Shown here piece after piece: positions 1-64,000 of a stretch of 64,000 bases of DNA. The first letter of the stretch is position 1, and each line of letters starts with the position of its first letter. The translations under genes were made by a program, and so were the position numbers. A model generated the notes under the pieces. That model saw only the letters and a list, made by a program, of their open reading frames with translations, was not told the DNA's origin and made no database searches. This DNA comes from Rickettsiales bacterium (lineage in GTDB: Bacteria; Pseudomonadota; Alphaproteobacteria; Methylaequorales; Methylaequoraceae), in contig NZHE01000024.1 of the NCBI GenBank assembly GCA_002691145.1, positions 78,115 through 142,114 on the forward strand. Direction: 5' to 3'.

Positions 1-779
1 GTTTTGAGGATACAAATATTACTCATGTAAATAGCAGAATCGATCCCATAAACGATATTGAAATAATTGAAACTGAATTATTATTGTCGGATTTAAATAA
101 AGTTAATAACGCTTTGGAAAATTTATTAAAGAAAAGTAAAGGCAATTCAGAGGACAAGATAAAGATTGAGATTTTAAATGGAGTAAAAGAAAATTTGAGT
201 CAAGGGAAAATACTTCGAGACATAGAGTTTAATGCAGATGAAAAAAAAATAATCAAAGAATTTAGTTTTTTAACACTTAAACCTTTTATTTACGTATGCA
301 ATCTAGATGAAAATTCAATTGAAACAGGGAATAAGTTTTCCAAAACTGTAATTGAATATGCAAAAAACAGAAAAATAGATTATCTTAAAGTATCTGCATC
401 AATTGAATCTCAAATTTCTCAGATTGAAAATTATGATGAACGTATAGAATATTTAAACTCCATTAATATAAGAGAAAGCAGTCTCGATAAACTCATAAAA
501 AAGGGATATAAGCTTCTAGATTTAATAACTTTTTTTACCTCAGGCCCAAAAGAGTCCAGAGCTTGGTCAGTAAAAGAGAAAAGTAGTGCACCAGAAGCGG
601 CTGCAAAAATTCATACAGATTTTCAAAAGGGATTTATAAGAGCTGAAACAATATCTTATAAAGATTTTATAAAATTCAATGGTGAATCAGGAGCAAAAGA
701 AGCAGGAAGAGTTAGGCAAGAAGGAAAAGACTATTTGGTTGAAGATGGCGACATAATTACATTTAGATTTAATGTCTAG
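1..779 (+). CDS. ychF: Redox-regulated ATPase YchF (Obg family), 5' end outside the window
   Basis: Frame is open from base 3 (FEDTNITHV..IDPINDIEIIETELLLSDL). C-terminal TGS domain: FFTSGPKESRAW, AAAKIHTDFQKGFIRAE, EGKDYLVEDGDIITFRFNV. Confidence 0.97.
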   Translation, partial: FEDTNITHVNSRIDPINDIEIIETELLLSDLNKVNNALENLLKKSKGNSEDKIKIEILNGVKENLSQGKILRDIEFNADEKKIIKEFSFLTLKPFIYVCNLDENSIETGNKFSKTVIEYAKNRKIDYLKVSASIESQISQIENYDERIEYLNSINIRESSLDKLIKKGYKLLDLITFFTSGPKESRAWSVKEKSSAPEAAAKIHTDFQKGFIRAETISYKDFIKFNGESGAKEAGRVRQEGKDYLVEDGDIITFRFNV

Positions 780-1407
780 ATTTATAATCGTCAAACAAAT
801 CTATTACTTCGTCCATTTCAGAAGAAGTTAACAATTTATAATTTTTCAAGAGCTTACAAAGATAAAATTGTTTAGATATTTTTTCAAGAGATTCCGCTAA
901 TTGTATAGCTTCCTCAAAACTTTTTCCTATTGTTATTTGACCATGATTTGATATTAAACAAGCTTTTCTATTTTTTAAAGCAATTAAAACATTCTTTCCA
1001 ATTTCATCAGAACCAAATACAGCATACTTTGAACATCTAACATTTTTTCCACCAAATTCTGCAATCATGTAATGAAACGACGGAATATTCTCTCTTGAAC
1101 ATGACAATACTGATGCATAGACTGAATGAGTATGAACAATACTATTGACATTATTAAATTTGTTATAAATTTTTAAATGCATTCCCCACTCGCTTGATGG
1201 TTTTACTTTGTTGTTGACATCTCCATTGAGAGAAATATGAGAAACTTGATTAATTTTGATATTTTTTGGGTTTACTCCAGACGGGGTTATGAGAAATCCA
1301 TCATTCGTTCTTTGACTTATATTTCCCTCTGAACCAATATTAAGATTCTTATCAATTAAAGTTTGAGTATTCTCAATAATTAATTTTTTTAACCTTGTTT
1401 TGCTCAT
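769..1407 (-). CDS. Class II aldolase, FucA/Ald2-like (probable methylthioribulose-1-P / 5-deoxyribulose-1-P aldolase)
   Basis: GNIS.R, FLITPSG, PSSEWxMH, VHTHS, HYMIA and NHG metal motifs. Directly downstream of mtnP-mtnA. Confidence 0.85.
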   Translation of the reverse strand: MSKTRLKKLIIENTQTLIDKNLNIGSEGNISQRTNDGFLITPSGVNPKNIKINQVSHISLNGDVNNKVKPSSEWGMHLKIYNKFNNVNSIVHTHSVYASVLSCSRENIPSFHYMIAEFGGKNVRCSKYAVFGSDEIGKNVLIALKNRKACLISNHGQITIGKSFEEAIQLAESLEKISKQFYLCKLLKNYKLLTSSEMDEVIDLFDDYKSRH

Positions 1408-2482
1408 ATTTTTTGCTTCTTCAAAATTTTAACTATTTCTGACCTTTTAGCAATGCATAATCCATGTTCTGTTATCAAACTAGTTATCATTTTCGAGGGT
1501 GTTACATCAAAAGCGGGATTATAGGTTTTTACTTCTTTTGGAAATATTCTTATATTTTTTACTTCATTATTTTCTAAAGATTTTATGTGTGAAATCTCAG
1601 TTGAACTTCTTTCTTCAATTTGAATATTGTTTTTATTTGTTTTCATATTTCTATCAATTGTTGAAGATGGTAAAGCTACATAAAAAGGAATTTTGTTGTC
1701 AAAAGCTGCAAGAGCTTTTAAGTAAGTACCTATTTTATTACAAACATCGCCATTAATTGTAGTTCTATCACTTCCAACTATACAAAGATCTACTAAACCA
1801 TTTTTCATTAAATGACCCCCGGCATTATCAACAATTACGGTGTTTGGAATTTTTTCATTATATAATTCCCATGATGTTAATACTCCTTGATTTCTTGGCC
1901 TGGTTTCATCAACCCAAATGTGCATTGGTATTTTTTTTTTTTAGCCATAAAGATTGGAGCTAAAGCAGTTCCCCAGTCGATAGCAGCTAACCATCCGGCA
2001 TTGCAATGCGTTAAAATATTAACTACTTTTTTCTTCTTCTGATAAATTTTTTCTATAATTTTACTACCATGCTTCCCGATAGCTTTACATGATGCTAAAT
2101 CACTTTTCAGAATATTTTTTGCAATTTTTAAAGCCTTTCTTGGTCTCAATTTAAAATCAATTTTAATACATTCATCTTTTACAATATCAATAGCCCACTT
2201 TAAATTAATGGCGGTAGGTCTAGTTGATAAAAGTTCTTTATGTGATCTTTCAATATTAATATCACTCGGATCCTTACTTAAAGAAATAGCCATTCCAAAA
2301 GCTGCTGTAACACCAATTAAAGGAGCGCCTCTAACTCTCATAAAAGAAATTGCTTCACAAAAAGATTTTAATTCTCTTAATTCTATAATTTTAAGCTCAA
2401 ATGGAAGTTTTGTTTGGTCGATAATTTTTACAACATTATTTTCTATCCAAAGTGTCTTATAAGATTTACCATTTACTTTCAT
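1404..2482 (-). CDS. mtnA: S-methyl-5-thioribose-1-phosphate isomerase; apparent 1-nt frameshift in a T12 run at 1931-1942
   Basis: The 5' ORF (1877-2482) has IIDQTKLP, MRVRGAPLIG, TRPTAINL and LTHCNAGWLA. The 3' ORF (1404-1925) has DETRPRNQG, GSDR, NKIGTY and NPAFDVTP. One extra A joins them as ...KKKKIPMHIWVDETRP. Confidence 0.95.
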
Positions 2483-2485
2483 TTT

Positions 2486-3337
2486 TTAGTCTAAAATTAC
2501 TTTATATTTTTCTTTAATATCTTCCTTAATTTTTGAAAGGTTCGTTACTACTGAATTTTTTGTTAAATTTCTAATTTCTTCAGAACATTTTATCAATTTA
2601 CATTTCGATATTTGATCAACAACTTTCAAAGCTTTTGAACTATTTTCATTTAATGTAGAAATTATTTGCTCAATTGTAACCTTTTCATGATCAGGATGCC
2701 AACAATCATAATCAGTCACCATAGCTAACGATGAGTAACATATTCCAGCCTCTCTTGCTAATTTTGCTTCAGGCATATTCGTCATTCCAATTACATCACA
2801 ACCCCATGACCTATATAATTCAGACTCGGCTAATGTAGAAAATTGTGGTCCTTCGATACAGATATACGTTCCAAAAGAATGAAAATTGATGCCTAACTTT
2901 GTTAAAACCTCTACTAACATTTTATTAAGATTCTCAGAAGTTGGGTTTGCAAAAGGTATATGTACAACAATATCTTCTTCAAAAAATGTTTTACTCCTTA
3001 AATATGTTTTATCAATGAATTGGTCAACTATAACAAAATCACCAGGTTTGAAATCATTTCTTAAACTACCGACTGCTGACATTGAAATAATGTTTTTGAC
3101 GCCAATTTTTTTTAAACACTCTATATTCGCCCTATAATTTATTTTAGATGGACTTATATTGTGCACCCTTCCATGTCTAGGTAAAAAAGCGACTTTCCTA
3201 TTATTCAAGTCTCCGACACAAATACTATCTGAGGGTTTACCAAAGTTAGATGTTATATCAACCCAATCTTGGTTTTTTAAATTAGAGATATTATATAAGC
3301 CACTGCCTCCAATAAAAGCAATTTCAATATTGTTCAT
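2486..3337 (-). CDS. mtnP: S-methyl-5'-thioadenosine phosphorylase
   Basis: IGGSGLY, FLPRHGR.H, INYRANI, EGPQFST.AES, IGMTNMPEAKLAREA, VTDYDCW. Confidence 0.96.
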   Translation of the reverse strand: MNNIEIAFIGGSGLYNISNLKNQDWVDITSNFGKPSDSICVGDLNNRKVAFLPRHGRVHNISPSKINYRANIECLKKIGVKNIISMSAVGSLRNDFKPGDFVIVDQFIDKTYLRSKTFFEEDIVVHIPFANPTSENLNKMLVEVLTKLGINFHSFGTYICIEGPQFSTLAESELYRSWGCDVIGMTNMPEAKLAREAGICYSSLAMVTDYDCWHPDHEKVTIEQIISTLNENSSKALKVVDQISKCKLIKCSEEIRNLTKNSVVTNLSKIKEDIKEKYKVILD

Positions 3338-3354
3338 ATAATTACATTAAAGCT

Positions 3355-4116
3355 TTATTCGATATCTTTCCATATCTTTCTTTTAACAGCAAGTAACATT
3401 AATGTAATTAAGATTAAAAATGATAAAACTTTTATTCCTAAACTTTTTCTCTTTTCTAACTCGGGCTCAGCTGCCCAAACCAAAAATGAAGTAACATCCC
3501 TTATGATTTGATCCTGACTAGCAACAGTTCCGTCAGAATACTCAACACTATCATCATAAATTGGTGTTGGCATAGCAATTTGATTTCCTGGATATACCAG
3601 ATTATAGTACATACCATCACCAATTTCATAATTCTTAGGCGGTTCTTTATACCCATTTAGTAGATTATAAATATAGTTAGCTCCACCTTTTCTTGCTTTT
3701 GTTATTAAAGATAGATCAGGAGGATATGCTCCGTTATTTGATAATCTAGCAACTTGATCATTTTCGTAAGGACCAACAAATTTATCACTTGGTTTAGCAA
3801 ACCTCTCGAACATTTCACCTTCATCATTAGGACCATCAATTATTTCATATTCAGAGGCTATGGATTTTATTTCTTCATCATCATAACCAATAGTAGATAA
3901 ATCTCTGTAAGAAACGTATTTAAGTCCATGGCATCCAGCGCAAACTTCTCTATATACCTGGAGACCTCTTTGAATTGAAGAATAATCAAATCTTCCAAAA
4001 AAGCCATCAAAAGGCCAATTTTCTTTCACAAGCTTATAATCACTGTCTGCACTATTCAAAATTGTTGGAAATAAAAAAATAGCAAAAATTAAAAATTTTA
4101 GTTTATTAAAATACAT
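3355..4116 (-). CDS. petC: Cytochrome c1
   Basis: RGLQVYREVCAGCHG (CxxCH), PPDLSLI, axial Met in IAMPTP, C-terminal TM. The likely start is the ATG at 4116 (MYFNKLK, signal peptide); the longer ORF-track start overlaps petB. Confidence 0.96.
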   Translation of the reverse strand: MYFNKLKFLIFAIFLFPTILNSADSDYKLVKENWPFDGFFGRFDYSSIQRGLQVYREVCAGCHGLKYVSYRDLSTIGYDDEEIKSIASEYEIIDGPNDEGEMFERFAKPSDKFVGPYENDQVARLSNNGAYPPDLSLITKARKGGANYIYNLLNGYKEPPKNYEIGDGMYYNLVYPGNQIAMPTPIYDDSVEYSDGTVASQDQIIRDVTSFLVWAAEPELEKRKSLGIKVLSFLILITLMLLAVKRKIWKDIE

Positions 4117-4120
4117 ATAG

Positions 4121-5377
4121 TTATTTGGCAAAGTTTTCAGTTGAAATACTTTCATTGTCAAATTTGTCAGAAAGAATTGATGATGCGATACTAGTCGGGA
4201 GCGCCCTAGCATTTTCAAATTTTGACAAAAGCGGCATTATAACTAAGAAAAATAAAAAATAATAAGCAGTGCAAACTCTTGAAATAAGAACATAAATACC
4301 ATCTGCTGGCATTGCACCAACCCAACCTAGAATCATACAATTAATGAAAAATAACCAAAAAAACTGTTTGTAATATGGTCTAAATTGTGCGCTTCTTACT
4401 TTGTGAGTATCTAACCAAGGTAAAATAAATAGCACCAAGACAGATGAAAACATAAGTAAGACACCCATTAGTTTGTCTGGTACAGCTCTTAGGATGGCGT
4501 AAAAAGGTAAGAAATACCATTCTGGCACGATGTGAGCGGGAGTAACTAATGGATCTGCTGGTATGTAATTATCGGGATGACCTAAAAAATTAGGAGCAAA
4601 AAAAACAAGTCCAAAGAAAAGTATTAAAAATACTCCTAATCCATAATAATCTTTTACAGTATAATATGGATGGAAAGGGATAGTGTCACCGTCAGATTTA
4701 ACGTCGATACCAAGTGGATTGTTTGATCCGAATTGGTGAAGAGCTACCAAATGAAGCGCAACGACACCAACAATCATAAAAGGCATGAGATAGTGCAATA
4801 CGAAAAATCTTGTAAGTGTAGGATTATCAACTGAAAAACCACCCCATAAAAATGTCACAATATAATCTCCAACAATGGGAAATGCCGAAAAAAGATTAGT
4901 TATAACTGTCGCACCCCAAAAACTCATTTGTCCCCACGGTAAAACGTAACCCATAAAAGCTGTAGCCATCATTAGTAGCAGAATCAGGACTCCAAGCATC
5001 CACAATATTTCTCTTGGAGCTTTGAATGATCCATAATATAAGCCTCTAAAAATATGAATAAATACTACTATGAAAAACATAGATGCGCCATTCATGTGAA
5101 TGTATCTTAACAACCATCCATTGTTTACATCCCTCATTATTCTTTCAACACTGTCAAAAGCTAAATCAGCATCAGCTGTGTATTGCATAGCCAGTAAAAT
5201 ACCCGTTACAATCATTATGACAAGAGTAATACCTGCTAAAGAACCAAAGTTCCAAAAATAACTAAGATTCCTTGGAGTTGGATAATCCCTAAGATTATGA
5301 TTAATGAAAGTGAAAATCGGAAGTCTACTATCAATCCACGATGTTACAGATTTGTCTTTATTGTTATCAGTTTTCAT
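4121..5377 (-). CDS. petB: Cytochrome b
   Basis: [40 protein letters not shown] motif. Confidence 0.99.
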
Positions 5378-5379
5378 TT

Positions 5380-5955
5380 TTACCCTATTTTAATTATATC
5401 ATCACTTACAAATTCATACGGCGGTACATCAAGATTAAGGGGAGCTGGACCCTTTCTAATTCTTCCAGAGGTATCATAATGAGAACCGTGACATGGGCAG
5501 AACCATCCACCAAATTCTCCTTTAGCATCTCCAGTTTTTTGGCCTAAAGGCACACAACCTAAATGAGTACAAACTCCTAAAACAACTAACCACTCATCCT
5601 TTATAACTCTAGTATCGTCATCAACTTTATGAATTAAATCGTCAAGGTTAACTGATTTAGCTTGTGCAATTTCATCAGTCGTCCTATGTTTAATAAATAC
5701 TGGTTTTCCTCTCCACATCACAGTAAGGCTTTTACCTTTTTCAATTAGCGATAAATCAACTTCAGTAGTTGACAAAGCCAAAACATCTTTGGCCGGATTC
5801 ATAGTATCAATTAAAGTCCATCCAGCAGCTAAACCTCCAGCAACCGCTAACCCGGTTGTAGTTAAATAAAGAAAATCTCTCTTATTACTGTCTACATCAC
5901 CGGATTTTTCCAAATTACCTATGTATTCTTTCTTTGTTTTTTTATCAATGTCCAT
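5380..5955 (-). CDS. petA: Rieske iron-sulfur subunit of the cytochrome bc1 complex
   Basis: CTHLGC and CPCHGS boxes, GPAPLNL, Tat-like KRDFL plus TM anchor. Confidence 0.98.
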
Positions 5956-6035
5956 TATATACTGTTTTTATTAATATAATATTGTAAAAATTATAATATC
6001 TTAAAATATATATAAAAAAAAAAAACTTTAAAACA

Positions 6036-6893
6036 ATGAAAAAATTAAATTTTAAAAAAGAAATTTGCACTAAATGGTACAAAGAATTAAGAAATGAAAT
6101 TTGTGCTTACATACAGGGGATAGAAAATCAATATGGTCAAAATTCATTAAAGTTTTTAAGAAAAAAATGGAAAAGAGAACCAAAACTTGGAAAAGATCAA
6201 GGAGGCGGTGAAATGAGTATCTTAAGAGGTAAAATATTTGAAAAAGCTGGTGTAAATATTTCGACTGTATATGGTAATTTATCAAAAGAATTTAAAGGAA
6301 AAATCCCTGGAACAGAAAAAGATTCTTTTTTTTGGGCCTCTGGTATTTCACTGGTTATTCACCCAAAGTCTCCAAAAATCCCAGCTGTACATATGAATAC
6401 ACGTTTTATTAACACCCAGCTTGAGTGGTTCGGAGGCGGAGCAGACATTACACCTGTTAACAAAGAATCAAAAGAATCACAAAAACTTGCAAAAATTTTT
6501 CATGAAGAATTTAGAATTGTTTGTGAAAATTACAAACTAGGGTGTTACAAAAAATATAAAAAATGGTGTGATGACTACTTTTATTTACCACACAGAAACG
6601 AACATCGGGGTCTTGGAGGAATCTTTTACGACAATTTGTCTAGTAATAATTGGGATTCTGACTTTAACTTTAATAAAAATGTTGGTTTGACTTTCTTATC
6701 CACTTACAAAAAAGTAGTTCAGATGACAATAAAAAAAAAATGGAATAATTCTGATCTTGAGCTTCAAGCACATAGGAGATCGAGATATGCTGAATTTAAT
6801 CTACTTTATGATAGAGGCACAAAATTTGGGTTAATGACCAACGGAAATCCAGATGCTATTTTTATGTCTCTACCACCCTCGGCGTCATGGTAG
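6036..6893 (+). CDS. hemF: Oxygen-dependent coproporphyrinogen III oxidase
   Basis: FEKAGVNIS, SLVIHP, HMNTR, WFGGGADITP, RGLGGIFYD, RYAEFNLLYDRGTKFGL. Confidence 0.97.
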   Translation: MKKLNFKKEICTKWYKELRNEICAYIQGIENQYGQNSLKFLRKKWKREPKLGKDQGGGEMSILRGKIFEKAGVNISTVYGNLSKEFKGKIPGTEKDSFFWASGISLVIHPKSPKIPAVHMNTRFINTQLEWFGGGADITPVNKESKESQKLAKIFHEEFRIVCENYKLGCYKKYKKWCDDYFYLPHRNEHRGLGGIFYDNLSSNNWDSDFNFNKNVGLTFLSTYKKVVQMTIKKKWNNSDLELQAHRRSRYAEFNLLYDRGTKFGLMTNGNPDAIFMSLPPSASW

Positions 6894-8098
6894 AAGACTC
6901 TTTGCCTTTTTGATACATCCTTGTTTATTGGGTTTAAGTCCTTTTTTTACCCACCAATTTTCTACTTCTTTTAATAATTTTCCAATAATTAGTCCATCAG
7001 ATATTCCCAAAGACTTAATATCATTTCCTGATATTGGAAATCTTGGTTTTTTCCAGTCATGACAGATATCATAGATTTTTATCACCAGAGACTCATTTAT
7101 TTTTTTATCAACATAGTCAAATATTATTTGATCTATCAAACTTTCTTTATTATTTCTATATAATAACTCAACATAATCTAGGGAATAATCAATATCTAAT
7201 ATTTCAGAGATTCTTTTTATTTCGTTTTTTTTGAAAGAACTATTATTTAATATAAATTTTAGATTATCAGAAGAACGTAAAAAAAATTTTACTCTTCTTA
7301 AATAAGAAATATCACCTAACTTTCTCTCAATTTTAAAAAACTTTATTGCCAATTCAGAAATTTCATTTTCAAAACAGTTTTGTAAAACTCTTGTATTCAT
7401 TATTTTTTTGAAATCTTTCTCAAAAGTTTTTAAACATATAAACTTTTTTAATTCTGAAAATCTCCTTTCGAAAGAAACCGTTTTTAATTTATCACTAAAA
7501 AAATTGATAGCTTCCAAACCTTTAGAATCAAAATCTTTTGCGTATAAACAACTAAATCGAAGAAATCTAAGTATTCTAAGGTTATCTTCAATAATTCTAT
7601 CTTTTGGATTTCCAATAAAGATTACCCTTTTCTTATTCAAATCATTCATACCTTTTAATGGATCAAAAAATCCTTGCTCCGATAGATATATAGAATTAAT
7701 TGTGAAGTCTCTTCTTTTAGCGTCTTCTACCCACTCATCTGTGAACGATACAACAGGCCATCTACCGTCAGAACTTATGTCTTTTCGCAAAGACGTTATT
7801 TCAAATTTTATATTATTGATTATTGCAACAATAGTCCCGTATTGCACAGCTGAATCTAAGTAATTTATTTTCTTTTTTTTCATACAAAAAATAACTTCTT
7901 CAGGATTTAAGTTGGTTGCAAGATCAGGATTGGATGAAATTTTTTTTTTTTTAATAAATAATCTCTTACATTTCCACCAATAATACGGAGCTTACCTTTT
8001 TTTAGTTCAATAGCGTCTTTAATTTGAAGATATTCCTTATATGGGAATCCAATATCTTTTAATTCTTTAAGATCAAAGTTCTGATTCTTTTTTATCAC
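6885..8098 (-). CDS. cca: CCA tRNA nucleotidyltransferase (class II); apparent 1-nt frameshift in a T13 run at 7940-7952
   Basis: The 5' piece has RIIGGNVRDYLL. After the frameshift it reads ISSNPDLATNLNPEEV, then EITSLRKD, DAKRRDFTINS and EDNLRILRFLRF. Confidence 0.9.
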
Positions 8099-8336
8099 TA
8101 AAAAATCCTGGCTTTATTTCCTTACCATCAAAAACTGGAGAATTATAAAATTGTTCAGAGTTTTCTTCACTGACAATAAAGAATGTAATAATAAATACTA
8201 TTATAATAAGGATAAGTGCTAAAAACATTAAATTAATATATTTTCTAATTTTAAAAAATAATTTAATTTCTAAGGATCTACATATTAAATATGCTAAAAA
8301 AAGAAGTATTAATAATATAAAAAATTTTGTTAACAT
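8073..8336 (-). CDS. Small two-TM membrane protein (DUF6111-like)
   Basis: Two hydrophobic helices and a C-terminal YNSPVFDGKEIKPGFF motif. Lies upstream of cca, as in other alphaproteobacteria. Confidence 0.6.
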   Translation of the reverse strand: MLTKFFILLILLFLAYLICRSLEIKLFFKIRKYINLMFLALILIIIVFIITFFIVSEENSEQFYNSPVFDGKEIKPGFFSDKKESEL

Positions 8337-8375
8337 TCTATATATGTATATATAAGTAGTTTTTTTAATAATTAT

Positions 8376-9341
8376 ATGTCAAATACAGAAAAAAAAATAA
8401 AAGATTCAATTAAAGTTTTTGAACAAATTCGAAAAAATATCTCATCTGTTTTTTATGGACAGAAAACAGTTGTTGATGAGGTGATGACATCAATTCTGTC
8501 ATCAGGCAATACTCTACTTATTGGAGTTCCGGGTTTAGGTAAAACTCTTCTATTTCAGACTTTATCAGAAATTCTTAAACTAAAGCCCAATAGAATTCAA
8601 TGTACGCCTGATTTAATGCCCTCTGACATACTAGGTGTTGAAGTTTTGACTTCGAAAAATAATGATGAATTTAAGTTTATCAAAGGACCCATATTCTGCC
8701 AATTATTAATGATAGATGAAATAAATAGGGCCAGTCCGAAAACTCAATCAGCTTTATTACAAGCTATGCAGGAAGGTTTTGTATCTGTGGGTGGAAAAAA
8801 TCTTCTTTTACCTAAACCTTTTATAGTTTTAGCTACTCAAAATCCAATCGAACAAGAGGGAACTTACAATCTTCCTGAGGCACAACTCGACAGATTTACA
8901 ATGAATATTCACATCTCGTATCCAGATTATGAAATCGAGAAGGAAATTCTCCTAAAATCAAAATCAGTTTATCCTAAGATAAACAATTTTAATTCTGATG
9001 ATTTATTACGAATAATAAAACTAGTTGATCTCATACCTGTTGGTGAATCTGTTATAAATTTCATACTCAAATTAATCAGAAATCTTCGTCCGGAGTCCAC
9101 AAAATTTGATTTCGTCAAAAAATTTATTAAATGGGGACCAGGTCCAAGAGGAGGGATAGCTTTATTAAATTCAACTAAATCATATTCATTTATAAAAGGG
9201 ACCCTTTCTCCATCAATTTCTGATGTTATCATGATGTCAAAGGCATGCCTTCGCCACAGAATTTCTGTAAATTTTGAAGCAAAAACAGATCAGATTACCT
9301 CTGAATATATTATTAAAAGAGTATGTGAAAATCTGGACTAA
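8376..9341 (+). CDS. MoxR family AAA+ ATPase
   Basis: Walker A GVPGLGKT, RIQCTPDLMPSDI, Walker B LMIDEINRASPKTQSALLQAMQE, ATQNPIEQEGTY.LPEAQLDRF. Confidence 0.96.
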   Translation: MSNTEKKIKDSIKVFEQIRKNISSVFYGQKTVVDEVMTSILSSGNTLLIGVPGLGKTLLFQTLSEILKLKPNRIQCTPDLMPSDILGVEVLTSKNNDEFKFIKGPIFCQLLMIDEINRASPKTQSALLQAMQEGFVSVGGKNLLLPKPFIVLATQNPIEQEGTYNLPEAQLDRFTMNIHISYPDYEIEKEILLKSKSVYPKINNFNSDDLLRIIKLVDLIPVGESVINFILKLIRNLRPESTKFDFVKKFIKWGPGPRGGIALLNSTKSYSFIKGTLSPSISDVIMMSKACLRHRISVNFEAKTDQITSEYIIKRVCENLD

Positions 9342-10174
9342 TGAAAGATTTAATAAAAAAAGCAAAAATTATTTCATCAAAACTTCCAGATATTAAGTTC
9401 GCCATTTCCCATTCAAATTCATTAAACATAGGTGAAGTTAAGATCATGAAAAAAGGTACTGGTGATGAGTTTTTTGAGTATAAAGATTATCTAACCGGAG
9501 ATCCATTAAAAAATATCGATTGGAAAAAGTCTGCTAAGATACAAAAACTTTTAATTAAAAATAAAGAGCACGAAAGTAGTAGAAATATTTGGTTTTGGAT
9601 AGATAACAGCATTTCTATGAAATATGGAAACTTTGAAGGATTCAAAAGCAAATATTACAAATCAATTATTTTGGGTTTAGTTTTGATCGACCTTTCTTTA
9701 AATTCAGGTGAAAAAGTTGGAATTATCGGTTCTGAAATTGGTTTAAAAAAAAATAAAAATGATTTTGTATTGTTAGCCACTAGTTTTATTAAAAATAGCT
9801 ATACTTTAAATGATCCTAGAATAAAAAAAAATGACATAGTAATAATATTTTCAGATTTACTAGAAAAGCCAGAAACATATAAAAAAAAAATATCTAATAT
9901 GTCTCAAAATTTTTGTCATGGAATCATAATACAGATATTACATCCTTATGAACTTAGTTTTCCATTTAAAGGAAGAAAACGCTTTTTCGATCCTGTGAGC
10001 GGCCTCCATAAACTTTTTAATAAAACAGAAAATGTAAAAGAGGTTTACAAAGCGGAATTTAATAAACACCAAAAAAATCTTAATGAAGTTTTTAAAAGAA
10101 TAGGATGGAGATTATTTACTAATATAACTAACTCTAATTATGAAAAAATAATATATCAACTTTATAATAAATAA
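9341..10174 (+). CDS. DUF58 family vWA protein
   Basis: G.GDEFFEYKDYLTGD..K.IDWKKSAK, MIDAS-like DNSISM, FSD. Start overlaps the moxR stop (TAATG). Confidence 0.9.
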   Translation: MKDLIKKAKIISSKLPDIKFAISHSNSLNIGEVKIMKKGTGDEFFEYKDYLTGDPLKNIDWKKSAKIQKLLIKNKEHESSRNIWFWIDNSISMKYGNFEGFKSKYYKSIILGLVLIDLSLNSGEKVGIIGSEIGLKKNKNDFVLLATSFIKNSYTLNDPRIKKNDIVIIFSDLLEKPETYKKKISNMSQNFCHGIIIQILHPYELSFPFKGRKRFFDPVSGLHKLFNKTENVKEVYKAEFNKHQKNLNEVFKRIGWRLFTNITNSNYEKIIYQLYNK

Positions 10175-10181
10175 AAAAGTA

Positions 10182-12890
10182 ATGCTTAATATTGGTAATA
10201 TCGTATTTCAAAACCCTTATTTTTTAATACTTCTACTAACTTTCCCTTTTTTTTGGAAATATTTAAGATCCTCCCCTCTTCTTCCAAGTTTAGTAAAGTT
10301 TCCAGCTATAATTTTAGTTTCTAATCATAAGTCCATTGACAATACTCCTGAAAAGAACTCATTTTTTATTCTTTTATTAAGAATTTTAATTTTTATAATA
10401 TTAGTTTTAGTTCTAAGCAAACCAAAATTTGGGAAAATTAATCACTCTAAGTTTGAACAGCTTGTAATAATTGATAACAGTTGGACCTCTAGTGCAAATT
10501 GGAATGATAGAAAAAGTAAGATTAAAGAGTTATTAAAATCTTATAAATTTTCAAATTTTAATTTTACAATCATGTCTACAACACAACATTCAAAAAATGA
10601 TATTTTAAATGTAACCACTAATAATTATGAAGAGGCAAAAGAATTCTTGCATAAACTGAAACCATTTCCATGGGAACCAAACTACGAGCTTGTTAAGAAA
10701 AACTTAAAAAACAAAGAAAAAAATTTTGATTCAGTATTTTGGTTTACAGAAAGTATTATTAACATAGAAAAGAAAAAATTATATGAATTTTTGAAGCAAG
10801 ATAATTTATTTATTGTTTCAAGTTTAAATGAAAATCTTCCACCAATCTTAAAATTAAATACACAATCTAATGAAACTTATGAATTTGAAATTACACACTT
10901 AGATGAGGGTATTTCAAATGGTTTTATTGATGCATATGATAAAAATAGAAGATTGCTATTTAGGTTTAAATATAATGAAAAATTTGAAAAGGATGGTGAG
11001 TTTTTTAAAACAAATGTAAATCTTGTTTTACCTGTATATCTTAAAAACAAGGTAGACTTTTTTCAAGTAAATTCAATAAGAACGCCATCTACTGTTGTAT
11101 ATTTAAATAAATGGAAAAAAAATAAACTAGTTGGTTTAAGCACTCTAAATTCCAATAAGAACATTCAAGAATTAGATAAAGGTAATTATTACGTAAAAAA
11201 AGCCTTAGAAAAAAACTATAAAATCGTTGAAGATAATTTGGAGAATCTTTTAGCTCAAAATCTGAAAATCATTTACATCGATGATTCTTATCTAATAGAA
11301 AAAAGTTTAGAAAAAAAGTTATTAACTTGGTTAAAAAATGGAGGAACTCTGATTAAATTAAGTGGCAAAAAATTAATTAGAGAACTTAATTTGGGTAATG
11401 AGAACTTTTTTGACTTTACTTTCTCTCTTTTAAAAGAGAGTTCTAATCTCGGTAAAAACCTAAGTCTAAAAAATTTTTTAAAAATTCGAGAATTTGATAA
11501 TAGAAGTCCCTTCTTCGGTCTTGTAATTCCTAATGAGATTAAAATAAAAAAATATATTCAAAGCAATGTAAAAAAGTCTGAGAACATAGAAACTCTTGCA
11601 AATTTGGAAAACGGAGCGTCTTTAATTTCTGCAATGAATTTCGGAAAAGGAAAAATGATTCTTTTTCATGTGCCATGTAATCTTGATTGGTCAAACTTAT
11701 GTTTTTCCTATCTTTTCGTTGATTTAAACGAGAGAATTATTAACTCAATTAAGGGTTTCAAAGAAGAAAATGAAAGAATATTGAAACCGTACTTATCCAT
11801 AAATGGATTTGGAGAATTAGAAAAACCCTATCCGGAAAGTTTAAATATAATTAAAAATTTAGTTCAAAAACAGGTGAAAGTAAAATACGATAAACCACCA
11901 GGTTTGTATAAAGATTCAAATGGAATTTATGCATTAAATTTAAGTGATAGCCTTGATTATAATTTTAAAAAGTTCGAATTTGAAGAAAAAATATTTTCAA
12001 TAAATACACTTAATCATAAAGGCTCAGACTTACAAAATATTTTAATCTCAATAGTGTTTATATTATTTATATTAGAAAATCTTTTTATTATGATAAGTAA
12101 ACAGGCTATTAATTTTAATATTAAAAAAAATTTTAAATTTTTATTTGTTTTTTTGTTAATTCCAACAAATTTAATTGCAACTGAAAAATCAATTTTTAGT
12201 CTAGTTTCAAGTAATAAGATAGGATATGTAATAACAAAAAATAAAAATATTAATGAAATTAATGAAAATGGATTAATTTCTCTATCAAATTTTATAACTC
12301 AAAAAACAGCAGCAATAATGGAACTTCCTGAACCTATAGATTTTTATACCGATGAATTATATTATTATCCTTTGATTTATTGGAGTATTATTGATGAAAA
12401 TACTAATCTTGATGAGAATGAAATAAAAAAAATTAATAATTACACAAAAAATGGTGGTTTATTAATTATAGACTGCAAGACACAATTAAATAATATCTTA
12501 CCCGATGATTGCTTAAAAATATTTAGAAATATATTCCCTCTTAATTTTTTTTCAAAGTTTAAAGTGCTCAATAACTCTCACGCTATTTCAAAAAGCTTTT
12601 ATCTGCTAAATTCTTTTCCGGGGAGGAGAAATAATAAAGTATTTGTTACTTCAAATGAGTCCCAAAAGAGTGACAAAGGGGCTTCCATAGTTCTTAGTAA
12701 TAATCATTGGACTGATTCATGGGCCTTGAATAAGGATAAGGACTTTCTATTCCCTCTTCTTGATAATATTGAAAATCAAAGAACACTATCATTTAGATTT
12801 GGTTTAAATCTTCTCATTCATAGCCTGACTGGAAACTATAAGACCGACCAAGTACACGTACCAGAAATTTTAAAAAGAATAGAAGATTAA
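10182..12890 (+). CDS. BatA N-terminal / vWA-like / DUF4159 domain membrane protein
   Basis: N-terminal FQNPYFLILLL...LLLRILI...P (BatA), IIDNSWTS, and a DUF4159-type C-terminus (YYPLIYW, GGLLIID, LTGNYKTDQVHVPEILKRI). Confidence 0.85.
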   Translation: MLNIGNIVFQNPYFLILLLTFPFFWKYLRSSPLLPSLVKFPAIILVSNHKSIDNTPEKNSFFILLLRILIFIILVLVLSKPKFGKINHSKFEQLVIIDNSWTSSANWNDRKSKIKELLKSYKFSNFNFTIMSTTQHSKNDILNVTTNNYEEAKEFLHKLKPFPWEPNYELVKKNLKNKEKNFDSVFWFTESIINIEKKKLYEFLKQDNLFIVSSLNENLPPILKLNTQSNETYEFEITHLDEGISNGFIDAYDKNRRLLFRFKYNEKFEKDGEFFKTNVNLVLPVYLKNKVDFFQVNSIRTPSTVVYLNKWKKNKLVGLSTLNSNKNIQELDKGNYYVKKALEKNYKIVEDNLENLLAQNLKIIYIDDSYLIEKSLEKKLLTWLKNGGTLIKLSGKKLIRELNLGNENFFDFTFSLLKESSNLGKNLSLKNFLKIREFDNRSPFFGLVIPNEIKIKKYIQSNVKKSENIETLANLENGASLISAMNFGKGKMILFHVPCNLDWSNLCFSYLFVDLNERIINSIKGFKEENERILKPYLSINGFGELEKPYPESLNIIKNLVQKQVKVKYDKPPGLYKDSNGIYALNLSDSLDYNFKKFEFEEKIFSINTLNHKGSDLQNILISIVFILFILENLFIMISKQAINFNIKKNFKFLFVFLLIPTNLIATEKSIFSLVSSNKIGYVITKNKNINEINENGLISLSNFITQKTAAIMELPEPIDFYTDELYYYPLIYWSIIDENTNLDENEIKKINNYTKNGGLLIIDCKTQLNNILPDDCLKIFRNIFPLNFFSKFKVLNNSHAISKSFYLLNSFPGRRNNKVFVTSNESQKSDKGASIVLSNNHWTDSWALNKDKDFLFPLLDNIENQRTLSFRFGLNLLIHSLTGNYKTDQVHVPEILKRIED

Positions 12891-15055
12891 TGACAGAAAA
12901 TATTTTTTCGAATATATATTTTGAACCTATAATACCAATATACCTAATAATCATTCTTATACTTGTATTTATTTTTTCTACTATTCATGCGATAGTAAAA
13001 AAAATTGATGGTTCATTTTTAAGATTTTTTCTCTTAACTTTATTATTAGTTTTGGTGATTCAACCTATTATAAAGATTGAAAACAGAGAGCTAGAAAAGG
13101 ACATAATTACAATTCTAATAGACAAAACTGCTAGTCAAAAAATAACTAATAGAATTAAAGATGTAGACGAAGTTTATAACAAACTATTATCAAAAATTGG
13201 CAAACTAGAAGGTATTGACATTTTAAAAATATCTGTTGATGATCAATCCATTAGAACAAGTTTTGGTAGTATAAAAGAAATCAATTCAGAGCAAAGTGAA
13301 GAAGAAAAAATAATTAGAAATGTAGAAGATTTAAATTCTTCAAAACTAATAAGTATTTTAAAAAATCATATAAACAAGTATCCATCGAAAAAGATTTCTA
13401 CAATCTTCATGATAACAGATGGACAAATTCATGATCTTACAGTTCACTCAGCCTTGGAGAAAATAGAAATTCCTATTTATTATATATTGGCTGGTGATAA
13501 GAAATTAAATGATATCAAACTTACATTAGTATCAAAACCAAATTTTAACTATTTAGATGAAAGAACAAAAATAAAGTTTAAGGTAGAGGATTTTTTGCAT
13601 AATCAAGATTTAGTCGAGCTAACTGTGCAAAATAGCTTTATGCCAGAAATTAAAAAAAAAATTCAGGTTGGTATTGTAAATGATATTGAGTTTGATTTGC
13701 CAAAGATAGGTCAAAATTTTTTTAAGTTATCTGTAGAAAAAAAAGAAAATGAAATTTCAATACTAAACAACTCTGAAATTATAAAAATCGACGGTATAAG
13801 AAAAAAATTAAGAGTTTTGCTCATTTCTGGAAATCCTTATATGGGAACGCGTGTTTGGAGAAATTTCTTAAAATCAGACCCGTCTGTTGAACTAATACAT
13901 ATGACAGTTTTAAGACCGCCAGAGAAAAATGATAATACACCATTTAATGAATTATCTCTCATCCCTTTCCCTATAAAAGAGTTATTTGAAAATAAATTAA
14001 GTAAATTTGAATTAATTATTTTTGATAATTTTAAGGGAAGAAATGTATTATCTCCTTTGTATCTGCAGAATTTAAAAAGATTTGTAAATAATGGTGGAGC
14101 GCTTTTAGAAATTGCTGGACCAGCCTATAATTCAAAATATAGCTTATTTAGAACCGAAATTGGAAGTATTCTTCCTGGAGTACCTTCTGGTAAAGTAATA
14201 AGAAAGGAATTTAAGCCAAAATTAACTGAAATTGGGAAAAAACATCCTATAACACAAAATATATTTGATGATTACAGCAACTATGGTTCATGGTTTGAAA
14301 TGAATAAAATTGAAAATTTAGATAGCAACTCCATAACACTTCTTAATGGAGTTGCAGATTTTCCGCTTTTAACTGTAAAAAGACAAATGAAAGGAAGAGT
14401 AGCGCAAATTTATAGTCATCAAATTTGGCTATGGTCTAAAGCTTTTGAAAAAGACAAAGGTGGTCCTTACAACAAACTAATAAAAAATTTAGCTCATTGG
14501 TTGATGAAAGAACCATTACTGGAAGAAAATAAATTACTTTTAAGCGCAAAGAATAACAAAATATCAATTGAAAAAAGATTCATTACAGTGCCAAATAAAG
14601 ATGAAATTTTTGTCACCATAAAAGAGCCAAACAATTCAAAAAAAGAATTGAGGCTTAAAAAGATTTCAAACTTAAAATACCTAGCAGAATATAATTATGT
14701 TGAAGCTGGAGAATATTTAATTAATGATGGTAACATAGAAAAATCAATAAAAACACAAGAGTTTGAGAATCTTGAACTCAAAAATCTTAATGTTACTGCA
14801 GAAATTATAAATAAAAACAATATATCTAAAAATTTCTCAAAGGTGATTTTATCAGAGGAACTTCAATATTTTAAAGTCAAAGAAGAAAATCTTATTGAAG
14901 AAAAAAGTAAAGACAGTAGAAATATTTATATAAAAAGGAACGATAATTTCATCACAAAGAGCTATAATAATCATCAGGTTTTCAATACTTCATTTTTAGT
15001 TTTTATTATATTTTTTACGATTATTTTATGTTGGAAGAGGGAGAAAAAAAAGTAA
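12890..15055 (+). CDS. Membrane-anchored vWA + class I glutamine-amidotransferase-like domain protein
   Basis: N- and C-terminal TMs, LIDKTASQ and ITDGQIHD (vWA), LRVLLISG.P...R.WRNFLKSDPSVELIH..LRPPEK, GRVAQ...WLW. Coupled to the upstream gene. Confidence 0.8.
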   Translation: MTENIFSNIYFEPIIPIYLIIILILVFIFSTIHAIVKKIDGSFLRFFLLTLLLVLVIQPIIKIENRELEKDIITILIDKTASQKITNRIKDVDEVYNKLLSKIGKLEGIDILKISVDDQSIRTSFGSIKEINSEQSEEEKIIRNVEDLNSSKLISILKNHINKYPSKKISTIFMITDGQIHDLTVHSALEKIEIPIYYILAGDKKLNDIKLTLVSKPNFNYLDERTKIKFKVEDFLHNQDLVELTVQNSFMPEIKKKIQVGIVNDIEFDLPKIGQNFFKLSVEKKENEISILNNSEIIKIDGIRKKLRVLLISGNPYMGTRVWRNFLKSDPSVELIHMTVLRPPEKNDNTPFNELSLIPFPIKELFENKLSKFELIIFDNFKGRNVLSPLYLQNLKRFVNNGGALLEIAGPAYNSKYSLFRTEIGSILPGVPSGKVIRKEFKPKLTEIGKKHPITQNIFDDYSNYGSWFEMNKIENLDSNSITLLNGVADFPLLTVKRQMKGRVAQIYSHQIWLWSKAFEKDKGGPYNKLIKNLAHWLMKEPLLEENKLLLSAKNNKISIEKRFITVPNKDEIFVTIKEPNNSKKELRLKKISNLKYLAEYNYVEAGEYLINDGNIEKSIKTQEFENLELKNLNVTAEIINKNNISKNFSKVILSEELQYFKVKEENLIEEKSKDSRNIYIKRNDNFITKSYNNHQVFNTSFLVFIIFFTIILCWKREKKK

Positions 15056-15084
15056 AACCTGGCTTATTAAAATAAGCCAGGTTT
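15055..15084. terminator. Bidirectional intrinsic terminator hairpin
   Basis: Perfect inverted repeat AAACCTGGCTTATT-AA-AATAAGCCAGGTTT between the convergent moxR operon and amtB, with T-rich tails on both strands. Confidence 0.8.
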
Positions 15085-15112
15085 ATTATTCCAAAATTCG
15101 AAAGGATATTTT

Positions 15113-16462
15113 CTATTTTTTGGATTCTGTAAAGTCAGGATGTGAAATTGAACCTAATTCACTCATATCCAAACCATACTGTTCATCTTCCTTAGATGCT
15201 CTAATACCGAGCACAGCTTTAATTGCGAACCAGACAATAGCGGTCACAATGACTGTGAAAGCAGCATAAGATATCACACCTAAAAACTGAGTTCCGAAAG
15301 AGGTATCAGGGTTTGTAACAGGAACAACTAAAGTTCCAAAAATTCCAGCAAACAAGTGAGCCGGAATAGCACCTACAACGTCGTCAATTTTTAAAGAATC
15401 TAAAAGTTTCATACCATACATACAGATTACACCTCCGATTGCACCTATGATTATTGCTTCACCCATTGATGGTGTAAGTGGTTCTGCTGTGATTGCAACT
15501 AAACCTGCAATCGCACCATTCAGAGTACCTGCTATGTTTGTATGACTGTTGGTCAACTTACTAACAATCATGCAAGCAACAACACCACCAGCAGCTGCAA
15601 GGTTGGTGTTTACAAAAATATCTGCTATCGCCGTTGCATCAGCGCCAGATCCTAAAGCCAATTGAGAACCGCCATTGAATCCAAACCAACCTAGCCAAAG
15701 AATAAACACACCCAATGTAGTCAAGGGTATAGAACAACCCGCTAAAGTATTAGCAGAGCCGTCGCTATTGTATTTTCCATCTCTTGGTCCAAGTAACAAT
15801 GCCCCTGTTAGAGCAGCCCATCCACCAACTGAATGAACAAGAGTTGAGCCTGCAAAATCTGAAAAACCTGCTTCAGATAGCCATCCTCCACCCCATTGCC
15901 AAGAACCAGCAATTGGATAAATTATGCCAGTAAGTATGGCAACAAATAGGAAAAATGGCCATATTAATATTCTTTCAGCCAATGCTCCAGAAACAATGGA
16001 GGCAGCGGTTGCAACAAAAACCATCTGAAAATACCAATCAGAGGCTGAAGCATAGCCAGTTTCTAAGTCCGGAGATGAATCACGTGCAAACATTGAGAAT
16101 GAACCAATGTAGCCTCCATCAACTCCACTATACATTAAATTGTATCCAACTAAAAAATACATAATACCTGCGATTGAAAAAAGTCCTATATTTTTCAAGC
16201 AGATAACGGCTGTATTTTTGCTTCTAACTTGACCTGCTTCAAGCATGCAAAAGCCCGCGGCCATAAACATTACAAGAAAACCACAAACCAAAAACAAAAA
16301 AGTGTTAAATATGTAAGCTACTTCTGAGCTTACTGCAGGCATTGCTGATTCCTCGGCGACCTCCTGCGCATTTAAATCAAATGAAAATGCTAAACCTAAA
16401 AGCAAGCAATATAATAAAATTGATTTAAATCGAAATAAATTGTTTAATACGTTAAATTTCAT
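15113..16462 (-). CDS. amtB: Ammonium transporter (Amt family)
   Basis: Signal peptide, FMAAGFCMLEAG, FQMVF, SGALAER, DFAGSTLVH, WFGFNGGS, DDVVGAIPAH (twin His), C-terminal EQYGLD. Confidence 0.97.
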   Translation of the reverse strand: MKFNVLNNLFRFKSILLYCLLLGLAFSFDLNAQEVAEESAMPAVSSEVAYIFNTFLFLVCGFLVMFMAAGFCMLEAGQVRSKNTAVICLKNIGLFSIAGIMYFLVGYNLMYSGVDGGYIGSFSMFARDSSPDLETGYASASDWYFQMVFVATAASIVSGALAERILIWPFFLFVAILTGIIYPIAGSWQWGGGWLSEAGFSDFAGSTLVHSVGGWAALTGALLLGPRDGKYNSDGSANTLAGCSIPLTTLGVFILWLGWFGFNGGSQLALGSGADATAIADIFVNTNLAAAGGVVACMIVSKLTNSHTNIAGTLNGAIAGLVAITAEPLTPSMGEAIIIGAIGGVICMYGMKLLDSLKIDDVVGAIPAHLFAGIFGTLVVPVTNPDTSFGTQFLGVISYAAFTVIVTAIVWFAIKAVLGIRASKEDEQYGLDMSELGSISHPDFTESKK

Positions 16463-16498
16463 AAAAATTTCCTTCCAATTTGGTTGAGCTTTTATTCA

Positions 16499-16514
16499 TG
16501 CAGGAAATATGCCA
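16499..16514 (-). promoter_or_regulatory. Sigma-54 (RpoN) -24/-12 promoter for amtB
   Basis: Minus strand TGGCATATTTCCTGCA = GG-N10-GC, ending 37 nt upstream of the amtB ATG. An SD-like GGAAGG lies between them. Confidence 0.8.
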
Positions 16515-16531
16515 ATATAAATTTTATCTTG

Positions 16532-16544
16532 CAAACAACTGATT
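16532..16544 (-). promoter_or_regulatory. Putative IHF binding site
   Basis: Minus strand AATCAGTTGTTTG matches WATCARNNNNTTR and sits between the sigma-54 core and the putative enhancer. Confidence 0.55.
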
Positions 16545-16588
16545 TATAATGTATTTTTTTTTCAAAAATTTAATATACTAAGAAGTAT

Positions 16589-16605
16589 TGAACAAATTTT
16601 AAGCA
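16589..16605. promoter_or_regulatory. Putative NtrC-type enhancer site 1
   Basis: TGAAC-AAATTTT-AAGCA, 17 bp resembling TGCAC-N7-GTGCA with an A/T core. Centred about -109 from the inferred start site. Confidence 0.5.
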
Positions 16606-16628
16606 GTTAAATAAATTTTTTTAATTTT

Positions 16629-16645
16629 TGCCTAATAAGTAATCA
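16629..16645. promoter_or_regulatory. Putative NtrC-type enhancer site 2
   Basis: TGCCT-AATAAGT-AATCA, 40 bp from site 1 and centred about -149. Confidence 0.45.
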
Positions 16646-16650
16646 GTAAC

Positions 16651-17393
16651 ATGCAAGAAAGATATCTTGGAGATATACACGATTTTCATAAATTTTTATT
16701 TTTAAAATTTATAAAGTATACCTCCTCTTTAAATCTGGGTTTAAATTTTTATAATGTTAACCCAAAAATCCTTGGGAAAAATGAAGTATCCAAGAATGAT
16801 GGTGAAAAAAGAAAATACTTGAATAATGATAGATATAGAAAATTAGATCAGTTAATGATTAAAGAATTCACAGAATTAGTTTCAAAAAAAAATAGAAAAT
16901 TCAAAAGTTTTATAAAATATTCTCATTTAAAAAAATATATTAATTTTTATCATGATGAAATAAGACTCAATGATAGAAAGATTTGGTTTAAAAACTCTAT
17001 CATTAAGTTAAAAAACTGCGATATAATTTTTCTTGACCCAGACAATGGATTGATACCTAAAAGTGTAAAAAAAAATCAATGCAATCATTGAAATATGTTT
17101 TATTTGATGAATTGTCAGAAATCTTAGCTACAAATAAAGTAGTAATTTTTTCTCAATCACAATCTTATTCAAAGTATCATAAAACATTTTTAAAAGAAAA
17201 AATTAACGAAATATCCGATAATATTAATATTTCTGTTAATTTTCCTATCATTAGAAACAGAACGTCACCAAATTCTTTTTTCTTTACAATTTCAAAAGAC
17301 ATATATTTTGATGAAATTAACAGCTTATTAAAAAAATATGCTAATTTTCACGGAAACATAGAATTAATTGATCCTCTTTTTATTACTGAATAA
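16651..17393 (+). CDS. Hypothetical protein (YxGDxxDFxK ... FLDPDNG motifs); apparent 1-nt frameshift in an A9 run at 17067-17075
   Basis: ORFs 16651-17091 and 17079-17393 join with one extra A as ...DPDNGLIPKSVKKKSMQSLKYV..., giving about 247 aa. Confidence 0.75.
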
Positions 17394-18335
17394 TTTATAC
17401 CATGTTATCAAAGCAGGAACTCCAACCAAAATTTCTCTTATTCTTCGACCAATCGCAGCAGAAAATGAAACAGGGCTAGCCAATCCAAGAAAATTTCCAA
17501 CTACAACAAAACTTATTTCTTGGACTCCTAAACCTGCAGGTATAAAAAATACAATCGCTCTAATAATACCAGTAACAGATTCAATTATTATCACATCAAT
17601 AAAATCTACACTTACACCAATTATCAGAAAAAAAACATATATCTCAAATGCTCCGCCTATCCAGCCAAGTGTTCTATAAAAAAGGGCAAGAAACACAATT
17701 TTTAATCTAAAGCTTAATCTAAACAATTCAAAATCAAATTTTATTAAATTATTTATAATCTCTTTATTTAATTTAAGTATTCTTGGAAACTTTCTTAAAA
17801 AAAATTTCATAAATCTTTTTCTGATTGATATACAAAAACCAACTGTAGCAAATATTAAAATTAAAATTGAAAAAGTTAAATATCGCACCTTTTCTTGAAA
17901 AACATTAAGATTTTCAGCATGATAAAATAAGAATAAAAAACTCAATAACGCCATGATTAATAAAGAGAAAGCAGCCAAGGCTAAATCTCCTATTACGGTT
18001 GATGATGCCTCCGAGGTTGTCATACCTTTTTTTATACTCAGATATATTCTAACAAATTCTCCTGTTATGGCGCCGGTTGGTGTAATCTTTCCAGCTGTTT
18101 GTGAAATCCAAGTAATTAAAAAACACCACAATAAACCTAAATAATTTTTTCTCATAAGAATCTTCCAAGCAAGAGTATCCAAAAATAATGTTGGAATATG
18201 AGCCAAAACTAATAACAGTAATTTTTCTTTGTGTGCAACAATATAGTTAATTGATTCTGGTCCAGCGAAAAAGTTATAGATCCAAAAAATTGATATTCCT
18301 CCTAATAAGATAATAAAAAAATTTTTGATTCTCAT
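17364..18335 (-). CDS. Lysylphosphatidylglycerol-synthase TM / HpnL-like flippase-domain membrane protein
   Basis: Multi-TM protein with TP...GEFVR..L, IESV..IIRAIVFFIPAGLGVQE and RRIRE...G.PAL..W, typical of the UPF0104/HpnL group. Confidence 0.8.
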   Translation of the reverse strand: MRIKNFFIILLGGISIFWIYNFFAGPESINYIVAHKEKLLLLVLAHIPTLFLDTLAWKILMRKNYLGLLWCFLITWISQTAGKITPTGAITGEFVRIYLSIKKGMTTSEASSTVIGDLALAAFSLLIMALLSFLFLFYHAENLNVFQEKVRYLTFSILILIFATVGFCISIRKRFMKFFLRKFPRILKLNKEIINNLIKFDFELFRLSFRLKIVFLALFYRTLGWIGGAFEIYVFFLIIGVSVDFIDVIIIESVTGIIRAIVFFIPAGLGVQEISFVVVGNFLGLASPVSFSAAIGRRIREILVGVPALITWYKLFSNKKRIN

Positions 18336-18340
18336 ATGTT

Positions 18341-19098
18341 TTAAATTAATTTGTTAAATTTTATTATCTTACCACGGATCTCTGAAAAACTAGTTGCATC
18401 AACTCTTGGATGCCAGTTAAAAAATGAAAATCTTTTATAAAACATAGTTCCAGAATGAGCTGGCAACAAATAATTATAATTACTAATTGGACGAAAACAC
18501 TCTTTTTCAATCGTCAAGTAAGATAAATTTTTTTGCTCAGAAACATAAATGTTAAGTAGCATTTTTTTTAATTTTTTGTCTTTCTCACTCAGATTATAAA
18601 TGATTTCATTACCATTAATTTTAAAAAAAGTATTTGATGAAATTTTCTGATTAAAATAATTATATTCTGAGTACTCAAGTACTTTTACGTAATTTTTAAA
18701 TTTTGAAGCTAGAAAATTTGCAAGGTCATGGTCCTGATGTCCTCCTTCGTAAGCAGGCGTAAAAACAATCTTAATTTTATATTTTTTGATAATATTTTTT
18801 ATAGAATTAAACGTTTTAAGCAAGTTATCTTTAACCATCCTAGAATTAATTTGTTGAACTTTGTATTTTTTAACTTTAAAAAACTTCATTGATTCTTTTA
18901 ATTCTTTAATTCTCTTATTTAATAAAAACTTGTAATTTTTTTTTCCCAAAACCATCTTGAGTTTTTACTAATTACACCATTTGTGAGAAAGAAAATATAA
19001 ACAAAATTACCTTCTCGAATCAGCTCTCTTATTTTTGTTGATAAACCAACAACTTCATCATCCGGATGGGCGGCTAAAATTAGTACATTTTTGGTCAT
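18341..19098 (-). CDS. PIG-L family de-N-acetylase; apparent 1-nt frameshift in a T9 run at 18936-18944
   Basis: The ATG at 19098 gives MTKNVLILAAHPDDEVVG...IFFLTNG (HPDD motif, missed by the ORF track). It continues after the frameshift into the ORF with AYEGGHQDH and YVSEQ. Confidence 0.88.
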
Positions 19099-20342
19099 TA
19101 TCTACTCAATTTTTTTTTCCAGTGTATGTAGATATCATTAAAAAAAACCTCACTCCAATTTTTGATGTATAAATTAGATAAATTTTTTTTTATTTCTTTT
19201 ATATCCTGTCCCTTGTTAAACAAATATTCTATTTTTTTTGTCCATTTTTCTGCAGTAAACTCGTCTATAATAATCCCATCCCAACCATTTTTGTTAATTC
19301 TTTTTCCCCCTCCATTGGGACTTACTAAACATACGGCTCCACATGCTTTTGCTTCCAAAACAACGTTTGGACCAATTTCATACTGTGATGGAAATACAAA
19401 TAAATCACAAACTGTATATAAGTTAGCAATCTCATTTTGAGGTAAGTACCCAAGTACGTGTAATTTTTCAGGAGCAATAATCTTACAGTGGTCACCGTGA
19501 ATATCTTCACCAGCCATTATTGTTGACACACTAAAACCTTTCGACACAAGCTTATTATGAACCTCTGCAAGCAAAATGGCTCCTTTTAGCTTATGAACTC
19601 TTCCCGAGAAAAAGAGAATTCTATCTTTTTTAGGAATACAATATTTTTCTTTAATTTTTGATGTGCTTATTTTTTTTCTATAAAAAATACTTTTTACTAC
19701 TCCTCTATTTAATTTTGTAATATTAGAATTTTTTGTACAATTAATCAGTTTACTCGGGCTATATATTTGATCAGCAACCATGGCATGATTTACCTTTTCT
19801 ATGTACCTGTATAATTTCTTCAACATTCTTTTCTCAAAAAGATTTGGAATCATCACTTTTTTTATCAAGAAATTATTTAGGCCCAAAAATTTAAACAAAA
19901 AATTATTCAAAATATTAGTTATATAGTATTTTGTGTAAGGAGGCGTATCTGTATGAATTGATGTTGTTATAGGTATTTTCCAGAGTCTAGAGGCAAGCAA
20001 TGCTGTACTTGCCATCGAAAAAAACTGATCAGTTGTATGAATTAAATCATATTTTTTTAATTCAAATAAAAGAAATGGATTTATAGGAAAAAGATCAGTT
20101 TGATCGGCATCAATACCAAGAAATCTTAAATTTTTTGAAGAAAAAATTGGCTTTTTAATCATATAAAAAAGATGACTTGATAATTTTCTTTTTTGACTTG
20201 ATTTGCCAAGAAAAAAAATAGTCAGTTCAAAATCTATTTTTTCTTTTAAAATAATTTCTGATATTCTTTGCCAATATTTTACGTGGCCACCTGCCCTATT
20301 AGATAACTCTAAATCTACTAATACTGCAATTTTTTTTTTCAT
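19098..20342 (-). CDS. Glycosyltransferase family 4 (GT-B)
   Basis: N-terminal AGGH, HTDTPPY, RGV...F, FSGRVHKLKG, DLFVFPSQYEIGPNVVLEAKACG (EX7E). Confidence 0.9.
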   Translation of the reverse strand: MKKKIAVLVDLELSNRAGGHVKYWQRISEIILKEKIDFELTIFFLGKSSQKRKLSSHLFYMIKKPIFSSKNLRFLGIDADQTDLFPINPFLLFELKKYDLIHTTDQFFSMASTALLASRLWKIPITTSIHTDTPPYTKYYITNILNNFLFKFLGLNNFLIKKVMIPNLFEKRMLKKLYRYIEKVNHAMVADQIYSPSKLINCTKNSNITKLNRGVVKSIFYRKKISTSKIKEKYCIPKKDRILFFSGRVHKLKGAILLAEVHNKLVSKGFSVSTIMAGEDIHGDHCKIIAPEKLHVLGYLPQNEIANLYTVCDLFVFPSQYEIGPNVVLEAKACGAVCLVSPNGGGKRINKNGWDGIIIDEFTAEKWTKKIEYLFNKGQDIKEIKKNLSNLYIKNWSEVFFNDIYIHWKKKLSR

Positions 20343-20346
20343 AATC

Positions 20347-22164
20347 TTACTCAGTATCTTTAATGTTTTCTTCCTCTAAATTTCTCCATTCCTGTTCTAG
20401 TAGATTTAGTTCATATTGAAAATTTTTTAGTTTTTCACTAGTTGAAATAAATGTTTGCTTGTCCTCAATATATAAAGTTGAGTTTTCAAGTATTTCTGTG
20501 CATCTAAGAATATTTTCCTCTAATTTTTCAATTTTTTTTAAAATCTTTTTAATTTCCTTTTCGGTGTTATTAGTTTTTTTTGAAGGAATACTCTTTGTTA
20601 TTTTTGGGTCTAGATTTGTTAATTTCTCTTTTTCAGAGTAAAACTTTTCTAATACATCAGAACAACTCTGATTTGATATTTCAATTATTCCATTACCATG
20701 GAAAAAAAAAATTTTTTTACAACACTTGTCTAAAAAATCTCTATCATGTGATGCTATCAAAATTGTCCCTTTGTAATTTTCTAAAAATTTAATAAGCATA
20801 TCTAGCGTTTCTAAATCAAGGTCATTTGTGGGTTCGTCTAAAATTAATAAATTTTTAGGTGAAGCCAAAACTTTAGCTAATAAAATTCTATTCTTTTGTC
20901 CTCCTGAAAGGGAATTGATCTTATCATTTACTTCATTAGGTTTAAATAAAAAGTTTTTTAAATAACCACAAATATGGATTTTTTTGCCATTTATCTCTAT
21001 GTAACCCCCGCCGTTAGGTATTAAATTTTCTTTTATTGTTTTCTCTTGAATAATTTGTTCACTATTTTGATCAAAATAAGAATAACTTATGGAACTTCTA
21101 AATTTAACACTTCCTGTATCGGGAGAAATTTTTTTTAGTATAATATTTAAAAAAGTAGATTTGCCAACCCCATTTTTTCCAATAATTCCAATTCTTTCTC
21201 CTCTAACAAATTTATAATTAAAGTTTTCTATCATTTTAAAGTTCTTTTGACCTACATTATACGATTTCGATATATTAAAGAGTTGAACGACAACATTTGG
21301 TCCTAATTCTTCACCATCTGTAATATTAAATTTAACGTTTGAAATTGCTTTTAAAAAATCTGATTGTTCTTTTTTAAAATCTTTCTCTAGGGATTTAACG
21401 TTTTTTAATCTTCTTTCATTTCTTTTTCTTCTAGCTTTAATTCCCTTTGATAACCAATCCAATTCTTGCTTCAAAAAATTTCTTTTATTTTTTAGCTCTC
21501 TTGATTCTTGTTCAATAAGAGATTGAGACCAATCTTCAAAATTCGAAAAACCTTTTGGTGAAACCTTTATTTTCCCCCTATCCATCCAAAAGACTTTATT
21601 TGTAACATTTTTTAAAAATTTTCTGTCATGGCTTACAACTAAAAATGAACCCTTAAATTCATTATTCAGAAAGTTTTCAAGCCATCTAATGGATTCAATA
21701 TCTAAATGATTCGTTGGTTCGTCTAGTAATAAGAAATTTCCATCATCAACTAAAATCTTGAGTAGTCCTATTTTTCTAATGAGCCCCCCAGAAAGCTCTG
21801 AAATCAGATTATTGTGATTGATTTTTAATTTTTTACAATAATTTTCGATTCTAAACGTATTAAATTCATAATCATTCTCTTTAAAATAATTTTTCAAGTA
21901 ATCACTTACCGTAGACTTAGAAATTATGTTATTCTTTTGTTTTAAATAACTAATTTTTAAATTTGGATTGAACCATATTTCACCACTTTCTGGTTCTTTC
22001 TCTTTATTTAAAATTCTCATTAAAGTAGTCTTACCAACTCCATTTTTTCCTATCAAAGCAATTTTTTCTTGATTATGTATCGAAAATGAGATTTCTTTAA
22101 GAATTGGAGACTTGGTGTATTTAAAAGAACAATCTTTTAGAGTTAGAAAGGTTTCGAATCTCAT
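20347..22164 (-). CDS. ABC-F family ATPase (Uup-like)
   Basis: Two ABC domains (GKNGVGKTT / LSGG / LLDEPTNHLD and GKNGVGKST / LSGG / ILDEPTNDLD), no TMs, coiled-coil C-terminus. Confidence 0.92.
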   Translation of the reverse strand: MRFETFLTLKDCSFKYTKSPILKEISFSIHNQEKIALIGKNGVGKTTLMRILNKEKEPESGEIWFNPNLKISYLKQKNNIISKSTVSDYLKNYFKENDYEFNTFRIENYCKKLKINHNNLISELSGGLIRKIGLLKILVDDGNFLLLDEPTNHLDIESIRWLENFLNNEFKGSFLVVSHDRKFLKNVTNKVFWMDRGKIKVSPKGFSNFEDWSQSLIEQESRELKNKRNFLKQELDWLSKGIKARRKRNERRLKNVKSLEKDFKKEQSDFLKAISNVKFNITDGEELGPNVVVQLFNISKSYNVGQKNFKMIENFNYKFVRGERIGIIGKNGVGKSTFLNIILKKISPDTGSVKFRSSISYSYFDQNSEQIIQEKTIKENLIPNGGGYIEINGKKIHICGYLKNFLFKPNEVNDKINSLSGGQKNRILLAKVLASPKNLLILDEPTNDLDLETLDMLIKFLENYKGTILIASHDRDFLDKCCKKIFFFHGNGIIEISNQSCSDVLEKFYSEKEKLTNLDPKITKSIPSKKTNNTEKEIKKILKKIEKLEENILRCTEILENSTLYIEDKQTFISTSEKLKNFQYELNLLEQEWRNLEEENIKDTE

Positions 22165-22244
22165 ACTATTATATTAGTTATATAGGTATATTAAAAATAA
22201 ATTATGAATTTGAATACCTAATTTATTTATTTAAATAAAATTTT

Positions 22245-22319
22245 TGGCTGGGGTGGCAGGATTCGAACCTGCGAATGCCGATACCAAAAACCGGTGCCTT
22301 ACCGCTTGGCCACACCCCA
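22245..22319 (-). tRNA. tRNA-Gln (anticodon TTG)
   Basis: Reverse complement TGGGGTGTGGCCAAGCGGTAAGGCACCGGTTTTTGGTATCGGCATTCGCAGGTTCGAATCCTGCCACCCCAGCCA: cloverleaf, GTTCGAAT T-loop, encoded CCA. Confidence 0.97.
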
Positions 22320-22365
22320 AAAATCAATTATTACTTAAACATAATAGTTTTTTTAAGTAAACAGG

Positions 22366-23235
22366 TTAAATCTGATTTAATAAATTTCCTGAACTAATCC
22401 ACCAAAATCTATTTATATTAGAAAAAATTTTTTCTGCTTCCTTCAATTTTTGACAATTTTCAAAGAGTCCAAAACACGAAGCTCCAGAGCCAGACATTCT
22501 TGAAAAAAAACTGTCCGTTTTATTTTTAAAAATTTTTAATATCTCATAAATTTCTGGGTGAAGTTTAATTGCTATTTTTTCAAGATCATTCGAGGAATTT
22601 TTAAGTAAACCTAAGAAAGCATCATTGGTGAAGTTTTCAGGCATGACAGTTTTTGAATTATTAAAAATTTTTACATTTTCAAAAATCTCTTTTGTAGATA
22701 CTTGTTTTAAAGGGTTTACGATAAGTATTGGATATTCTGGTATATTAGAAATTGGTCTAATAATATTTCCTATGCCTTGAATAATTGCACTTCTGTTGTT
22801 AAAACAAAATGGAACATCAGAACCTAATTCTAATAAAAATTCGTCTAAAATTTTTTTTTCAATTTTAAAATTAAATCTTTTGATTAAAAATTTTAGTACT
22901 GTTGCAGCATTAGAAGAACCACCCCCTAAACCAGAACTAATTGGAAGATTTTTAACTAATTTAATTTTTACCTTGAATCTTTTTTTTGTTAAGTCTTCAA
23001 GTTTTTCAATGGCTTTTTTTACTAAATTATTATCTTTTTCATTTAAAAATCCTTTAAATGGTCCATCAATTTCAAAAAAAAATTCTCTACATTCTTTTAT
23101 TTCTAAATAATCACCTATGTTGCAGAAACACATAAGACTATTCAAATTATGATAGCTATCGTTTCTTTTTGAAAGAACTTCTAAAAAAAGATTAATTTTT
23201 GCTGGAGAAAAAAATAAGTTCTTATTTTCTTTCAT
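22366..23235 (-). CDS. ispE: 4-diphosphocytidyl-2-C-methyl-D-erythritol kinase
   Basis: SPAKINLFL, KNLPISSGLGGGSSNAA, LGSDVPF, MSGSGASCFG. Confidence 0.96.
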   Translation of the reverse strand: MKENKNLFFSPAKINLFLEVLSKRNDSYHNLNSLMCFCNIGDYLEIKECREFFFEIDGPFKGFLNEKDNNLVKKAIEKLEDLTKKRFKVKIKLVKNLPISSGLGGGSSNAATVLKFLIKRFNFKIEKKILDEFLLELGSDVPFCFNNRSAIIQGIGNIIRPISNIPEYPILIVNPLKQVSTKEIFENVKIFNNSKTVMPENFTNDAFLGLLKNSSNDLEKIAIKLHPEIYEILKIFKNKTDSFFSRMSGSGASCFGLFENCQKLKEAEKIFSNINRFWWISSGNLLNQI

Positions 23236-24882
23236 TTAAATACCGAATTTTATTTTTTTTAAAACCTTGTTTTTATGTTCAAAATTAGGATCAAATATCA
23301 ATACTTTCTTCCATTGAGAAACGGCTTCATCAAATCTCCCTGATTTCCAGTACACATCACCGAGGTGGTTATTTAAGGTAGGATCTGAGGGCATTATTCT
23401 GAGAGCATGTTCAAGTACGTCAATAGAATTCTTATAATCACCTAAATGGAAGTATGCCCAACCTAACGAATCAAGAATATATGCGTCATTTGGTTCAATT
23501 TCAACAGCAAGTGATAATAAATCAAACGCTTCATTTATTCTAACACCTCTTTCTAACCAACTGTAAGCTAAATAATTTAAAACGTATGCTGCTTCAGGAT
23601 TAAGTTCTAATGCTCTTACAAAGTCTTTCTCTGCTAAATTCCATTTTTTCATCCTCTCGTAAGAGATCCCTCGAGAATAAAAAATATTCCAGTGTTTAGG
23701 CTTCACATCAGAAATATCATCAATTATGGTATTATAGAATTTTATAGCGTCTTTGAACAGTGATTGACTCCTTAAAGTATGCGCATAATAAAGTAAGAAT
23801 TCCTTTTCTTCTGGATACTTTAAAATTAGGCTTTTAAGTAAATCATTTAACTTATCTGTTTTTTCAAGATAGCTTAAAATCTTCAATTCAAGCTTATCAA
23901 ACTTCACATCATAGATATTATCCTTTATTATTGAATTAATAATTTCAAGACTTCTTTCTTGATGACCAATCTTGTCATATAAGTTTGCGGACAATAGTTT
24001 AAGTGCATAAAAATCCGGCCTTATTTTTAGGCCAATATTTGAAAAATAAATTGCAAACTTATATAATTTTTGATCAAAAAACCAACCCGAAATATTAAAA
24101 TAAACCTCTGCAAGTGCTTCATCTGACTTAGATATTTTATTTAAGTCAAAAGTATCTAATTTGAACTTTTTTAAATTTAATTTTATACCCTCATCATTTA
24201 TATTCTTTATTAAGTTCTCCAGCAAGATAGTATTGTTATTCTCTAAATACTTAATCATTAGTAATTCAGAAAATCTTGAGGTATCTGAAAACTTATCTTT
24301 AATTAATCCAAAAAATTCGTTGCTCTTTTTCTTATCCCCTAAAATATTGTACATTATTCCTGTATGAAGACATTCTAGTGGAGAACAAGTTTCTAGACCA
24401 TTTTTATTCATATGATTTTTAAAATCAGGTTCCGCTGAAAAAGATATCCAATTTTCTATTAAATTTAAGAATACAGAATCTACTTCAGATTTTGTAATCG
24501 AGGCTAAATGTTTTTTGGCACTCTCAAAATCTTTTTTAATAAAGAAATCTGAAGAAAGGATAATATTAGAAAAAAAGTTACTAGGATCCAATTTCAATAA
24601 CTTTTTAGAAAATTCCAGAGACATTTCCCAATTATTTATAAGTAATGAATAATACAATGCTTTTTGTATTAGTTCTTTCCCTTCGATAGAACTTTTAATT
24701 TTTTTAAGAGACTTATATCCTTGATCTAGGTTCTTATTTTTTTCAAAAAAAATCCAAGATAAATAGTTGCCAGATATTGTTGATTCGTTATTTTTTGCAC
24801 CTAGAGGACTAAAAGTTAAGAGACTTATCATTAAAAAAATGCTTAATTTTTTACATGTTTGTATAATTTGGTCCTCCCGCAC
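23236..24882 (-). CDS. Exported tetratricopeptide repeat protein (start uncertain, possibly ATG at 24831)
   Basis: Signal-like N-terminus, SGNYL, C-terminal TPRs (YSRGISYER, LNYLAYSW, DSLGWAYF, HLGDVYW). Usual neighbour of ispE. Confidence 0.85.
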   Translation of the reverse strand: MREDQIIQTCKKLSIFLMISLLTFSPLGAKNNESTISGNYLSWIFFEKNKNLDQGYKSLKKIKSSIEGKELIQKALYYSLLINNWEMSLEFSKKLLKLDPSNFFSNIILSSDFFIKKDFESAKKHLASITKSEVDSVFLNLIENWISFSAEPDFKNHMNKNGLETCSPLECLHTGIMYNILGDKKKSNEFFGLIKDKFSDTSRFSELLMIKYLENNNTILLENLIKNINDEGIKLNLKKFKLDTFDLNKISKSDEALAEVYFNISGWFFDQKLYKFAIYFSNIGLKIRPDFYALKLLSANLYDKIGHQERSLEIINSIIKDNIYDVKFDKLELKILSYLEKTDKLNDLLKSLILKYPEEKEFLLYYAHTLRSQSLFKDAIKFYNTIIDDISDVKPKHWNIFYSRGISYERMKKWNLAEKDFVRALELNPEAAYVLNYLAYSWLERGVRINEAFDLLSLAVEIEPNDAYILDSLGWAYFHLGDYKNSIDVLEHALRIMPSDPTLNNHLGDVYWKSGRFDEAVSQWKKVLIFDPNFEHKNKVLKKIKFGI

Positions 24883-26491
24883 CTTCTGGAACTACCCATC
24901 TTATATTTTGGCTGGGATCCTTAATGTCGCAAGTTTTACAATGAATGCAATTTTGAGCATTAATTTGTAGTCTAGAAATATTATTTTCTTGTACGATTTC
25001 ATAAACTCCAGCAGGACAATATCTTTGTTCTGGTGAGTCATAATGTTTCAAATTGTAATCGATTGGTATTTTTGGGTTGATCAATTTTAAATGACATGGT
25101 TGATTTTCCTCGTGGTAAGTGGACGTAAAAGCAACGTTGGTTAATTTATCAAAAGTGAGCACACCGTCAGGCTTTGGGTAATCAATTTTTTTGGCTTTTG
25201 TTTTTTCGATTAATCCCTCATGATCCTTTAAATGATGTTTAAATGTCCACGGAGCTTTACCTCTAAAAATAATTTGATCAATACCAGTTAAAGTCATGCC
25301 AATCTTCAACCCCCACTTAAATGCTGGTCTAACATTTCTGGCTTTTTTTAATTCTACACCTACCCAAGAATTAGATAAATTATTTGAATAATTCTCTAGT
25401 TCATCATATTGTCTATTCTGACTTAAGGCCTCAAAAGCTGCTTCAGCAGCAATCATTCCAGATTTCATTGCAGTGTGCGAACCTTTAATTTTAGGTGTGT
25501 TGAGGGTGCCTGCATCGCACCCTAAGAGCACACCCCCGGGAAATGAAACTTTCGGAAGTGACTGCCAACCACCCTCATTTAATGCTCTAGCTCCATATGA
25601 TATTCTTTTTCCACCTTCAAATATCTTTCTAATTATCTTATGTGTTTTAAATCTTTGAAATTCGTCATATGGCGACAAGTAAGGATTTCTATAGTCTAAT
25701 CCAATTACAAATCCAACGGAAACAAGATTTCTGTCCAAATGATATAAAAATGATCCTCCATACACATCTTGCTCGAGAGGCCATCCAACAGAATGAATAA
25801 CCTCACCTGGATTTGAATTTTCATCTTTAACTTCCCAAAGTTCTTTAAGTCCAATTCCATAGGTCTGATGTTGACTATTTTTATCTAAACCAAACTTTCT
25901 GATTAATTCTTTTCCTAGATGTCCTCTACATCCTTCTCCAAAAAAAGTGTACTTTGCTCTAATATCAATGCCTCTTTGAAAGTTCGGACCTTCTTTACCA
26001 TCTTTTTCAACTCCATGATCGCCAGTAGCAATACCGCAAACATTATTGTGTTTATTAAATAAAACATCTGAAGCGGCAAATCCTGGGTAAACTTCTACGC
26101 CAAGTTCTTCTGCTTTAACTTTTAGCCAAGCACAAAAATTTCCTAAAGAAATTATGTAGTTTTCAGAATTGTGCATTACGCTTGGTAGTAAAAAATTTGG
26201 AAATTTAAAGGAGCTATTTTCACCTAAATATAGAAATTTCTCACTAGTGACTTTCGTTTTTACAGGAGATTTTAAATCTTTCCAGTTTGGAAACAACTCA
26301 TCTAAAGCTCTGGGTTCAAGAACCGCACCAGAAAGTATGTGAGAACCAACTTCTGAGCCCTTTTCAACTACGCATACGGAATAATTTTTATTATTTTTAA
26401 TACAAAGCTGTTTAAAGCGTATAGCAGCTGATAGACCGGACGGCCCTGCACCTACAATCACAACATCGTATTCCATTATATCTCTTGTCAT
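24851..26491 (-). CDS. Electron transfer flavoprotein-ubiquinone oxidoreductase
   Basis: DVVIVGAGPSGLSAA, EKGSEVGSHILSG, KIKGSHTAMKSG, 4Fe-4S CPAGVYE...NCIHCKTCDIKDP. Confidence 0.97.
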   Translation of the reverse strand: MTRDIMEYDVVIVGAGPSGLSAAIRFKQLCIKNNKNYSVCVVEKGSEVGSHILSGAVLEPRALDELFPNWKDLKSPVKTKVTSEKFLYLGENSSFKFPNFLLPSVMHNSENYIISLGNFCAWLKVKAEELGVEVYPGFAASDVLFNKHNNVCGIATGDHGVEKDGKEGPNFQRGIDIRAKYTFFGEGCRGHLGKELIRKFGLDKNSQHQTYGIGLKELWEVKDENSNPGEVIHSVGWPLEQDVYGGSFLYHLDRNLVSVGFVIGLDYRNPYLSPYDEFQRFKTHKIIRKIFEGGKRISYGARALNEGGWQSLPKVSFPGGVLLGCDAGTLNTPKIKGSHTAMKSGMIAAEAAFEALSQNRQYDELENYSNNLSNSWVGVELKKARNVRPAFKWGLKIGMTLTGIDQIIFRGKAPWTFKHHLKDHEGLIEKTKAKKIDYPKPDGVLTFDKLTNVAFTSTYHEENQPCHLKLINPKIPIDYNLKHYDSPEQRYCPAGVYEIVQENNISRLQINAQNCIHCKTCDIKDPSQNIRWVVPEGAGGPNYTNM

Positions 26492-26532
26492 AAAACCTTT
26501 TCCAAATTTATTGCATTACTTTTAACCACAAA

Positions 26533-26550
26533 ATATATATATATATATAT
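26533..26550. repeat. (AT)9 dinucleotide run in a divergent intergenic region
   Basis: Seen directly: atatatatatatatatat, ending 3 nt before the udg ATG. Confidence 0.7.
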
Positions 26551-26553
26551 GAG

Positions 26554-27264
26554 ATGAATATTAAAAACACAAAGTCTTTTATGCAATTTTATAATGAATT
26601 AGGACTAAATGAGGTATTTTCAAAAAAAACATCTGGTAAACTAAAAATTAATACAAATTTTAAAAAAGGCAAAATATTATCAACTTCAAAGAATAAAGAA
26701 AAACTTTTAAAAAATCTTGAAGCTGAGATATTAAATTTAGATATTGGATTGAAAGATACAGCTACAAATTTAGTGTTTGGCTCGGGCAATGTTAATGCAG
26801 ATGTAATGGTCCTTGGGGATGCTCCAGATTCAGAAGATGATAGAGAAGGACAACCTTTTCAGGGTGAAATTGGAAATCTACTCGAAAAAATTTTAGGATC
26901 AATCGGTCTTACAAATAAAAATACCTATTTATCAAATTTAGTATTTTGGAGACCTCCTGGAAATAGAATTGCAAACCAGGATGAAGTTAATTTATGTTTG
27001 CCATACACCGAAAAACATATTAAAATTATCAATCCTAAATATCTAATTCTTCTTGGAGGAATTACTTCTAAGTCAATACTAAAAACAGAAAAAAATATAA
27101 CCCAATTAAGAGGTAGTTACTATGCATCTAAATTTTTTGAAAAAGTTCAAATCTTCCCAATATTTCATCCTAAATTTTTAATTCAAAACTCATTAGAAAA
27201 AAAAAAAACTTGGTTTGATTTACTTTACATATCTAAAATTATAAATAATAAAGGAAATGAATAA
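26554..27264 (+). CDS. Uracil-DNA glycosylase family 4-like protein
   Basis: NLVFG.G, GDAPD.EDD..G.PF.G..G.LL, WRPPGNR, LLG, FHP motif B. Confidence 0.85.
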   Translation: MNIKNTKSFMQFYNELGLNEVFSKKTSGKLKINTNFKKGKILSTSKNKEKLLKNLEAEILNLDIGLKDTATNLVFGSGNVNADVMVLGDAPDSEDDREGQPFQGEIGNLLEKILGSIGLTNKNTYLSNLVFWRPPGNRIANQDEVNLCLPYTEKHIKIINPKYLILLGGITSKSILKTEKNITQLRGSYYASKFFEKVQIFPIFHPKFLIQNSLEKKKTWFDLLYISKIINNKGNE

Positions 27265-27787
27265 GTTAGATAATAATAAAAAATTTATACCTCTTAATAT
27301 TTCAATAGCAGTCGTATCAGATTCAAGAAATGAAAAAACTGACAAATCTGGAATAATACTAGAAAAAAAAATAATTAATTCTGGTCATAAGATTCATTCT
27401 AAAATTTTCATAAAAGATGATGAAAAAAAAATTATTGAATATCTTGATCAATCTGTAAAAGATAAAAAAATTGATGTAATAATAACAACAGGTGGAACTG
27501 GATTAACTGGTCGAGACTCAACACCTGAAGCTGTAAAAAAAATTATTTCAAAGGAAATAGAGGGTTTTGGTGAGTTATTTAGAATGTTAAGTTATAAAAA
27601 AATAGGAACTTCCTCGCTCCAATCCAGAGCATTAGCCGGAATTAAGAGCAGAAAGTTTATTTTTGCTATACCAGGCTCTCCATCAGCCTGTAATGATGCA
27701 TGGGACTATATTTTGAAGTTTCAATTAGACAGTAGATTCAAACCTTGTAATTTAGTGGAGTTACTTGATAGACTTCAAGAAAAATAA
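27257..27787 (+). CDS. moaB: Molybdenum cofactor biosynthesis protein B
   Basis: VSDSR...DKSG, TTGGTGLTGRDSTPEA, GFGELFR, QSRA, PGSPSAC, PCNLVE. Confidence 0.93.
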   Translation: MNKLDNNKKFIPLNISIAVVSDSRNEKTDKSGIILEKKIINSGHKIHSKIFIKDDEKKIIEYLDQSVKDKKIDVIITTGGTGLTGRDSTPEAVKKIISKEIEGFGELFRMLSYKKIGTSSLQSRALAGIKSRKFIFAIPGSPSACNDAWDYILKFQLDSRFKPCNLVELLDRLQEK

Positions 27788-28395
27788 TGAACGAATTAAT
27801 AGATGAGATATCAAAGTTTACAATCGGAATTGATGAGGTTGGAAGGGGTTGTTTATCAGGCCCAGTTGTAGCATGTTCTATTCTTTTAAAGAAAACAATT
27901 TTAACCGATCCTAGGCATTTGCAAATTGTCGATTCTAAAACTTTATCAATTATTAAAAGAGAAAAATTGGCTCACTTTATAAAACAACACTCAGTATTTA
28001 ATTTTGGATTATCTAGTGTTTCAGAAATAGAAAAAAATAATATTCTAATCGCTACAAAAATTGCAATGCTTCGATCTTTTAATAATTTTTATAAATTCGA
28101 CAGCCCAGTAAAAATCGATGGACCTAAATTTTTTGAATTAACAAAAAAAACAGAATTTATAATTAATGGCGATAAAAAATCTAGGGTCATTGCAGCTGCT
28201 TCAATAGTTGCCAAGTCTTTTAGAGATCAATTGATGAATAGACTATCAAAAAAATTTCCACAATATAATTGGAAAAATAATAAAGGATATGGCACGAAAG
28301 AGCATATAAAGATGATTGAAAAATTTGGCGTAACTAAATATCACAGAAAAACGTTTGAACCCATTAAAAGTATGCAATTAAATAACACAAGGTAA
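27787..28395 (+). CDS. rnhB: Ribonuclease HII
   Basis: GIDEVGRG...GPVVA, DSK, IDG, GD...IAAASIVAK, NKGYGT, HRKTF. Confidence 0.96.
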   Translation: MNELIDEISKFTIGIDEVGRGCLSGPVVACSILLKKTILTDPRHLQIVDSKTLSIIKREKLAHFIKQHSVFNFGLSSVSEIEKNNILIATKIAMLRSFNNFYKFDSPVKIDGPKFFELTKKTEFIINGDKKSRVIAAASIVAKSFRDQLMNRLSKKFPQYNWKNNKGYGTKEHIKMIEKFGVTKYHRKTFEPIKSMQLNNTR

Positions 28396-29745
28396 TTCAA
28401 TATTTACTGATAAACCTTTGAATTTTGATTCAGACATCCAAACTTTACCTGAGTAAATGTCTACAGTATCTTTAACAATGTTTAATCCCAAACCTGTTCC
28501 GGGAGTTTGTTCATCTAGTCTAAATCCACGAGCAAAAACTTTTTTTCTTTCAATTTCAGATAATCCAGGTCCATTGTCAGAAATTATGAACTTAATTTTA
28601 TTTTCAGAACTCTTGGAAATGTTTACATTGACTAAATTCTTTGTCCACTTACAAGCATTCTCTAATACATTTCCTAAAATCTCATTTAAATCGTCAGAAT
28701 CCCCTAAAAACATAAGTTTTTTTCCTTCAAATTTATAATTTATTGTTATTTGCGGATTAATTTTTTGAAAAACTTTTATTATCTTTTTGGTAGTTACTTC
28801 TACATCTATTTTTTTACTTACTATTTTAGTTTTTGAAGAGGTTCGTGCTTTATTCAAATATTTATCTACATATGTTTTTATCATTTCGACTTGCGGTACC
28901 ATTATTTTCTCTCCCACACCTTTTTTATTTTTATCAAGTTGATTGCTTATGACTGCTAAAGGTGTTTTTAAAGCATGCGCTAAATTACCAACATGAGTTT
29001 TTGCTCTCTCTACAATCTTTTCATTATGTTCAAGTAAAATATTTATTTCTCTTGCTAATGGAGATACTTCAATTGGATAGTTTTCTTCCAGCTTTGTTGC
29101 ATCACCGTTTCTTATTTTAAATAAAGAATTTTTTATTTTTTTTAACGGAAGCAAACCGTATTTTACTTGTAAAAAAACCGACAAAAGAAGACCTAAACCT
29201 AAAACAACTAATGATGAAATCAAGATATTATTGTATAAGGAAATATTTTTTTCAAATTCTTGAGTGTCACCACTTACCATAAAAGTTAACGGCTCATCAA
29301 ATCCTGGAAACGAAATTTCTCTTTGTAATATAATTAACTTTTGTGATTGAACAAACTCTTTCACATTTTTATTGTTTTTATTTGTATTTATAAATTGAGC
29401 TCTGCCTCCAATTAGTCTTTTATCAAGTGTTAAAACCTGATCCCACATAGATCTTGATCTCACAAGAGTTTTTGAGCCCTCATTAATTTGCCAATACCAT
29501 CCAGAGTATGGTTGAAAAAATCTTGGATCACCCAGTGAATTTACGACTGTTATGCTGTTTGTAGAATCAATTTTACTGGAACCAATTAAAGATTCCATGA
29601 ATAAATTTAATTTATCATTGAATGACTTTTCAGTCGATTCTCTGAAAATATCAGATAATAAAAGCCCCCCACTGAATAAAGTTAAAAGGATCCACACTGA
29701 AGCGCTTAAAAATAATCTCAAAGCTAAAGAATTTATAAGATTCAT
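28378..29745 (-). CDS. Sensor histidine kinase (PhoQ/QseC/FeuQ-like)
   Basis: Two TMs, periplasmic SGWYWQI...RSRS, HAMP, H-box NLAHALKTPL, ENACKW, DNGPG, RGFRLDE, GTGLGL. Confidence 0.93.
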   Translation of the reverse strand: MNLINSLALRLFLSASVWILLTLFSGGLLLSDIFRESTEKSFNDKLNLFMESLIGSSKIDSTNSITVVNSLGDPRFFQPYSGWYWQINEGSKTLVRSRSMWDQVLTLDKRLIGGRAQFINTNKNNKNVKEFVQSQKLIILQREISFPGFDEPLTFMVSGDTQEFEKNISLYNNILISSLVVLGLGLLLSVFLQVKYGLLPLKKIKNSLFKIRNGDATKLEENYPIEVSPLAREINILLEHNEKIVERAKTHVGNLAHALKTPLAVISNQLDKNKKGVGEKIMVPQVEMIKTYVDKYLNKARTSSKTKIVSKKIDVEVTTKKIIKVFQKINPQITINYKFEGKKLMFLGDSDDLNEILGNVLENACKWTKNLVNVNISKSSENKIKFIISDNGPGLSEIERKKVFARGFRLDEQTPGTGLGLNIVKDTVDIYSGKVWMSESKFKGLSVNIELPCVI

Positions 29746-29747
29746 TG

Positions 29748-30410
29748 TTAATCTTCCAAAGATAATCTGTAACCATAACCTCTTTCTGTTTTTATCAAAT
29801 TAGCACCTAGTTTTTTTCTTAGTCTTCCAATAAAAACTTCTATAGTATTTGAGTCTCTATCAAAGTCTTGATCGTATATATGTTCGGTTAACTCGGTTCT
29901 AGTTATAATCTTATCCTGATGATGAAGAAAATACTCAATGATTTTATATTCATGAGAAGTTAGTTTTAACTTAGTACCGTTGATAAAAACTTTATTTGAT
30001 TTGGTATCAATTTTAAGCGGTCCACACTCAATATCTGATGATGCGTGACCGGCCGATCTTCTAATAAGGGCTCTCAATCTAGCTAACAACTCTTCCATCT
30101 GAAATGGTTTTGTAACGTAATCATCTGCACCAGAATCAAATCCTGAAACTTTTTCACTCCATCTATCTCTCGCTGTTAATATTAATACAGGAAATTTTTT
30201 TTTATCCTTTCTCCATTTTTCTAGTACTGTAAGACCATCAATTTTTGGTAATCCAAGATCTAAAATTACTGTATCATAGGGTTCCGTATCTCCAAGAAAA
30301 TGACCCTCCTCACCGTCACTTGCTGTATCTACAGTATAACCATTATCCTCTAAGGATTGTTTTATCTGTTTTAATAAATTAGGATCATCTTCTACTAATA
30401 AAACTCTCAT
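29748..30410 (-). CDS. OmpR-family response regulator (PhoP/FeuP-like)
   Basis: VEDD, LDLGLP, LTARD, GADDYVTKPF, winged helix with DSNTIEVFIGRLRKK and RGYGY. Confidence 0.95.
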   Translation of the reverse strand: MRVLLVEDDPNLLKQIKQSLEDNGYTVDTASDGEEGHFLGDTEPYDTVILDLGLPKIDGLTVLEKWRKDKKKFPVLILTARDRWSEKVSGFDSGADDYVTKPFQMEELLARLRALIRRSAGHASSDIECGPLKIDTKSNKVFINGTKLKLTSHEYKIIEYFLHHQDKIITRTELTEHIYDQDFDRDSNTIEVFIGRLRKKLGANLIKTERGYGYRLSLED

Positions 30411-30727
30411 TATTTTGCCCCTCCTTCGATTAAAAGAACCGTCGAGGTTCCTGCATCTACTCTTAAATTAATGACTTTGTTGTTCTCGTCTATCATTCTA
30501 ATATCATATACCCATCCAAAAAGTCCTTTTTCGCTATCTTTTAAATTAATCGCTAAAATCCTTCCATCAAATTTTTCTTGAATTGATTCCAATATTTGAG
30601 CTAAAGGTAATATTTCTCCACTTTTTACCGCCTCAATTGCTTTTTCGTGATCATTATAGTTTGCCAAACTATAAGTTGATAATTCAAAAAATGTTATAAT
30701 CAAGCATAAAAAAAATCTAGATTTCAA
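30410..30727 (-). CDS. PepSY domain periplasmic protein
   Basis: Signal peptide, DHEKAIEAVKSGEILPL, VYDI, VDAGT. Confidence 0.85.
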   Translation of the reverse strand: MKSRFFLCLIITFFELSTYSLANYNDHEKAIEAVKSGEILPLAQILESIQEKFDGRILAINLKDSEKGLFGWVYDIRMIDENNKVINLRVDAGTSTVLLIEGGAK

Positions 30728-31803
30728 TTAATAACCTCGCTTGTAATCTTTGACATTAATTTTGAAAAAGGAAAATCAATGAATTTATCTTTTTCAACCC
30801 AAAGTCCAGAATTAGTAACTATCTTATCTTTTGTAGATTCTATCTTAACAATAAAAAGTTTTAAATCAAAACCAGAAAAATTATGTTTAATAGTACCTAA
30901 CTCTAGGTAAGAATTTACTAAAAAATTAGATTTTATCCATGAATTAATTGTTTTTTTTTTTAATAAATTAATGTCACTTGTTTTATTAATTGAGAAAAAA
31001 TCTGAAGTTGGAAATCCAAACATACCTTGTAAAAGTTTTTCTTCTGATTTAACAATAAGATATTTTTTTTTAAATTTTATTAAAAATACTATTCCGAATT
31101 TTTTATTTCTAATTTTTTTTGGTTTTTCAACGTGTTCTCTTTTATTAATGTTGAAATCACATAAACAGTTCACTGGACAAACACTACATTTAGGTTTTTT
31201 TGTAATACAAATAGTTGCACCTAAATCCATTAAACTTTGACAGTATTCTGAACGATTGTTTTGAGGAGTTAAACTTTGTGCATAAAATAAAATTTTTTTA
31301 AGGTAGTTCTTTTCCTTTTCGTCAAGATTAAATGCTCTTGACAGGATTCTTTTAATATTTCCATCAATAACTGCCCTATTACCATTTTTAAGAATTGCTG
31401 AAATAGATGCAGCTGTATAATCTCCAATTCCTGGAAGCTTTATTAGATTATCAAATGCTAGATAAATTTTTTTTTTTTTTAATATTTCAAGAGTTCTATA
31501 AATATTATGAGCTCTTTGATAGTATCCTAGTCCCTTCCAAGCTAATAAAATATCATTAAGTGTGGCGGATTTAAAACTTTTAAAATTTGGCCATTTTTTT
31601 TTAAATTTTACAAAATATGGTATAACAGTATTAACTTTAGTTTGTTGCAACATGACCTCGCTAATCCAAATAGAATAGAAATTTTGGTTTTTTTTTTTTC
31701 TCCACGGTAAATTTCTCTTATTAATTGCGTACCAATTCAATAAATGGTTTACCCATGTCTTTTTTTTTTTTAAGATGATATTATTTGTTAAACTTTTAAG
31801 CAT
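30724..31803 (-). CDS. mutY: A/G-specific adenine glycosylase
   Basis: WY....R.LPWR, SEVMLQQT, W.GLGYY.RA, HhH LPGIGDYTA, IDGN, CX6CX2CX5C cluster, C-terminal HNFS. Confidence 0.95.
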   Translation of the reverse strand: MLKSLTNNIILKKKKTWVNHLLNWYAINKRNLPWRKKKNQNFYSIWISEVMLQQTKVNTVIPYFVKFKKKWPNFKSFKSATLNDILLAWKGLGYYQRAHNIYRTLEILKKKKIYLAFDNLIKLPGIGDYTAASISAILKNGNRAVIDGNIKRILSRAFNLDEKEKNYLKKILFYAQSLTPQNNRSEYCQSLMDLGATICITKKPKCSVCPVNCLCDFNINKREHVEKPKKIRNKKFGIVFLIKFKKKYLIVKSEEKLLQGMFGFPTSDFFSINKTSDINLLKKKTINSWIKSNFLVNSYLELGTIKHNFSGFDLKLFIVKIESTKDKIVTNSGLWVEKDKFIDFPFSKLMSKITSEVIN

Positions 31804-31811
31804 TTTTAAAT

Positions 31812-32141
31812 ATGAGTAAAAAAAATCTTTCTAATCCAAATTCTATAGCATCTATAATCCCAACTATACTAAAACCAATTAAAAAAAAATTTTCTACTAA
31901 ATTTTTGGAACTTAGTTGCAATTGGGAAAATATATTTGAAAAAGATTTTACCAGAAAATGTTCGCCTTTAAAATGTTATAAACTTAACGATAAAAATATT
32001 TTAGAAATAACGGTTGTTAGTATTTATGCACTCGAATATTCATTTCGTCTAGAGGAGATTAAAAAAAAAATTAATTGCTTTTTTAAAGCTGACTACATAG
32101 ATAGTATAAAAATAAAGAAAATTTATGTAAATAATATATAA
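31812..32141 (+). CDS. DciA / DUF721 family protein
   Basis: L...WENI.....CSP.K...LEI......ALE.......KIN.FF....I..IK pattern. Conserved mutY<->dciA-dsbA-smc synteny. Confidence 0.7.
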   Translation: MSKKNLSNPNSIASIIPTILKPIKKKFSTKFLELSCNWENIFEKDFTRKCSPLKCYKLNDKNILEITVVSIYALEYSFRLEEIKKKINCFFKADYIDSIKIKKIYVNNI

Positions 32142-32142
32142 A

Positions 32143-32757
32143 ATGATACCTTTTAAAAATAAAATAGTTTGCTTTTTATCAGTACTTGTTTTTTTACTAC
32201 TACCAACTTTATCGAAATCTCAAATCGTAGATACACTAGAAGCACTTGAAGAAAAAGCCCTAGGAAATAAAGATGCTAAAATTAAAATGATAGAATTTGC
32301 ATCATTAACTTGCGGACACTGTGCAAAATTTCATAATGAAGTTATGCCTCAGATTAAAGAAAAATATATAAAAAATGGGGATGTTCTTTTTGTTTATAAT
32401 GATTTTCCGTTAGACAAATTTGCTCTCAAGGCCTCAATTATTGCTAGATGTTCAGGAAACAAAAATTATTTTAATTTCTTAGATGTATTTTATAAAAAAC
32501 AGAAGGATTGGACTCGTACGAAAGATCCATTTAAATCACTTCTTAAGATTGCTAAGTTTGGAGGTCTTAAAGACGATGATATAAAAGTATGTGTTGGAAA
32601 TAAATCAATTGAAGACGGAATTCTGAAAAATAGACTGAGATATACTAAAGAATATGAAATAAAAGCTACTCCTACTATTTATTTTAACAACAAGAAGTAC
32701 GAGGGAGTTTTGAGTATTGAAGCTATTGAGAAAAAAATAGAATCTCTTTTAAAATAA
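32143..32757 (+). CDS. DsbA-family thioredoxin-like oxidoreductase
   Basis: Signal peptide, IEFASLTCGHCA.FH, DFPLD, ATPT cis-Pro loop. Confidence 0.92.
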   Translation: MIPFKNKIVCFLSVLVFLLLPTLSKSQIVDTLEALEEKALGNKDAKIKMIEFASLTCGHCAKFHNEVMPQIKEKYIKNGDVLFVYNDFPLDKFALKASIIARCSGNKNYFNFLDVFYKKQKDWTRTKDPFKSLLKIAKFGGLKDDDIKVCVGNKSIEDGILKNRLRYTKEYEIKATPTIYFNNKKYEGVLSIEAIEKKIESLLK

Positions 32758-32770
32758 TAAATTAAAAAAA

Positions 32771-35700
32771 TTGATTAAAGTAAACAAGTTAAAAATTTCA
32801 GGATTTAAATCTTTCGCATTTCCATCTGAAATTGAAATCCATGACGGTGTCACAGGCGTAATAGGTCCTAATGGATGTGGAAAATCAAATATTTTTGAAG
32901 CTATAAGATGGGTAATGGGTGAAACATCATCCAAAAGCCTTCGTTCAGGATCAATGGACGAGGTTATATTTAGTGGAACAGAAAAGGTTCCCGCAAAAAA
33001 TTTTGCAGAAGTAAATATTTATTTAGAGAAATTAGAACAAGATAATAATTCTAATAGAGAGCAAATTATTATTTCAAGAATATTAGAGAGAGGGGTTGGT
33101 TCTTTTTATAAAATAAATAATAAAGATGTTAGGGCGAAAGACGTTTTAGTTTTATTCTCAGACACAGGAAGTGGACCTCGCTCGAGTTCAATAATCGGAC
33201 AGGGCAATATAGACCAAATCATTAATTTCAAACCAATTGAAAGAAAGATAATTCTAGAGGAAGCAGCCGGCACATCAGGATTACAGTCAAGAAGACACGA
33301 ATCAGAACTAAAATTATCTGCTACCGAAGTTAATTTAGATAGATTATCTGATACTATTTTGTCACTGGAGAATCAAGAAAAATCATTAAATAGACAAGCT
33401 CGACAGGCTGATAGATATCAAGAAATTACTGATAAAATTAAAAATAATGAATCCAAACTTTTATTTCAAGAATGGAATCAATTCGAGTCTGAGCACGACA
33501 CTTTAATAAAAAAATCAGAGGATCTGAAAAAAAGCTTAGCCTTATCAAATGACAAGTTAAAAACTTTCGAAAGGAAAAAAAAATCTATCGAATCAAGTTA
33601 TAATATCTCAAGTGAGAAATTACTAAAACTTGAAAGAGAAGCGCAATTAAAATCATCTGAAAAAAATATTTTAATTAATAAAAAAGATTTACTTTCTAAC
33701 AAAAAGCAAGATATTTTGTACGCCCTGGAAATTATAGAAAAAGACAGTTCAAACGAAAAAAATAAGATTGTAGAGTTTGAAAGAAAGATTAAGAATATAA
33801 AAAATGAAGTTAATAATTTTAACATAGAAAAGTTAAAGACATTATTTAAAAATCATCAAACTGAGGAGTTCAAACTTCAGGAAAAATTAAAAGTTTTTGA
33901 ATCAAGTCTTGCCAATGAAATGCAACTTGTATTGGGTGAAGAATTTAAGCAAGATACCATAAAAGAATCTAAAGATTTTTTAGAAAAGAAAAAAAATCAA
34001 TTATCATTACAAGCAGACGAATTAAGTGCGAAAATTTTGCAATTGAAACAAAATCTTAAAAATGACAAAACTAATGAATATAAGAAAAAAATTGCAGTTC
34101 AGAGAACAAATATTCAAGAAAGACAAAATGAAAGTAATAAACTAAACAATCAGAAAGAAAAAGAAATCGAAAAATTAAAAAAACATCAGCTTAAAATAGA
34201 AAACACGAAGAATAAAATAACAGAGATTAAAACTGAAATAAATACTTTAACTAATCTAATTAAAAAATTTGATATTAACGAGAATTCAATTTTCAATCTT
34301 CTCAAAATAAAAAAAGGTTATGAAAATGCGGTATATTCAGTATTAGAGAATGAGTTAAGTGCTGATATTAACCAATATAAAAAAAGATGGACTAAAAAAG
34401 AGATTGCTAGTTTAGTAGAGGACGACAAAGACTCTTTAAAAAATTATGTACTTGCCCCCGTTGAATTAGAGGCAATTTTATCTCAATTTATATTATTGAA
34501 AAATGATAATCTTGATTTTGATGATAAAAAAATAAAAGTTGGTCAAGTGTTTGTTACGAAAAAAGGCAGTTTTAAAAGATGGGATGGATATATAAAAAAT
34601 AAAAATAATGAAGAAAAAAACTGGTACGATTACAAAGATACAATTAAAAGTTTAAATTTTGATTTAGAAAAATACAATAAAGTTCTAATAGAGCTAAATA
34701 TAGATAAAGAAAAGTGTGAAGAAATAATTAATTCAAATGAGGAGAATACAAATAATTTAATATTAAGCATACAGAATTTGAAAAATGATATGGATGAAAC
34801 AACTAATGCTCAACGAACTTATCAAGAGGAAAGAGCCTCACAATTAAATAGTTTTGATAAGTTAAATGAAAACTATAAGTTTTTGAACGAAGAAATTCTA
34901 TCAATAAATACAGAGTTAAAAAAAATAAGCCAAAACAAAGAGAAATCTATTTCTAACGGAAATGGAAATAAAAAAAATAATAGTCTTAGCATAAAATTAT
35001 CAATTAAAGAGATTCAATCAAAATTAAGTGCAAAAAGAAGAATATTATCTGAACTGAACGAAAAAATTTTAGGTATGGAAATAAATTTAAAGTATTTAAA
35101 GAATGACCTAAAACAGACTGAAAGTTTTAAAGTTCAAGCCGAAGAACAACTTTTGAATTTGAAAGAAAGATTTAAAAAATATAGTTATGAAAAAGAAGAT
35201 CTTTCAAATTCTCCCATCGAGTTAGATAATAAGATTTTAGATCTTAATGAAAAACTGAAAGATATTGATATAAAGTTCAAAGTGAAAGATTTAGAAGTTG
35301 TAAATCTAAAAAAAGAATTAAACCAAATTAATGAAAACATAAAAGAAATTGATTTTTCAAGGGCTGATAAAAAGACTGACCTAATAAGAAATGAGGAGAA
35401 TCAAGTCCATTTAAATGAGAAAAAAAATGACTTACGGGGTATAATATTTCAAAGGCTAAAATGTAATCCAGAGGAGATAACACATAAGTTTGGAATACAA
35501 AATAATAATGGTGAATTAATTGAAGATTTAAAAGAAAGCCTAAATAGATTGAATCTTCAAAGAGAACAGATGGGGCCTGTGAATTTACGTGCAAATATTG
35601 AAAAAAAAGAAATAACTAAAAAAATAGAGGAATATGAATTAGAGAAAAATGATTTGTATCAAGCAATTCAAAAACTAAGACAAGGAATTAGTCAAATTAA

Positions 35701-36193
35701 TAGTGAAGGTAAAAAAAAACTATTAAGTGCATTCGAGGATGTTAATAAAAATTTCGCTTATTTATTTGAAAAATTATTTGAGGGTGGTAATGCACGTCTT
35801 GAGTTATTAGCTTCTGATGATCCTCTTCAGACTGGTGTAGAAATATTTGCTAGACCTCCTGGAAAAAAGCTAACAAGTATTAACCTCTTATCTGGTGGTG
35901 AGAAAACTCTAACTGCCATAGCTCTAATATTTTCAATTTTTTTAATAAATCCCTCTCCAATCTGTATTCTTGACGAGGTTGATGCTGCACTTGACGATTC
36001 TAACGTAGAAAAATTTTGTCAACTGATGAATGAAATTAAAAATAATACTAGAACAAAATTCTTAATAATTTCACATCATAAAACAACTATGTCTATGGTA
36101 GACAGAGTTTATGGTGTTACAATGAGTCAAAAAGGAATATCTGATATTGTGTCAGTTGATTTTAGTGACAGTACAAGCTTAAATTCAATATAA
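32771..36193 (+). CDS. smc: Chromosome segregation protein SMC
   Basis: GFKSF, Walker A GPNGCGKSN, long coiled coils, GPVNLRA, LSGGEK, ILDEVDAALD. TTG start. Confidence 0.96.
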   Translation: MIKVNKLKISGFKSFAFPSEIEIHDGVTGVIGPNGCGKSNIFEAIRWVMGETSSKSLRSGSMDEVIFSGTEKVPAKNFAEVNIYLEKLEQDNNSNREQIIISRILERGVGSFYKINNKDVRAKDVLVLFSDTGSGPRSSSIIGQGNIDQIINFKPIERKIILEEAAGTSGLQSRRHESELKLSATEVNLDRLSDTILSLENQEKSLNRQARQADRYQEITDKIKNNESKLLFQEWNQFESEHDTLIKKSEDLKKSLALSNDKLKTFERKKKSIESSYNISSEKLLKLEREAQLKSSEKNILINKKDLLSNKKQDILYALEIIEKDSSNEKNKIVEFERKIKNIKNEVNNFNIEKLKTLFKNHQTEEFKLQEKLKVFESSLANEMQLVLGEEFKQDTIKESKDFLEKKKNQLSLQADELSAKILQLKQNLKNDKTNEYKKKIAVQRTNIQERQNESNKLNNQKEKEIEKLKKHQLKIENTKNKITEIKTEINTLTNLIKKFDINENSIFNLLKIKKGYENAVYSVLENELSADINQYKKRWTKKEIASLVEDDKDSLKNYVLAPVELEAILSQFILLKNDNLDFDDKKIKVGQVFVTKKGSFKRWDGYIKNKNNEEKNWYDYKDTIKSLNFDLEKYNKVLIELNIDKEKCEEIINSNEENTNNLILSIQNLKNDMDETTNAQRTYQEERASQLNSFDKLNENYKFLNEEILSINTELKKISQNKEKSISNGNGNKKNNSLSIKLSIKEIQSKLSAKRRILSELNEKILGMEINLKYLKNDLKQTESFKVQAEEQLLNLKERFKKYSYEKEDLSNSPIELDNKILDLNEKLKDIDIKFKVKDLEVVNLKKELNQINENIKEIDFSRADKKTDLIRNEENQVHLNEKKNDLRGIIFQRLKCNPEEITHKFGIQNNNGELIEDLKESLNRLNLQREQMGPVNLRANIEKKEITKKIEEYELEKNDLYQAIQKLRQGISQINSEGKKKLLSAFEDVNKNFAYLFEKLFEGGNARLELLASDDPLQTGVEIFARPPGKKLTSINLLSGGEKTLTAIALIFSIFLINPSPICILDEVDAALDDSNVEKFCQLMNEIKNNTRTKFLIISHHKTTMSMVDRVYGVTMSQKGISDIVSVDFSDSTSLNSI

Positions 36194-36198
36194 TTTAG

Positions 36199-36468
36199 AT
36201 GGCAGAAAGAAATAATATCGAACAGAAAATAAAGAGTTTTAAGCAGAAAAACAAGACTAAAAATAATGAAGTAAAAAAAAACAGTTTTGGTTTTGCATAT
36301 AAAATTTCCGTTGATTTGATAGCGTCAGTTGTTGTTGGATGTTTGATAGGATTAGGACTAGATTCTATATTTAACTCTAAACCAGTCTTTTTTTTAATTT
36401 TTTTATTTTTAGGTATTGCGGCGGGTTTCTGGAATATGTATCGTACAATTTTAAATTTAGATAAATAA
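36199..36468 (+). CDS. atpI: AtpZ/AtpI family ATP synthase accessory protein
   Basis: Two TMs, VG.LIG..LD......P...L.F..LG.AAG..N. First gene of the F0 operon. Confidence 0.88.
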   Translation: MAERNNIEQKIKSFKQKNKTKNNEVKKNSFGFAYKISVDLIASVVVGCLIGLGLDSIFNSKPVFFLIFLFLGIAAGFWNMYRTILNLDK

Positions 36469-36485
36469 CATTTGTTAACATAAAA

Positions 36486-37226
36486 ATGGCTAGTCCCTTA
36501 GAACAATTTGAGATTAAAACAATTATACCAATTGAATTATCTGGTTATGATATCTCATTTACAAATTCATCTCTTGCCATGTTAGGATCAATTTTTATAG
36601 TTACTTTTGTATTATTTTTAGGATTAAGAAAAACAACTCTTATACCTGGAAAACTTCAATCGTTTATTGAGCTAAGTTACGAGTTTATAGCTAATATGAT
36701 TTCAGATAATATTGGTAAAGAAGGTATAAAGTATTTTCCTTTTATATTTACTCTTTTCTTTTTTATTTTATTAGGTAATTTAGTTGGAATGTTGCCATTT
36801 AGTTTTACATGGACAAGTCATATTATTGTAACTTTTGCAATTTCATTTTTCATTTTTTTAGCAGCTACTTTTATAGCGATTTTCAAACATGGAATCATAA
36901 ATTTTCTTGCTTTCTTTGCTCCCTCTGGAGTTCCAAAAGTAATGTTATTACTTTTAGTTCCAATTGAAATAATCTCATATCTTTCAAGACCTGTAAGCTT
37001 ATCAGTACGATTATTTGCAAATATGATGGCTGGTCATACCTTATTAAAAGTAATTGGCGGCTTTGTTTTTGTTTTAGGGATTAATACATTTTTGGTCGGT
37101 GCTTTAATTCCAGTAACCTTTTTAATTGCATTAACTGGTTTAGAGATAGTGATAGCTTTTTTGCAGGCTTATGTATTTGCAATTTTAACTTGTTTATATA
37201 TAAATGATGCAATACATTTACATTAA
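36486..37226 (+). CDS. atpB: F0F1 ATP synthase subunit a
   Basis: SPLEQF, SFTNSS, RPVSLSVRLFANMMAGH, LQAYVFAILTCLYINDA. Confidence 0.98.
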   Translation: MASPLEQFEIKTIIPIELSGYDISFTNSSLAMLGSIFIVTFVLFLGLRKTTLIPGKLQSFIELSYEFIANMISDNIGKEGIKYFPFIFTLFFFILLGNLVGMLPFSFTWTSHIIVTFAISFFIFLAATFIAIFKHGIINFLAFFAPSGVPKVMLLLLVPIEIISYLSRPVSLSVRLFANMMAGHTLLKVIGGFVFVLGINTFLVGALIPVTFLIALTGLEIVIAFLQAYVFAILTCLYINDAIHLH

Positions 37227-37250
37227 ATTTAATTTTTAATAGGAGATATT

Positions 37251-37478
37251 ATGGATATTGAAGCTGCAAAATTGTTAGGTGCTGGAATCGCCGTTCTTGG
37301 TGTTATTGGCTCAGGAATAGGTATTGGTAATATTTTTGCAGCATTTATTAATGCTGTAGGAAGAAACCCAGGTGCTAGAGAGCATGTATTTACAATGACT
37401 ATGCTTGGTTTTGCTCTTGTGGAAGCCCTTGCTTTATTTGCCCTTATCATTGCATTGTTACTCCTATTTGTCTTTTAA
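37251..37478 (+). CDS. atpE: F0F1 ATP synthase subunit c
   Basis: GxGxGxG helix, RNP loop, GFALVEA carboxylate; SD GGAG upstream. Confidence 0.98.
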   Translation: MDIEAAKLLGAGIAVLGVIGSGIGIGNIFAAFINAVGRNPGAREHVFTMTMLGFALVEALALFALIIALLLLFVF

Positions 37479-37481
37479 GAA

Positions 37482-38045
37482 ATGTGCTTAAACAAAAAAT
37501 ATATTTTAATTTTTTTATATTTTTTTCCCTTATTTTTAAAAGCTGAAGAATCAAAAGGAGGAATGCCTCAACTTGATCCTTCATCATATGTTTCTCAAGT
37601 TTTTTGGTTAGTTATTTTTTTTACTATTCTATATTTACTAGTTAGTTTTATTTTCTTTCCAAAAATAATTGATATTAGAGAATATCGAGAGAAAGTCATA
37701 AATGATTATATAAAATCAGCAGAAAATTTAAATACTGAAGCTAACGAACTTGAAAAAGAGATTAAAGATGAAATAGCAGCTTGTGAGAATGAAGTTAACA
37801 AAATTATAAAGAAATCTATGGATAGTAGTAAATCCTTTTTTGATGCAGAAATAAAAGTTGTAAATGGCGAAATTGAAAAAAAAATTGAAAGAGCAACAGA
37901 AGAATTAAAAGAAAGAAAAAATGAAATAGAAAATTCTCTATATTTGCATTCCTCAGAATTATCAAATTTAATGTATAAGAAAATTCTTACTACAGAAAAT
38001 GCTATAAGTCCTGATGAATTTAAAAAAATATTAAATACAAGCTAG
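37482..38045 (+). CDS. F0F1 ATP synthase subunit b'
   Basis: GMPQLD.S.Y.SQVFWL, TM, then coiled coil. Confidence 0.92.
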   Translation: MCLNKKYILIFLYFFPLFLKAEESKGGMPQLDPSSYVSQVFWLVIFFTILYLLVSFIFFPKIIDIREYREKVINDYIKSAENLNTEANELEKEIKDEIAACENEVNKIIKKSMDSSKSFFDAEIKVVNGEIEKKIERATEELKERKNEIENSLYLHSSELSNLMYKKILTTENAISPDEFKKILNTS

Positions 38046-38056
38046 GATAATATATT

Positions 38057-38548
38057 ATGGAATTTTTAAACGATGCAACTATTTGGGTTGCTACCTCATT
38101 TATACTGTTTATTCTTCTTGTAATAAAACCAATTTTACGTTCTTCAAATCAGATGTTGTCTCAAAAATCAAAGCTAATCGAAGACCAAATAAATGATGCG
38201 AAAGCAATTAGGGATGAGTCGAAAAAAGTATTAGAAAACTTTAAAAAGGAAAAGCTTATTACCGATAAGAAGATTATAGAGATGATTGAAAACGCAAAAA
38301 AAGAAGCCTTAGATATACAAAATAAAATGAAAAAAAGTCTTTCTGATACCATTAAAAATAAAGAAAAAACTTGCGAAGAAAGAATAAATCAAGTTAAACA
38401 AAAAATAGAAAAAGAAATCTCAAAAAAAATCCTCATCACTGCTAGCAAAGTAACTAAAGAAAGGATCTTAAAAGATCTTTCTGAACAAAAAGATGAAGAA
38501 TTAATAAAAAAATCAATTAAAAATGTAGACTTTAAAATTAATGAATAA
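38057..38548 (+). CDS. atpF: F0F1 ATP synthase subunit b
   Basis: DATIWVATSF TM followed by a charged coiled coil; operon position. Confidence 0.9.
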   Translation: MEFLNDATIWVATSFILFILLVIKPILRSSNQMLSQKSKLIEDQINDAKAIRDESKKVLENFKKEKLITDKKIIEMIENAKKEALDIQNKMKKSLSDTIKNKEKTCEERINQVKQKIEKEISKKILITASKVTKERILKDLSEQKDEELIKKSIKNVDFKINE

Positions 38549-39490
38549 ATGGCCGTTCATACCGTTTTATCTGAAAAAGAAATTAATGAAATTATACGTT
38601 CTTACGAAATTGGTTTTTTAAGTAGGTATGAAGGCATTGTTCAGGGTATCGAAAATACAAACTATTTTATTGAAACCTCTGTTAATAAATTCATACTAAC
38701 AATTTATGAAAAAAGAGTAAATATCCATGATTTACCATTTTATTTTGATTTATTAGAACACAGTAAGTTCAAAAAAATTAATTGTCCGATTCCTATAAGA
38801 AATAGAAATAATAAAAGGTTGCAGAAATTCGATGAAAAATATTTCTCGCTATTTTCTTTTATTAATGGAGAATGTTTAAATAGATGGGGTCCTAACGTCT
38901 GTTTTCACGTGGGTAAAATACTAGGGAAGTTTCACCAAAAAAATAAGTCATTTTTAAAAAAAAAGTTGAATGATTTTGGCCTAACAAGTTGGACTTCTTT
39001 ATTCAAGAAATGTAAGAATCAAATGGATTCTATTGTACCGGAATCGTCTGAATTTATTACTAGAGAGATTGAATATATTACTAGCAATTGGCCATCAAAT
39101 CTTCCAGAAGGAATCGTGCATGCAGATTTATTTCCAGATAATATTCTATTTATTAATGAAAAAATATCGGGAATTCTTGATTTCTATTTTTCGTGTGTAG
39201 ACTTTTATATATATGATTTAGCGATTTTAATAAATGCTTGGAGTTTTCAAAATGAAAAATTTGAAATTGAGAATTTTAAAAGTTTGATCAAAGGGTATCA
39301 GTCTGAAAGAGTTATAAACAAAGATGAGAAAAATGCTTTAAATATTTGTCTGAGAGGGGCATCAATAAGATTTTTACTAACTCGAGCCAATGATTTTATA
39401 TATAATAAACCCAAAATCGAAAATAAAGATCCAATGAGTTATTTTAAAATCCTACAATTTCATCATACAAATTATTTAAAAATAGATTGA
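38549..39490 (+). CDS. thrB: Homoserine kinase type II
   Basis: MAVHT, GI..GIENTNY, ILTIYEKR, LP.GIVHADLFPDN, DFYF, RFLLTR. Confidence 0.95.
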   Translation: MAVHTVLSEKEINEIIRSYEIGFLSRYEGIVQGIENTNYFIETSVNKFILTIYEKRVNIHDLPFYFDLLEHSKFKKINCPIPIRNRNNKRLQKFDEKYFSLFSFINGECLNRWGPNVCFHVGKILGKFHQKNKSFLKKKLNDFGLTSWTSLFKKCKNQMDSIVPESSEFITREIEYITSNWPSNLPEGIVHADLFPDNILFINEKISGILDFYFSCVDFYIYDLAILINAWSFQNEKFEIENFKSLIKGYQSERVINKDEKNALNICLRGASIRFLLTRANDFIYNKPKIENKDPMSYFKILQFHHTNYLKID

Positions 39491-39491
39491 T

Positions 39492-39938
39492 ATGAATAAA
39501 GATTTAATTACTGTCTATACAGATGGTGCATGTTCCGGTAATCCTGGACCAGGTGGATGGGCTTATATAGTTTTTCAGAAGATAATCGTAAGAAAAGATT
39601 CAGGCGGCGAGGTAAAAACTACAAATAATAGAATGGAAATGACTGCTATTATAAATGCTTTAAAAATTTTTCGAAAGAATTCCCATATAATCATAAATAC
39701 TGATAGTAAATATGTTATTAATGGGATTACAAAATGGATTATAAATTGGAAAAAAAATAATTGGGTTGGAAGTAATAAAAAAAAAGTAAAAAACTGTGAC
39801 TTATGGAAAGAACTCGATTATCTTAAAGATAGACATGAAATTAAATGGCAATGGATTAAAGGACATAGCGGTGAATATATGAACGAGATGGTTGATAAAA
39901 TGGCTAGAAAGGAGTCTGAAAAATTACAAAATTTTTAA
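39492..39938 (+). CDS. rnhA: Ribonuclease HI
   Basis: YTDGACSGNPGPGGW, TTNNRME, TDSKYV, WIKGHSG...NE.VD. Confidence 0.97.
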   Translation: MNKDLITVYTDGACSGNPGPGGWAYIVFQKIIVRKDSGGEVKTTNNRMEMTAIINALKIFRKNSHIIINTDSKYVINGITKWIINWKKNNWVGSNKKKVKNCDLWKELDYLKDRHEIKWQWIKGHSGEYMNEMVDKMARKESEKLQNF

Positions 39939-40400
39939 TACTTCGTCAGCTTTGCTTTTTTCTAGTTCTCCTCCATTATCATCGAAAATTTTCTCTACAA
40001 TATTATTTCTAATTAACATTGCAAAACGTGATAATCTAACTCCAAGTCCAATTTGTGTTAAATCCATTTTAAAATCTATTATTTTTGCAAGCTCAGCAAA
40101 GGGATCTGAAAGAAAGACAATATCCGTTTCATTATATTTTTTGCCCCATTCGTTCATAACAAAAGGATCATTTACGGAGACAAAAAAAATTTTATCTATA
40201 TTCTTCTTGAAAATCTTATCTTTACTCTTAATGTAACCAGGCAGATGATTTTCACTACAGGTTGGGGTAAAAGCGCCAGGAACAGCTACAAGAAGGCAGT
40301 TTTTATTTGCGAATAAATCTGAAGCTGAGACTTTTTTAGGACCTGAATCAAACATGTACAAATCTACATTTGGAAAGGTTTCGTTTATTTTAAGTTTCAT
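39924..40400 (-). CDS. Peroxiredoxin (Prx5 type)
   Basis: AVPGAFTPTCSENHLPG, SVNDPFVM.EW, LG.RLSRFAM. Confidence 0.95.
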   Translation of the reverse strand: MKLKINETFPNVDLYMFDSGPKKVSASDLFANKNCLLVAVPGAFTPTCSENHLPGYIKSKDKIFKKNIDKIFFVSVNDPFVMNEWGKKYNETDIVFLSDPFAELAKIIDFKMDLTQIGLGVRLSRFAMLIRNNIVEKIFDDNGGELEKSKADEVLKIL

Positions 40401-40404
40401 AATT

Positions 40405-42360
40405 CTATTTTACCAAATTTAAATTTGTTTTTACAGTTTCTTTTGTCAAAATTTCAGATAAAACTATTCCGTCTAGATTCTTTGGGCCATAAATAATATT
40501 AAAAGGTATTCCGTATTTATTATATCTTTTGAGAAAATTCAGTATATTATCATCTCTTCTAGTCCAATCTGCTTGCATAAGCTTAACGTTATTTTTATTG
40601 AAAAAAACTTTTATTTCGTCGGTATCGAGGGTTGTAAGTTTATTAAATTTACAAGTTATGCACCAATCAGCAGTTATATCTAAGAAAATAATCTCTTTAT
40701 TGTTAATATATGTATTTAATCTGTTTTCATTAAATTTTTCCCATTGTAAACCTTCTGAAGGTTTCCTCCAAAAAGAATAGGTTAATAAAAAAGAAACAAT
40801 TAAAATTAAATATAAAAAAAGGTTCTTGGATTTAATTTTAGATATAAAAACTAAAAGAGATATAAAGATCAATCCACCTAATATTATAAAATCGACATAT
40901 ACTATACTTGATATTTTGAGTAACCAAAATGACATAAGCAACACCATAATTCCAAGAATCGCTCTCAAGTTAATCATCCATCCTCCAGGTTTCGGAAAAA
41001 TATTTATTACTTTAGGTGATAGAATTATTAAAAAATATGGTGAGGCAAAACCAGAAGCTAACGCTACAAATATTATTATAGTAGAGATATTTTCTTGTGA
41101 AAAAGCAAAACTTATTGCTGTACCTAAGAATGGAGCACTGCAAGGAGTTGCCAAGATAGTAGCTAGTAATCCAGAAAAAAAGGCGCTGAGATACTCATTT
41201 TTACTAGTGATAGAGAATTTTTGATTTAAAGAACTAGGCAGATTTATTTCATAAAAGCCCATTAAATTTAATGAGAATACAAATAAGATAATTGAGAAGA
41301 ATAATAAAAACTCTTTACTTTGAAATTGCATGCCCCAACTGACTTCTCTTCCTAATTCTTTAAAAAAAATTATTGTAACAGCTAAGACGATAAAGGAACA
41401 AAAAATTCCAAATATTGTACTTAGTGAAAGTCTAATCATTTTAAACTGGTTTTCATTACTTAAATTAATGAAAGAATATATTTTCAACGAAAGTATGGGA
41501 AGCACACACGGCATAAAATTTAATATTAATCCACCAATAAAAGCTAGAAACAAAATAGAAGCCAATTTAATCTCACTATTAACTTTTAAGTCGATTATTT
41601 TTTCTTCAGAAAAATTCTTACCCGAAATTAAAACAAATAGATTATCTGGCGATTTAAATTCTTTTGAATCAATTTCTAATTCAAATACTATTTGTCGATT
41701 ATTAATTGATTTTTTTTTTTTAAGGAAATCAAAATTTGCGTGTAAAAATAAATCAACTTCAGAAGAAATATTTTTCTTATTTTCCAACTCTATAATAAAT
41801 TTATTTCCTCTATTTTTTACCTCTTTCAACTGGAAAAAAATATTTTCTTTAGAGGGAAGCCTCTTTATAGAATCACTAAGTTTGTTAAGTTTAGAATTGA
41901 TATTTGTATTTAAAGAAATCTCTTTAGTTTTTATTACGGGAATACAAATTTCCTTGCAAACTAAATATTCTAATTGAATATCAAAATTCATCGAATTTTG
42001 ATATTCAAATGTTTCCACTTTAATGGGAAAAATTATTTCTTTTTCATATCCAATAGTTTCGATGCCTAAATCAAAAAATCTTTGTGGAGTTGGAAAAAGA
42101 ATCTCTAAATTTTTTATTCTATTGTCGTCAAAATTTATTGTTAAAGGTGCCCCGGAATCCCCCGGATTTTTCCAATAGGTTTTCCAACCTTCATCTAGTT
42201 TAATAGATATACCAAAAAAAAAAGAATTATCAGATTTTAAGGTATTTTCTTTATCTAAAATTTCTAAAGAACTATGCTCAGATAATGAGCGTATTTGAGC
42301 TTTTAATTCTGAGAAATAGGTTAAAATAAAAAATATTAGAATAATAATCCTTGTCATCAA
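40405..42360 (-). CDS. Protein-disulfide reductase DsbD/ScsB family
   Basis: GWKTYWKNPGDSG, CKEIC, LNFMPCVLPILSLK, ATPCSAPFLG, ADWCITCK. Confidence 0.93.
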   Translation of the reverse strand: MMTRIIILIFFILTYFSELKAQIRSLSEHSSLEILDKENTLKSDNSFFFGISIKLDEGWKTYWKNPGDSGAPLTINFDDNRIKNLEILFPTPQRFFDLGIETIGYEKEIIFPIKVETFEYQNSMNFDIQLEYLVCKEICIPVIKTKEISLNTNINSKLNKLSDSIKRLPSKENIFFQLKEVKNRGNKFIIELENKKNISSEVDLFLHANFDFLKKKKSINNRQIVFELEIDSKEFKSPDNLFVLISGKNFSEEKIIDLKVNSEIKLASILFLAFIGGLILNFMPCVLPILSLKIYSFINLSNENQFKMIRLSLSTIFGIFCSFIVLAVTIIFFKELGREVSWGMQFQSKEFLLFFSIILFVFSLNLMGFYEINLPSSLNQKFSITSKNEYLSAFFSGLLATILATPCSAPFLGTAISFAFSQENISTIIIFVALASGFASPYFLIILSPKVINIFPKPGGWMINLRAILGIMVLLMSFWLLKISSIVYVDFIILGGLIFISLLVFISKIKSKNLFLYLILIVSFLLTYSFWRKPSEGLQWEKFNENRLNTYINNKEIIFLDITADWCITCKFNKLTTLDTDEIKVFFNKNNVKLMQADWTRRDDNILNFLKRYNKYGIPFNIIYGPKNLDGIVLSEILTKETVKTNLNLVK

Positions 42361-42407
42361 AATATCTTCTAATTGAAATTAAAAAAAAATACTGTCATAA
42401 TTTATAT

Positions 42408-42971
42408 ATGAAAAATAAAAATTATTTAACAGGTAATATAATTTGTGCAATTCCACAATTAAAGGATATTTTTTTCTCGAAAAGTATTATTTATATAACT
42501 CATCACAACAAAAATGGTGCAGTTGGTATCGTCCTAAACTATAAACTTATGAAGATTAAAAGCTCAGATATTATTAAAAAGTTAAATTTAGATATAAAAA
42601 ATACCAGCAACAACTTTTCAATCCATATTGGAGGGCCAATGAATCAGGAAAATGGGTTTATACTTCATTCTCAGGAATATTTTGAACCCAATACCATTAA
42701 AATTACTAAAGATATAAACCTAACTTGCACAAGAAAAATTTTTGAAGATATTGCCATGAACAAAGGACCTAAAAAGTATTTTATTTCACTTGGATATGCA
42801 GGATGGGGGCCAGGTCAATTAGAGGACGAGCTTATCAAAAATAGTTGGATACACATTACAGAAAAGTTAGATTTAATTTTCGATATTGATGCTAGAGATA
42901 AATGGGATAAGGCCATTAAATTATCAGGAATTGACTTTTCAAAGTTTATACCAAACTCAGGAACTGCATAA
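42408..42971 (+). CDS. YqgE/AlgH (UPF0301) family protein
   Basis: F.KSIIYI..H...GAVGIVLN, GGP....GFILHS, LGYAGWGPGQLEDEL..NSW. ATG at 42408 preferred. Confidence 0.93.
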   Translation: MKNKNYLTGNIICAIPQLKDIFFSKSIIYITHHNKNGAVGIVLNYKLMKIKSSDIIKKLNLDIKNTSNNFSIHIGGPMNQENGFILHSQEYFEPNTIKITKDINLTCTRKIFEDIAMNKGPKKYFISLGYAGWGPGQLEDELIKNSWIHITEKLDLIFDIDARDKWDKAIKLSGIDFSKFIPNSGTA

Positions 42972-44354
42972 CTAGTTATTACTCTGAATATAATTTTTAA
43001 GCTTTTCAACATCATTATCTAAAATGTCAAATTTCTCTTCATAGCTTTTCAAGTTATTTAATTTATCAGGTAACTTCATTTTTTTTTCTAAAGATTTATT
43101 AATTGTATTTAAGAATTTTCCATAATGAGCTGTAGCAAGATATACATTTTTTATATTCTCTTTATTCAAAAAACGTTTTCCTATCGAAATACCGACTGCT
43201 GTATGAGGGTCAACTACTATTTTATATTTTAAAAACATTTTTTTTATGCAATCTGTTGTTTTGTTGTCATCTAACCTACCTACCTGGAATCTTTTTTTCA
43301 TTTTGCTAATGATAGATTTGCTTAATTGAAAATCTCCTTTTGACTTTAATCTCAAAAAAAGTTGGTTGACTTCAACTTTATCAATGTAATGATATAATAA
43401 TCTTTCAAAGTTACTTGAAACTTGTATATCCATACTTGGGCTTAGTGTCTCAAAGGTTTTTAACTTCTTCATTTGACCAGTCTCAAAAAATCTAGTGAGA
43501 ACATCGTTTTTATTTGAGGCAATAATAATCTTATTTATTGGAAGTCCCATTTTCATGGCTATAAATGCAGCATACGCATTACCAAAATTACCAGTTGGAA
43601 CTGAAAAGTTAATCATTTCATTATCATCGCAACAATTAAAATATGCCCAAAAATAGTAAACAATCTGACCCATTATCCTTACCCAATTAATTGAATTAAC
43701 AGCAGCAAGATTAAATTTCTTTTCTTTTTCATTAATTTCAAACAAACTTTTAACGAGATTTTGACAATCATCGAAGTCACCTTTAATTGCAAGATTGAAC
43801 ACGTTACTTTTGTTAAAAGTAGTCATCTGCATTCTTTGAATGGGACTAACTTTATTATATGGAAAGAGGATAAACATCTTTATTAAATTAGATTTAGAAC
43901 AACCATGAATTGCTGCTGAACCAGTATCTCCAGATGTTGCTCCGACAATTGTAAGCTTTATCTTTTTCTTTTTAAGAATAAAGTTGTATATATTTCCTAA
44001 TAATTGAAGTGCATAGTCTTTAAAAGCAAGAGTTGGACCATGAAAAAGGTTTAGAATATATTCTTTATTATTTAACTTTTTGATCGAAATAATCTCATTA
44101 TCTGAAAATTCATTGTATGTTATCTCACATATTTTGGTATAATCCTCCTTTGATATATTAGACTTCACAAAAATCCATGTAATTTGATGCACAAGCTCTG
44201 AGTAGGATAAACCTCTCATATTATTAAGTTTTGATTTTGAGATTTGAGAAATTTCATCCGGGACAAACAAACCCCCGTCAGAAGCTAAACCACTTAAAAC
44301 AACTTTTTCAAATTCTACAGAATTTTCACTACCTCTTGTTGAAGAATATAACAT
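42972..44354 (-). CDS. thrC: Threonine synthase
   Basis: YSSTRG, GLASDGGLFVP, LFHGPTLAFKD (PLP Lys), ATSGDTG, NSINW.R, VPTGNFGN, DPHTA. Confidence 0.97.
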   Translation of the reverse strand: MLYSSTRGSENSVEFEKVVLSGLASDGGLFVPDEISQISKSKLNNMRGLSYSELVHQITWIFVKSNISKEDYTKICEITYNEFSDNEIISIKKLNNKEYILNLFHGPTLAFKDYALQLLGNIYNFILKKKKIKLTIVGATSGDTGSAAIHGCSKSNLIKMFILFPYNKVSPIQRMQMTTFNKSNVFNLAIKGDFDDCQNLVKSLFEINEKEKKFNLAAVNSINWVRIMGQIVYYFWAYFNCCDDNEMINFSVPTGNFGNAYAAFIAMKMGLPINKIIIASNKNDVLTRFFETGQMKKLKTFETLSPSMDIQVSSNFERLLYHYIDKVEVNQLFLRLKSKGDFQLSKSIISKMKKRFQVGRLDDNKTTDCIKKMFLKYKIVVDPHTAVGISIGKRFLNKENIKNVYLATAHYGKFLNTINKSLEKKMKLPDKLNNLKSYEEKFDILDNDVEKLKNYIQSNN

Positions 44355-44371
44355 TTAATACTTTTAAATTT

Positions 44372-45088
44372 CTATTTTATTTTTTTTAAAGAAGCAGCCA
44401 TGAAAACACCGATAAGACCTAAAGCAATCAAGAACCAGGTTATAGCATATTGCAAATGGTTATTTCTTATGTAAATTCTTGTTTGTCCTCCTAGAGGAGA
44501 TCCTCCTGGACCATTATTTACTGCTTCTAAATAAAAAGATTTTTCTAAATTTAAGCCAGTAAATTCTGACATTTGGACTGGGTCAATAAAAAACCAAAAA
44601 TTATTTTCTAATTCATTATCCGGCTGATACTTACCTTTCCTACCTGGAGTTCTAATTACTGCCTCTATATCATGAAAACCCTCAACTAAATTCTCTAATC
44701 TTTTTTCTTTCAATTTTTTTCTTAACGGGATCCAACCACGATCAAATACTACGTAGGAATTTTCTGATAATTCTAAAGGAACAATGATATGATAACCATT
44801 ATTTCCATTTTTGCTAAGAGCCGCCATATACATTTCTAATTCATTGAAAAAAGAACCATTTAAACTTACTTTCGTAAATTCCTGTTGTTCAGGGTGTTCT
44901 ATTGAATCCAAAGATACAATTTTTTTTTCAAATCTTTCTATTCTTATTTTGATTAATTCTTCTTTCCAAGCTAATCTTTTAATTTGCCACACGCACAAGC
45001 TTAAAAGTATTGATAAAGCTACTAGAAAGGAAAATAAAGGAATTATTTTAGTTTCAAAAACATAGTTTTTATTTAATCTGATTTTCAT
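44372..45088 (-). CDS. SURF1 family cytochrome oxidase assembly protein
   Basis: WQIKRLAWKE, DRGWIP, NNHLQYAITWF. Confidence 0.94.
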   Translation of the reverse strand: MKIRLNKNYVFETKIIPLFSFLVALSILLSLCVWQIKRLAWKEELIKIRIERFEKKIVSLDSIEHPEQQEFTKVSLNGSFFNELEMYMAALSKNGNNGYHIIVPLELSENSYVVFDRGWIPLRKKLKEKRLENLVEGFHDIEAVIRTPGRKGKYQPDNELENNFWFFIDPVQMSEFTGLNLEKSFYLEAVNNGPGGSPLGGQTRIYIRNNHLQYAITWFLIALGLIGVFMAASLKKIK

Positions 45089-45104
45089 TTCTTAAATTTA
45101 GGAG

Positions 45105-45926
45105 CTAAATCGAGGCCCACCAGTAAACAAATGCAAATAGAAAAAGCCAGACTACATCTACAAAATGCCAATACCAGGCGGCAAATTCAAAACCCAAATG
45201 TTTTTCTGGTTTAAAATGGCCTTTTAAACCCCTAAAAAAGCAAACTAGTAAAAAAATTGAACCTATGAGGACATGCGCACCGTGAAAACCAGTAGCCATA
45301 TAAAATGTTGATGGATAGATTCCTTCGTCAATTGAGAATTCAGCAACCATGTATTCATAAGCTTGAAAACCTGTAAAAATTATTCCTAGTAATATTGTCA
45401 AAAATAGAAATATCAAAAATTTTTTTCTATCATTGTCTTTTAACGCATGATGAGCAACAGTAACAGTCGCTCCCGAAGCAAGGAGAATTAATGTATTAAG
45501 AAGAGGAACTCCAAAAGGATTAATCAAATTAATATCTTCCGGAGGAAACACTCCTCCAATTGAATCTATTCTTCCGATTAACTCAGGGCTGTCAGAACCT
45601 GGATAGAAAGCCACATCAAAGAAAGCCCAAAACCATGCAGCGAAGAACATAATTTCTGAAGCTATGAAGAGCAACATTCCATATCTCAAACCAATCTGAA
45701 CAATTTTATTATGAAAAACACCTTTTTGAGACTCGTTTACAACATCTTTCCACCACAATAAACTAGATATAACAACAGCTAAGGATCCTACATAAAAGAG
45801 GGTTTGCTTTTCATAATGCATAAACAATATTGCGCCAACGGCCATTAATAATGTTGCCATAGAGACAACTAGTGGCCACGGGCTTGGGTCTACAAGATGA
45901 TAGGGATGTTTTTGATTTTCACTCAT
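45105..45926 (-). CDS. ctaE: Cytochrome c oxidase subunit III
   Basis: HPYHLVDPSPWP, FIASEIMFF, ATGFHGAHV, AAWYWHFVDVVWLFL. Confidence 0.97.
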   Translation of the reverse strand: MSENQKHPYHLVDPSPWPLVVSMATLLMAVGAILFMHYEKQTLFYVGSLAVVISSLLWWKDVVNESQKGVFHNKIVQIGLRYGMLLFIASEIMFFAAWFWAFFDVAFYPGSDSPELIGRIDSIGGVFPPEDINLINPFGVPLLNTLILLASGATVTVAHHALKDNDRKKFLIFLFLTILLGIIFTGFQAYEYMVAEFSIDEGIYPSTFYMATGFHGAHVLIGSIFLLVCFFRGLKGHFKPEKHLGFEFAAWYWHFVDVVWLFLFAFVYWWASI

Positions 45927-46477
45927 TATTTCCTCGCAATAGAACTGTTCTTTTCAAACATTGTATAAGATAACGTTAATTGTTGAACATTTTTTACAAA
46001 ATTATCATTTAATATATCAGGATTTATAAAAAAAGAAACAGGCATTTCAACTTCTTGACCTGGTTCAAAAACTTGTTCTTCAAAACAAAAACATTCTACC
46101 TTATTAAAATATTGAGCGGCGCCTAAAGGTGTTACATTGAAAGATGCCATCCCGGTTATAGATTCTTTGGAACTGTTCCTTGCTTTGTAAAATATTAATT
46201 TACTTTCACCAGGATTAACTTTTACTTTTTTTAAAACAGGTTCGAAAATTAATGGTGAATTTTTTTCCACAGATGAATCAAATCTGACTTCATAAGTGCT
46301 CGAATTGATTTCATGTGTATTTTTTTCTACAATCTTAGGTGTTCCACCATACCCAGTAACTGCGCAAAAGATCTTGTACAAAGGAACCGAAGCGTAGCTT
46401 ACAGCAATCATAAAAAAAACAAAAGTTGTCAGATAAACTGCATACCTTTTTAAGTTTTTATTTGTATCAATTTTCAT
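45926..46477 (-). CDS. ctaG: Cytochrome c oxidase assembly protein CtaG/Cox11
   Basis: VPLYKIFCAVTGYGGT, YFNKVECFCF, LTLSYT. Confidence 0.96.
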   Translation of the reverse strand: MKIDTNKNLKRYAVYLTTFVFFMIAVSYASVPLYKIFCAVTGYGGTPKIVEKNTHEINSSTYEVRFDSSVEKNSPLIFEPVLKKVKVNPGESKLIFYKARNSSKESITGMASFNVTPLGAAQYFNKVECFCFEEQVFEPGQEVEMPVSFFINPDILNDNFVKNVQQLTLSYTMFEKNSSIARK

Positions 46478-46481
46478 AGTC

Positions 46482-46573
46482 TCATATTTTAATTATAGTA
46501 ACAACATAAAATATTGTAGCCAAACTAAATAATAAAAGAGCTATGGCTATGTTTTTTTTTTTTTATTATCCAT
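46482..46573 (-). CDS. CoxF-like 30-aa membrane microprotein; apparent 1-nt frameshift in a T13 run at 46552-46564
   Basis: With one extra A it reads MDNKKKKNIAIALLLFSLATIFYVVTIIKI*. It exactly fills the ctaB-ctaG gap. Confidence 0.7.
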
Positions 46574-46577
46574 TATC

Positions 46578-47498
46578 TTACAAGGCAAAATTCTTATCAA
46601 ATAAGACGGAGAGAAATAAAATATATAAATAAATAATTGAATATTTGAACAGAAATGAGGCTTTCTTGTCTGAATTTTTGGGATTAGAGTTCATAAGGTC
46701 AATTGCTCCATAAACAAAAATTAAATTCAAAAAACAAGAAACAATGAAATAAATATTTGTAGTTAAATTCATTATGTATGGAAGAGATGATATAAAAAAA
46801 AGAATAAAACTGTAAATTAAAATTTGAATCTTAGTATTTTTCTTTCCATATTTTACAGGTAACATAGGTATATTTACTTTTGAATACTCTGTATCTTTAA
46901 ATAACGCTAGTGACCAGAAGTGTGGTGGTGTCCAAAAAAAAATTATTAAAAATAAAATTACAGGAAACAAGGATATATCATTAGTTACACAAGCCCAACC
47001 TATAACAGGAGGAAAAGCACCAGCTGCGCCGCCAATAACAATGTTATGATGCGTAGATCTCTTTAACCACATTGTATAAATCACAATGTAAAAGAAAATT
47101 GAAAAACCTAGTAAAAATGCTGCAAAATAACTAACTGCCAGACCTAATAATATTAATCCTGTCACACCTAATAGTATTCCAAAACCAAGTACATTTGAAC
47201 TATCAATCTTACCTAATGGTATAGCTCTATTTTTAGTTCTTTCCATTTTTGAGTCAATATCTCGGTCATACCACATATTTATTGCTGCGCAACAGCCCGC
47301 GCCAAGAGAGATACAGATAATCGAAACAAAAGACAAAAACGGATGTAATGTTCCTGGTGCCAGAGACAGTCCAATGACGCTAGTAAAAATAGCCAAGGAC
47401 ATAACTCTAGGTTTTAACAGCGAGAAATAATCTGATATTGTACTATCCTCAGAATCAATGACCTTATTTAACTCATGCTTTGTAGAAGAAACGCCCAT
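46578..47498 (-). CDS. ctaB: Protoheme IX farnesyltransferase (heme O synthase)
   Basis: LLKPRVMSL, NMWYDRDIDSKMERT..R, NIVIGGAAGAFPP, FWTPPHFWSL. Confidence 0.97.
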   Translation of the reverse strand: MGVSSTKHELNKVIDSEDSTISDYFSLLKPRVMSLAIFTSVIGLSLAPGTLHPFLSFVSIICISLGAGCCAAINMWYDRDIDSKMERTKNRAIPLGKIDSSNVLGFGILLGVTGLILLGLAVSYFAAFLLGFSIFFYIVIYTMWLKRSTHHNIVIGGAAGAFPPVIGWACVTNDISLFPVILFLIIFFWTPPHFWSLALFKDTEYSKVNIPMLPVKYGKKNTKIQILIYSFILFFISSLPYIMNLTTNIYFIVSCFLNLIFVYGAIDLMNSNPKNSDKKASFLFKYSIIYLYILFLSVLFDKNFAL

Positions 47499-47510
47499 AA
47501 ATAATTTAAT

Positions 47511-49097
<1,587 letters not shown>

Positions 49098-49913
49098 TTA
49101 TTTAAGTACAAAATTATTATCTGGAATATCGCTAGCGAATTCTTTTTTTGCATCTACTAACCAACTAGCAAATTCATCTTCAGTTACTGCTTTAATTGTT
49201 ATAGGCATAAATCCATGTCCTGGACCGCATAGTTCTGAACATTGTCCATAATACATACCAGGTTCTTTTACATTAAAATAAGTCTCATTGAGTCTGCCAG
49301 GAATGGCATCAGTTTTAACTCCTAGTGAAGGCACAGCCCATGAGTGAATAACACCAGACGGATCACTAGTTATGAGAACTTTAATATTCTTGTTAGTCGG
49401 AACTACAACAACGTTATCGGTTTGAAGAAGTCTGGGTTGACCCTCTTTTAATTCGTCTTCAGACAGCATGATTGAATCAAAGGCCAAATCATCATGGTCT
49501 GGATATTCATAAGCCCAAAACCATGTGTAACCAGTAGCCTTGATAGTCATATCAATATTTGAAAAATCGTTTTGTTTATACAAAAGTCTGAAAGATGGAA
49601 TTGCAATAACCACTAATATTAGAACTGGTATTAAAGTCCATGCAACTTCAAGGGCAGAGTTATGAGTGACTTTACTAGGCTTTTTGTTTCTTTTGGCGCT
49701 AAATTTGTAACAAACATATGCCAATAAAAGAAAAACAAAAACGGTTATTGCGGTAATAATCCAAAAAACTAAAGTATGAAAATCTACTAATTCTTCCATC
49801 AAAGGGGATGCAGGAGCTTGAAAACCAGTTTGCCATTCTGTTGGTTGCCCTTTAGCTAATAACAAGCTTGGAAAAAATAAAATGGTAGTAAAAAATTTAA
49901 TTGTAAAGTTCAT
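49098..49913 (-). CDS. ctaC: Cytochrome c oxidase subunit II
   Basis: LEVAWT.IP, WFWAYEY, CuA ligands VIHSW...GQCSELCGPGHGFM. The start could be at 49913, 49922 or 49925. Confidence 0.96.
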   Translation of the reverse strand: MNFTIKFFTTILFFPSLLLAKGQPTEWQTGFQAPASPLMEELVDFHTLVFWIITAITVFVFLLLAYVCYKFSAKRNKKPSKVTHNSALEVAWTLIPVLILVVIAIPSFRLLYKQNDFSNIDMTIKATGYTWFWAYEYPDHDDLAFDSIMLSEDELKEGQPRLLQTDNVVVVPTNKNIKVLITSDPSGVIHSWAVPSLGVKTDAIPGRLNETYFNVKEPGMYYGQCSELCGPGHGFMPITIKAVTEDEFASWLVDAKKEFASDIPDNNFVLK

Positions 49914-50036
49914 AATAGCCATCACTTATCATATAGTAGTCAATTTAAAAAAAACAATTGTTTCATTTATAATATTTTGTATTAATAATAGAATTTTGCA
50001 ATAATTAAAAGAGATTTTTTAAAATTAGGAATAAAT

Positions 50037-51437
50037 ATGAGTAAAATATTTAAAGAATTGGAAAATATAAAAACCTTAAAAAAAGTTGATGAATTATTTA
50101 ATAATTATGATGACGGCGATTTATTCCTTGAAAAAACATATACTGAAAATTTTGTGTATGATGATAACAAAGTTAAAAACGCAAGTTTTAATGAGGATAA
50201 GGGTTTTGGTTTAAGAGTCATAAAAGAGGACTCTATAGGTTTTGCACATTGCTCTGACTTGAATGAAGTTACTTTAAAAAATGCAATAGAAATGGTGAGT
50301 AAAATTGATAAAAGTAAAAGTTTTAATCAAATAGTACCTAACAAATATCACAGATCACTTTATTCAGATAAAAATCCTTTGTCATTGTATGAGTTTAAAG
50401 CAAAAATACAATTTTTAGAAAAAATTAATGGTTATGCAAGAGCAAAAGATAGTGCAATAAGTCAAGTTTCTATCTCACTAGCTGGTAATTATCAAGAGGT
50501 AGAAATACTCAAGAATCTTGGCAACATTTTTTCCGATTTACGGCCGCTTGTTCGTCTTAATGTAAGTATAACAGTCAGAAAAAATAACATCACTGAAACT
50601 GGTTCATTCGGATTAGGTGGCAGATATATGTACGACACTTTATTCAATGAAAATGTATGGAAGGACGCAGTAGACTCTGCGTACAATCAAGCTTTGATAA
50701 GACTTGAAGCAATTGAAACACCAGCAGGAGAGCAAAACGTAATTCTTGGGCCTGGTTGGCCTGGTATATTGCTTCATGAAGCAATTGGACACGGCTTAGA
50801 AGGAGATTTTAATCGAAAAAAGACTTCAGTGTTTCACAATCTAGTGGGACAAAGTGTTGCTTCGGAACAAATTACTATCGTAGATGATGGCACAATTCCC
50901 GATAGAAGGGGTTCATTAACGATTGATGATGAGGGCACCCCAACCCAAAATACAGTACTTATTGAAAACGGTATCTTAAAAAACTTTATGCAAGATAGAC
51001 TAAATGCAAAACTTATGAATAAAAAACCGACAGGAAATGGAAGAAGGGAGGATTATTCTTGTATACCTATGCCAAGAATGACTAACACTTACATGATCAA
51101 TGGAAAATATGAACATGAAGAACTCATTAAAAGTACAAAAAATGGTGTGTATGCTACCCAGTTCAGCGGAGGTCAAGTTGATATTACCTCTGGAAAGTTT
51201 GTTTTTAGTGCTTCTGAAGCTTTTAAAATCGTAGATGGAAAAATTGATAGACCTCTTAAGGGTGCGACTTTAATAGGTAATGGTCCAGAAGTTTTAAAAA
51301 AAGTTTCCATGGTAGCTAACAACATGAAACTTGACAATGGAATTGGAACCTGTGGAAAAGAAGGGCAATCAGTTCCGGTTGGAGTTGGACAACCTAGCCT
51401 TAAGGTAGATAATCTTACTGTTGGAGGAACAGTTTAG
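50037..51437 (+). CDS. tldD: Metalloprotease TldD
   Basis: GWPGILLHEAIGHGLEGDFNRK, DDEGTP, PMPRMTNT, GTCGKEGQ.VPVGVGQP. Confidence 0.97.
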   Translation: MSKIFKELENIKTLKKVDELFNNYDDGDLFLEKTYTENFVYDDNKVKNASFNEDKGFGLRVIKEDSIGFAHCSDLNEVTLKNAIEMVSKIDKSKSFNQIVPNKYHRSLYSDKNPLSLYEFKAKIQFLEKINGYARAKDSAISQVSISLAGNYQEVEILKNLGNIFSDLRPLVRLNVSITVRKNNITETGSFGLGGRYMYDTLFNENVWKDAVDSAYNQALIRLEAIETPAGEQNVILGPGWPGILLHEAIGHGLEGDFNRKKTSVFHNLVGQSVASEQITIVDDGTIPDRRGSLTIDDEGTPTQNTVLIENGILKNFMQDRLNAKLMNKKPTGNGRREDYSCIPMPRMTNTYMINGKYEHEELIKSTKNGVYATQFSGGQVDITSGKFVFSASEAFKIVDGKIDRPLKGATLIGNGPEVLKKVSMVANNMKLDNGIGTCGKEGQSVPVGVGQPSLKVDNLTVGGTV

Positions 51438-51439
51438 TT

Positions 51440-51730
51440 CTATTTTTTATGAACTTTATCATATATATCTCTCTCGTACTTAATAAAACCATTTATCATT
51501 GTCTTCCAGATTTTAACAATAAGACCTTCTGGTAGATTTTTTTTTTGAGACTCAGAGTCAAGTTCATTCAGAATTTCTTGAATCCTTTTTTTATCTACTA
51601 TTTGATTTTTCTTTTTTAGTCTTACTGCTTCCTCAACTAACAATTTTCTTTTGTAAATTAATTCTAGTAATTTGGAATCAATTTTGTCAATCGAATTTCT
51701 TACCTGGTTTATCGTTTTAAAATTTTTCAT
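51440..51730 (-). CDS. Stand-alone chorismate mutase type II (AroQ fold)
   Basis: VRNSIDKIDSKLLELIYKR..LV..A..LK, VD..R...I. Confidence 0.85.
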   Translation of the reverse strand: MKNFKTINQVRNSIDKIDSKLLELIYKRKLLVEEAVRLKKKNQIVDKKRIQEILNELDSESQKKNLPEGLIVKIWKTMINGFIKYERDIYDKVHKK

Positions 51731-51754
51731 CTATTAAAGTAAATATCATTTTTC

Positions 51755-53092
51755 TTAACCAAATGAATTAAATTTATAAATATTATCAATTTTTTTATTC
51801 CATTTGTTTAAAAAAAGATGTTTCCATACCTCGGCTGGTGATTGTCCGTTCTTTAAAATTTGAAAAAGAGGGTTTAAAAAAATTGATTCATTTTCCCCGT
51901 TGTCATTTAAAATATTTCTTTTAATCAATCCTTTTTTGGAGAGGATTAGCATTTTTTTTAAAAAAGACTTTATATCCTCTCCATCTGGAGTCATCGAGTT
52001 GAGAGCATTTAATGATACAGTTGAATAGAATTCTTTTCTTTGAATATTTGTCCATTTTTTGACCATCTCGTAAACTTCATCAAGAATATCTCGATCATAT
52101 AAAATTCCCGTCCAAAATGCTGGAAGGGCACATACGCTTGACCAAGGGCCACCATCCGCTCCCCTCACTTCAAGAATTTTCTTTAATCTTACTTCAGGAA
52201 ATACAGTTGTGGCATGATCAATCCAATCATCAATTGTCAAGCTTTCTCCATCATTAGAATTATGTAACTCTAGAATTTTTCTAAACGATTTTCCAGTATA
52301 ATCGATGTAATCATTGTTTCTTTTTAAAAAATACATGGGTACATCTAATAAGTAATCAACATACATTTCAAAAGAAAATCCATCATCAAAAACGAAGGGT
52401 AAAATTCCGCATCTATTCTTATCTGTTTTGGTCCAAATCCAGGAACGATAGCTTAGATGTGAAGAGAGTTTTCCCTCTAAAAAAGGGGAATTTGCATACA
52501 ACGCTATCACTGCTGGCTGAATAGCAAGACATACCCTATATTTTTTTATCATATCTATTTCTGATTCATAGTCAAAATTCACTTGAATAGTGCATGTTCT
52601 GAACATCATATCAAGACCGTGTTCACCAGTTTTTTTCATATAATTTTTCATTATTTCGTAACGCTTTTTTGGGATTGTTGGGAAATGTTCTAGCGCCCAC
52701 TTTGGATTAAAACCCATTCCCATGTAATTTACTCCAAACATTTTGGAAACAGAGTTTAACTCAAATTGGTGAGTATTTACCTCTGAACATGTATCAAAAA
52801 TATTACTCAATGGAGCTCCAGATAATTCAATTTGACCTCCTGGTTCAAGTGAAATAGAGCTTCCAGACTTTTTCATTCCGATGACAAAATCATTTTCATA
52901 AATATTCTTCCATCCAAATTTTTTATTTAGTTCTAGAAAAATATTTTTGATGACATCGTATTTAATTGGTTTTAAATCATCAACCAAGTAGCCAAATTTT
53001 TCATGTTCAGTTCCGATTTTCCAATTTTTTTTTTCTTTGCAACCACTTTTAAAGTAATTTATTAGATCTTCTTTGATAATTTTTTTATTCAT
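51755..53092 (-). CDS. gshA: Glutamate--cysteine ligase (plant/alphaproteobacterial type)
   Basis: IGTEHEKF, SLEPGGQIELSG, MMFRTCTIQVN.D, FPEVRLK..LEVRGADGG. Confidence 0.96.
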   Translation of the reverse strand: MNKKIIKEDLINYFKSGCKEKKNWKIGTEHEKFGYLVDDLKPIKYDVIKNIFLELNKKFGWKNIYENDFVIGMKKSGSSISLEPGGQIELSGAPLSNIFDTCSEVNTHQFELNSVSKMFGVNYMGMGFNPKWALEHFPTIPKKRYEIMKNYMKKTGEHGLDMMFRTCTIQVNFDYESEIDMIKKYRVCLAIQPAVIALYANSPFLEGKLSSHLSYRSWIWTKTDKNRCGILPFVFDDGFSFEMYVDYLLDVPMYFLKRNNDYIDYTGKSFRKILELHNSNDGESLTIDDWIDHATTVFPEVRLKKILEVRGADGGPWSSVCALPAFWTGILYDRDILDEVYEMVKKWTNIQRKEFYSTVSLNALNSMTPDGEDIKSFLKKMLILSKKGLIKRNILNDNGENESIFLNPLFQILKNGQSPAEVWKHLFLNKWNKKIDNIYKFNSFG

Positions 53093-53810
53093 TTAAATTC
53101 TCCATGAATATCTTACAACAAGCCACACTAAAGATTGAAGCAGTATCCATTTTAAAAACGCTTGATCCTAGTGAAACAGGATATAAATTTTTTAATTCAT
53201 TTAAATAAAAACGATCTTTTTCTGACCATCCACCTACTGGTCCAATCAGAACGGCTAGTTTTTTTAATGTATTTTTTGACAAAAAGTCGAGAATATTAGG
53301 TGATTTCAAATTTTCATCACAAAGGATGACCAATCTATCGTCAGTCAAGTTTTTAACAAATATTTCTAAATTAACATTAAATTCGATTCGTGGGAGATTA
53401 ATCTGATTGGACTGCTCAGTTGCCTCTATTACTACTCTCCTCATCTTATCAACATTCATTTTTATTTTTTCCGAAAATTCTGTGTTAATCGGAACAATCT
53501 TAGAAACACCAATTTCCGTTACTTTTTCAACCAGAAATTTTACTTTTTTTGATTTTGTCATTCCAAAACAAAGCCAAATATCTTGTTGATTAATTGGTTT
53601 TCTTTTTAAAAACTTTACTTTTACAGAAATTGACTTTTTAATTTTTATAATAAATGCATCCCATTCTCCACAACTTTCGTTAAAAATATTTATTTGATCT
53701 CCAACATTTTTCCTCATAACATTAACTAAATAATGGTAGTTTTCTTTAGAAAGATTAATGACTTTATCCTTAAAAATATCCTCTGGAGTAAAAATACGTA
53801 TCTGTGCCAT
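53085..53810 (-). CDS. rsmE: 16S rRNA m3U1498 methyltransferase
   Basis: HYLVNVMR, VEKVTEIGV, EATEQS, LIGPVGGWS, SLG...K.DTA (SPOUT fold). Confidence 0.92.
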   Translation of the reverse strand: MAQIRIFTPEDIFKDKVINLSKENYHYLVNVMRKNVGDQINIFNESCGEWDAFIIKIKKSISVKVKFLKRKPINQQDIWLCFGMTKSKKVKFLVEKVTEIGVSKIVPINTEFSEKIKMNVDKMRRVVIEATEQSNQINLPRIEFNVNLEIFVKNLTDDRLVILCDENLKSPNILDFLSKNTLKKLAVLIGPVGGWSEKDRFYLNELKNLYPVSLGSSVFKMDTASIFSVACCKIFMENLNE

Positions 53811-53842
53811 CTACTTACAGTGTAATAAAATTTTAACTTATC

Positions 53843-54721
53843 ATGTTTAATCAAATAATCATTAAGATTCAGAACTTTTTAATTTTGGGTAGATATAACA
53901 AACCATATGGCTCTCTCCTATTGATGTGGCCATGCTTCTGGGGTGTAATTTATGGTCAAAAGTTTAGTTTGGAAAGTTTTAAGATTCTAATCTTATTATT
54001 ACTTGGCTCATTTGTAATGAGGGGTGCAGGTTGCACTATTAATGATATATTAGACGTAAATTTTGATAAGAAGGTTAAAAGAACAAAAAGTCGCCCGTTA
54101 GCTAGTAATTTAATCAAAGTCAATGAAGCTATTTATTTTTTATTATTTCAATTACTACTTGGATTTTTGATTGTACTAAATTTTAAAATAAAAATCATCT
54201 TTTTAGGTTTTGCAATAATACCTCTTGTTTTTTGTTATCCACTATTTAAAAGAGTTACTTTTTTTCCTCAGATTATTTTAGGAGTCATTTTTAATTGGGG
54301 TATACTCATAGGTTTTTTAAGCTTTTCAGAAAGTTTGGAAATAGGTCTAATATTTCTATACTTAGGGGGAGTTTTTTTAACAGTTGGATACGATACAATT
54401 TACGCTTTTCAGGATTTAGATGATGACAGAAAAATAGGGGTTAAATCGTTAGCAATAAAAGTAAGTCAAAAGCCAAAATTGTTTTTAAGTCTAATATATA
54501 GTTTGAGTTATATTCTATTTTTAATTTCATTTATTTTTATTAAAGCAGATTTTTTTTTAAATTTTATACTATCAATCCCTATAATGGTTCATTTTTTCTT
54601 TCAAATAAAAAGATTTGATGTCAATAATCCTGACTTACTTAATAAAATATTTATATCTAATACTCATTTAGGTGGATTAATTTTTTTAATTTTGATAGGT
54701 GTAAAATATGTTAGTCATTAG
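53843..54721 (+). CDS. ubiA: 4-hydroxybenzoate polyprenyltransferase
   Basis: R.NKP.G.LLL.WPC, MRGAGCTINDILD..FD.KV.RT..RPLA, YP.FKR, YDTIYA.QD..DD. Confidence 0.95.
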   Translation: MFNQIIIKIQNFLILGRYNKPYGSLLLMWPCFWGVIYGQKFSLESFKILILLLLGSFVMRGAGCTINDILDVNFDKKVKRTKSRPLASNLIKVNEAIYFLLFQLLLGFLIVLNFKIKIIFLGFAIIPLVFCYPLFKRVTFFPQIILGVIFNWGILIGFLSFSESLEIGLIFLYLGGVFLTVGYDTIYAFQDLDDDRKIGVKSLAIKVSQKPKLFLSLIYSLSYILFLISFIFIKADFFLNFILSIPIMVHFFFQIKRFDVNNPDLLNKIFISNTHLGGLIFLILIGVKYVSH

Positions 54722-54896
54722 AAATAATAGTATATCGGACATAACAATCATCTACGTGCTTCCAAGAATTTTCATACCACTTATTTTTAGCTTTTTCATA
54801 ACTATCATAAGGTCCATATTTTTCTAACTCAAAATCTTTTTTAATTTCAAAAAATTTTGTGTTCTCATATTTCCCTCCAACAACCCAGTATTTCAT
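54711..54896 (-). CDS. DUF4170-like small protein
   Basis: YWVVGGKY....F......E.YGPY.SYEKA...W......VDD..VRY.I pattern. Confidence 0.75.
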   Translation of the reverse strand: MKYWVVGGKYENTKFFEIKKDFELEKYGPYDSYEKAKNKWYENSWKHVDDCYVRYTIISND

Positions 54897-54962
54897 AACT
54901 CATTAAAATAAAATTAAATAATTAATATTGTAAATATATCATTAAAATTATAAAGAGATAAT

Positions 54963-56303
54963 ATGAATAAAAATTTAATCATAGATATAATTGAAAAACT
55001 TAAAAAAAAAGGCTGTGATCAGTCTGATGTTTTTTTAAAACAGAATGTTACAAAAAGTTCCTCAGTAAGATTGAGAATGCTTGAAAAAAATGAATCATCT
55101 CAAAACACTCAGATTGGAATTCGAGCAGTAAAGGGAAAAAAACAATCAATAATTTCGTCTAGTAACATAGATCCTAAAAATATTGATGTGTTAGTTCAAA
55201 AAGTAGTAGATATGGTAGCTGTAGTGCCAGACAATAATTACTGTGGATTAGCTGAAGATAATCTTATCAAAAAATTTGATGAAAATCTTTTAAAAAGTTT
55301 AGACTTGTTCGATACTTTTGAGCCCTCTATTGATGAACTTAAAGCTAAAGCTATATTACTCGAAGATAGTGCCTTAAAGAATAAGCAGATTATTAATTCT
55401 GAAGGTGCAGAAGTTTCATGGACAAAATCAAAATATTTGCTTGCTGGCTCAAATAATATGTTTCAAGAATACACTAAAACATTTAGCAGTTTTATTTTAG
55501 CTGTTCTTGCGGGAAATAATTCAGGAATGGAAAGAGAATATGATTTTAAAAGCAAGGTTTATTTTGAAGACCTTGGAAATTTTGAAAAAATAGGCGAGGA
55601 AACAGCTAGAAAAGCAGTTAGTAAATTAAATTCAAAAAAAATTAAAACATGTAAGGCTGATGTTATATATGATGCCAGGATATCTTCTTCATTATTAAGA
55701 CATTTAGCTGCTGCTGCTAATGCAGTTTCAGTTGCTCGAGGTACTAGTTTTCTCAAAGATAAACTAGGAAAAAAACTGTTTAATAAAGAAATAAATATTA
55801 TTGATGACCCAAGACTAGCAAGAATGTTAAATACAAAAATTATTGATTGTGAAGGAATTGAGACAAAAACAATGAAATTAATTAAAAATGGAGAGTTGCA
55901 ATTTTATTTTAATTCTCTTGAATCTGCAAGACAACTTAATCAAAAAGCAACCGGTCATGGAACAAGAGGAGTTACCAGTTTACCCTATCCATCAGTTTCA
56001 AACCTTTTCTTAGAAAATGGAAAAGTTTCAAGAGAAGATCTCATAGGGAGTTTAAAAAAAGGTCTATTAGTTACCGAATTAATGGGTACTTCAATTAATC
56101 CTTCTAATGGAGATTATAGCAGAGGAGCGTCAGGATTTTGGATTGAAAATGGAGAAATTTCACACCCTGTCTCTGAAATTACAATAGCTGGAAATCTTTT
56201 TGATATTTTTAATTGTTTGATTCCAGCAAACGACTTAAGATTCAATTACTCAATTAATAGTCCATCATGCTTAGTTCAAAACATGACTATAGCTGGAATT
56301 TAG
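54963..56303 (+). CDS. pmbA: TldE/PmbA family protein
   Basis: RGTSFL, D.EG, TGH..R, GDYSRGASGFWIENGEI..PVSEITIAGN; no HExxH. Confidence 0.93.
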   Translation: MNKNLIIDIIEKLKKKGCDQSDVFLKQNVTKSSSVRLRMLEKNESSQNTQIGIRAVKGKKQSIISSSNIDPKNIDVLVQKVVDMVAVVPDNNYCGLAEDNLIKKFDENLLKSLDLFDTFEPSIDELKAKAILLEDSALKNKQIINSEGAEVSWTKSKYLLAGSNNMFQEYTKTFSSFILAVLAGNNSGMEREYDFKSKVYFEDLGNFEKIGEETARKAVSKLNSKKIKTCKADVIYDARISSSLLRHLAAAANAVSVARGTSFLKDKLGKKLFNKEINIIDDPRLARMLNTKIIDCEGIETKTMKLIKNGELQFYFNSLESARQLNQKATGHGTRGVTSLPYPSVSNLFLENGKVSREDLIGSLKKGLLVTELMGTSINPSNGDYSRGASGFWIENGEISHPVSEITIAGNLFDIFNCLIPANDLRFNYSINSPSCLVQNMTIAGI

Positions 56304-56306
56304 TTA

Positions 56307-57104
56307 ATGATATCTGATGTTTCACACTTAGGACCGGATTTAAAAAAAGAAATCTTAAATGCTATTATACAAGCAGGACAAATTGCGAAAGATTATGGCA
56401 AAAAAGAAATTAAGGTTTGGCAGAAATCAGAATCTCAGCCTGTTACTAATGCAGATATAGAGATAAATGAGTTCTTAAAAAAATTTTTTGAAAAAATTTC
56501 TCCCGATTTTGGTTGGTTATCAGAGGAATCCCAGGACGATTCATCAAGAAAGAATAAAAGTTATTTTTGGTGTGTTGACCCAATCGACGGAACAAGGTCT
56601 TTTATTAATAAAAAACCCGAATACACTATTTCTGTAGCCCTCATTAAAAAAAATATCCCAATTATTGGAATTATATATAACCCACTTACTAAGGAGTTAT
56701 TTTTTGCAGAGAAGAATAAAGGGGCTGTTTGTAATGACAAAAAGATAACAGTAAATAATGAGAAAAATATTAAAAATTGTAAAATTGCAATAAGCTCATC
56801 TGAGGAAAGAACTATAAAAAATTTTAGTTTTTTTAAAAATCTAAACTCTATAAAAATGGGTTCCATTGCTTACAAGGTTGCTCTTGCTGCGAAGGGTGAA
56901 ATTGACATTGCTTTAAGTTTTACAAAAAAAAATGATTGGGATTTGGCAGCCGCATTTGTTTTACTCAGTGAAGCAGGAGGAACCATGACAAATTTGGATG
57001 GTAAAAATATTAAATTTAATTCAGACAGTTTAAAAATCACAAATGTTTTAGCTTGCAACAAAATGCTTCATAAAAGGATTATAAATGAAACTGAAATGAG
57101 TTGA
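56307..57104 (+). CDS. Inositol monophosphatase family protein (CysQ-like)
   Basis: PVTNAD, WLSEE, WCVDPIDGTRSF, WDLAAA...EAGG. Confidence 0.9.
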   Translation: MISDVSHLGPDLKKEILNAIIQAGQIAKDYGKKEIKVWQKSESQPVTNADIEINEFLKKFFEKISPDFGWLSEESQDDSSRKNKSYFWCVDPIDGTRSFINKKPEYTISVALIKKNIPIIGIIYNPLTKELFFAEKNKGAVCNDKKITVNNEKNIKNCKIAISSSEERTIKNFSFFKNLNSIKMGSIAYKVALAAKGEIDIALSFTKKNDWDLAAAFVLLSEAGGTMTNLDGKNIKFNSDSLKITNVLACNKMLHKRIINETEMS

Positions 57105-58870
57105 TGAAGAAAAATACAACTGAAAGATTGCTCAAAAGATTAATAAAGAATTATGTTGCTAAACATAAAATTAAATTAATAATTGCATTAGGGTGTATGA
57201 TAATTGTGTCAGCATCAACTGCAATACATGCTTGGATGATGCAACCTGTATTAGACGACATTTTTTTAAATAAGGATTCGAAAATGTTAATTTTACTGCC
57301 CTTGCTGATTTTATTTATAGCTGTAACAAAAGGAATGGCATCCTACTTTCAATCAATATATATGAATTTTATAGGATTTCGTATTGTTGCTGATATCCAA
57401 TCTGAAATGTTTTCATCAATAATTAAATGTGACTTATCGTATTTTAATGATTTAAATACTGGAACACTAGTTTCTAGATTCTTAGCTGATGTAGGTTCTT
57501 TAACAAGAGGAGTTCATACGGTAATTACAAATATTATTAAAGATTTTTTGACAATCTTTTTTCTTGTAGGTGTTATGTTTTATCATGATTGGAAGTTGGC
57601 TATTTTGGCATTCGTCGTGTTTCCAATTTCGATATTACCAATTGTGAAAATAGGAAAAAAAATAAGAAAAATTTCCACACAAACTCAAGTAGGTTTTGGA
57701 GAACTTACCTCAAAACTAAGTCAAACTTTTTCAGGTATTAAAACGGTAAAGTCATTTAATGCACAAGCTTTTGAGAAAAATAGAGTTGATGATTCAATAG
57801 AAAATATATTTAAACTTACTTTTAAATCAAATAAGATTAGCTCAATTGCTAGACCTTTAATGGAAACACTGGGTGGTTTAGCAATTGCATTTGTAATTTG
57901 GATTGGCGGAAGTCAAGTAATAGAAGGAACAACAACACCCGGGACTTTTTTTTCTTTTATTACTGCACTTTTAATGGCCTATCAACCGGTAAAGTCACTT
58001 GCAAGTCTCAATGCAACATTACAAACTGCTATGGCCTCAGCAGAAAGAGTATTTTCTATAATTGACACAAAGCCGAAAATCAAAGATCAAGATTTAACAA
58101 AAGAAGAAAAACTTAAGAATATTAGAGAAATTAGATTTTCTAAAGTATTTTTTAAGTATAATAATTCTCAAGATGACATAATAAAAAATTGTAATATAAG
58201 GATTACAAAAGGAAAAAAGATCGCATTAGTTGGTCACTCAGGCGCTGGTAAAAGTTCGTTATTAAATTTAATTCCAAGATTTTATGAGCCTTACAAAGGA
58301 GACATTTTTTTGGATGATATTAATATCAAAGACATTAAACTTGAAAAACTTAGAAATCTTTTTTCAGTTGTTAGTCAAGACATTAATTTATTCGATGGCA
58401 CTGTCAATTTTAATATTAGTTATGGTTCCAAAAAAAAAAGTTATGAAGAAATTTTAAATGCCTTAAGGGATTCTGGAAGTGAAGAATTTGTAAATTCGTT
58501 GCCGCATGGTATTGATACGGAAATTGGAGAAAATGGAGTAAAACTATCTGGAGGACAGAGGCAGAGAATAGCAATAGCAAGAGCTTTTTTAAAAAACGCC
58601 CCTTTTCTGCTGTTAGATGAAGCAACTTCATCACTAGATTCAAAGTCTGAAAAAAAAATTCAAGTTGCTTTGAATAAGCTTATGAGGGATAGGACCTCAC
58701 TGATTATTGCTCATAGACTTTCTACAATAAATGACGCAGATAAAATTATTGTTATTGATAATGGAATGATTTCAGATTCAGGAACGCACATTCAGCTAAT
58801 GAAAAAATCAAAATTATATAAAAATTTATATAAACTTCAATTTAAAGAGAATGCTAAAAAAATTATTTAG
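57104..58870 (+). CDS. msbA: Lipid A export ABC transporter (MsbA-like)
   Basis: 6-TM domain plus NBD (GHSGAGKS, LSGGQRQR, LLDEATSSLD, IAHRLST). Lies upstream of waaA-lpxK. Confidence 0.88.
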   Translation: MKKNTTERLLKRLIKNYVAKHKIKLIIALGCMIIVSASTAIHAWMMQPVLDDIFLNKDSKMLILLPLLILFIAVTKGMASYFQSIYMNFIGFRIVADIQSEMFSSIIKCDLSYFNDLNTGTLVSRFLADVGSLTRGVHTVITNIIKDFLTIFFLVGVMFYHDWKLAILAFVVFPISILPIVKIGKKIRKISTQTQVGFGELTSKLSQTFSGIKTVKSFNAQAFEKNRVDDSIENIFKLTFKSNKISSIARPLMETLGGLAIAFVIWIGGSQVIEGTTTPGTFFSFITALLMAYQPVKSLASLNATLQTAMASAERVFSIIDTKPKIKDQDLTKEEKLKNIREIRFSKVFFKYNNSQDDIIKNCNIRITKGKKIALVGHSGAGKSSLLNLIPRFYEPYKGDIFLDDINIKDIKLEKLRNLFSVVSQDINLFDGTVNFNISYGSKKKSYEEILNALRDSGSEEFVNSLPHGIDTEIGENGVKLSGGQRQRIAIARAFLKNAPFLLLDEATSSLDSKSEKKIQVALNKLMRDRTSLIIAHRLSTINDADKIIVIDNGMISDSGTHIQLMKKSKLYKNLYKLQFKENAKKII

Positions 58871-59507
58871 AGTCAAATTTATTCAATCTTTTTTCAGCTG
58901 GCTTATTTCTGTTTACTTAAAAATTTGTTACCACACTTCAATATGGAGAGTGAAGAATTTACGAAATGCACAACAAGTAATAAATAGTGAAACATCATGC
59001 ATAGTTTGCTTTTGGCATGGACGATTATTAATGACTCCATTTTGTTGGAATGATAATAAAAAGTTCTCGATGCTAATTTCTAGTCATCCTGACGGTGTTT
59101 TAATTTCAAAAGCTGTGTCATATTTTGGAATAAAAACAATAGTTGGTTCATCTTCAAAAAATAAATTCTCATCATTTAAAAACATCATCAAAGAAATAAA
59201 ATCAAATAATGCAGTTGGAATTACTCCAGACGGACCGAGAGGACCAAAAAGAAAGGTTAAAGAGGGCATTATATCTCTAGCAAAACTTACACAAGTTCCT
59301 ATTCTTCCGCTTGCTTTTGGCTCAAAATTTGGAAAAGAGCTAAATTCTTGGGACAAATTTTTATTAATATCTCCATTTAATAAATTTGTTGCAGTATGGG
59401 GAAATCCTATTCATATTAAAAAAAATAAAGATATAAAAATAGCAATGAAAAATCTTGAAAAAGAGTTAAATAGAATCACAAATCTAGCAGATAACCTATC
59501 AAATTGA
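58851..59507 (+). CDS. DUF374 lysophospholipid acyltransferase (LpxJ-like)
   Basis: CFWHGRLL, LISSHPDG, GSS, ITPDGPRGP, SWDKF...PF. Confidence 0.87.
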   Translation: MLKKLFRVKFIQSFFSWLISVYLKICYHTSIWRVKNLRNAQQVINSETSCIVCFWHGRLLMTPFCWNDNKKFSMLISSHPDGVLISKAVSYFGIKTIVGSSSKNKFSSFKNIIKEIKSNNAVGITPDGPRGPKRKVKEGIISLAKLTQVPILPLAFGSKFGKELNSWDKFLLISPFNKFVAVWGNPIHIKKNKDIKIAMKNLEKELNRITNLADNLSN

Positions 59508-60772
59508 TGATATTAAATACCTATAGAATAATAACAAACTTTTTGTATTTTCCTTTTTTTATTTATTTTCTTTTAAGAATGTTAAGAAAAAAAGAAAGCT
59601 TAGAAAGTCTAAAAGAAAAAAATGGTTTTTACTCAATAAAAAAACCTCCTGGTAAATTAATTTGGATAAATGCAATTAGTATTGGTGAATCCCTTTCAAC
59701 TTTATCTCTTATAAAAAAAATCTCAACGGATTTTCCAAACTCCACGATTCTTTTAACCACGTCAACCCAATCTTCTAATAAAGTCATTAGAAATAGAAAA
59801 ATTAAAAACGTAATTCTCCAATTTGCACCAATAGATATTCAATTTGTCATGAAAAAATTTTTAAACTATTGGAAACCAGATATTTGTATATTAATAGAAT
59901 CAGAAATATGGCCTAATTTAATTTTTCATGTTAAAAAGCAGAAAATTCCTTTGATACTTCTTAATGCTAGAATGTCAGAAAAATCATTCAAAAGATGGAG
60001 TCATATAAAGAAAATTTCAAATAAGCTGTTTCAAGAGTTTGATCTTTGTCTAGTACAAAACGAGAAATCTAAAAATATGTTTAAGGAATTGGGAACCAAA
60101 AATGTGGAATATCTTGGGAATTTAAAATTTTTTTCAGAACAGCTTCCTGTTAACTTACAAAAGCTAAAAGAGTTTAGTAATCAAGTGAAAGGCAGGGATA
60201 TCTTAGTATTAGCAAGCAGTCATTTTAATGAAGAAGAAATTTTTACAAATGTATATTTGGAACTTAAAAAAAAACATTCTAATTTATTATTTATTATTGT
60301 TCCTCGCCACGTTTACAGATCTGACCAAATTACGAAGATGTTAAAAAAAAAAAAAATGAATTATAAACTCAGATCAAATCAGGAGAAGATTTGTCCTTTA
60401 ACTGATTGTTATCTTGCTGACACTTTTGATGAGTTAGGCTTATTTTATAAGACATCAAAATGTGTAATTATTGGTGGCTCTTTTATAAATCATGGAGGAC
60501 AAAACTTGATAGAAGCTGCTAATTTTAACTGCCCTATAATTACTGGACCTTATATGGATAATTTTATTGATATAGAAAAAATATTTTTAAATAAACAATC
60601 GATAATTAAATTAAATAACTCTTATGACGCTTGTAATAAAATTTCAAAGATTTTAACAAATCAAGACTACACGAAAGAGTTAAAAAAAAAACTCCATGAT
60701 TTATGCATTTCTGAAAAAGGAAAAAAGAATATTATCTGGTCGAAATTAAAAGCTTATTTAAAAGAAATCTAA
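59504..60772 (+). CDS. waaA: 3-deoxy-D-manno-octulosonic acid transferase
   Basis: LIW..A.SIGE, P.D, ESEIWPN, NARMS.KS, GNLK, VPRH, GGSF..HGGQN.IE. Confidence 0.94.
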   Translation: MMILNTYRIITNFLYFPFFIYFLLRMLRKKESLESLKEKNGFYSIKKPPGKLIWINAISIGESLSTLSLIKKISTDFPNSTILLTTSTQSSNKVIRNRKIKNVILQFAPIDIQFVMKKFLNYWKPDICILIESEIWPNLIFHVKKQKIPLILLNARMSEKSFKRWSHIKKISNKLFQEFDLCLVQNEKSKNMFKELGTKNVEYLGNLKFFSEQLPVNLQKLKEFSNQVKGRDILVLASSHFNEEEIFTNVYLELKKKHSNLLFIIVPRHVYRSDQITKMLKKKKMNYKLRSNQEKICPLTDCYLADTFDELGLFYKTSKCVIIGGSFINHGGQNLIEAANFNCPIITGPYMDNFIDIEKIFLNKQSIIKLNNSYDACNKISKILTNQDYTKELKKKLHDLCISEKGKKNIIWSKLKAYLKEI

Positions 60773-60775
60773 TTT

Positions 60776-61738
60776 ATGAAAAAACCTAAATTCTGGAAAA
60801 AAAGATCTAATATTTTTGATGTTATTCTAAAGCCTTTATCCATTATCTACATATTACTAAGTTTACTAAATACAGCCTTTAAAAAAGAAAAAAGAATGAA
60901 AGTTCCAGTATTGTGCGTTGGTAATCTAATAATGGGAGGAGCAGGCAAAACCCCCACGGTTATAGCAATATCTGATCTTTTAGTAAAAAATTTTAATTTA
61001 ATTCATATTTTAATGCGGGGTTATAAAGGTAAAAATAGTAAAGCTAAGTTGGTTGATGAAAACGATAATATAGCTAGTGTTGGGGATGAAGCATTAATTC
61101 ATTTTGAAAATAACCAAGTATGCATTTCTAGAAACAGATATATAGGTGCAGAACTATGCCAAAAAAACGGTGCTGACTTAATTATTCTAGACGATGGATT
61201 TCAAAGTAAACATATAGTGAAGAATTTATCCTTTGTAGTAGTAGATAATTATTTTCAATTTGGAAATAAAAAAGTCTTTCCAGCAGGTCCGTTAAGAGAG
61301 CCATTATTTTTAGGTTTTAAAAGAGCTGACGCCGTGATTCTAATCAAAAATATAGAAGATAAAATCTTTGATCTAAGTTTTTCTAAGTTACCAATTTTTT
61401 TCGCAAAAAAAGTAATAATTTTACCAAAATTAAAAAAAAAGAATGCACTGGCTTTTTGTGGAATTGGTAATCCTGAAAATTTTTTTCAATCCTTGAAAGA
61501 TTATAAAGTTAATGTGAAACATAAATTAATATTTCCTGATCACCACATGTATGAGGAAAAAGAAATAAAAAATATTATTAAAAGTGCAGAAAAATCTGAT
61601 TTACAGATTTTGACTACTAAAAAAGACTTTATTAAGATTCATAAGAAATACCATTCAAAGATTAAAATGGTTGACATGTATATTAAGTTTGAGAAAGAAG
61701 AAAAATTAAAACAATTTATTTTATCTAATTTGAAATAA
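60776..61738 (+). CDS. lpxK: Tetraacyldisaccharide 4'-kinase
   Basis: CVGNL..GGAGKTP, RGYKG, GDEA, LDDGFQ, PAGPLRE, FPDHH, TTKKD. Confidence 0.96.
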   Translation: MKKPKFWKKRSNIFDVILKPLSIIYILLSLLNTAFKKEKRMKVPVLCVGNLIMGGAGKTPTVIAISDLLVKNFNLIHILMRGYKGKNSKAKLVDENDNIASVGDEALIHFENNQVCISRNRYIGAELCQKNGADLIILDDGFQSKHIVKNLSFVVVDNYFQFGNKKVFPAGPLREPLFLGFKRADAVILIKNIEDKIFDLSFSKLPIFFAKKVIILPKLKKKNALAFCGIGNPENFFQSLKDYKVNVKHKLIFPDHHMYEEKEIKNIIKSAEKSDLQILTTKKDFIKIHKKYHSKIKMVDMYIKFEKEEKLKQFILSNLK

Positions 61739-61739
61739 G

Positions 61740-62528
61740 TTAAAAGCTGTAATCAATCAGACTCATAGGATCTACTGGTTTATTTTTTAAATACACTCCC
61801 CAATGTAGATGAGGACCTGATGCTCTTCCTGTTTTTCCAACTGAGCCAATTAGATCACCTTTTTTAATTATATCACTTTTATTGACATAAAAATCTTCTA
61901 GATGGGCAAAGATTGAAATTATACCAAGCCCATGATCAACAATAATGGTATTTCCAGTATAAAACATATTTTCAAAAACCCCCTTTACTTTTCCCTCAGC
62001 TGGTGACCTTATAGGTGCTCCTATTGGTGCAGCAATGTCTAATCCATAGTGAGGTCTTTTAGGAACTTTATTTAGTATTCTTTGGCTACCAAAAACCCCA
62101 GATATTCTGCCTTTTACCGGTATAATAAAATTATTTTTAAATAATCTTTTATTGACACCAAGTTTCTTAGACTTATCAATATTTTTTTTATCATTTATAA
62201 TGTTATTAAAATCCTCTTTATTAGGATTAACTTTCCTTGGTTTAAGATTAGTAATTCTTTCAATTCTATACTTTTTTTTGGTTACAGGATATTTTTTTTG
62301 AACACCATCAATTTCAATATATACATGCTGTTCAAACTTTCTTCCGAATGCGAATAAGAAATGGTTATCATCAGATAATTTAATAGGTTCATTATTAACT
62401 TTTATTTTTTGATATGATTCAAATTTACCAATAATTAAACCACCTTCGCAAAAACAACCTTTAATATTATTAAAATCAGAGGAAAATATGGGAGTAGAAA
62501 AAAAAAAAAAGATTATAAATATTTTCAT
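61740..62528 (-). CDS. M23 family metallopeptidase
   Basis: Signal peptide, FGSQR, HYGLDIAA (HxxxD), HL, TGRASGPHLHW (HxH). Confidence 0.93.
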   Translation of the reverse strand: MKIFIIFFFFSTPIFSSDFNNIKGCFCEGGLIIGKFESYQKIKVNNEPIKLSDDNHFLFAFGRKFEQHVYIEIDGVQKKYPVTKKKYRIERITNLKPRKVNPNKEDFNNIINDKKNIDKSKKLGVNKRLFKNNFIIPVKGRISGVFGSQRILNKVPKRPHYGLDIAAPIGAPIRSPAEGKVKGVFENMFYTGNTIIVDHGLGIISIFAHLEDFYVNKSDIIKKGDLIGSVGKTGRASGPHLHWGVYLKNKPVDPMSLIDYSF

Positions 62529-63868
62529 TTGACTTTCTTTAATGTCACTTTACTAGAAAAAAACTCTATTTCAACTTTACTATTTAATGATATTTTTTTC
62601 CCATCACTTATAATCTTTTTATCCATTCTCGCCACACTAAACCCCCTCTTCAAAATATTTTTATAAGATAATGAGTTTAAAAGTTTGGTCTTACTATTAC
62701 ATTCTTGCTTGTTCTTTTGAATTTTTAATATAATTTTATTGTTTAATCTTAATAAAATTTGTTTTATTTTTTGTTCAATAATTTTTATTTTAGTTTCAAA
62801 TTTGGTTGGTTGAAAATTAATAGAGAAATCTTTAAGATTTAATTTTTTTTTTCTTAACAGACTATTAATTAAACTATTGAGCCTAATCTCAATAAAATCT
62901 AGTGACTGAAAATTTTGTTCAATTACATGGTTTAAATTTGGTAATTTATTTTTTTCTCTCTCCAATTTTATTAATTTGTGTTCAATTATTCCCTGTAAAA
63001 GTTTAGATGCGAAATTTGTTTTTCCCTTTAAATTTTCTAAAAGTTCTTTTTTAACTGGTAATGCTAATTCAACTGCAGCTGTTGGCGTTGAGGCTCTTAA
63101 ATCAGAAACAAAATCAGATAATGTTACATCTGTTTCATGACCAATAGCAGATACTACTGGGATTACTGAATTATCTATAGCTCTAACTACTTTCTCATCG
63201 TTAAAAGACATTAAATCTTCAAAACTACCTCCCCCTCTAGCAATTATAATAAAGTCAACATGAAAAATTTTATTTCCATACATTTTTTCAGAATTAACAA
63301 CATTAATAGCATTAACTATTTCTTCAACTGAATCTTTTCCTTGAACTTTAACTGGGTATATAATTATTTCCAATTGAAACCTTTCTTTCACCCTATGGAT
63401 TATATCTCTTATTACTGCCCCAGATTGCGAAGTAATAACACAAATTTTTTCTGAAACTAATGGTAATGCTTTTTTCTTTTCATCATCAAACAAACCCTCA
63501 TCTAGAAGTTTTTTTTTTAAAATTTCAAATTTTTTTAATAGATACCCTTCACCCTCATAATCAATACTATCCACAATTAATTGATATTTTGATTGAGGGG
63601 CGTAGGTCGTTATTCTTCCCTTAATAATTATATAATCTCCATCTTTAGGTATAACTTTCAAAGTCTTAACATTAGTTCTCCAACAAACCGATGAAATATT
63701 ATCAATTTCGTCTTTTAGAGTAAAATATAGATGTCCGGAAGAATGTTGAAATATTTTAGAAACTTCACCACTTACTTTTATGTAATTAAATTGATTTTCA
63801 ATAATTTGTTTAATAGACTTATTTAACTCAGAAACAGTAAATTGTTTTATGTTTGAACTTTCATGCAT
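62525..63868 (-). CDS. xseA: Exodeoxyribonuclease VII large subunit
   Basis: TVSELN, SGHLYFTLKD, TS..GAVIRDI, IIARGGGSFEDL..FN, SAIGHETD, TPTAA, LKRGFS. Confidence 0.97.
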   Translation of the reverse strand: MHESSNIKQFTVSELNKSIKQIIENQFNYIKVSGEVSKIFQHSSGHLYFTLKDEIDNISSVCWRTNVKTLKVIPKDGDYIIIKGRITTYAPQSKYQLIVDSIDYEGEGYLLKKFEILKKKLLDEGLFDDEKKKALPLVSEKICVITSQSGAVIRDIIHRVKERFQLEIIIYPVKVQGKDSVEEIVNAINVVNSEKMYGNKIFHVDFIIIARGGGSFEDLMSFNDEKVVRAIDNSVIPVVSAIGHETDVTLSDFVSDLRASTPTAAVELALPVKKELLENLKGKTNFASKLLQGIIEHKLIKLEREKNKLPNLNHVIEQNFQSLDFIEIRLNSLINSLLRKKKLNLKDFSINFQPTKFETKIKIIEQKIKQILLRLNNKIILKIQKNKQECNSKTKLLNSLSYKNILKRGFSVARMDKKIISDGKKISLNSKVEIEFFSSKVTLKKVK

Positions 63869-63910
63869 ATAATAATCTTATAAAATTAATTTTAAAGTTA
63901 AAGGAAATAT

Positions 63911-64000
63911 TTGAATATACTTATTATTGGAGGTGGGGGTAGAGAACATTCCTTATGTTGGGCTGTTTCTAAGTCCCCAAAATGTAAAAAACTTTTCTGT
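63911..64000 (+). CDS. purD: Phosphoribosylamine--glycine ligase, 5' end only (truncated by the window)
   Basis: TTG start gives MNILIIGGGGREHSLCWAVSKSPKCKKLFC (GxGGREH signature); SD AAGGA upstream; divergent from xseA. Confidence 0.9.
   Translation, partial: MNILIIGGGGREHSLCWAVSKSPKCKKLFC

Follow-up and report, generated by a model that had tools for sequence, protein, structure and literature searches.

The window, the whole 64-kb stretch of DNA that was analysed, carries three co-oriented genes on its minus strand, for a glycosyltransferase, a deacetylase and a membrane protein; these, a homopolymer inside the deacetylase gene and two neighbouring ORFs are laid out as follows:

19098..20342, minus strand: GT4 glycosyltransferase, an ORF of 414 aa
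18341..19098, minus strand: PIG-L/LmbE-family de-N-acetylase, present in the record as two pieces of 59 aa and 204 aa
18341..18955, minus strand: the downstream deacetylase ORF as recorded, 204 aa
18936..18944, no strand assigned: homopolymer with one base missing from the record, T9 on the plus strand and A9 on the coding strand
17364..18335, minus strand: HpnL-like membrane protein of the LPG_synthase_TM (UPF0104) family, an ORF of 323 aa
16651-17393, plus strand: two small conserved ORFs adjoining the flippase gene, left out of the parts of the trio

The common orientation, the overlap between the GT4 stop and the deacetylase start (TAA at 19100-19098 and ATG at 19098-19096, TAATG on the coding strand) and the gap of 5 nt (18336-18340) between the deacetylase stop and the membrane-protein start had all been given in a preliminary description of this DNA and are borne out; with adjacent, co-oriented genes, the first two overlapping by 1 nt and the next 5 nt further on, the trio has the synthase-deacetylase-flippase layout of the gpgSDF/hexSDF type. 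The small plus-strand ORFs are not counted as parts because they are companions of an ammonium transporter and not of the trio. In the AT-rich DNA from 17000 to 22600, promoter-like sites number 25 against 31.9 expected from shuffles, and terminator-like sites 2 against 1.2, figures that carry no information in DNA of such composition. MsbA and KdtA are also encoded in the window, as is the gshA that the same description had listed (51755-53092; TIGR01436, 560.7 bits against a cut-off of 463.15).

The product of 19098..20342 is, on family membership, a retaining-type GT4 enzyme with the two-domain GT-B fold, matching the Pfam profile Glycos_transf_1 (PF00534) at 85.3 bits (4.8e-24; cut-off 26.4). 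Its AlphaFold model (pLDDT 92.3) consists of two Rossmann-like halves, and the best PDB structure matches of the model are all GT4/GT-B enzymes, with MshA and BshA as the nearest solved folds at a sequence identity of 14-17%; both of these use UDP-GlcNAc, and LmbE-type deacetylases take their products. A sequence-profile search of the PDB returned matches to the C-terminal domain only (GlgA, BshA and MshA, E 5e-10 to 6e-6). The protein matches 23 NCBIfam families at E <= 0.01 and exceeds the cut-off of none: GpgS (NF053787, GlcN_PG_synth) gives 35.3 bits against 480 (E 5.4e-9), a cut-off reached by no gene of the genome (best, 69.9 bits), further weak matches are to the IagA/BgsA glycolipid transferases and MGlcDAG synthase, and HpnI (TIGR03472, GT2) is absent from the 23. 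The motifs noticed earlier are present as HTDTPPY and RGVVKSIF, and H130, T131, D132, Y136, R213, G214 and F220 are invariant in 16 aligned sequences (P0001 and 15 orthologues). Full-length orthologues occur in 19 of the 24 family genomes.

In the deacetylase gene, the frame opening at 19098 yields a 59-residue piece with AHPDDE and then a stop, and the 204-aa ORF, its continuation in another frame, carries GGHQDHD. Both pieces belong to PIG-L/LmbE (PF02585, cut-off 28.2 bits): the first scores 33.6 bits over profile positions 1-48 and the second 35.1 bits over 51-127, with AHPDD near the N-terminus and HxDH later on. An alignment of the two with intact orthologues of 248-257 aa runs from end to end, and among these orthologues HPDDE and HQDHD, motifs that presumably bind zinc, are near-invariant. 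The profile search of the PDB points to diacetylchitobiose deacetylase (8.2e-11) and BshB (0.0034); BshB1 (TIGR04001) is among the best NCBIfam matches, with 21.9 and 19.1 bits for the two pieces against a cut-off of 182.5, and neither piece matches HpnK (TIGR03473, YdjC-type). This is the sole PIG-L locus of the genome. Logan contigs of three public DNA runs, each from a different study and one of them (X1) the probable source, carry an extra T behind 18935, with depths of 32.2/32.2 in X1, 19/19 in X13 and 10.4/22.1 in X14 (other differences in the contigs spanning the stretch: 0, 5 and 2, respectively), and a single deacetylase ORF is therefore restored. The HPDD piece is thus split off by a one-base break of frame, as the preliminary description had it, but the break is an assembly artefact: the record is in error here, and the frameshift is not biological. 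That the gene is a true pseudogene, so that the pathway ends at an N-acetylated lipid or decays in this strain, was suspected from the same one-base frameshift in the sequence as given, and is extremely improbable in view of the frame-restoring base in all three runs, of the catalytic motifs, all kept on either side of the break, and of the one unbroken ORF found in 19/19 family loci and 33/33 close loci. Slippage, whether programmed or transcriptional, was also considered for the A9 run, A AAA AAA being a slippery motif, but need not be invoked, the public contigs carrying A10.

The membrane protein belongs to LPG_synthase_TM/UPF0104 (PF03706, 102.8 bits, 3.2e-29, cut-off 33.4, profile positions 20-297 of 302; TIGR00374, 54.9 bits, cut-off 43.2). 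The proposed resemblance to HpnL holds in that HpnL (TIGR03476), matched at 157.4 bits over positions 10-314 of a 318-position profile, leads the other families by about 100 bits (54.9 for TIGR00374, 22.3 for MprF), but the HpnL cut-off of 195.65 is not reached, and the scores of all family orthologues lie between 123 and 177 bits. It is encoded by the only HpnL-like gene of the genome, and shc and hpnH, both over their cut-offs, are present in the host genome and the family; the protein is predicted, from its family, to be the flippase of an amino-sugar lipid. A prediction of its complex with the GT4 gave a score of 0.00 (mark 0.32), which argues neither way on whether the two bind. RNA-library contigs are identical to 18075-18321 in the flippase region; metatranscriptomes X15-X20 gave shares of 0.07-0.13, and the two identical short contigs of X15, over the flippase and GT4 genes, are a hint of transcription from a kind of library that can contain DNA.

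The order GT4, deacetylase, flippase is kept in 19/19 loci from family genomes and in 33/33 close loci from the species collection, two sets that overlap in part, and the trio is accordingly conserved as a unit. In one genus of the family, a stretch of about 2.3 kb with the ammonium transporter gene and two small ORFs separates the flippase end of the trio from shc, hpnG and the hpnH paralogue. An shc over its cut-off is found in the host genome and in 19/24 family genomes, and a host hpn cluster on another contig encodes HpnH and a paralogue, HpnG-like, HpnA, HpnC, HpnD, HpnE, HpnM-like and HpnB-like proteins; to judge from shc, HpnH and HpnG, the lineage makes extended hopanoids. The HpnB-like GT2 of the host could also glycosylate hopanoids, a possibility that counts against a hopanoid reading of the trio. 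In the 25 family genomes (host and 24 others), HpnI is found in none at E <= 1e-10, HpnK in none at E <= 1e-5 and HpnJ in none over its cut-off. Three other hopanoid producers of the class, none of them with this GT4, do have HpnI, HpnK and HpnJ, encoded in a cluster, and HpnL may be assigned to this canonical branch because hpnI, hpnJ, hpnK and hpnL stand head to tail in genome G034. The FArhodopsin paper (PMC10308929) holds a single mention of hopanoids, a generic one.

Distant homologues of the GT4 (26-32% identity over the full length; 33 loci and genomes) adjoin a deacetylase orthologue in 26/33 loci, and in 4/5 further genomes tested that orthologue is elsewhere in the genome. Among these 33 genomes shc is found in 31 (30 over cut-off; not found in 2) and HpnL over cut-off in 30, compared with 6 and 3, respectively, in 16 genomes of other families of the class, counts that overstate independence because the compared genomes are mutually related; a check on co-occurrence with shc and hpn genes, as proposed at the outset, thus shows the GT4/PIG-L pair to track shc and HpnL. 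HpnI is over its cut-off in only 2/33 (G055 and G070; G059 gives 278.9 bits against 310) and HpnJ in 3/33 (G055, G059 and G070), and in these three genomes the pair is not a simple replacement and may serve a different product. In most of the distant genomes the pair has housekeeping genes for neighbours (regulator, M15 peptidase, PmbA, Bpt) and not hpn genes; in four distant loci (L064, L065, L078 and L079) hpnH stands 0.1-3.5 kb upstream of the GT4. A search for fusions among the 150 best representatives, the fused proteins being gene predictions from metagenomes, yielded a full HpnL fused to this GT4 (P0044, 231.4 bits, over cut-off), a second HpnL-GT4 fusion (P0066, 193 bits), a fragment of the same kind (P0093) and an HpnN piece fused to this GT4 that looks like read-through (P0103). 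The pair occurs in several alphaproteobacterial lineages and in MAGs labelled Bdellovibrionales and Verrucomicrobiales.

In summary, family matches, gene coupling and conservation support the predicted logic of N-acetylhexosamine transfer, de-N-acetylation and flipping that had been put forward for the trio, and point, with a probability of about 0.6, to the making of a hexosaminyl hopanoid by a non-orthologous route, the HpnL-like protein being its flippase. With a UDP-sugar as donor, the GT4 would most likely add an N-acetylhexosamine, GlcNAc or a different one, to a lipid acceptor, namely to the polyol side chain of a C35 hopanoid (bacteriohopanetetrol, for instance) supplied by Shc, HpnH and HpnG; the PIG-L/LmbE enzyme, zinc-dependent by family and motifs, would deacetylate the product to a cationic hexosaminyl hopanoid, and the HpnL-like protein would flip it into the outer leaflet of the inner membrane, a role that has been proposed for the MprF flippase domain, GpgF and HexF. 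GT4 and LmbE would then take over the jobs of HpnI (GT2) and HpnK (YdjC), both missing in the lineage; HpnJ is missing as well, and therefore no cyclitol ether is expected. Three acceptors had been considered at first, of which the hopanoid is favoured because shc, hpnH and hpnG are present without HpnI, HpnK and HpnJ, the pair tracks shc and HpnL, hpnH is linked in some loci and HpnL fusions exist; no support was found for glucosaminyl-diacylglycerol, for a donor for lipid A modification or for a phosphorus-free replacement lipid. Against the hopanoid reading count the distance of the window's trio from the hpn cluster, which is on a different contig, and the acceptor specificity of the GT4, which cannot be read from its sequence.

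An operon with the logic of gpgSDF, in which a GT4 is followed by a deacetylase and a UPF0104 flippase (PMC12713373, available part of the text), would equally suit a glucosaminyl glycerolipid, GlcN-phosphatidylglycerol or GlcN-diacylglycerol, made and flipped by the trio while hopanoids are merely co-resident in the membrane, and the weak GT4 matches to GlcN_PG_synth, IagA/BgsA and MGlcDAG synthase, together with the lack of linkage to hpn genes in the window, favour such a product. It is nevertheless unlikely, given that the GT4, and every other gene of the genome, falls far short of the GpgS cut-off, that the fold of the deacetylase differs from that of GpgD (COG3233, according to the same part of PMC12713373), that HpnL is by far the best family of the flippase, and that a glycerolipid role predicts neither the tracking of shc and HpnL (31 and 30 of 33) nor the hpnH adjacency in four loci nor the HpnL fusions.

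Another conceivable substrate of the GT4 and deacetylase is an envelope acceptor that is not a lipid, or at least not a hopanoid, for instance a soluble glycoside of the mycothiol/bacillithiol precursor type, a polyprenol-linked sugar or a sugar of LPS or lipid A; the membrane protein would then have another role. This is quite improbable for the three acceptors taken jointly: MshA and BshA, the nearest solved folds, do have soluble acceptors, but BshC was not found in the host genome (96.9% complete), and gshA is present, so that the need for a thiol is met by glutathione; nor would a soluble product call for a flippase, whose gene nevertheless follows after only 5 nt and is retained in position in 19/19 and 33/33 loci. 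The envelope and housekeeping neighbours (M15 peptidase, PmbA) in most of the distant genomes and the MsbA and KdtA of the window are in agreement with such an acceptor, which leaves the co-occurrence with shc and HpnL unexplained and has the HpnL-GT4 fusions against it.

Hopanoids are the sterol-like lipids of bacteria, major in their membranes and the source of the geohopane biomarkers, and their polar head groups set membrane behaviour and serve as taxonomic and environmental markers. If the hexosaminyl-hopanoid route is correct, HpnL gains a testable function, screens by hpnI, hpnJ and hpnK alone overlook producers of amino-sugar hopanoids, a two-step lipid modification has had its two enzymes replaced by non-orthologous ones with the flippase partner retained, and a concrete hopanoid is predicted for abundant open-ocean methanol oxidisers. 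In the TMED127 marine methylotrophs, the hopanoid signature exported to the ocean lipid record would be a hexosamine without the cyclitol ether. BHT-glucosamine isomers, and producers without hpnI, hpnJ and hpnK, are reported as unexplained in the accessible part of PMC12583986, and the route could account for either. The wider proposal, in which HpnL, an orphan among the genes of hopanoid clusters for more than ten years, is the flippase of amino-sugar hopanoids, GT4/LmbE is a second, independently evolved hexosaminyl-hopanoid route and the only one found in many producers, and both the TMED127 signature and these puzzles follow, is put forward tentatively, at somewhat less than even odds.

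The trio may be compared with three kinds of known system. A retaining UDP-GlcNAc GT4 paired with a PIG-L zinc deacetylase is also the arrangement of PIG-A/PIG-L in GPI-anchor synthesis. The MshA/MshB pair of mycothiol and the BshA/BshB pair of bacillithiol synthesis share it in their LmbE/PIG-L form; from these the trio differs in its low identity (14-17%), in scores far under all of their family cut-offs and in the coupled flippase gene. The canonical hopanoid branch leads from BHT through BHT-GlcNAc and BHT-GlcN to the cyclitol ether (Schmerk et al. 2015, as cited in the accessible part of PMC12583986), and the function of HpnL is given as unknown there and in 10.1101/2025.07.29.667474, also consulted in part. 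With HpnI/HpnK/(HpnJ)/HpnL the trio would share the predicted addition of GlcNAc to a C35 hopanoid and its subsequent de-N-acetylation, and it shares the HpnL-family membrane partner and the setting of genomes with shc, hpnH and hpnG; it has, in contrast, a GT4 (GT-B) in place of the GT2 HpnI, a PIG-L/LmbE enzyme in place of the YdjC-type HpnK, a flippase under the HpnL cut-off and a host without HpnJ, for which no ring contraction is expected. The combination had been thought undescribed, but operons of this logic have been published, namely gpgSDF of P. aeruginosa, with GlcN-phosphatidylglycerol as the product (PMC12713373), and hexSDF of Clostridioides difficile (PMC10128005), as far as the available parts of both papers go; no printed account was found of a link to hopanoids by way of GT4 and LmbE. 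These operons and the trio have in common three genes for a glycosyltransferase, a deacetylase and a UPF0104/MprF-like flippase, and a cationic amino-sugar lipid, predicted in the case of the trio. The gpgSDF synthase is likewise a GT4, of which the trio's GT4 is no orthologue, and the trio's deacetylase comes from an unrelated family and has a different fold; the acceptor is phosphatidylglycerol or a glycosyl-diradylglycerol in gpgSDF and hexSDF, and probably a hopanoid in the trio.

The trio consists of three consecutive genes, all oriented the same way on the minus strand of the window:

19098..20342, minus strand, GT4 glycosyltransferase gene (414 aa; ORF and Pfam)
18341..18955, minus strand, second-piece ORF of the PIG-L de-N-acetylase (204 aa), carrying GGHQDHD in a frame that differs from that of the first piece
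17364..18335, minus strand, LPG_synthase_TM / HpnL-like gene (323 aa; ORF and Pfam), the putative flippase

The GT4 stop overlaps the ATG at 19098-19096 (TAATG), from which the translation runs for 59 residues, including AHPDDE, before a stop; 5 bases separate the deacetylase from the flippase gene, and upstream uup (ABC-F) ends 4 bases before the GT4 start, with ispE further upstream. The co-orientation, the overlap, the gap and the HPDD piece split off by a frameshift, all reported in the preliminary description, are thereby confirmed. The GT4 protein matches Glycos_transf_1 in Pfam (4.8e-24) and reaches no curated cut-off in NCBIfam (GlcN-PG synthase model, 35.3 bits versus 480), and the two deacetylase pieces match PIG-L profile positions 1-48 and 51-127, both above the cut-off. 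The membrane protein, proposed earlier as HpnL-like, matches LPG_synthase_TM (3.2e-29) and has HpnL as its top NCBIfam family by a wide margin and over the full length, although its 157.4 bits fall under the HpnL cut-off of 195.65.

The frame break in the deacetylase lies within a T9 run (18936-18944). In 19 of 19 orthologues fetched from family genomes the deacetylase is a single unbroken ORF of about 250 aa; aligned one after the other, the window's two pieces match these orthologues through a conserved stretch, W-F-W-x-K-K-x-Y. At least 93% of the words sampled from the stretch compared are present in 14 public DNA runs from eight studies, and in the three runs whose contigs were compared, X1 (probably the source), X13 and X14, one additional T stands behind 18935 in every case; those of their contigs that span this stretch show 0, 5 and 2 other differences to the window, respectively. 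Because these contigs restore the reading frame, the break stems from a homopolymer error in the record and the gene is intact in nature; a true pseudogene, considered in the preliminary description, or a gene in decay, as the window taken at face value would imply, is highly improbable. In the metatranscriptome run X15, contigs that match segments of the flippase and GT4 genes without any difference give only a hint of expression.

Full-length GT4 orthologues (44-60% identity) are present in 19 of 24 other genomes of the family, whereas the 16 genomes taken from other families of the class have none; the five family genomes lacking one are 54-86% complete, and one of them shows a partial GT4 where a contig ends. 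All 19 fetched family loci and 33/33 close loci of the species collection (one with frameshifted genes), two sets that overlap partly, share the order GT4, deacetylase, flippase. The relatives are labelled as uncultured marine Alphaproteobacteria, and several are genomes that a preprint (10.1101/2025.06.11.659106) assigns to TMED127/Methylaequorales, described in its accessible parts as small methanol oxidisers that depend on lanthanides and live in oligotrophic surface water, with a hopanoid cluster that adjoins a methylotrophy island; those parts mention the hopanoid cluster and not the trio. In many genera of the family, the interval between uup and GT4, only 4 bases in the window, holds a gene for a multi-pass membrane protein of about 467 aa, DASS-type anion transporter-like by eye (loci L020:7206-8615 (-) and L026:4583-5986 (+)).

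The predicted structure of the GT4 is confident (pLDDT 92.3). The solved structures closest to it in fold are those of MshA and BshA; both enzymes use UDP-GlcNAc, and partners of the LmbE family remove the acetyl group from their products. The deacetylase profile matches GlcNAc-type deacetylases in the PDB, and on both grounds the predicted donor is likely an N-acetylhexosamine.

Regarding the acceptor, the genome itself carries a hopanoid cluster outside the window (contig C8, about 186400-205300; loci L106 and L110), with genes for HpnM-like, HpnA, IspH, HpnH, an HpnH paralogue, HpnG-like, Shc, HpnE, HpnD, Dxs, HpnC and an HpnB-like GT2 protein, and it also encodes an HpnN-like transporter. 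Nineteen of the 24 other family genomes have shc above the cut-off, and neither HpnI nor HpnK, nor HpnJ above its cut-off, was found in any of the 25 genomes of the family. HpnI, HpnJ and HpnK are all present, and clustered, in three other hopanoid producers of the class, which lack the GT4 of the trio, and in one of these hpnI, hpnJ, hpnK and hpnL stand in one row. The HpnL-like gene of the trio is the sole one in each family genome with a match (22/24, and the genome of the window), and one genus of the family has shc, hpnG and the hpnH paralogue some 2.3 kb away from the flippase end of the trio, separated by the ammonium transporter gene and two small ORFs.

The GT4 is a small, distinct GT4 family, since only 129 proteins among 1.84 billion representatives match its profile at E up to 1e-30. 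A pattern search returned 33 distant loci with full-length homologues (26-32% identity), in genomes labelled Rhodospirillaceae, Odyssella, Roseiarcus, other Alphaproteobacteria, Bdellovibrionales and Verrucomicrobiales. A deacetylase orthologue directly follows the GT4 in 26 of them (hmmsearch E 1e-41 to 1e-78); of the other seven, three stop at a contig edge, one of which (G045) gave no deacetylase match in its genome, and four have a different gene downstream and the deacetylase elsewhere in the genome. No flippase lies near the GT4 in any of the 33 loci. Of the 33 genomes, which are related to one another, 31 carry shc (30 over the cut-off) and 30 carry HpnL over the cut-off; HpnI exceeds its cut-off in 2 and HpnJ in 3. 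At four of the loci the GT4 is preceded by hpnH at a distance of 0.1-3.5 kb, and hpnE and hpnD follow further upstream. Among the best 150 representatives, one protein has a full HpnL (231.4 bits, over the cut-off) fused to a trio-type GT4, a second fusion has an HpnL part of 193 bits, a third is a fragment of this type, and another, perhaps a read-through, joins an HpnN piece to the GT4.

Taken together, these genomic data make it quite probable that the trio produces an amino-sugar lipid and transports it, and the best-supported explanation, with a probability of roughly 0.6, is a predicted hopanoid head-group module. The GT4 would transfer a HexNAc onto a C35 hopanoid polyol; the amine would then be exposed by the LmbE enzyme, and the HpnL-like protein would flip the amino-sugar hopanoid. 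Of the three products proposed in the preliminary description (glucosaminyl-DAG, a hopanoid glucosamine by a non-orthologous route, a donor for lipid A modification), the second is favoured by the co-occurrence with shc and HpnL, the missing canonical branch and the HpnL-GT4 fusions; the proposal as a whole is supported in part, and sharpened. Against a hopanoid acceptor count the lack of linkage between the trio and hpn genes in the window, the flippase score under the HpnL cut-off, the pair standing alongside HpnI and HpnJ in three genomes, the housekeeping neighbours at most distant loci, and the kinship among the genomes counted. A glycerolipid acceptor is unlikely, and a non-lipid or other envelope acceptor somewhat more so.

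Beyond the trio, the following genes were located in the window:

8376-15055, plus strand, Bat-like (aerotolerance-operon-like) cluster (MoxR-type AAA ATPase, DUF58, BatA/DUF4159 protein, 721-aa protein), upstream of the ammonium transporter gene
16651-17091, plus strand, small ORF of 146 aa
17079-17393, plus strand, small ORF of 104 aa, overlapping the 3' end of the flippase gene, which runs on the minus strand
within 50037-60772, TldD
51755-53092, gshA
54963-56303, PmbA
57101-58870, MsbA-like
59504-60772, KdtA

The two small ORFs, with no Pfam or NCBIfam match, are kept across the family, always beside the marine-type ammonium transporter gene. PmbA, 35 kb away in the window, is directly upstream of the pair in distant genomes, and one distant MAG carries an inserted Fic/RhuM-family gene (L074:8238-9299 (+)) that parts the GT4 from its deacetylase. 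The C8 hopanoid cluster directly adjoins tetrahydromethanopterin-linked C1 genes (Fhc/formylmethanofuran dehydrogenase subunits, beta-RFAP synthase), which fits the methylotrophy island of TMED127. There the HpnH paralogue, a second radical-SAM gene (L106:12448-13563 (+)) that scores 429 bits against the HpnH model (cut-off 225), adjoins the true HpnH (545 bits), and further copies occur at L013:847-1959 and L014:854-1966. The HpnB-like GT2 has one in-frame TAA/TAG in 11 of 19 among the family matches listed and none in the genome of the window; possible explanations are a start-site artefact, two separate genes or a recurrent break. In a genome of another family of the class (G040, L112:3066-8150), an hpn cluster includes an HpnL-like gene (167.6 bits) together with HpnA, IspH, HpnH and three CDP-alcohol phosphatidyltransferase-like genes; because of this pairing, HpnL-type proteins may also partner a phosphate-linked head-group pathway.

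A literature search linking hopanoids with LmbE, PIG-L or GlcNAc-PI de-N-acetylase, which did not extend to supplements that may list genes near shc, returned a single review, on an unrelated matter. The known route to bacteriohopanetetrol (BHT)-glucosamine and cyclitol ether runs through HpnI, HpnK and HpnJ (PMC12583986); the same paper reports four species that make hopanoids of the cyclitol-ether type although they lack hpnI, hpnJ and hpnK. The function of HpnL is given as unknown in two recent surveys (10.1101/2025.07.29.667474, PMC12583986). The operon logic of synthase, deacetylase and flippase is already published for gpgSDF (PMC12713373) and hexSDF (PMC10128005), and the trio resembles both in sharing it.
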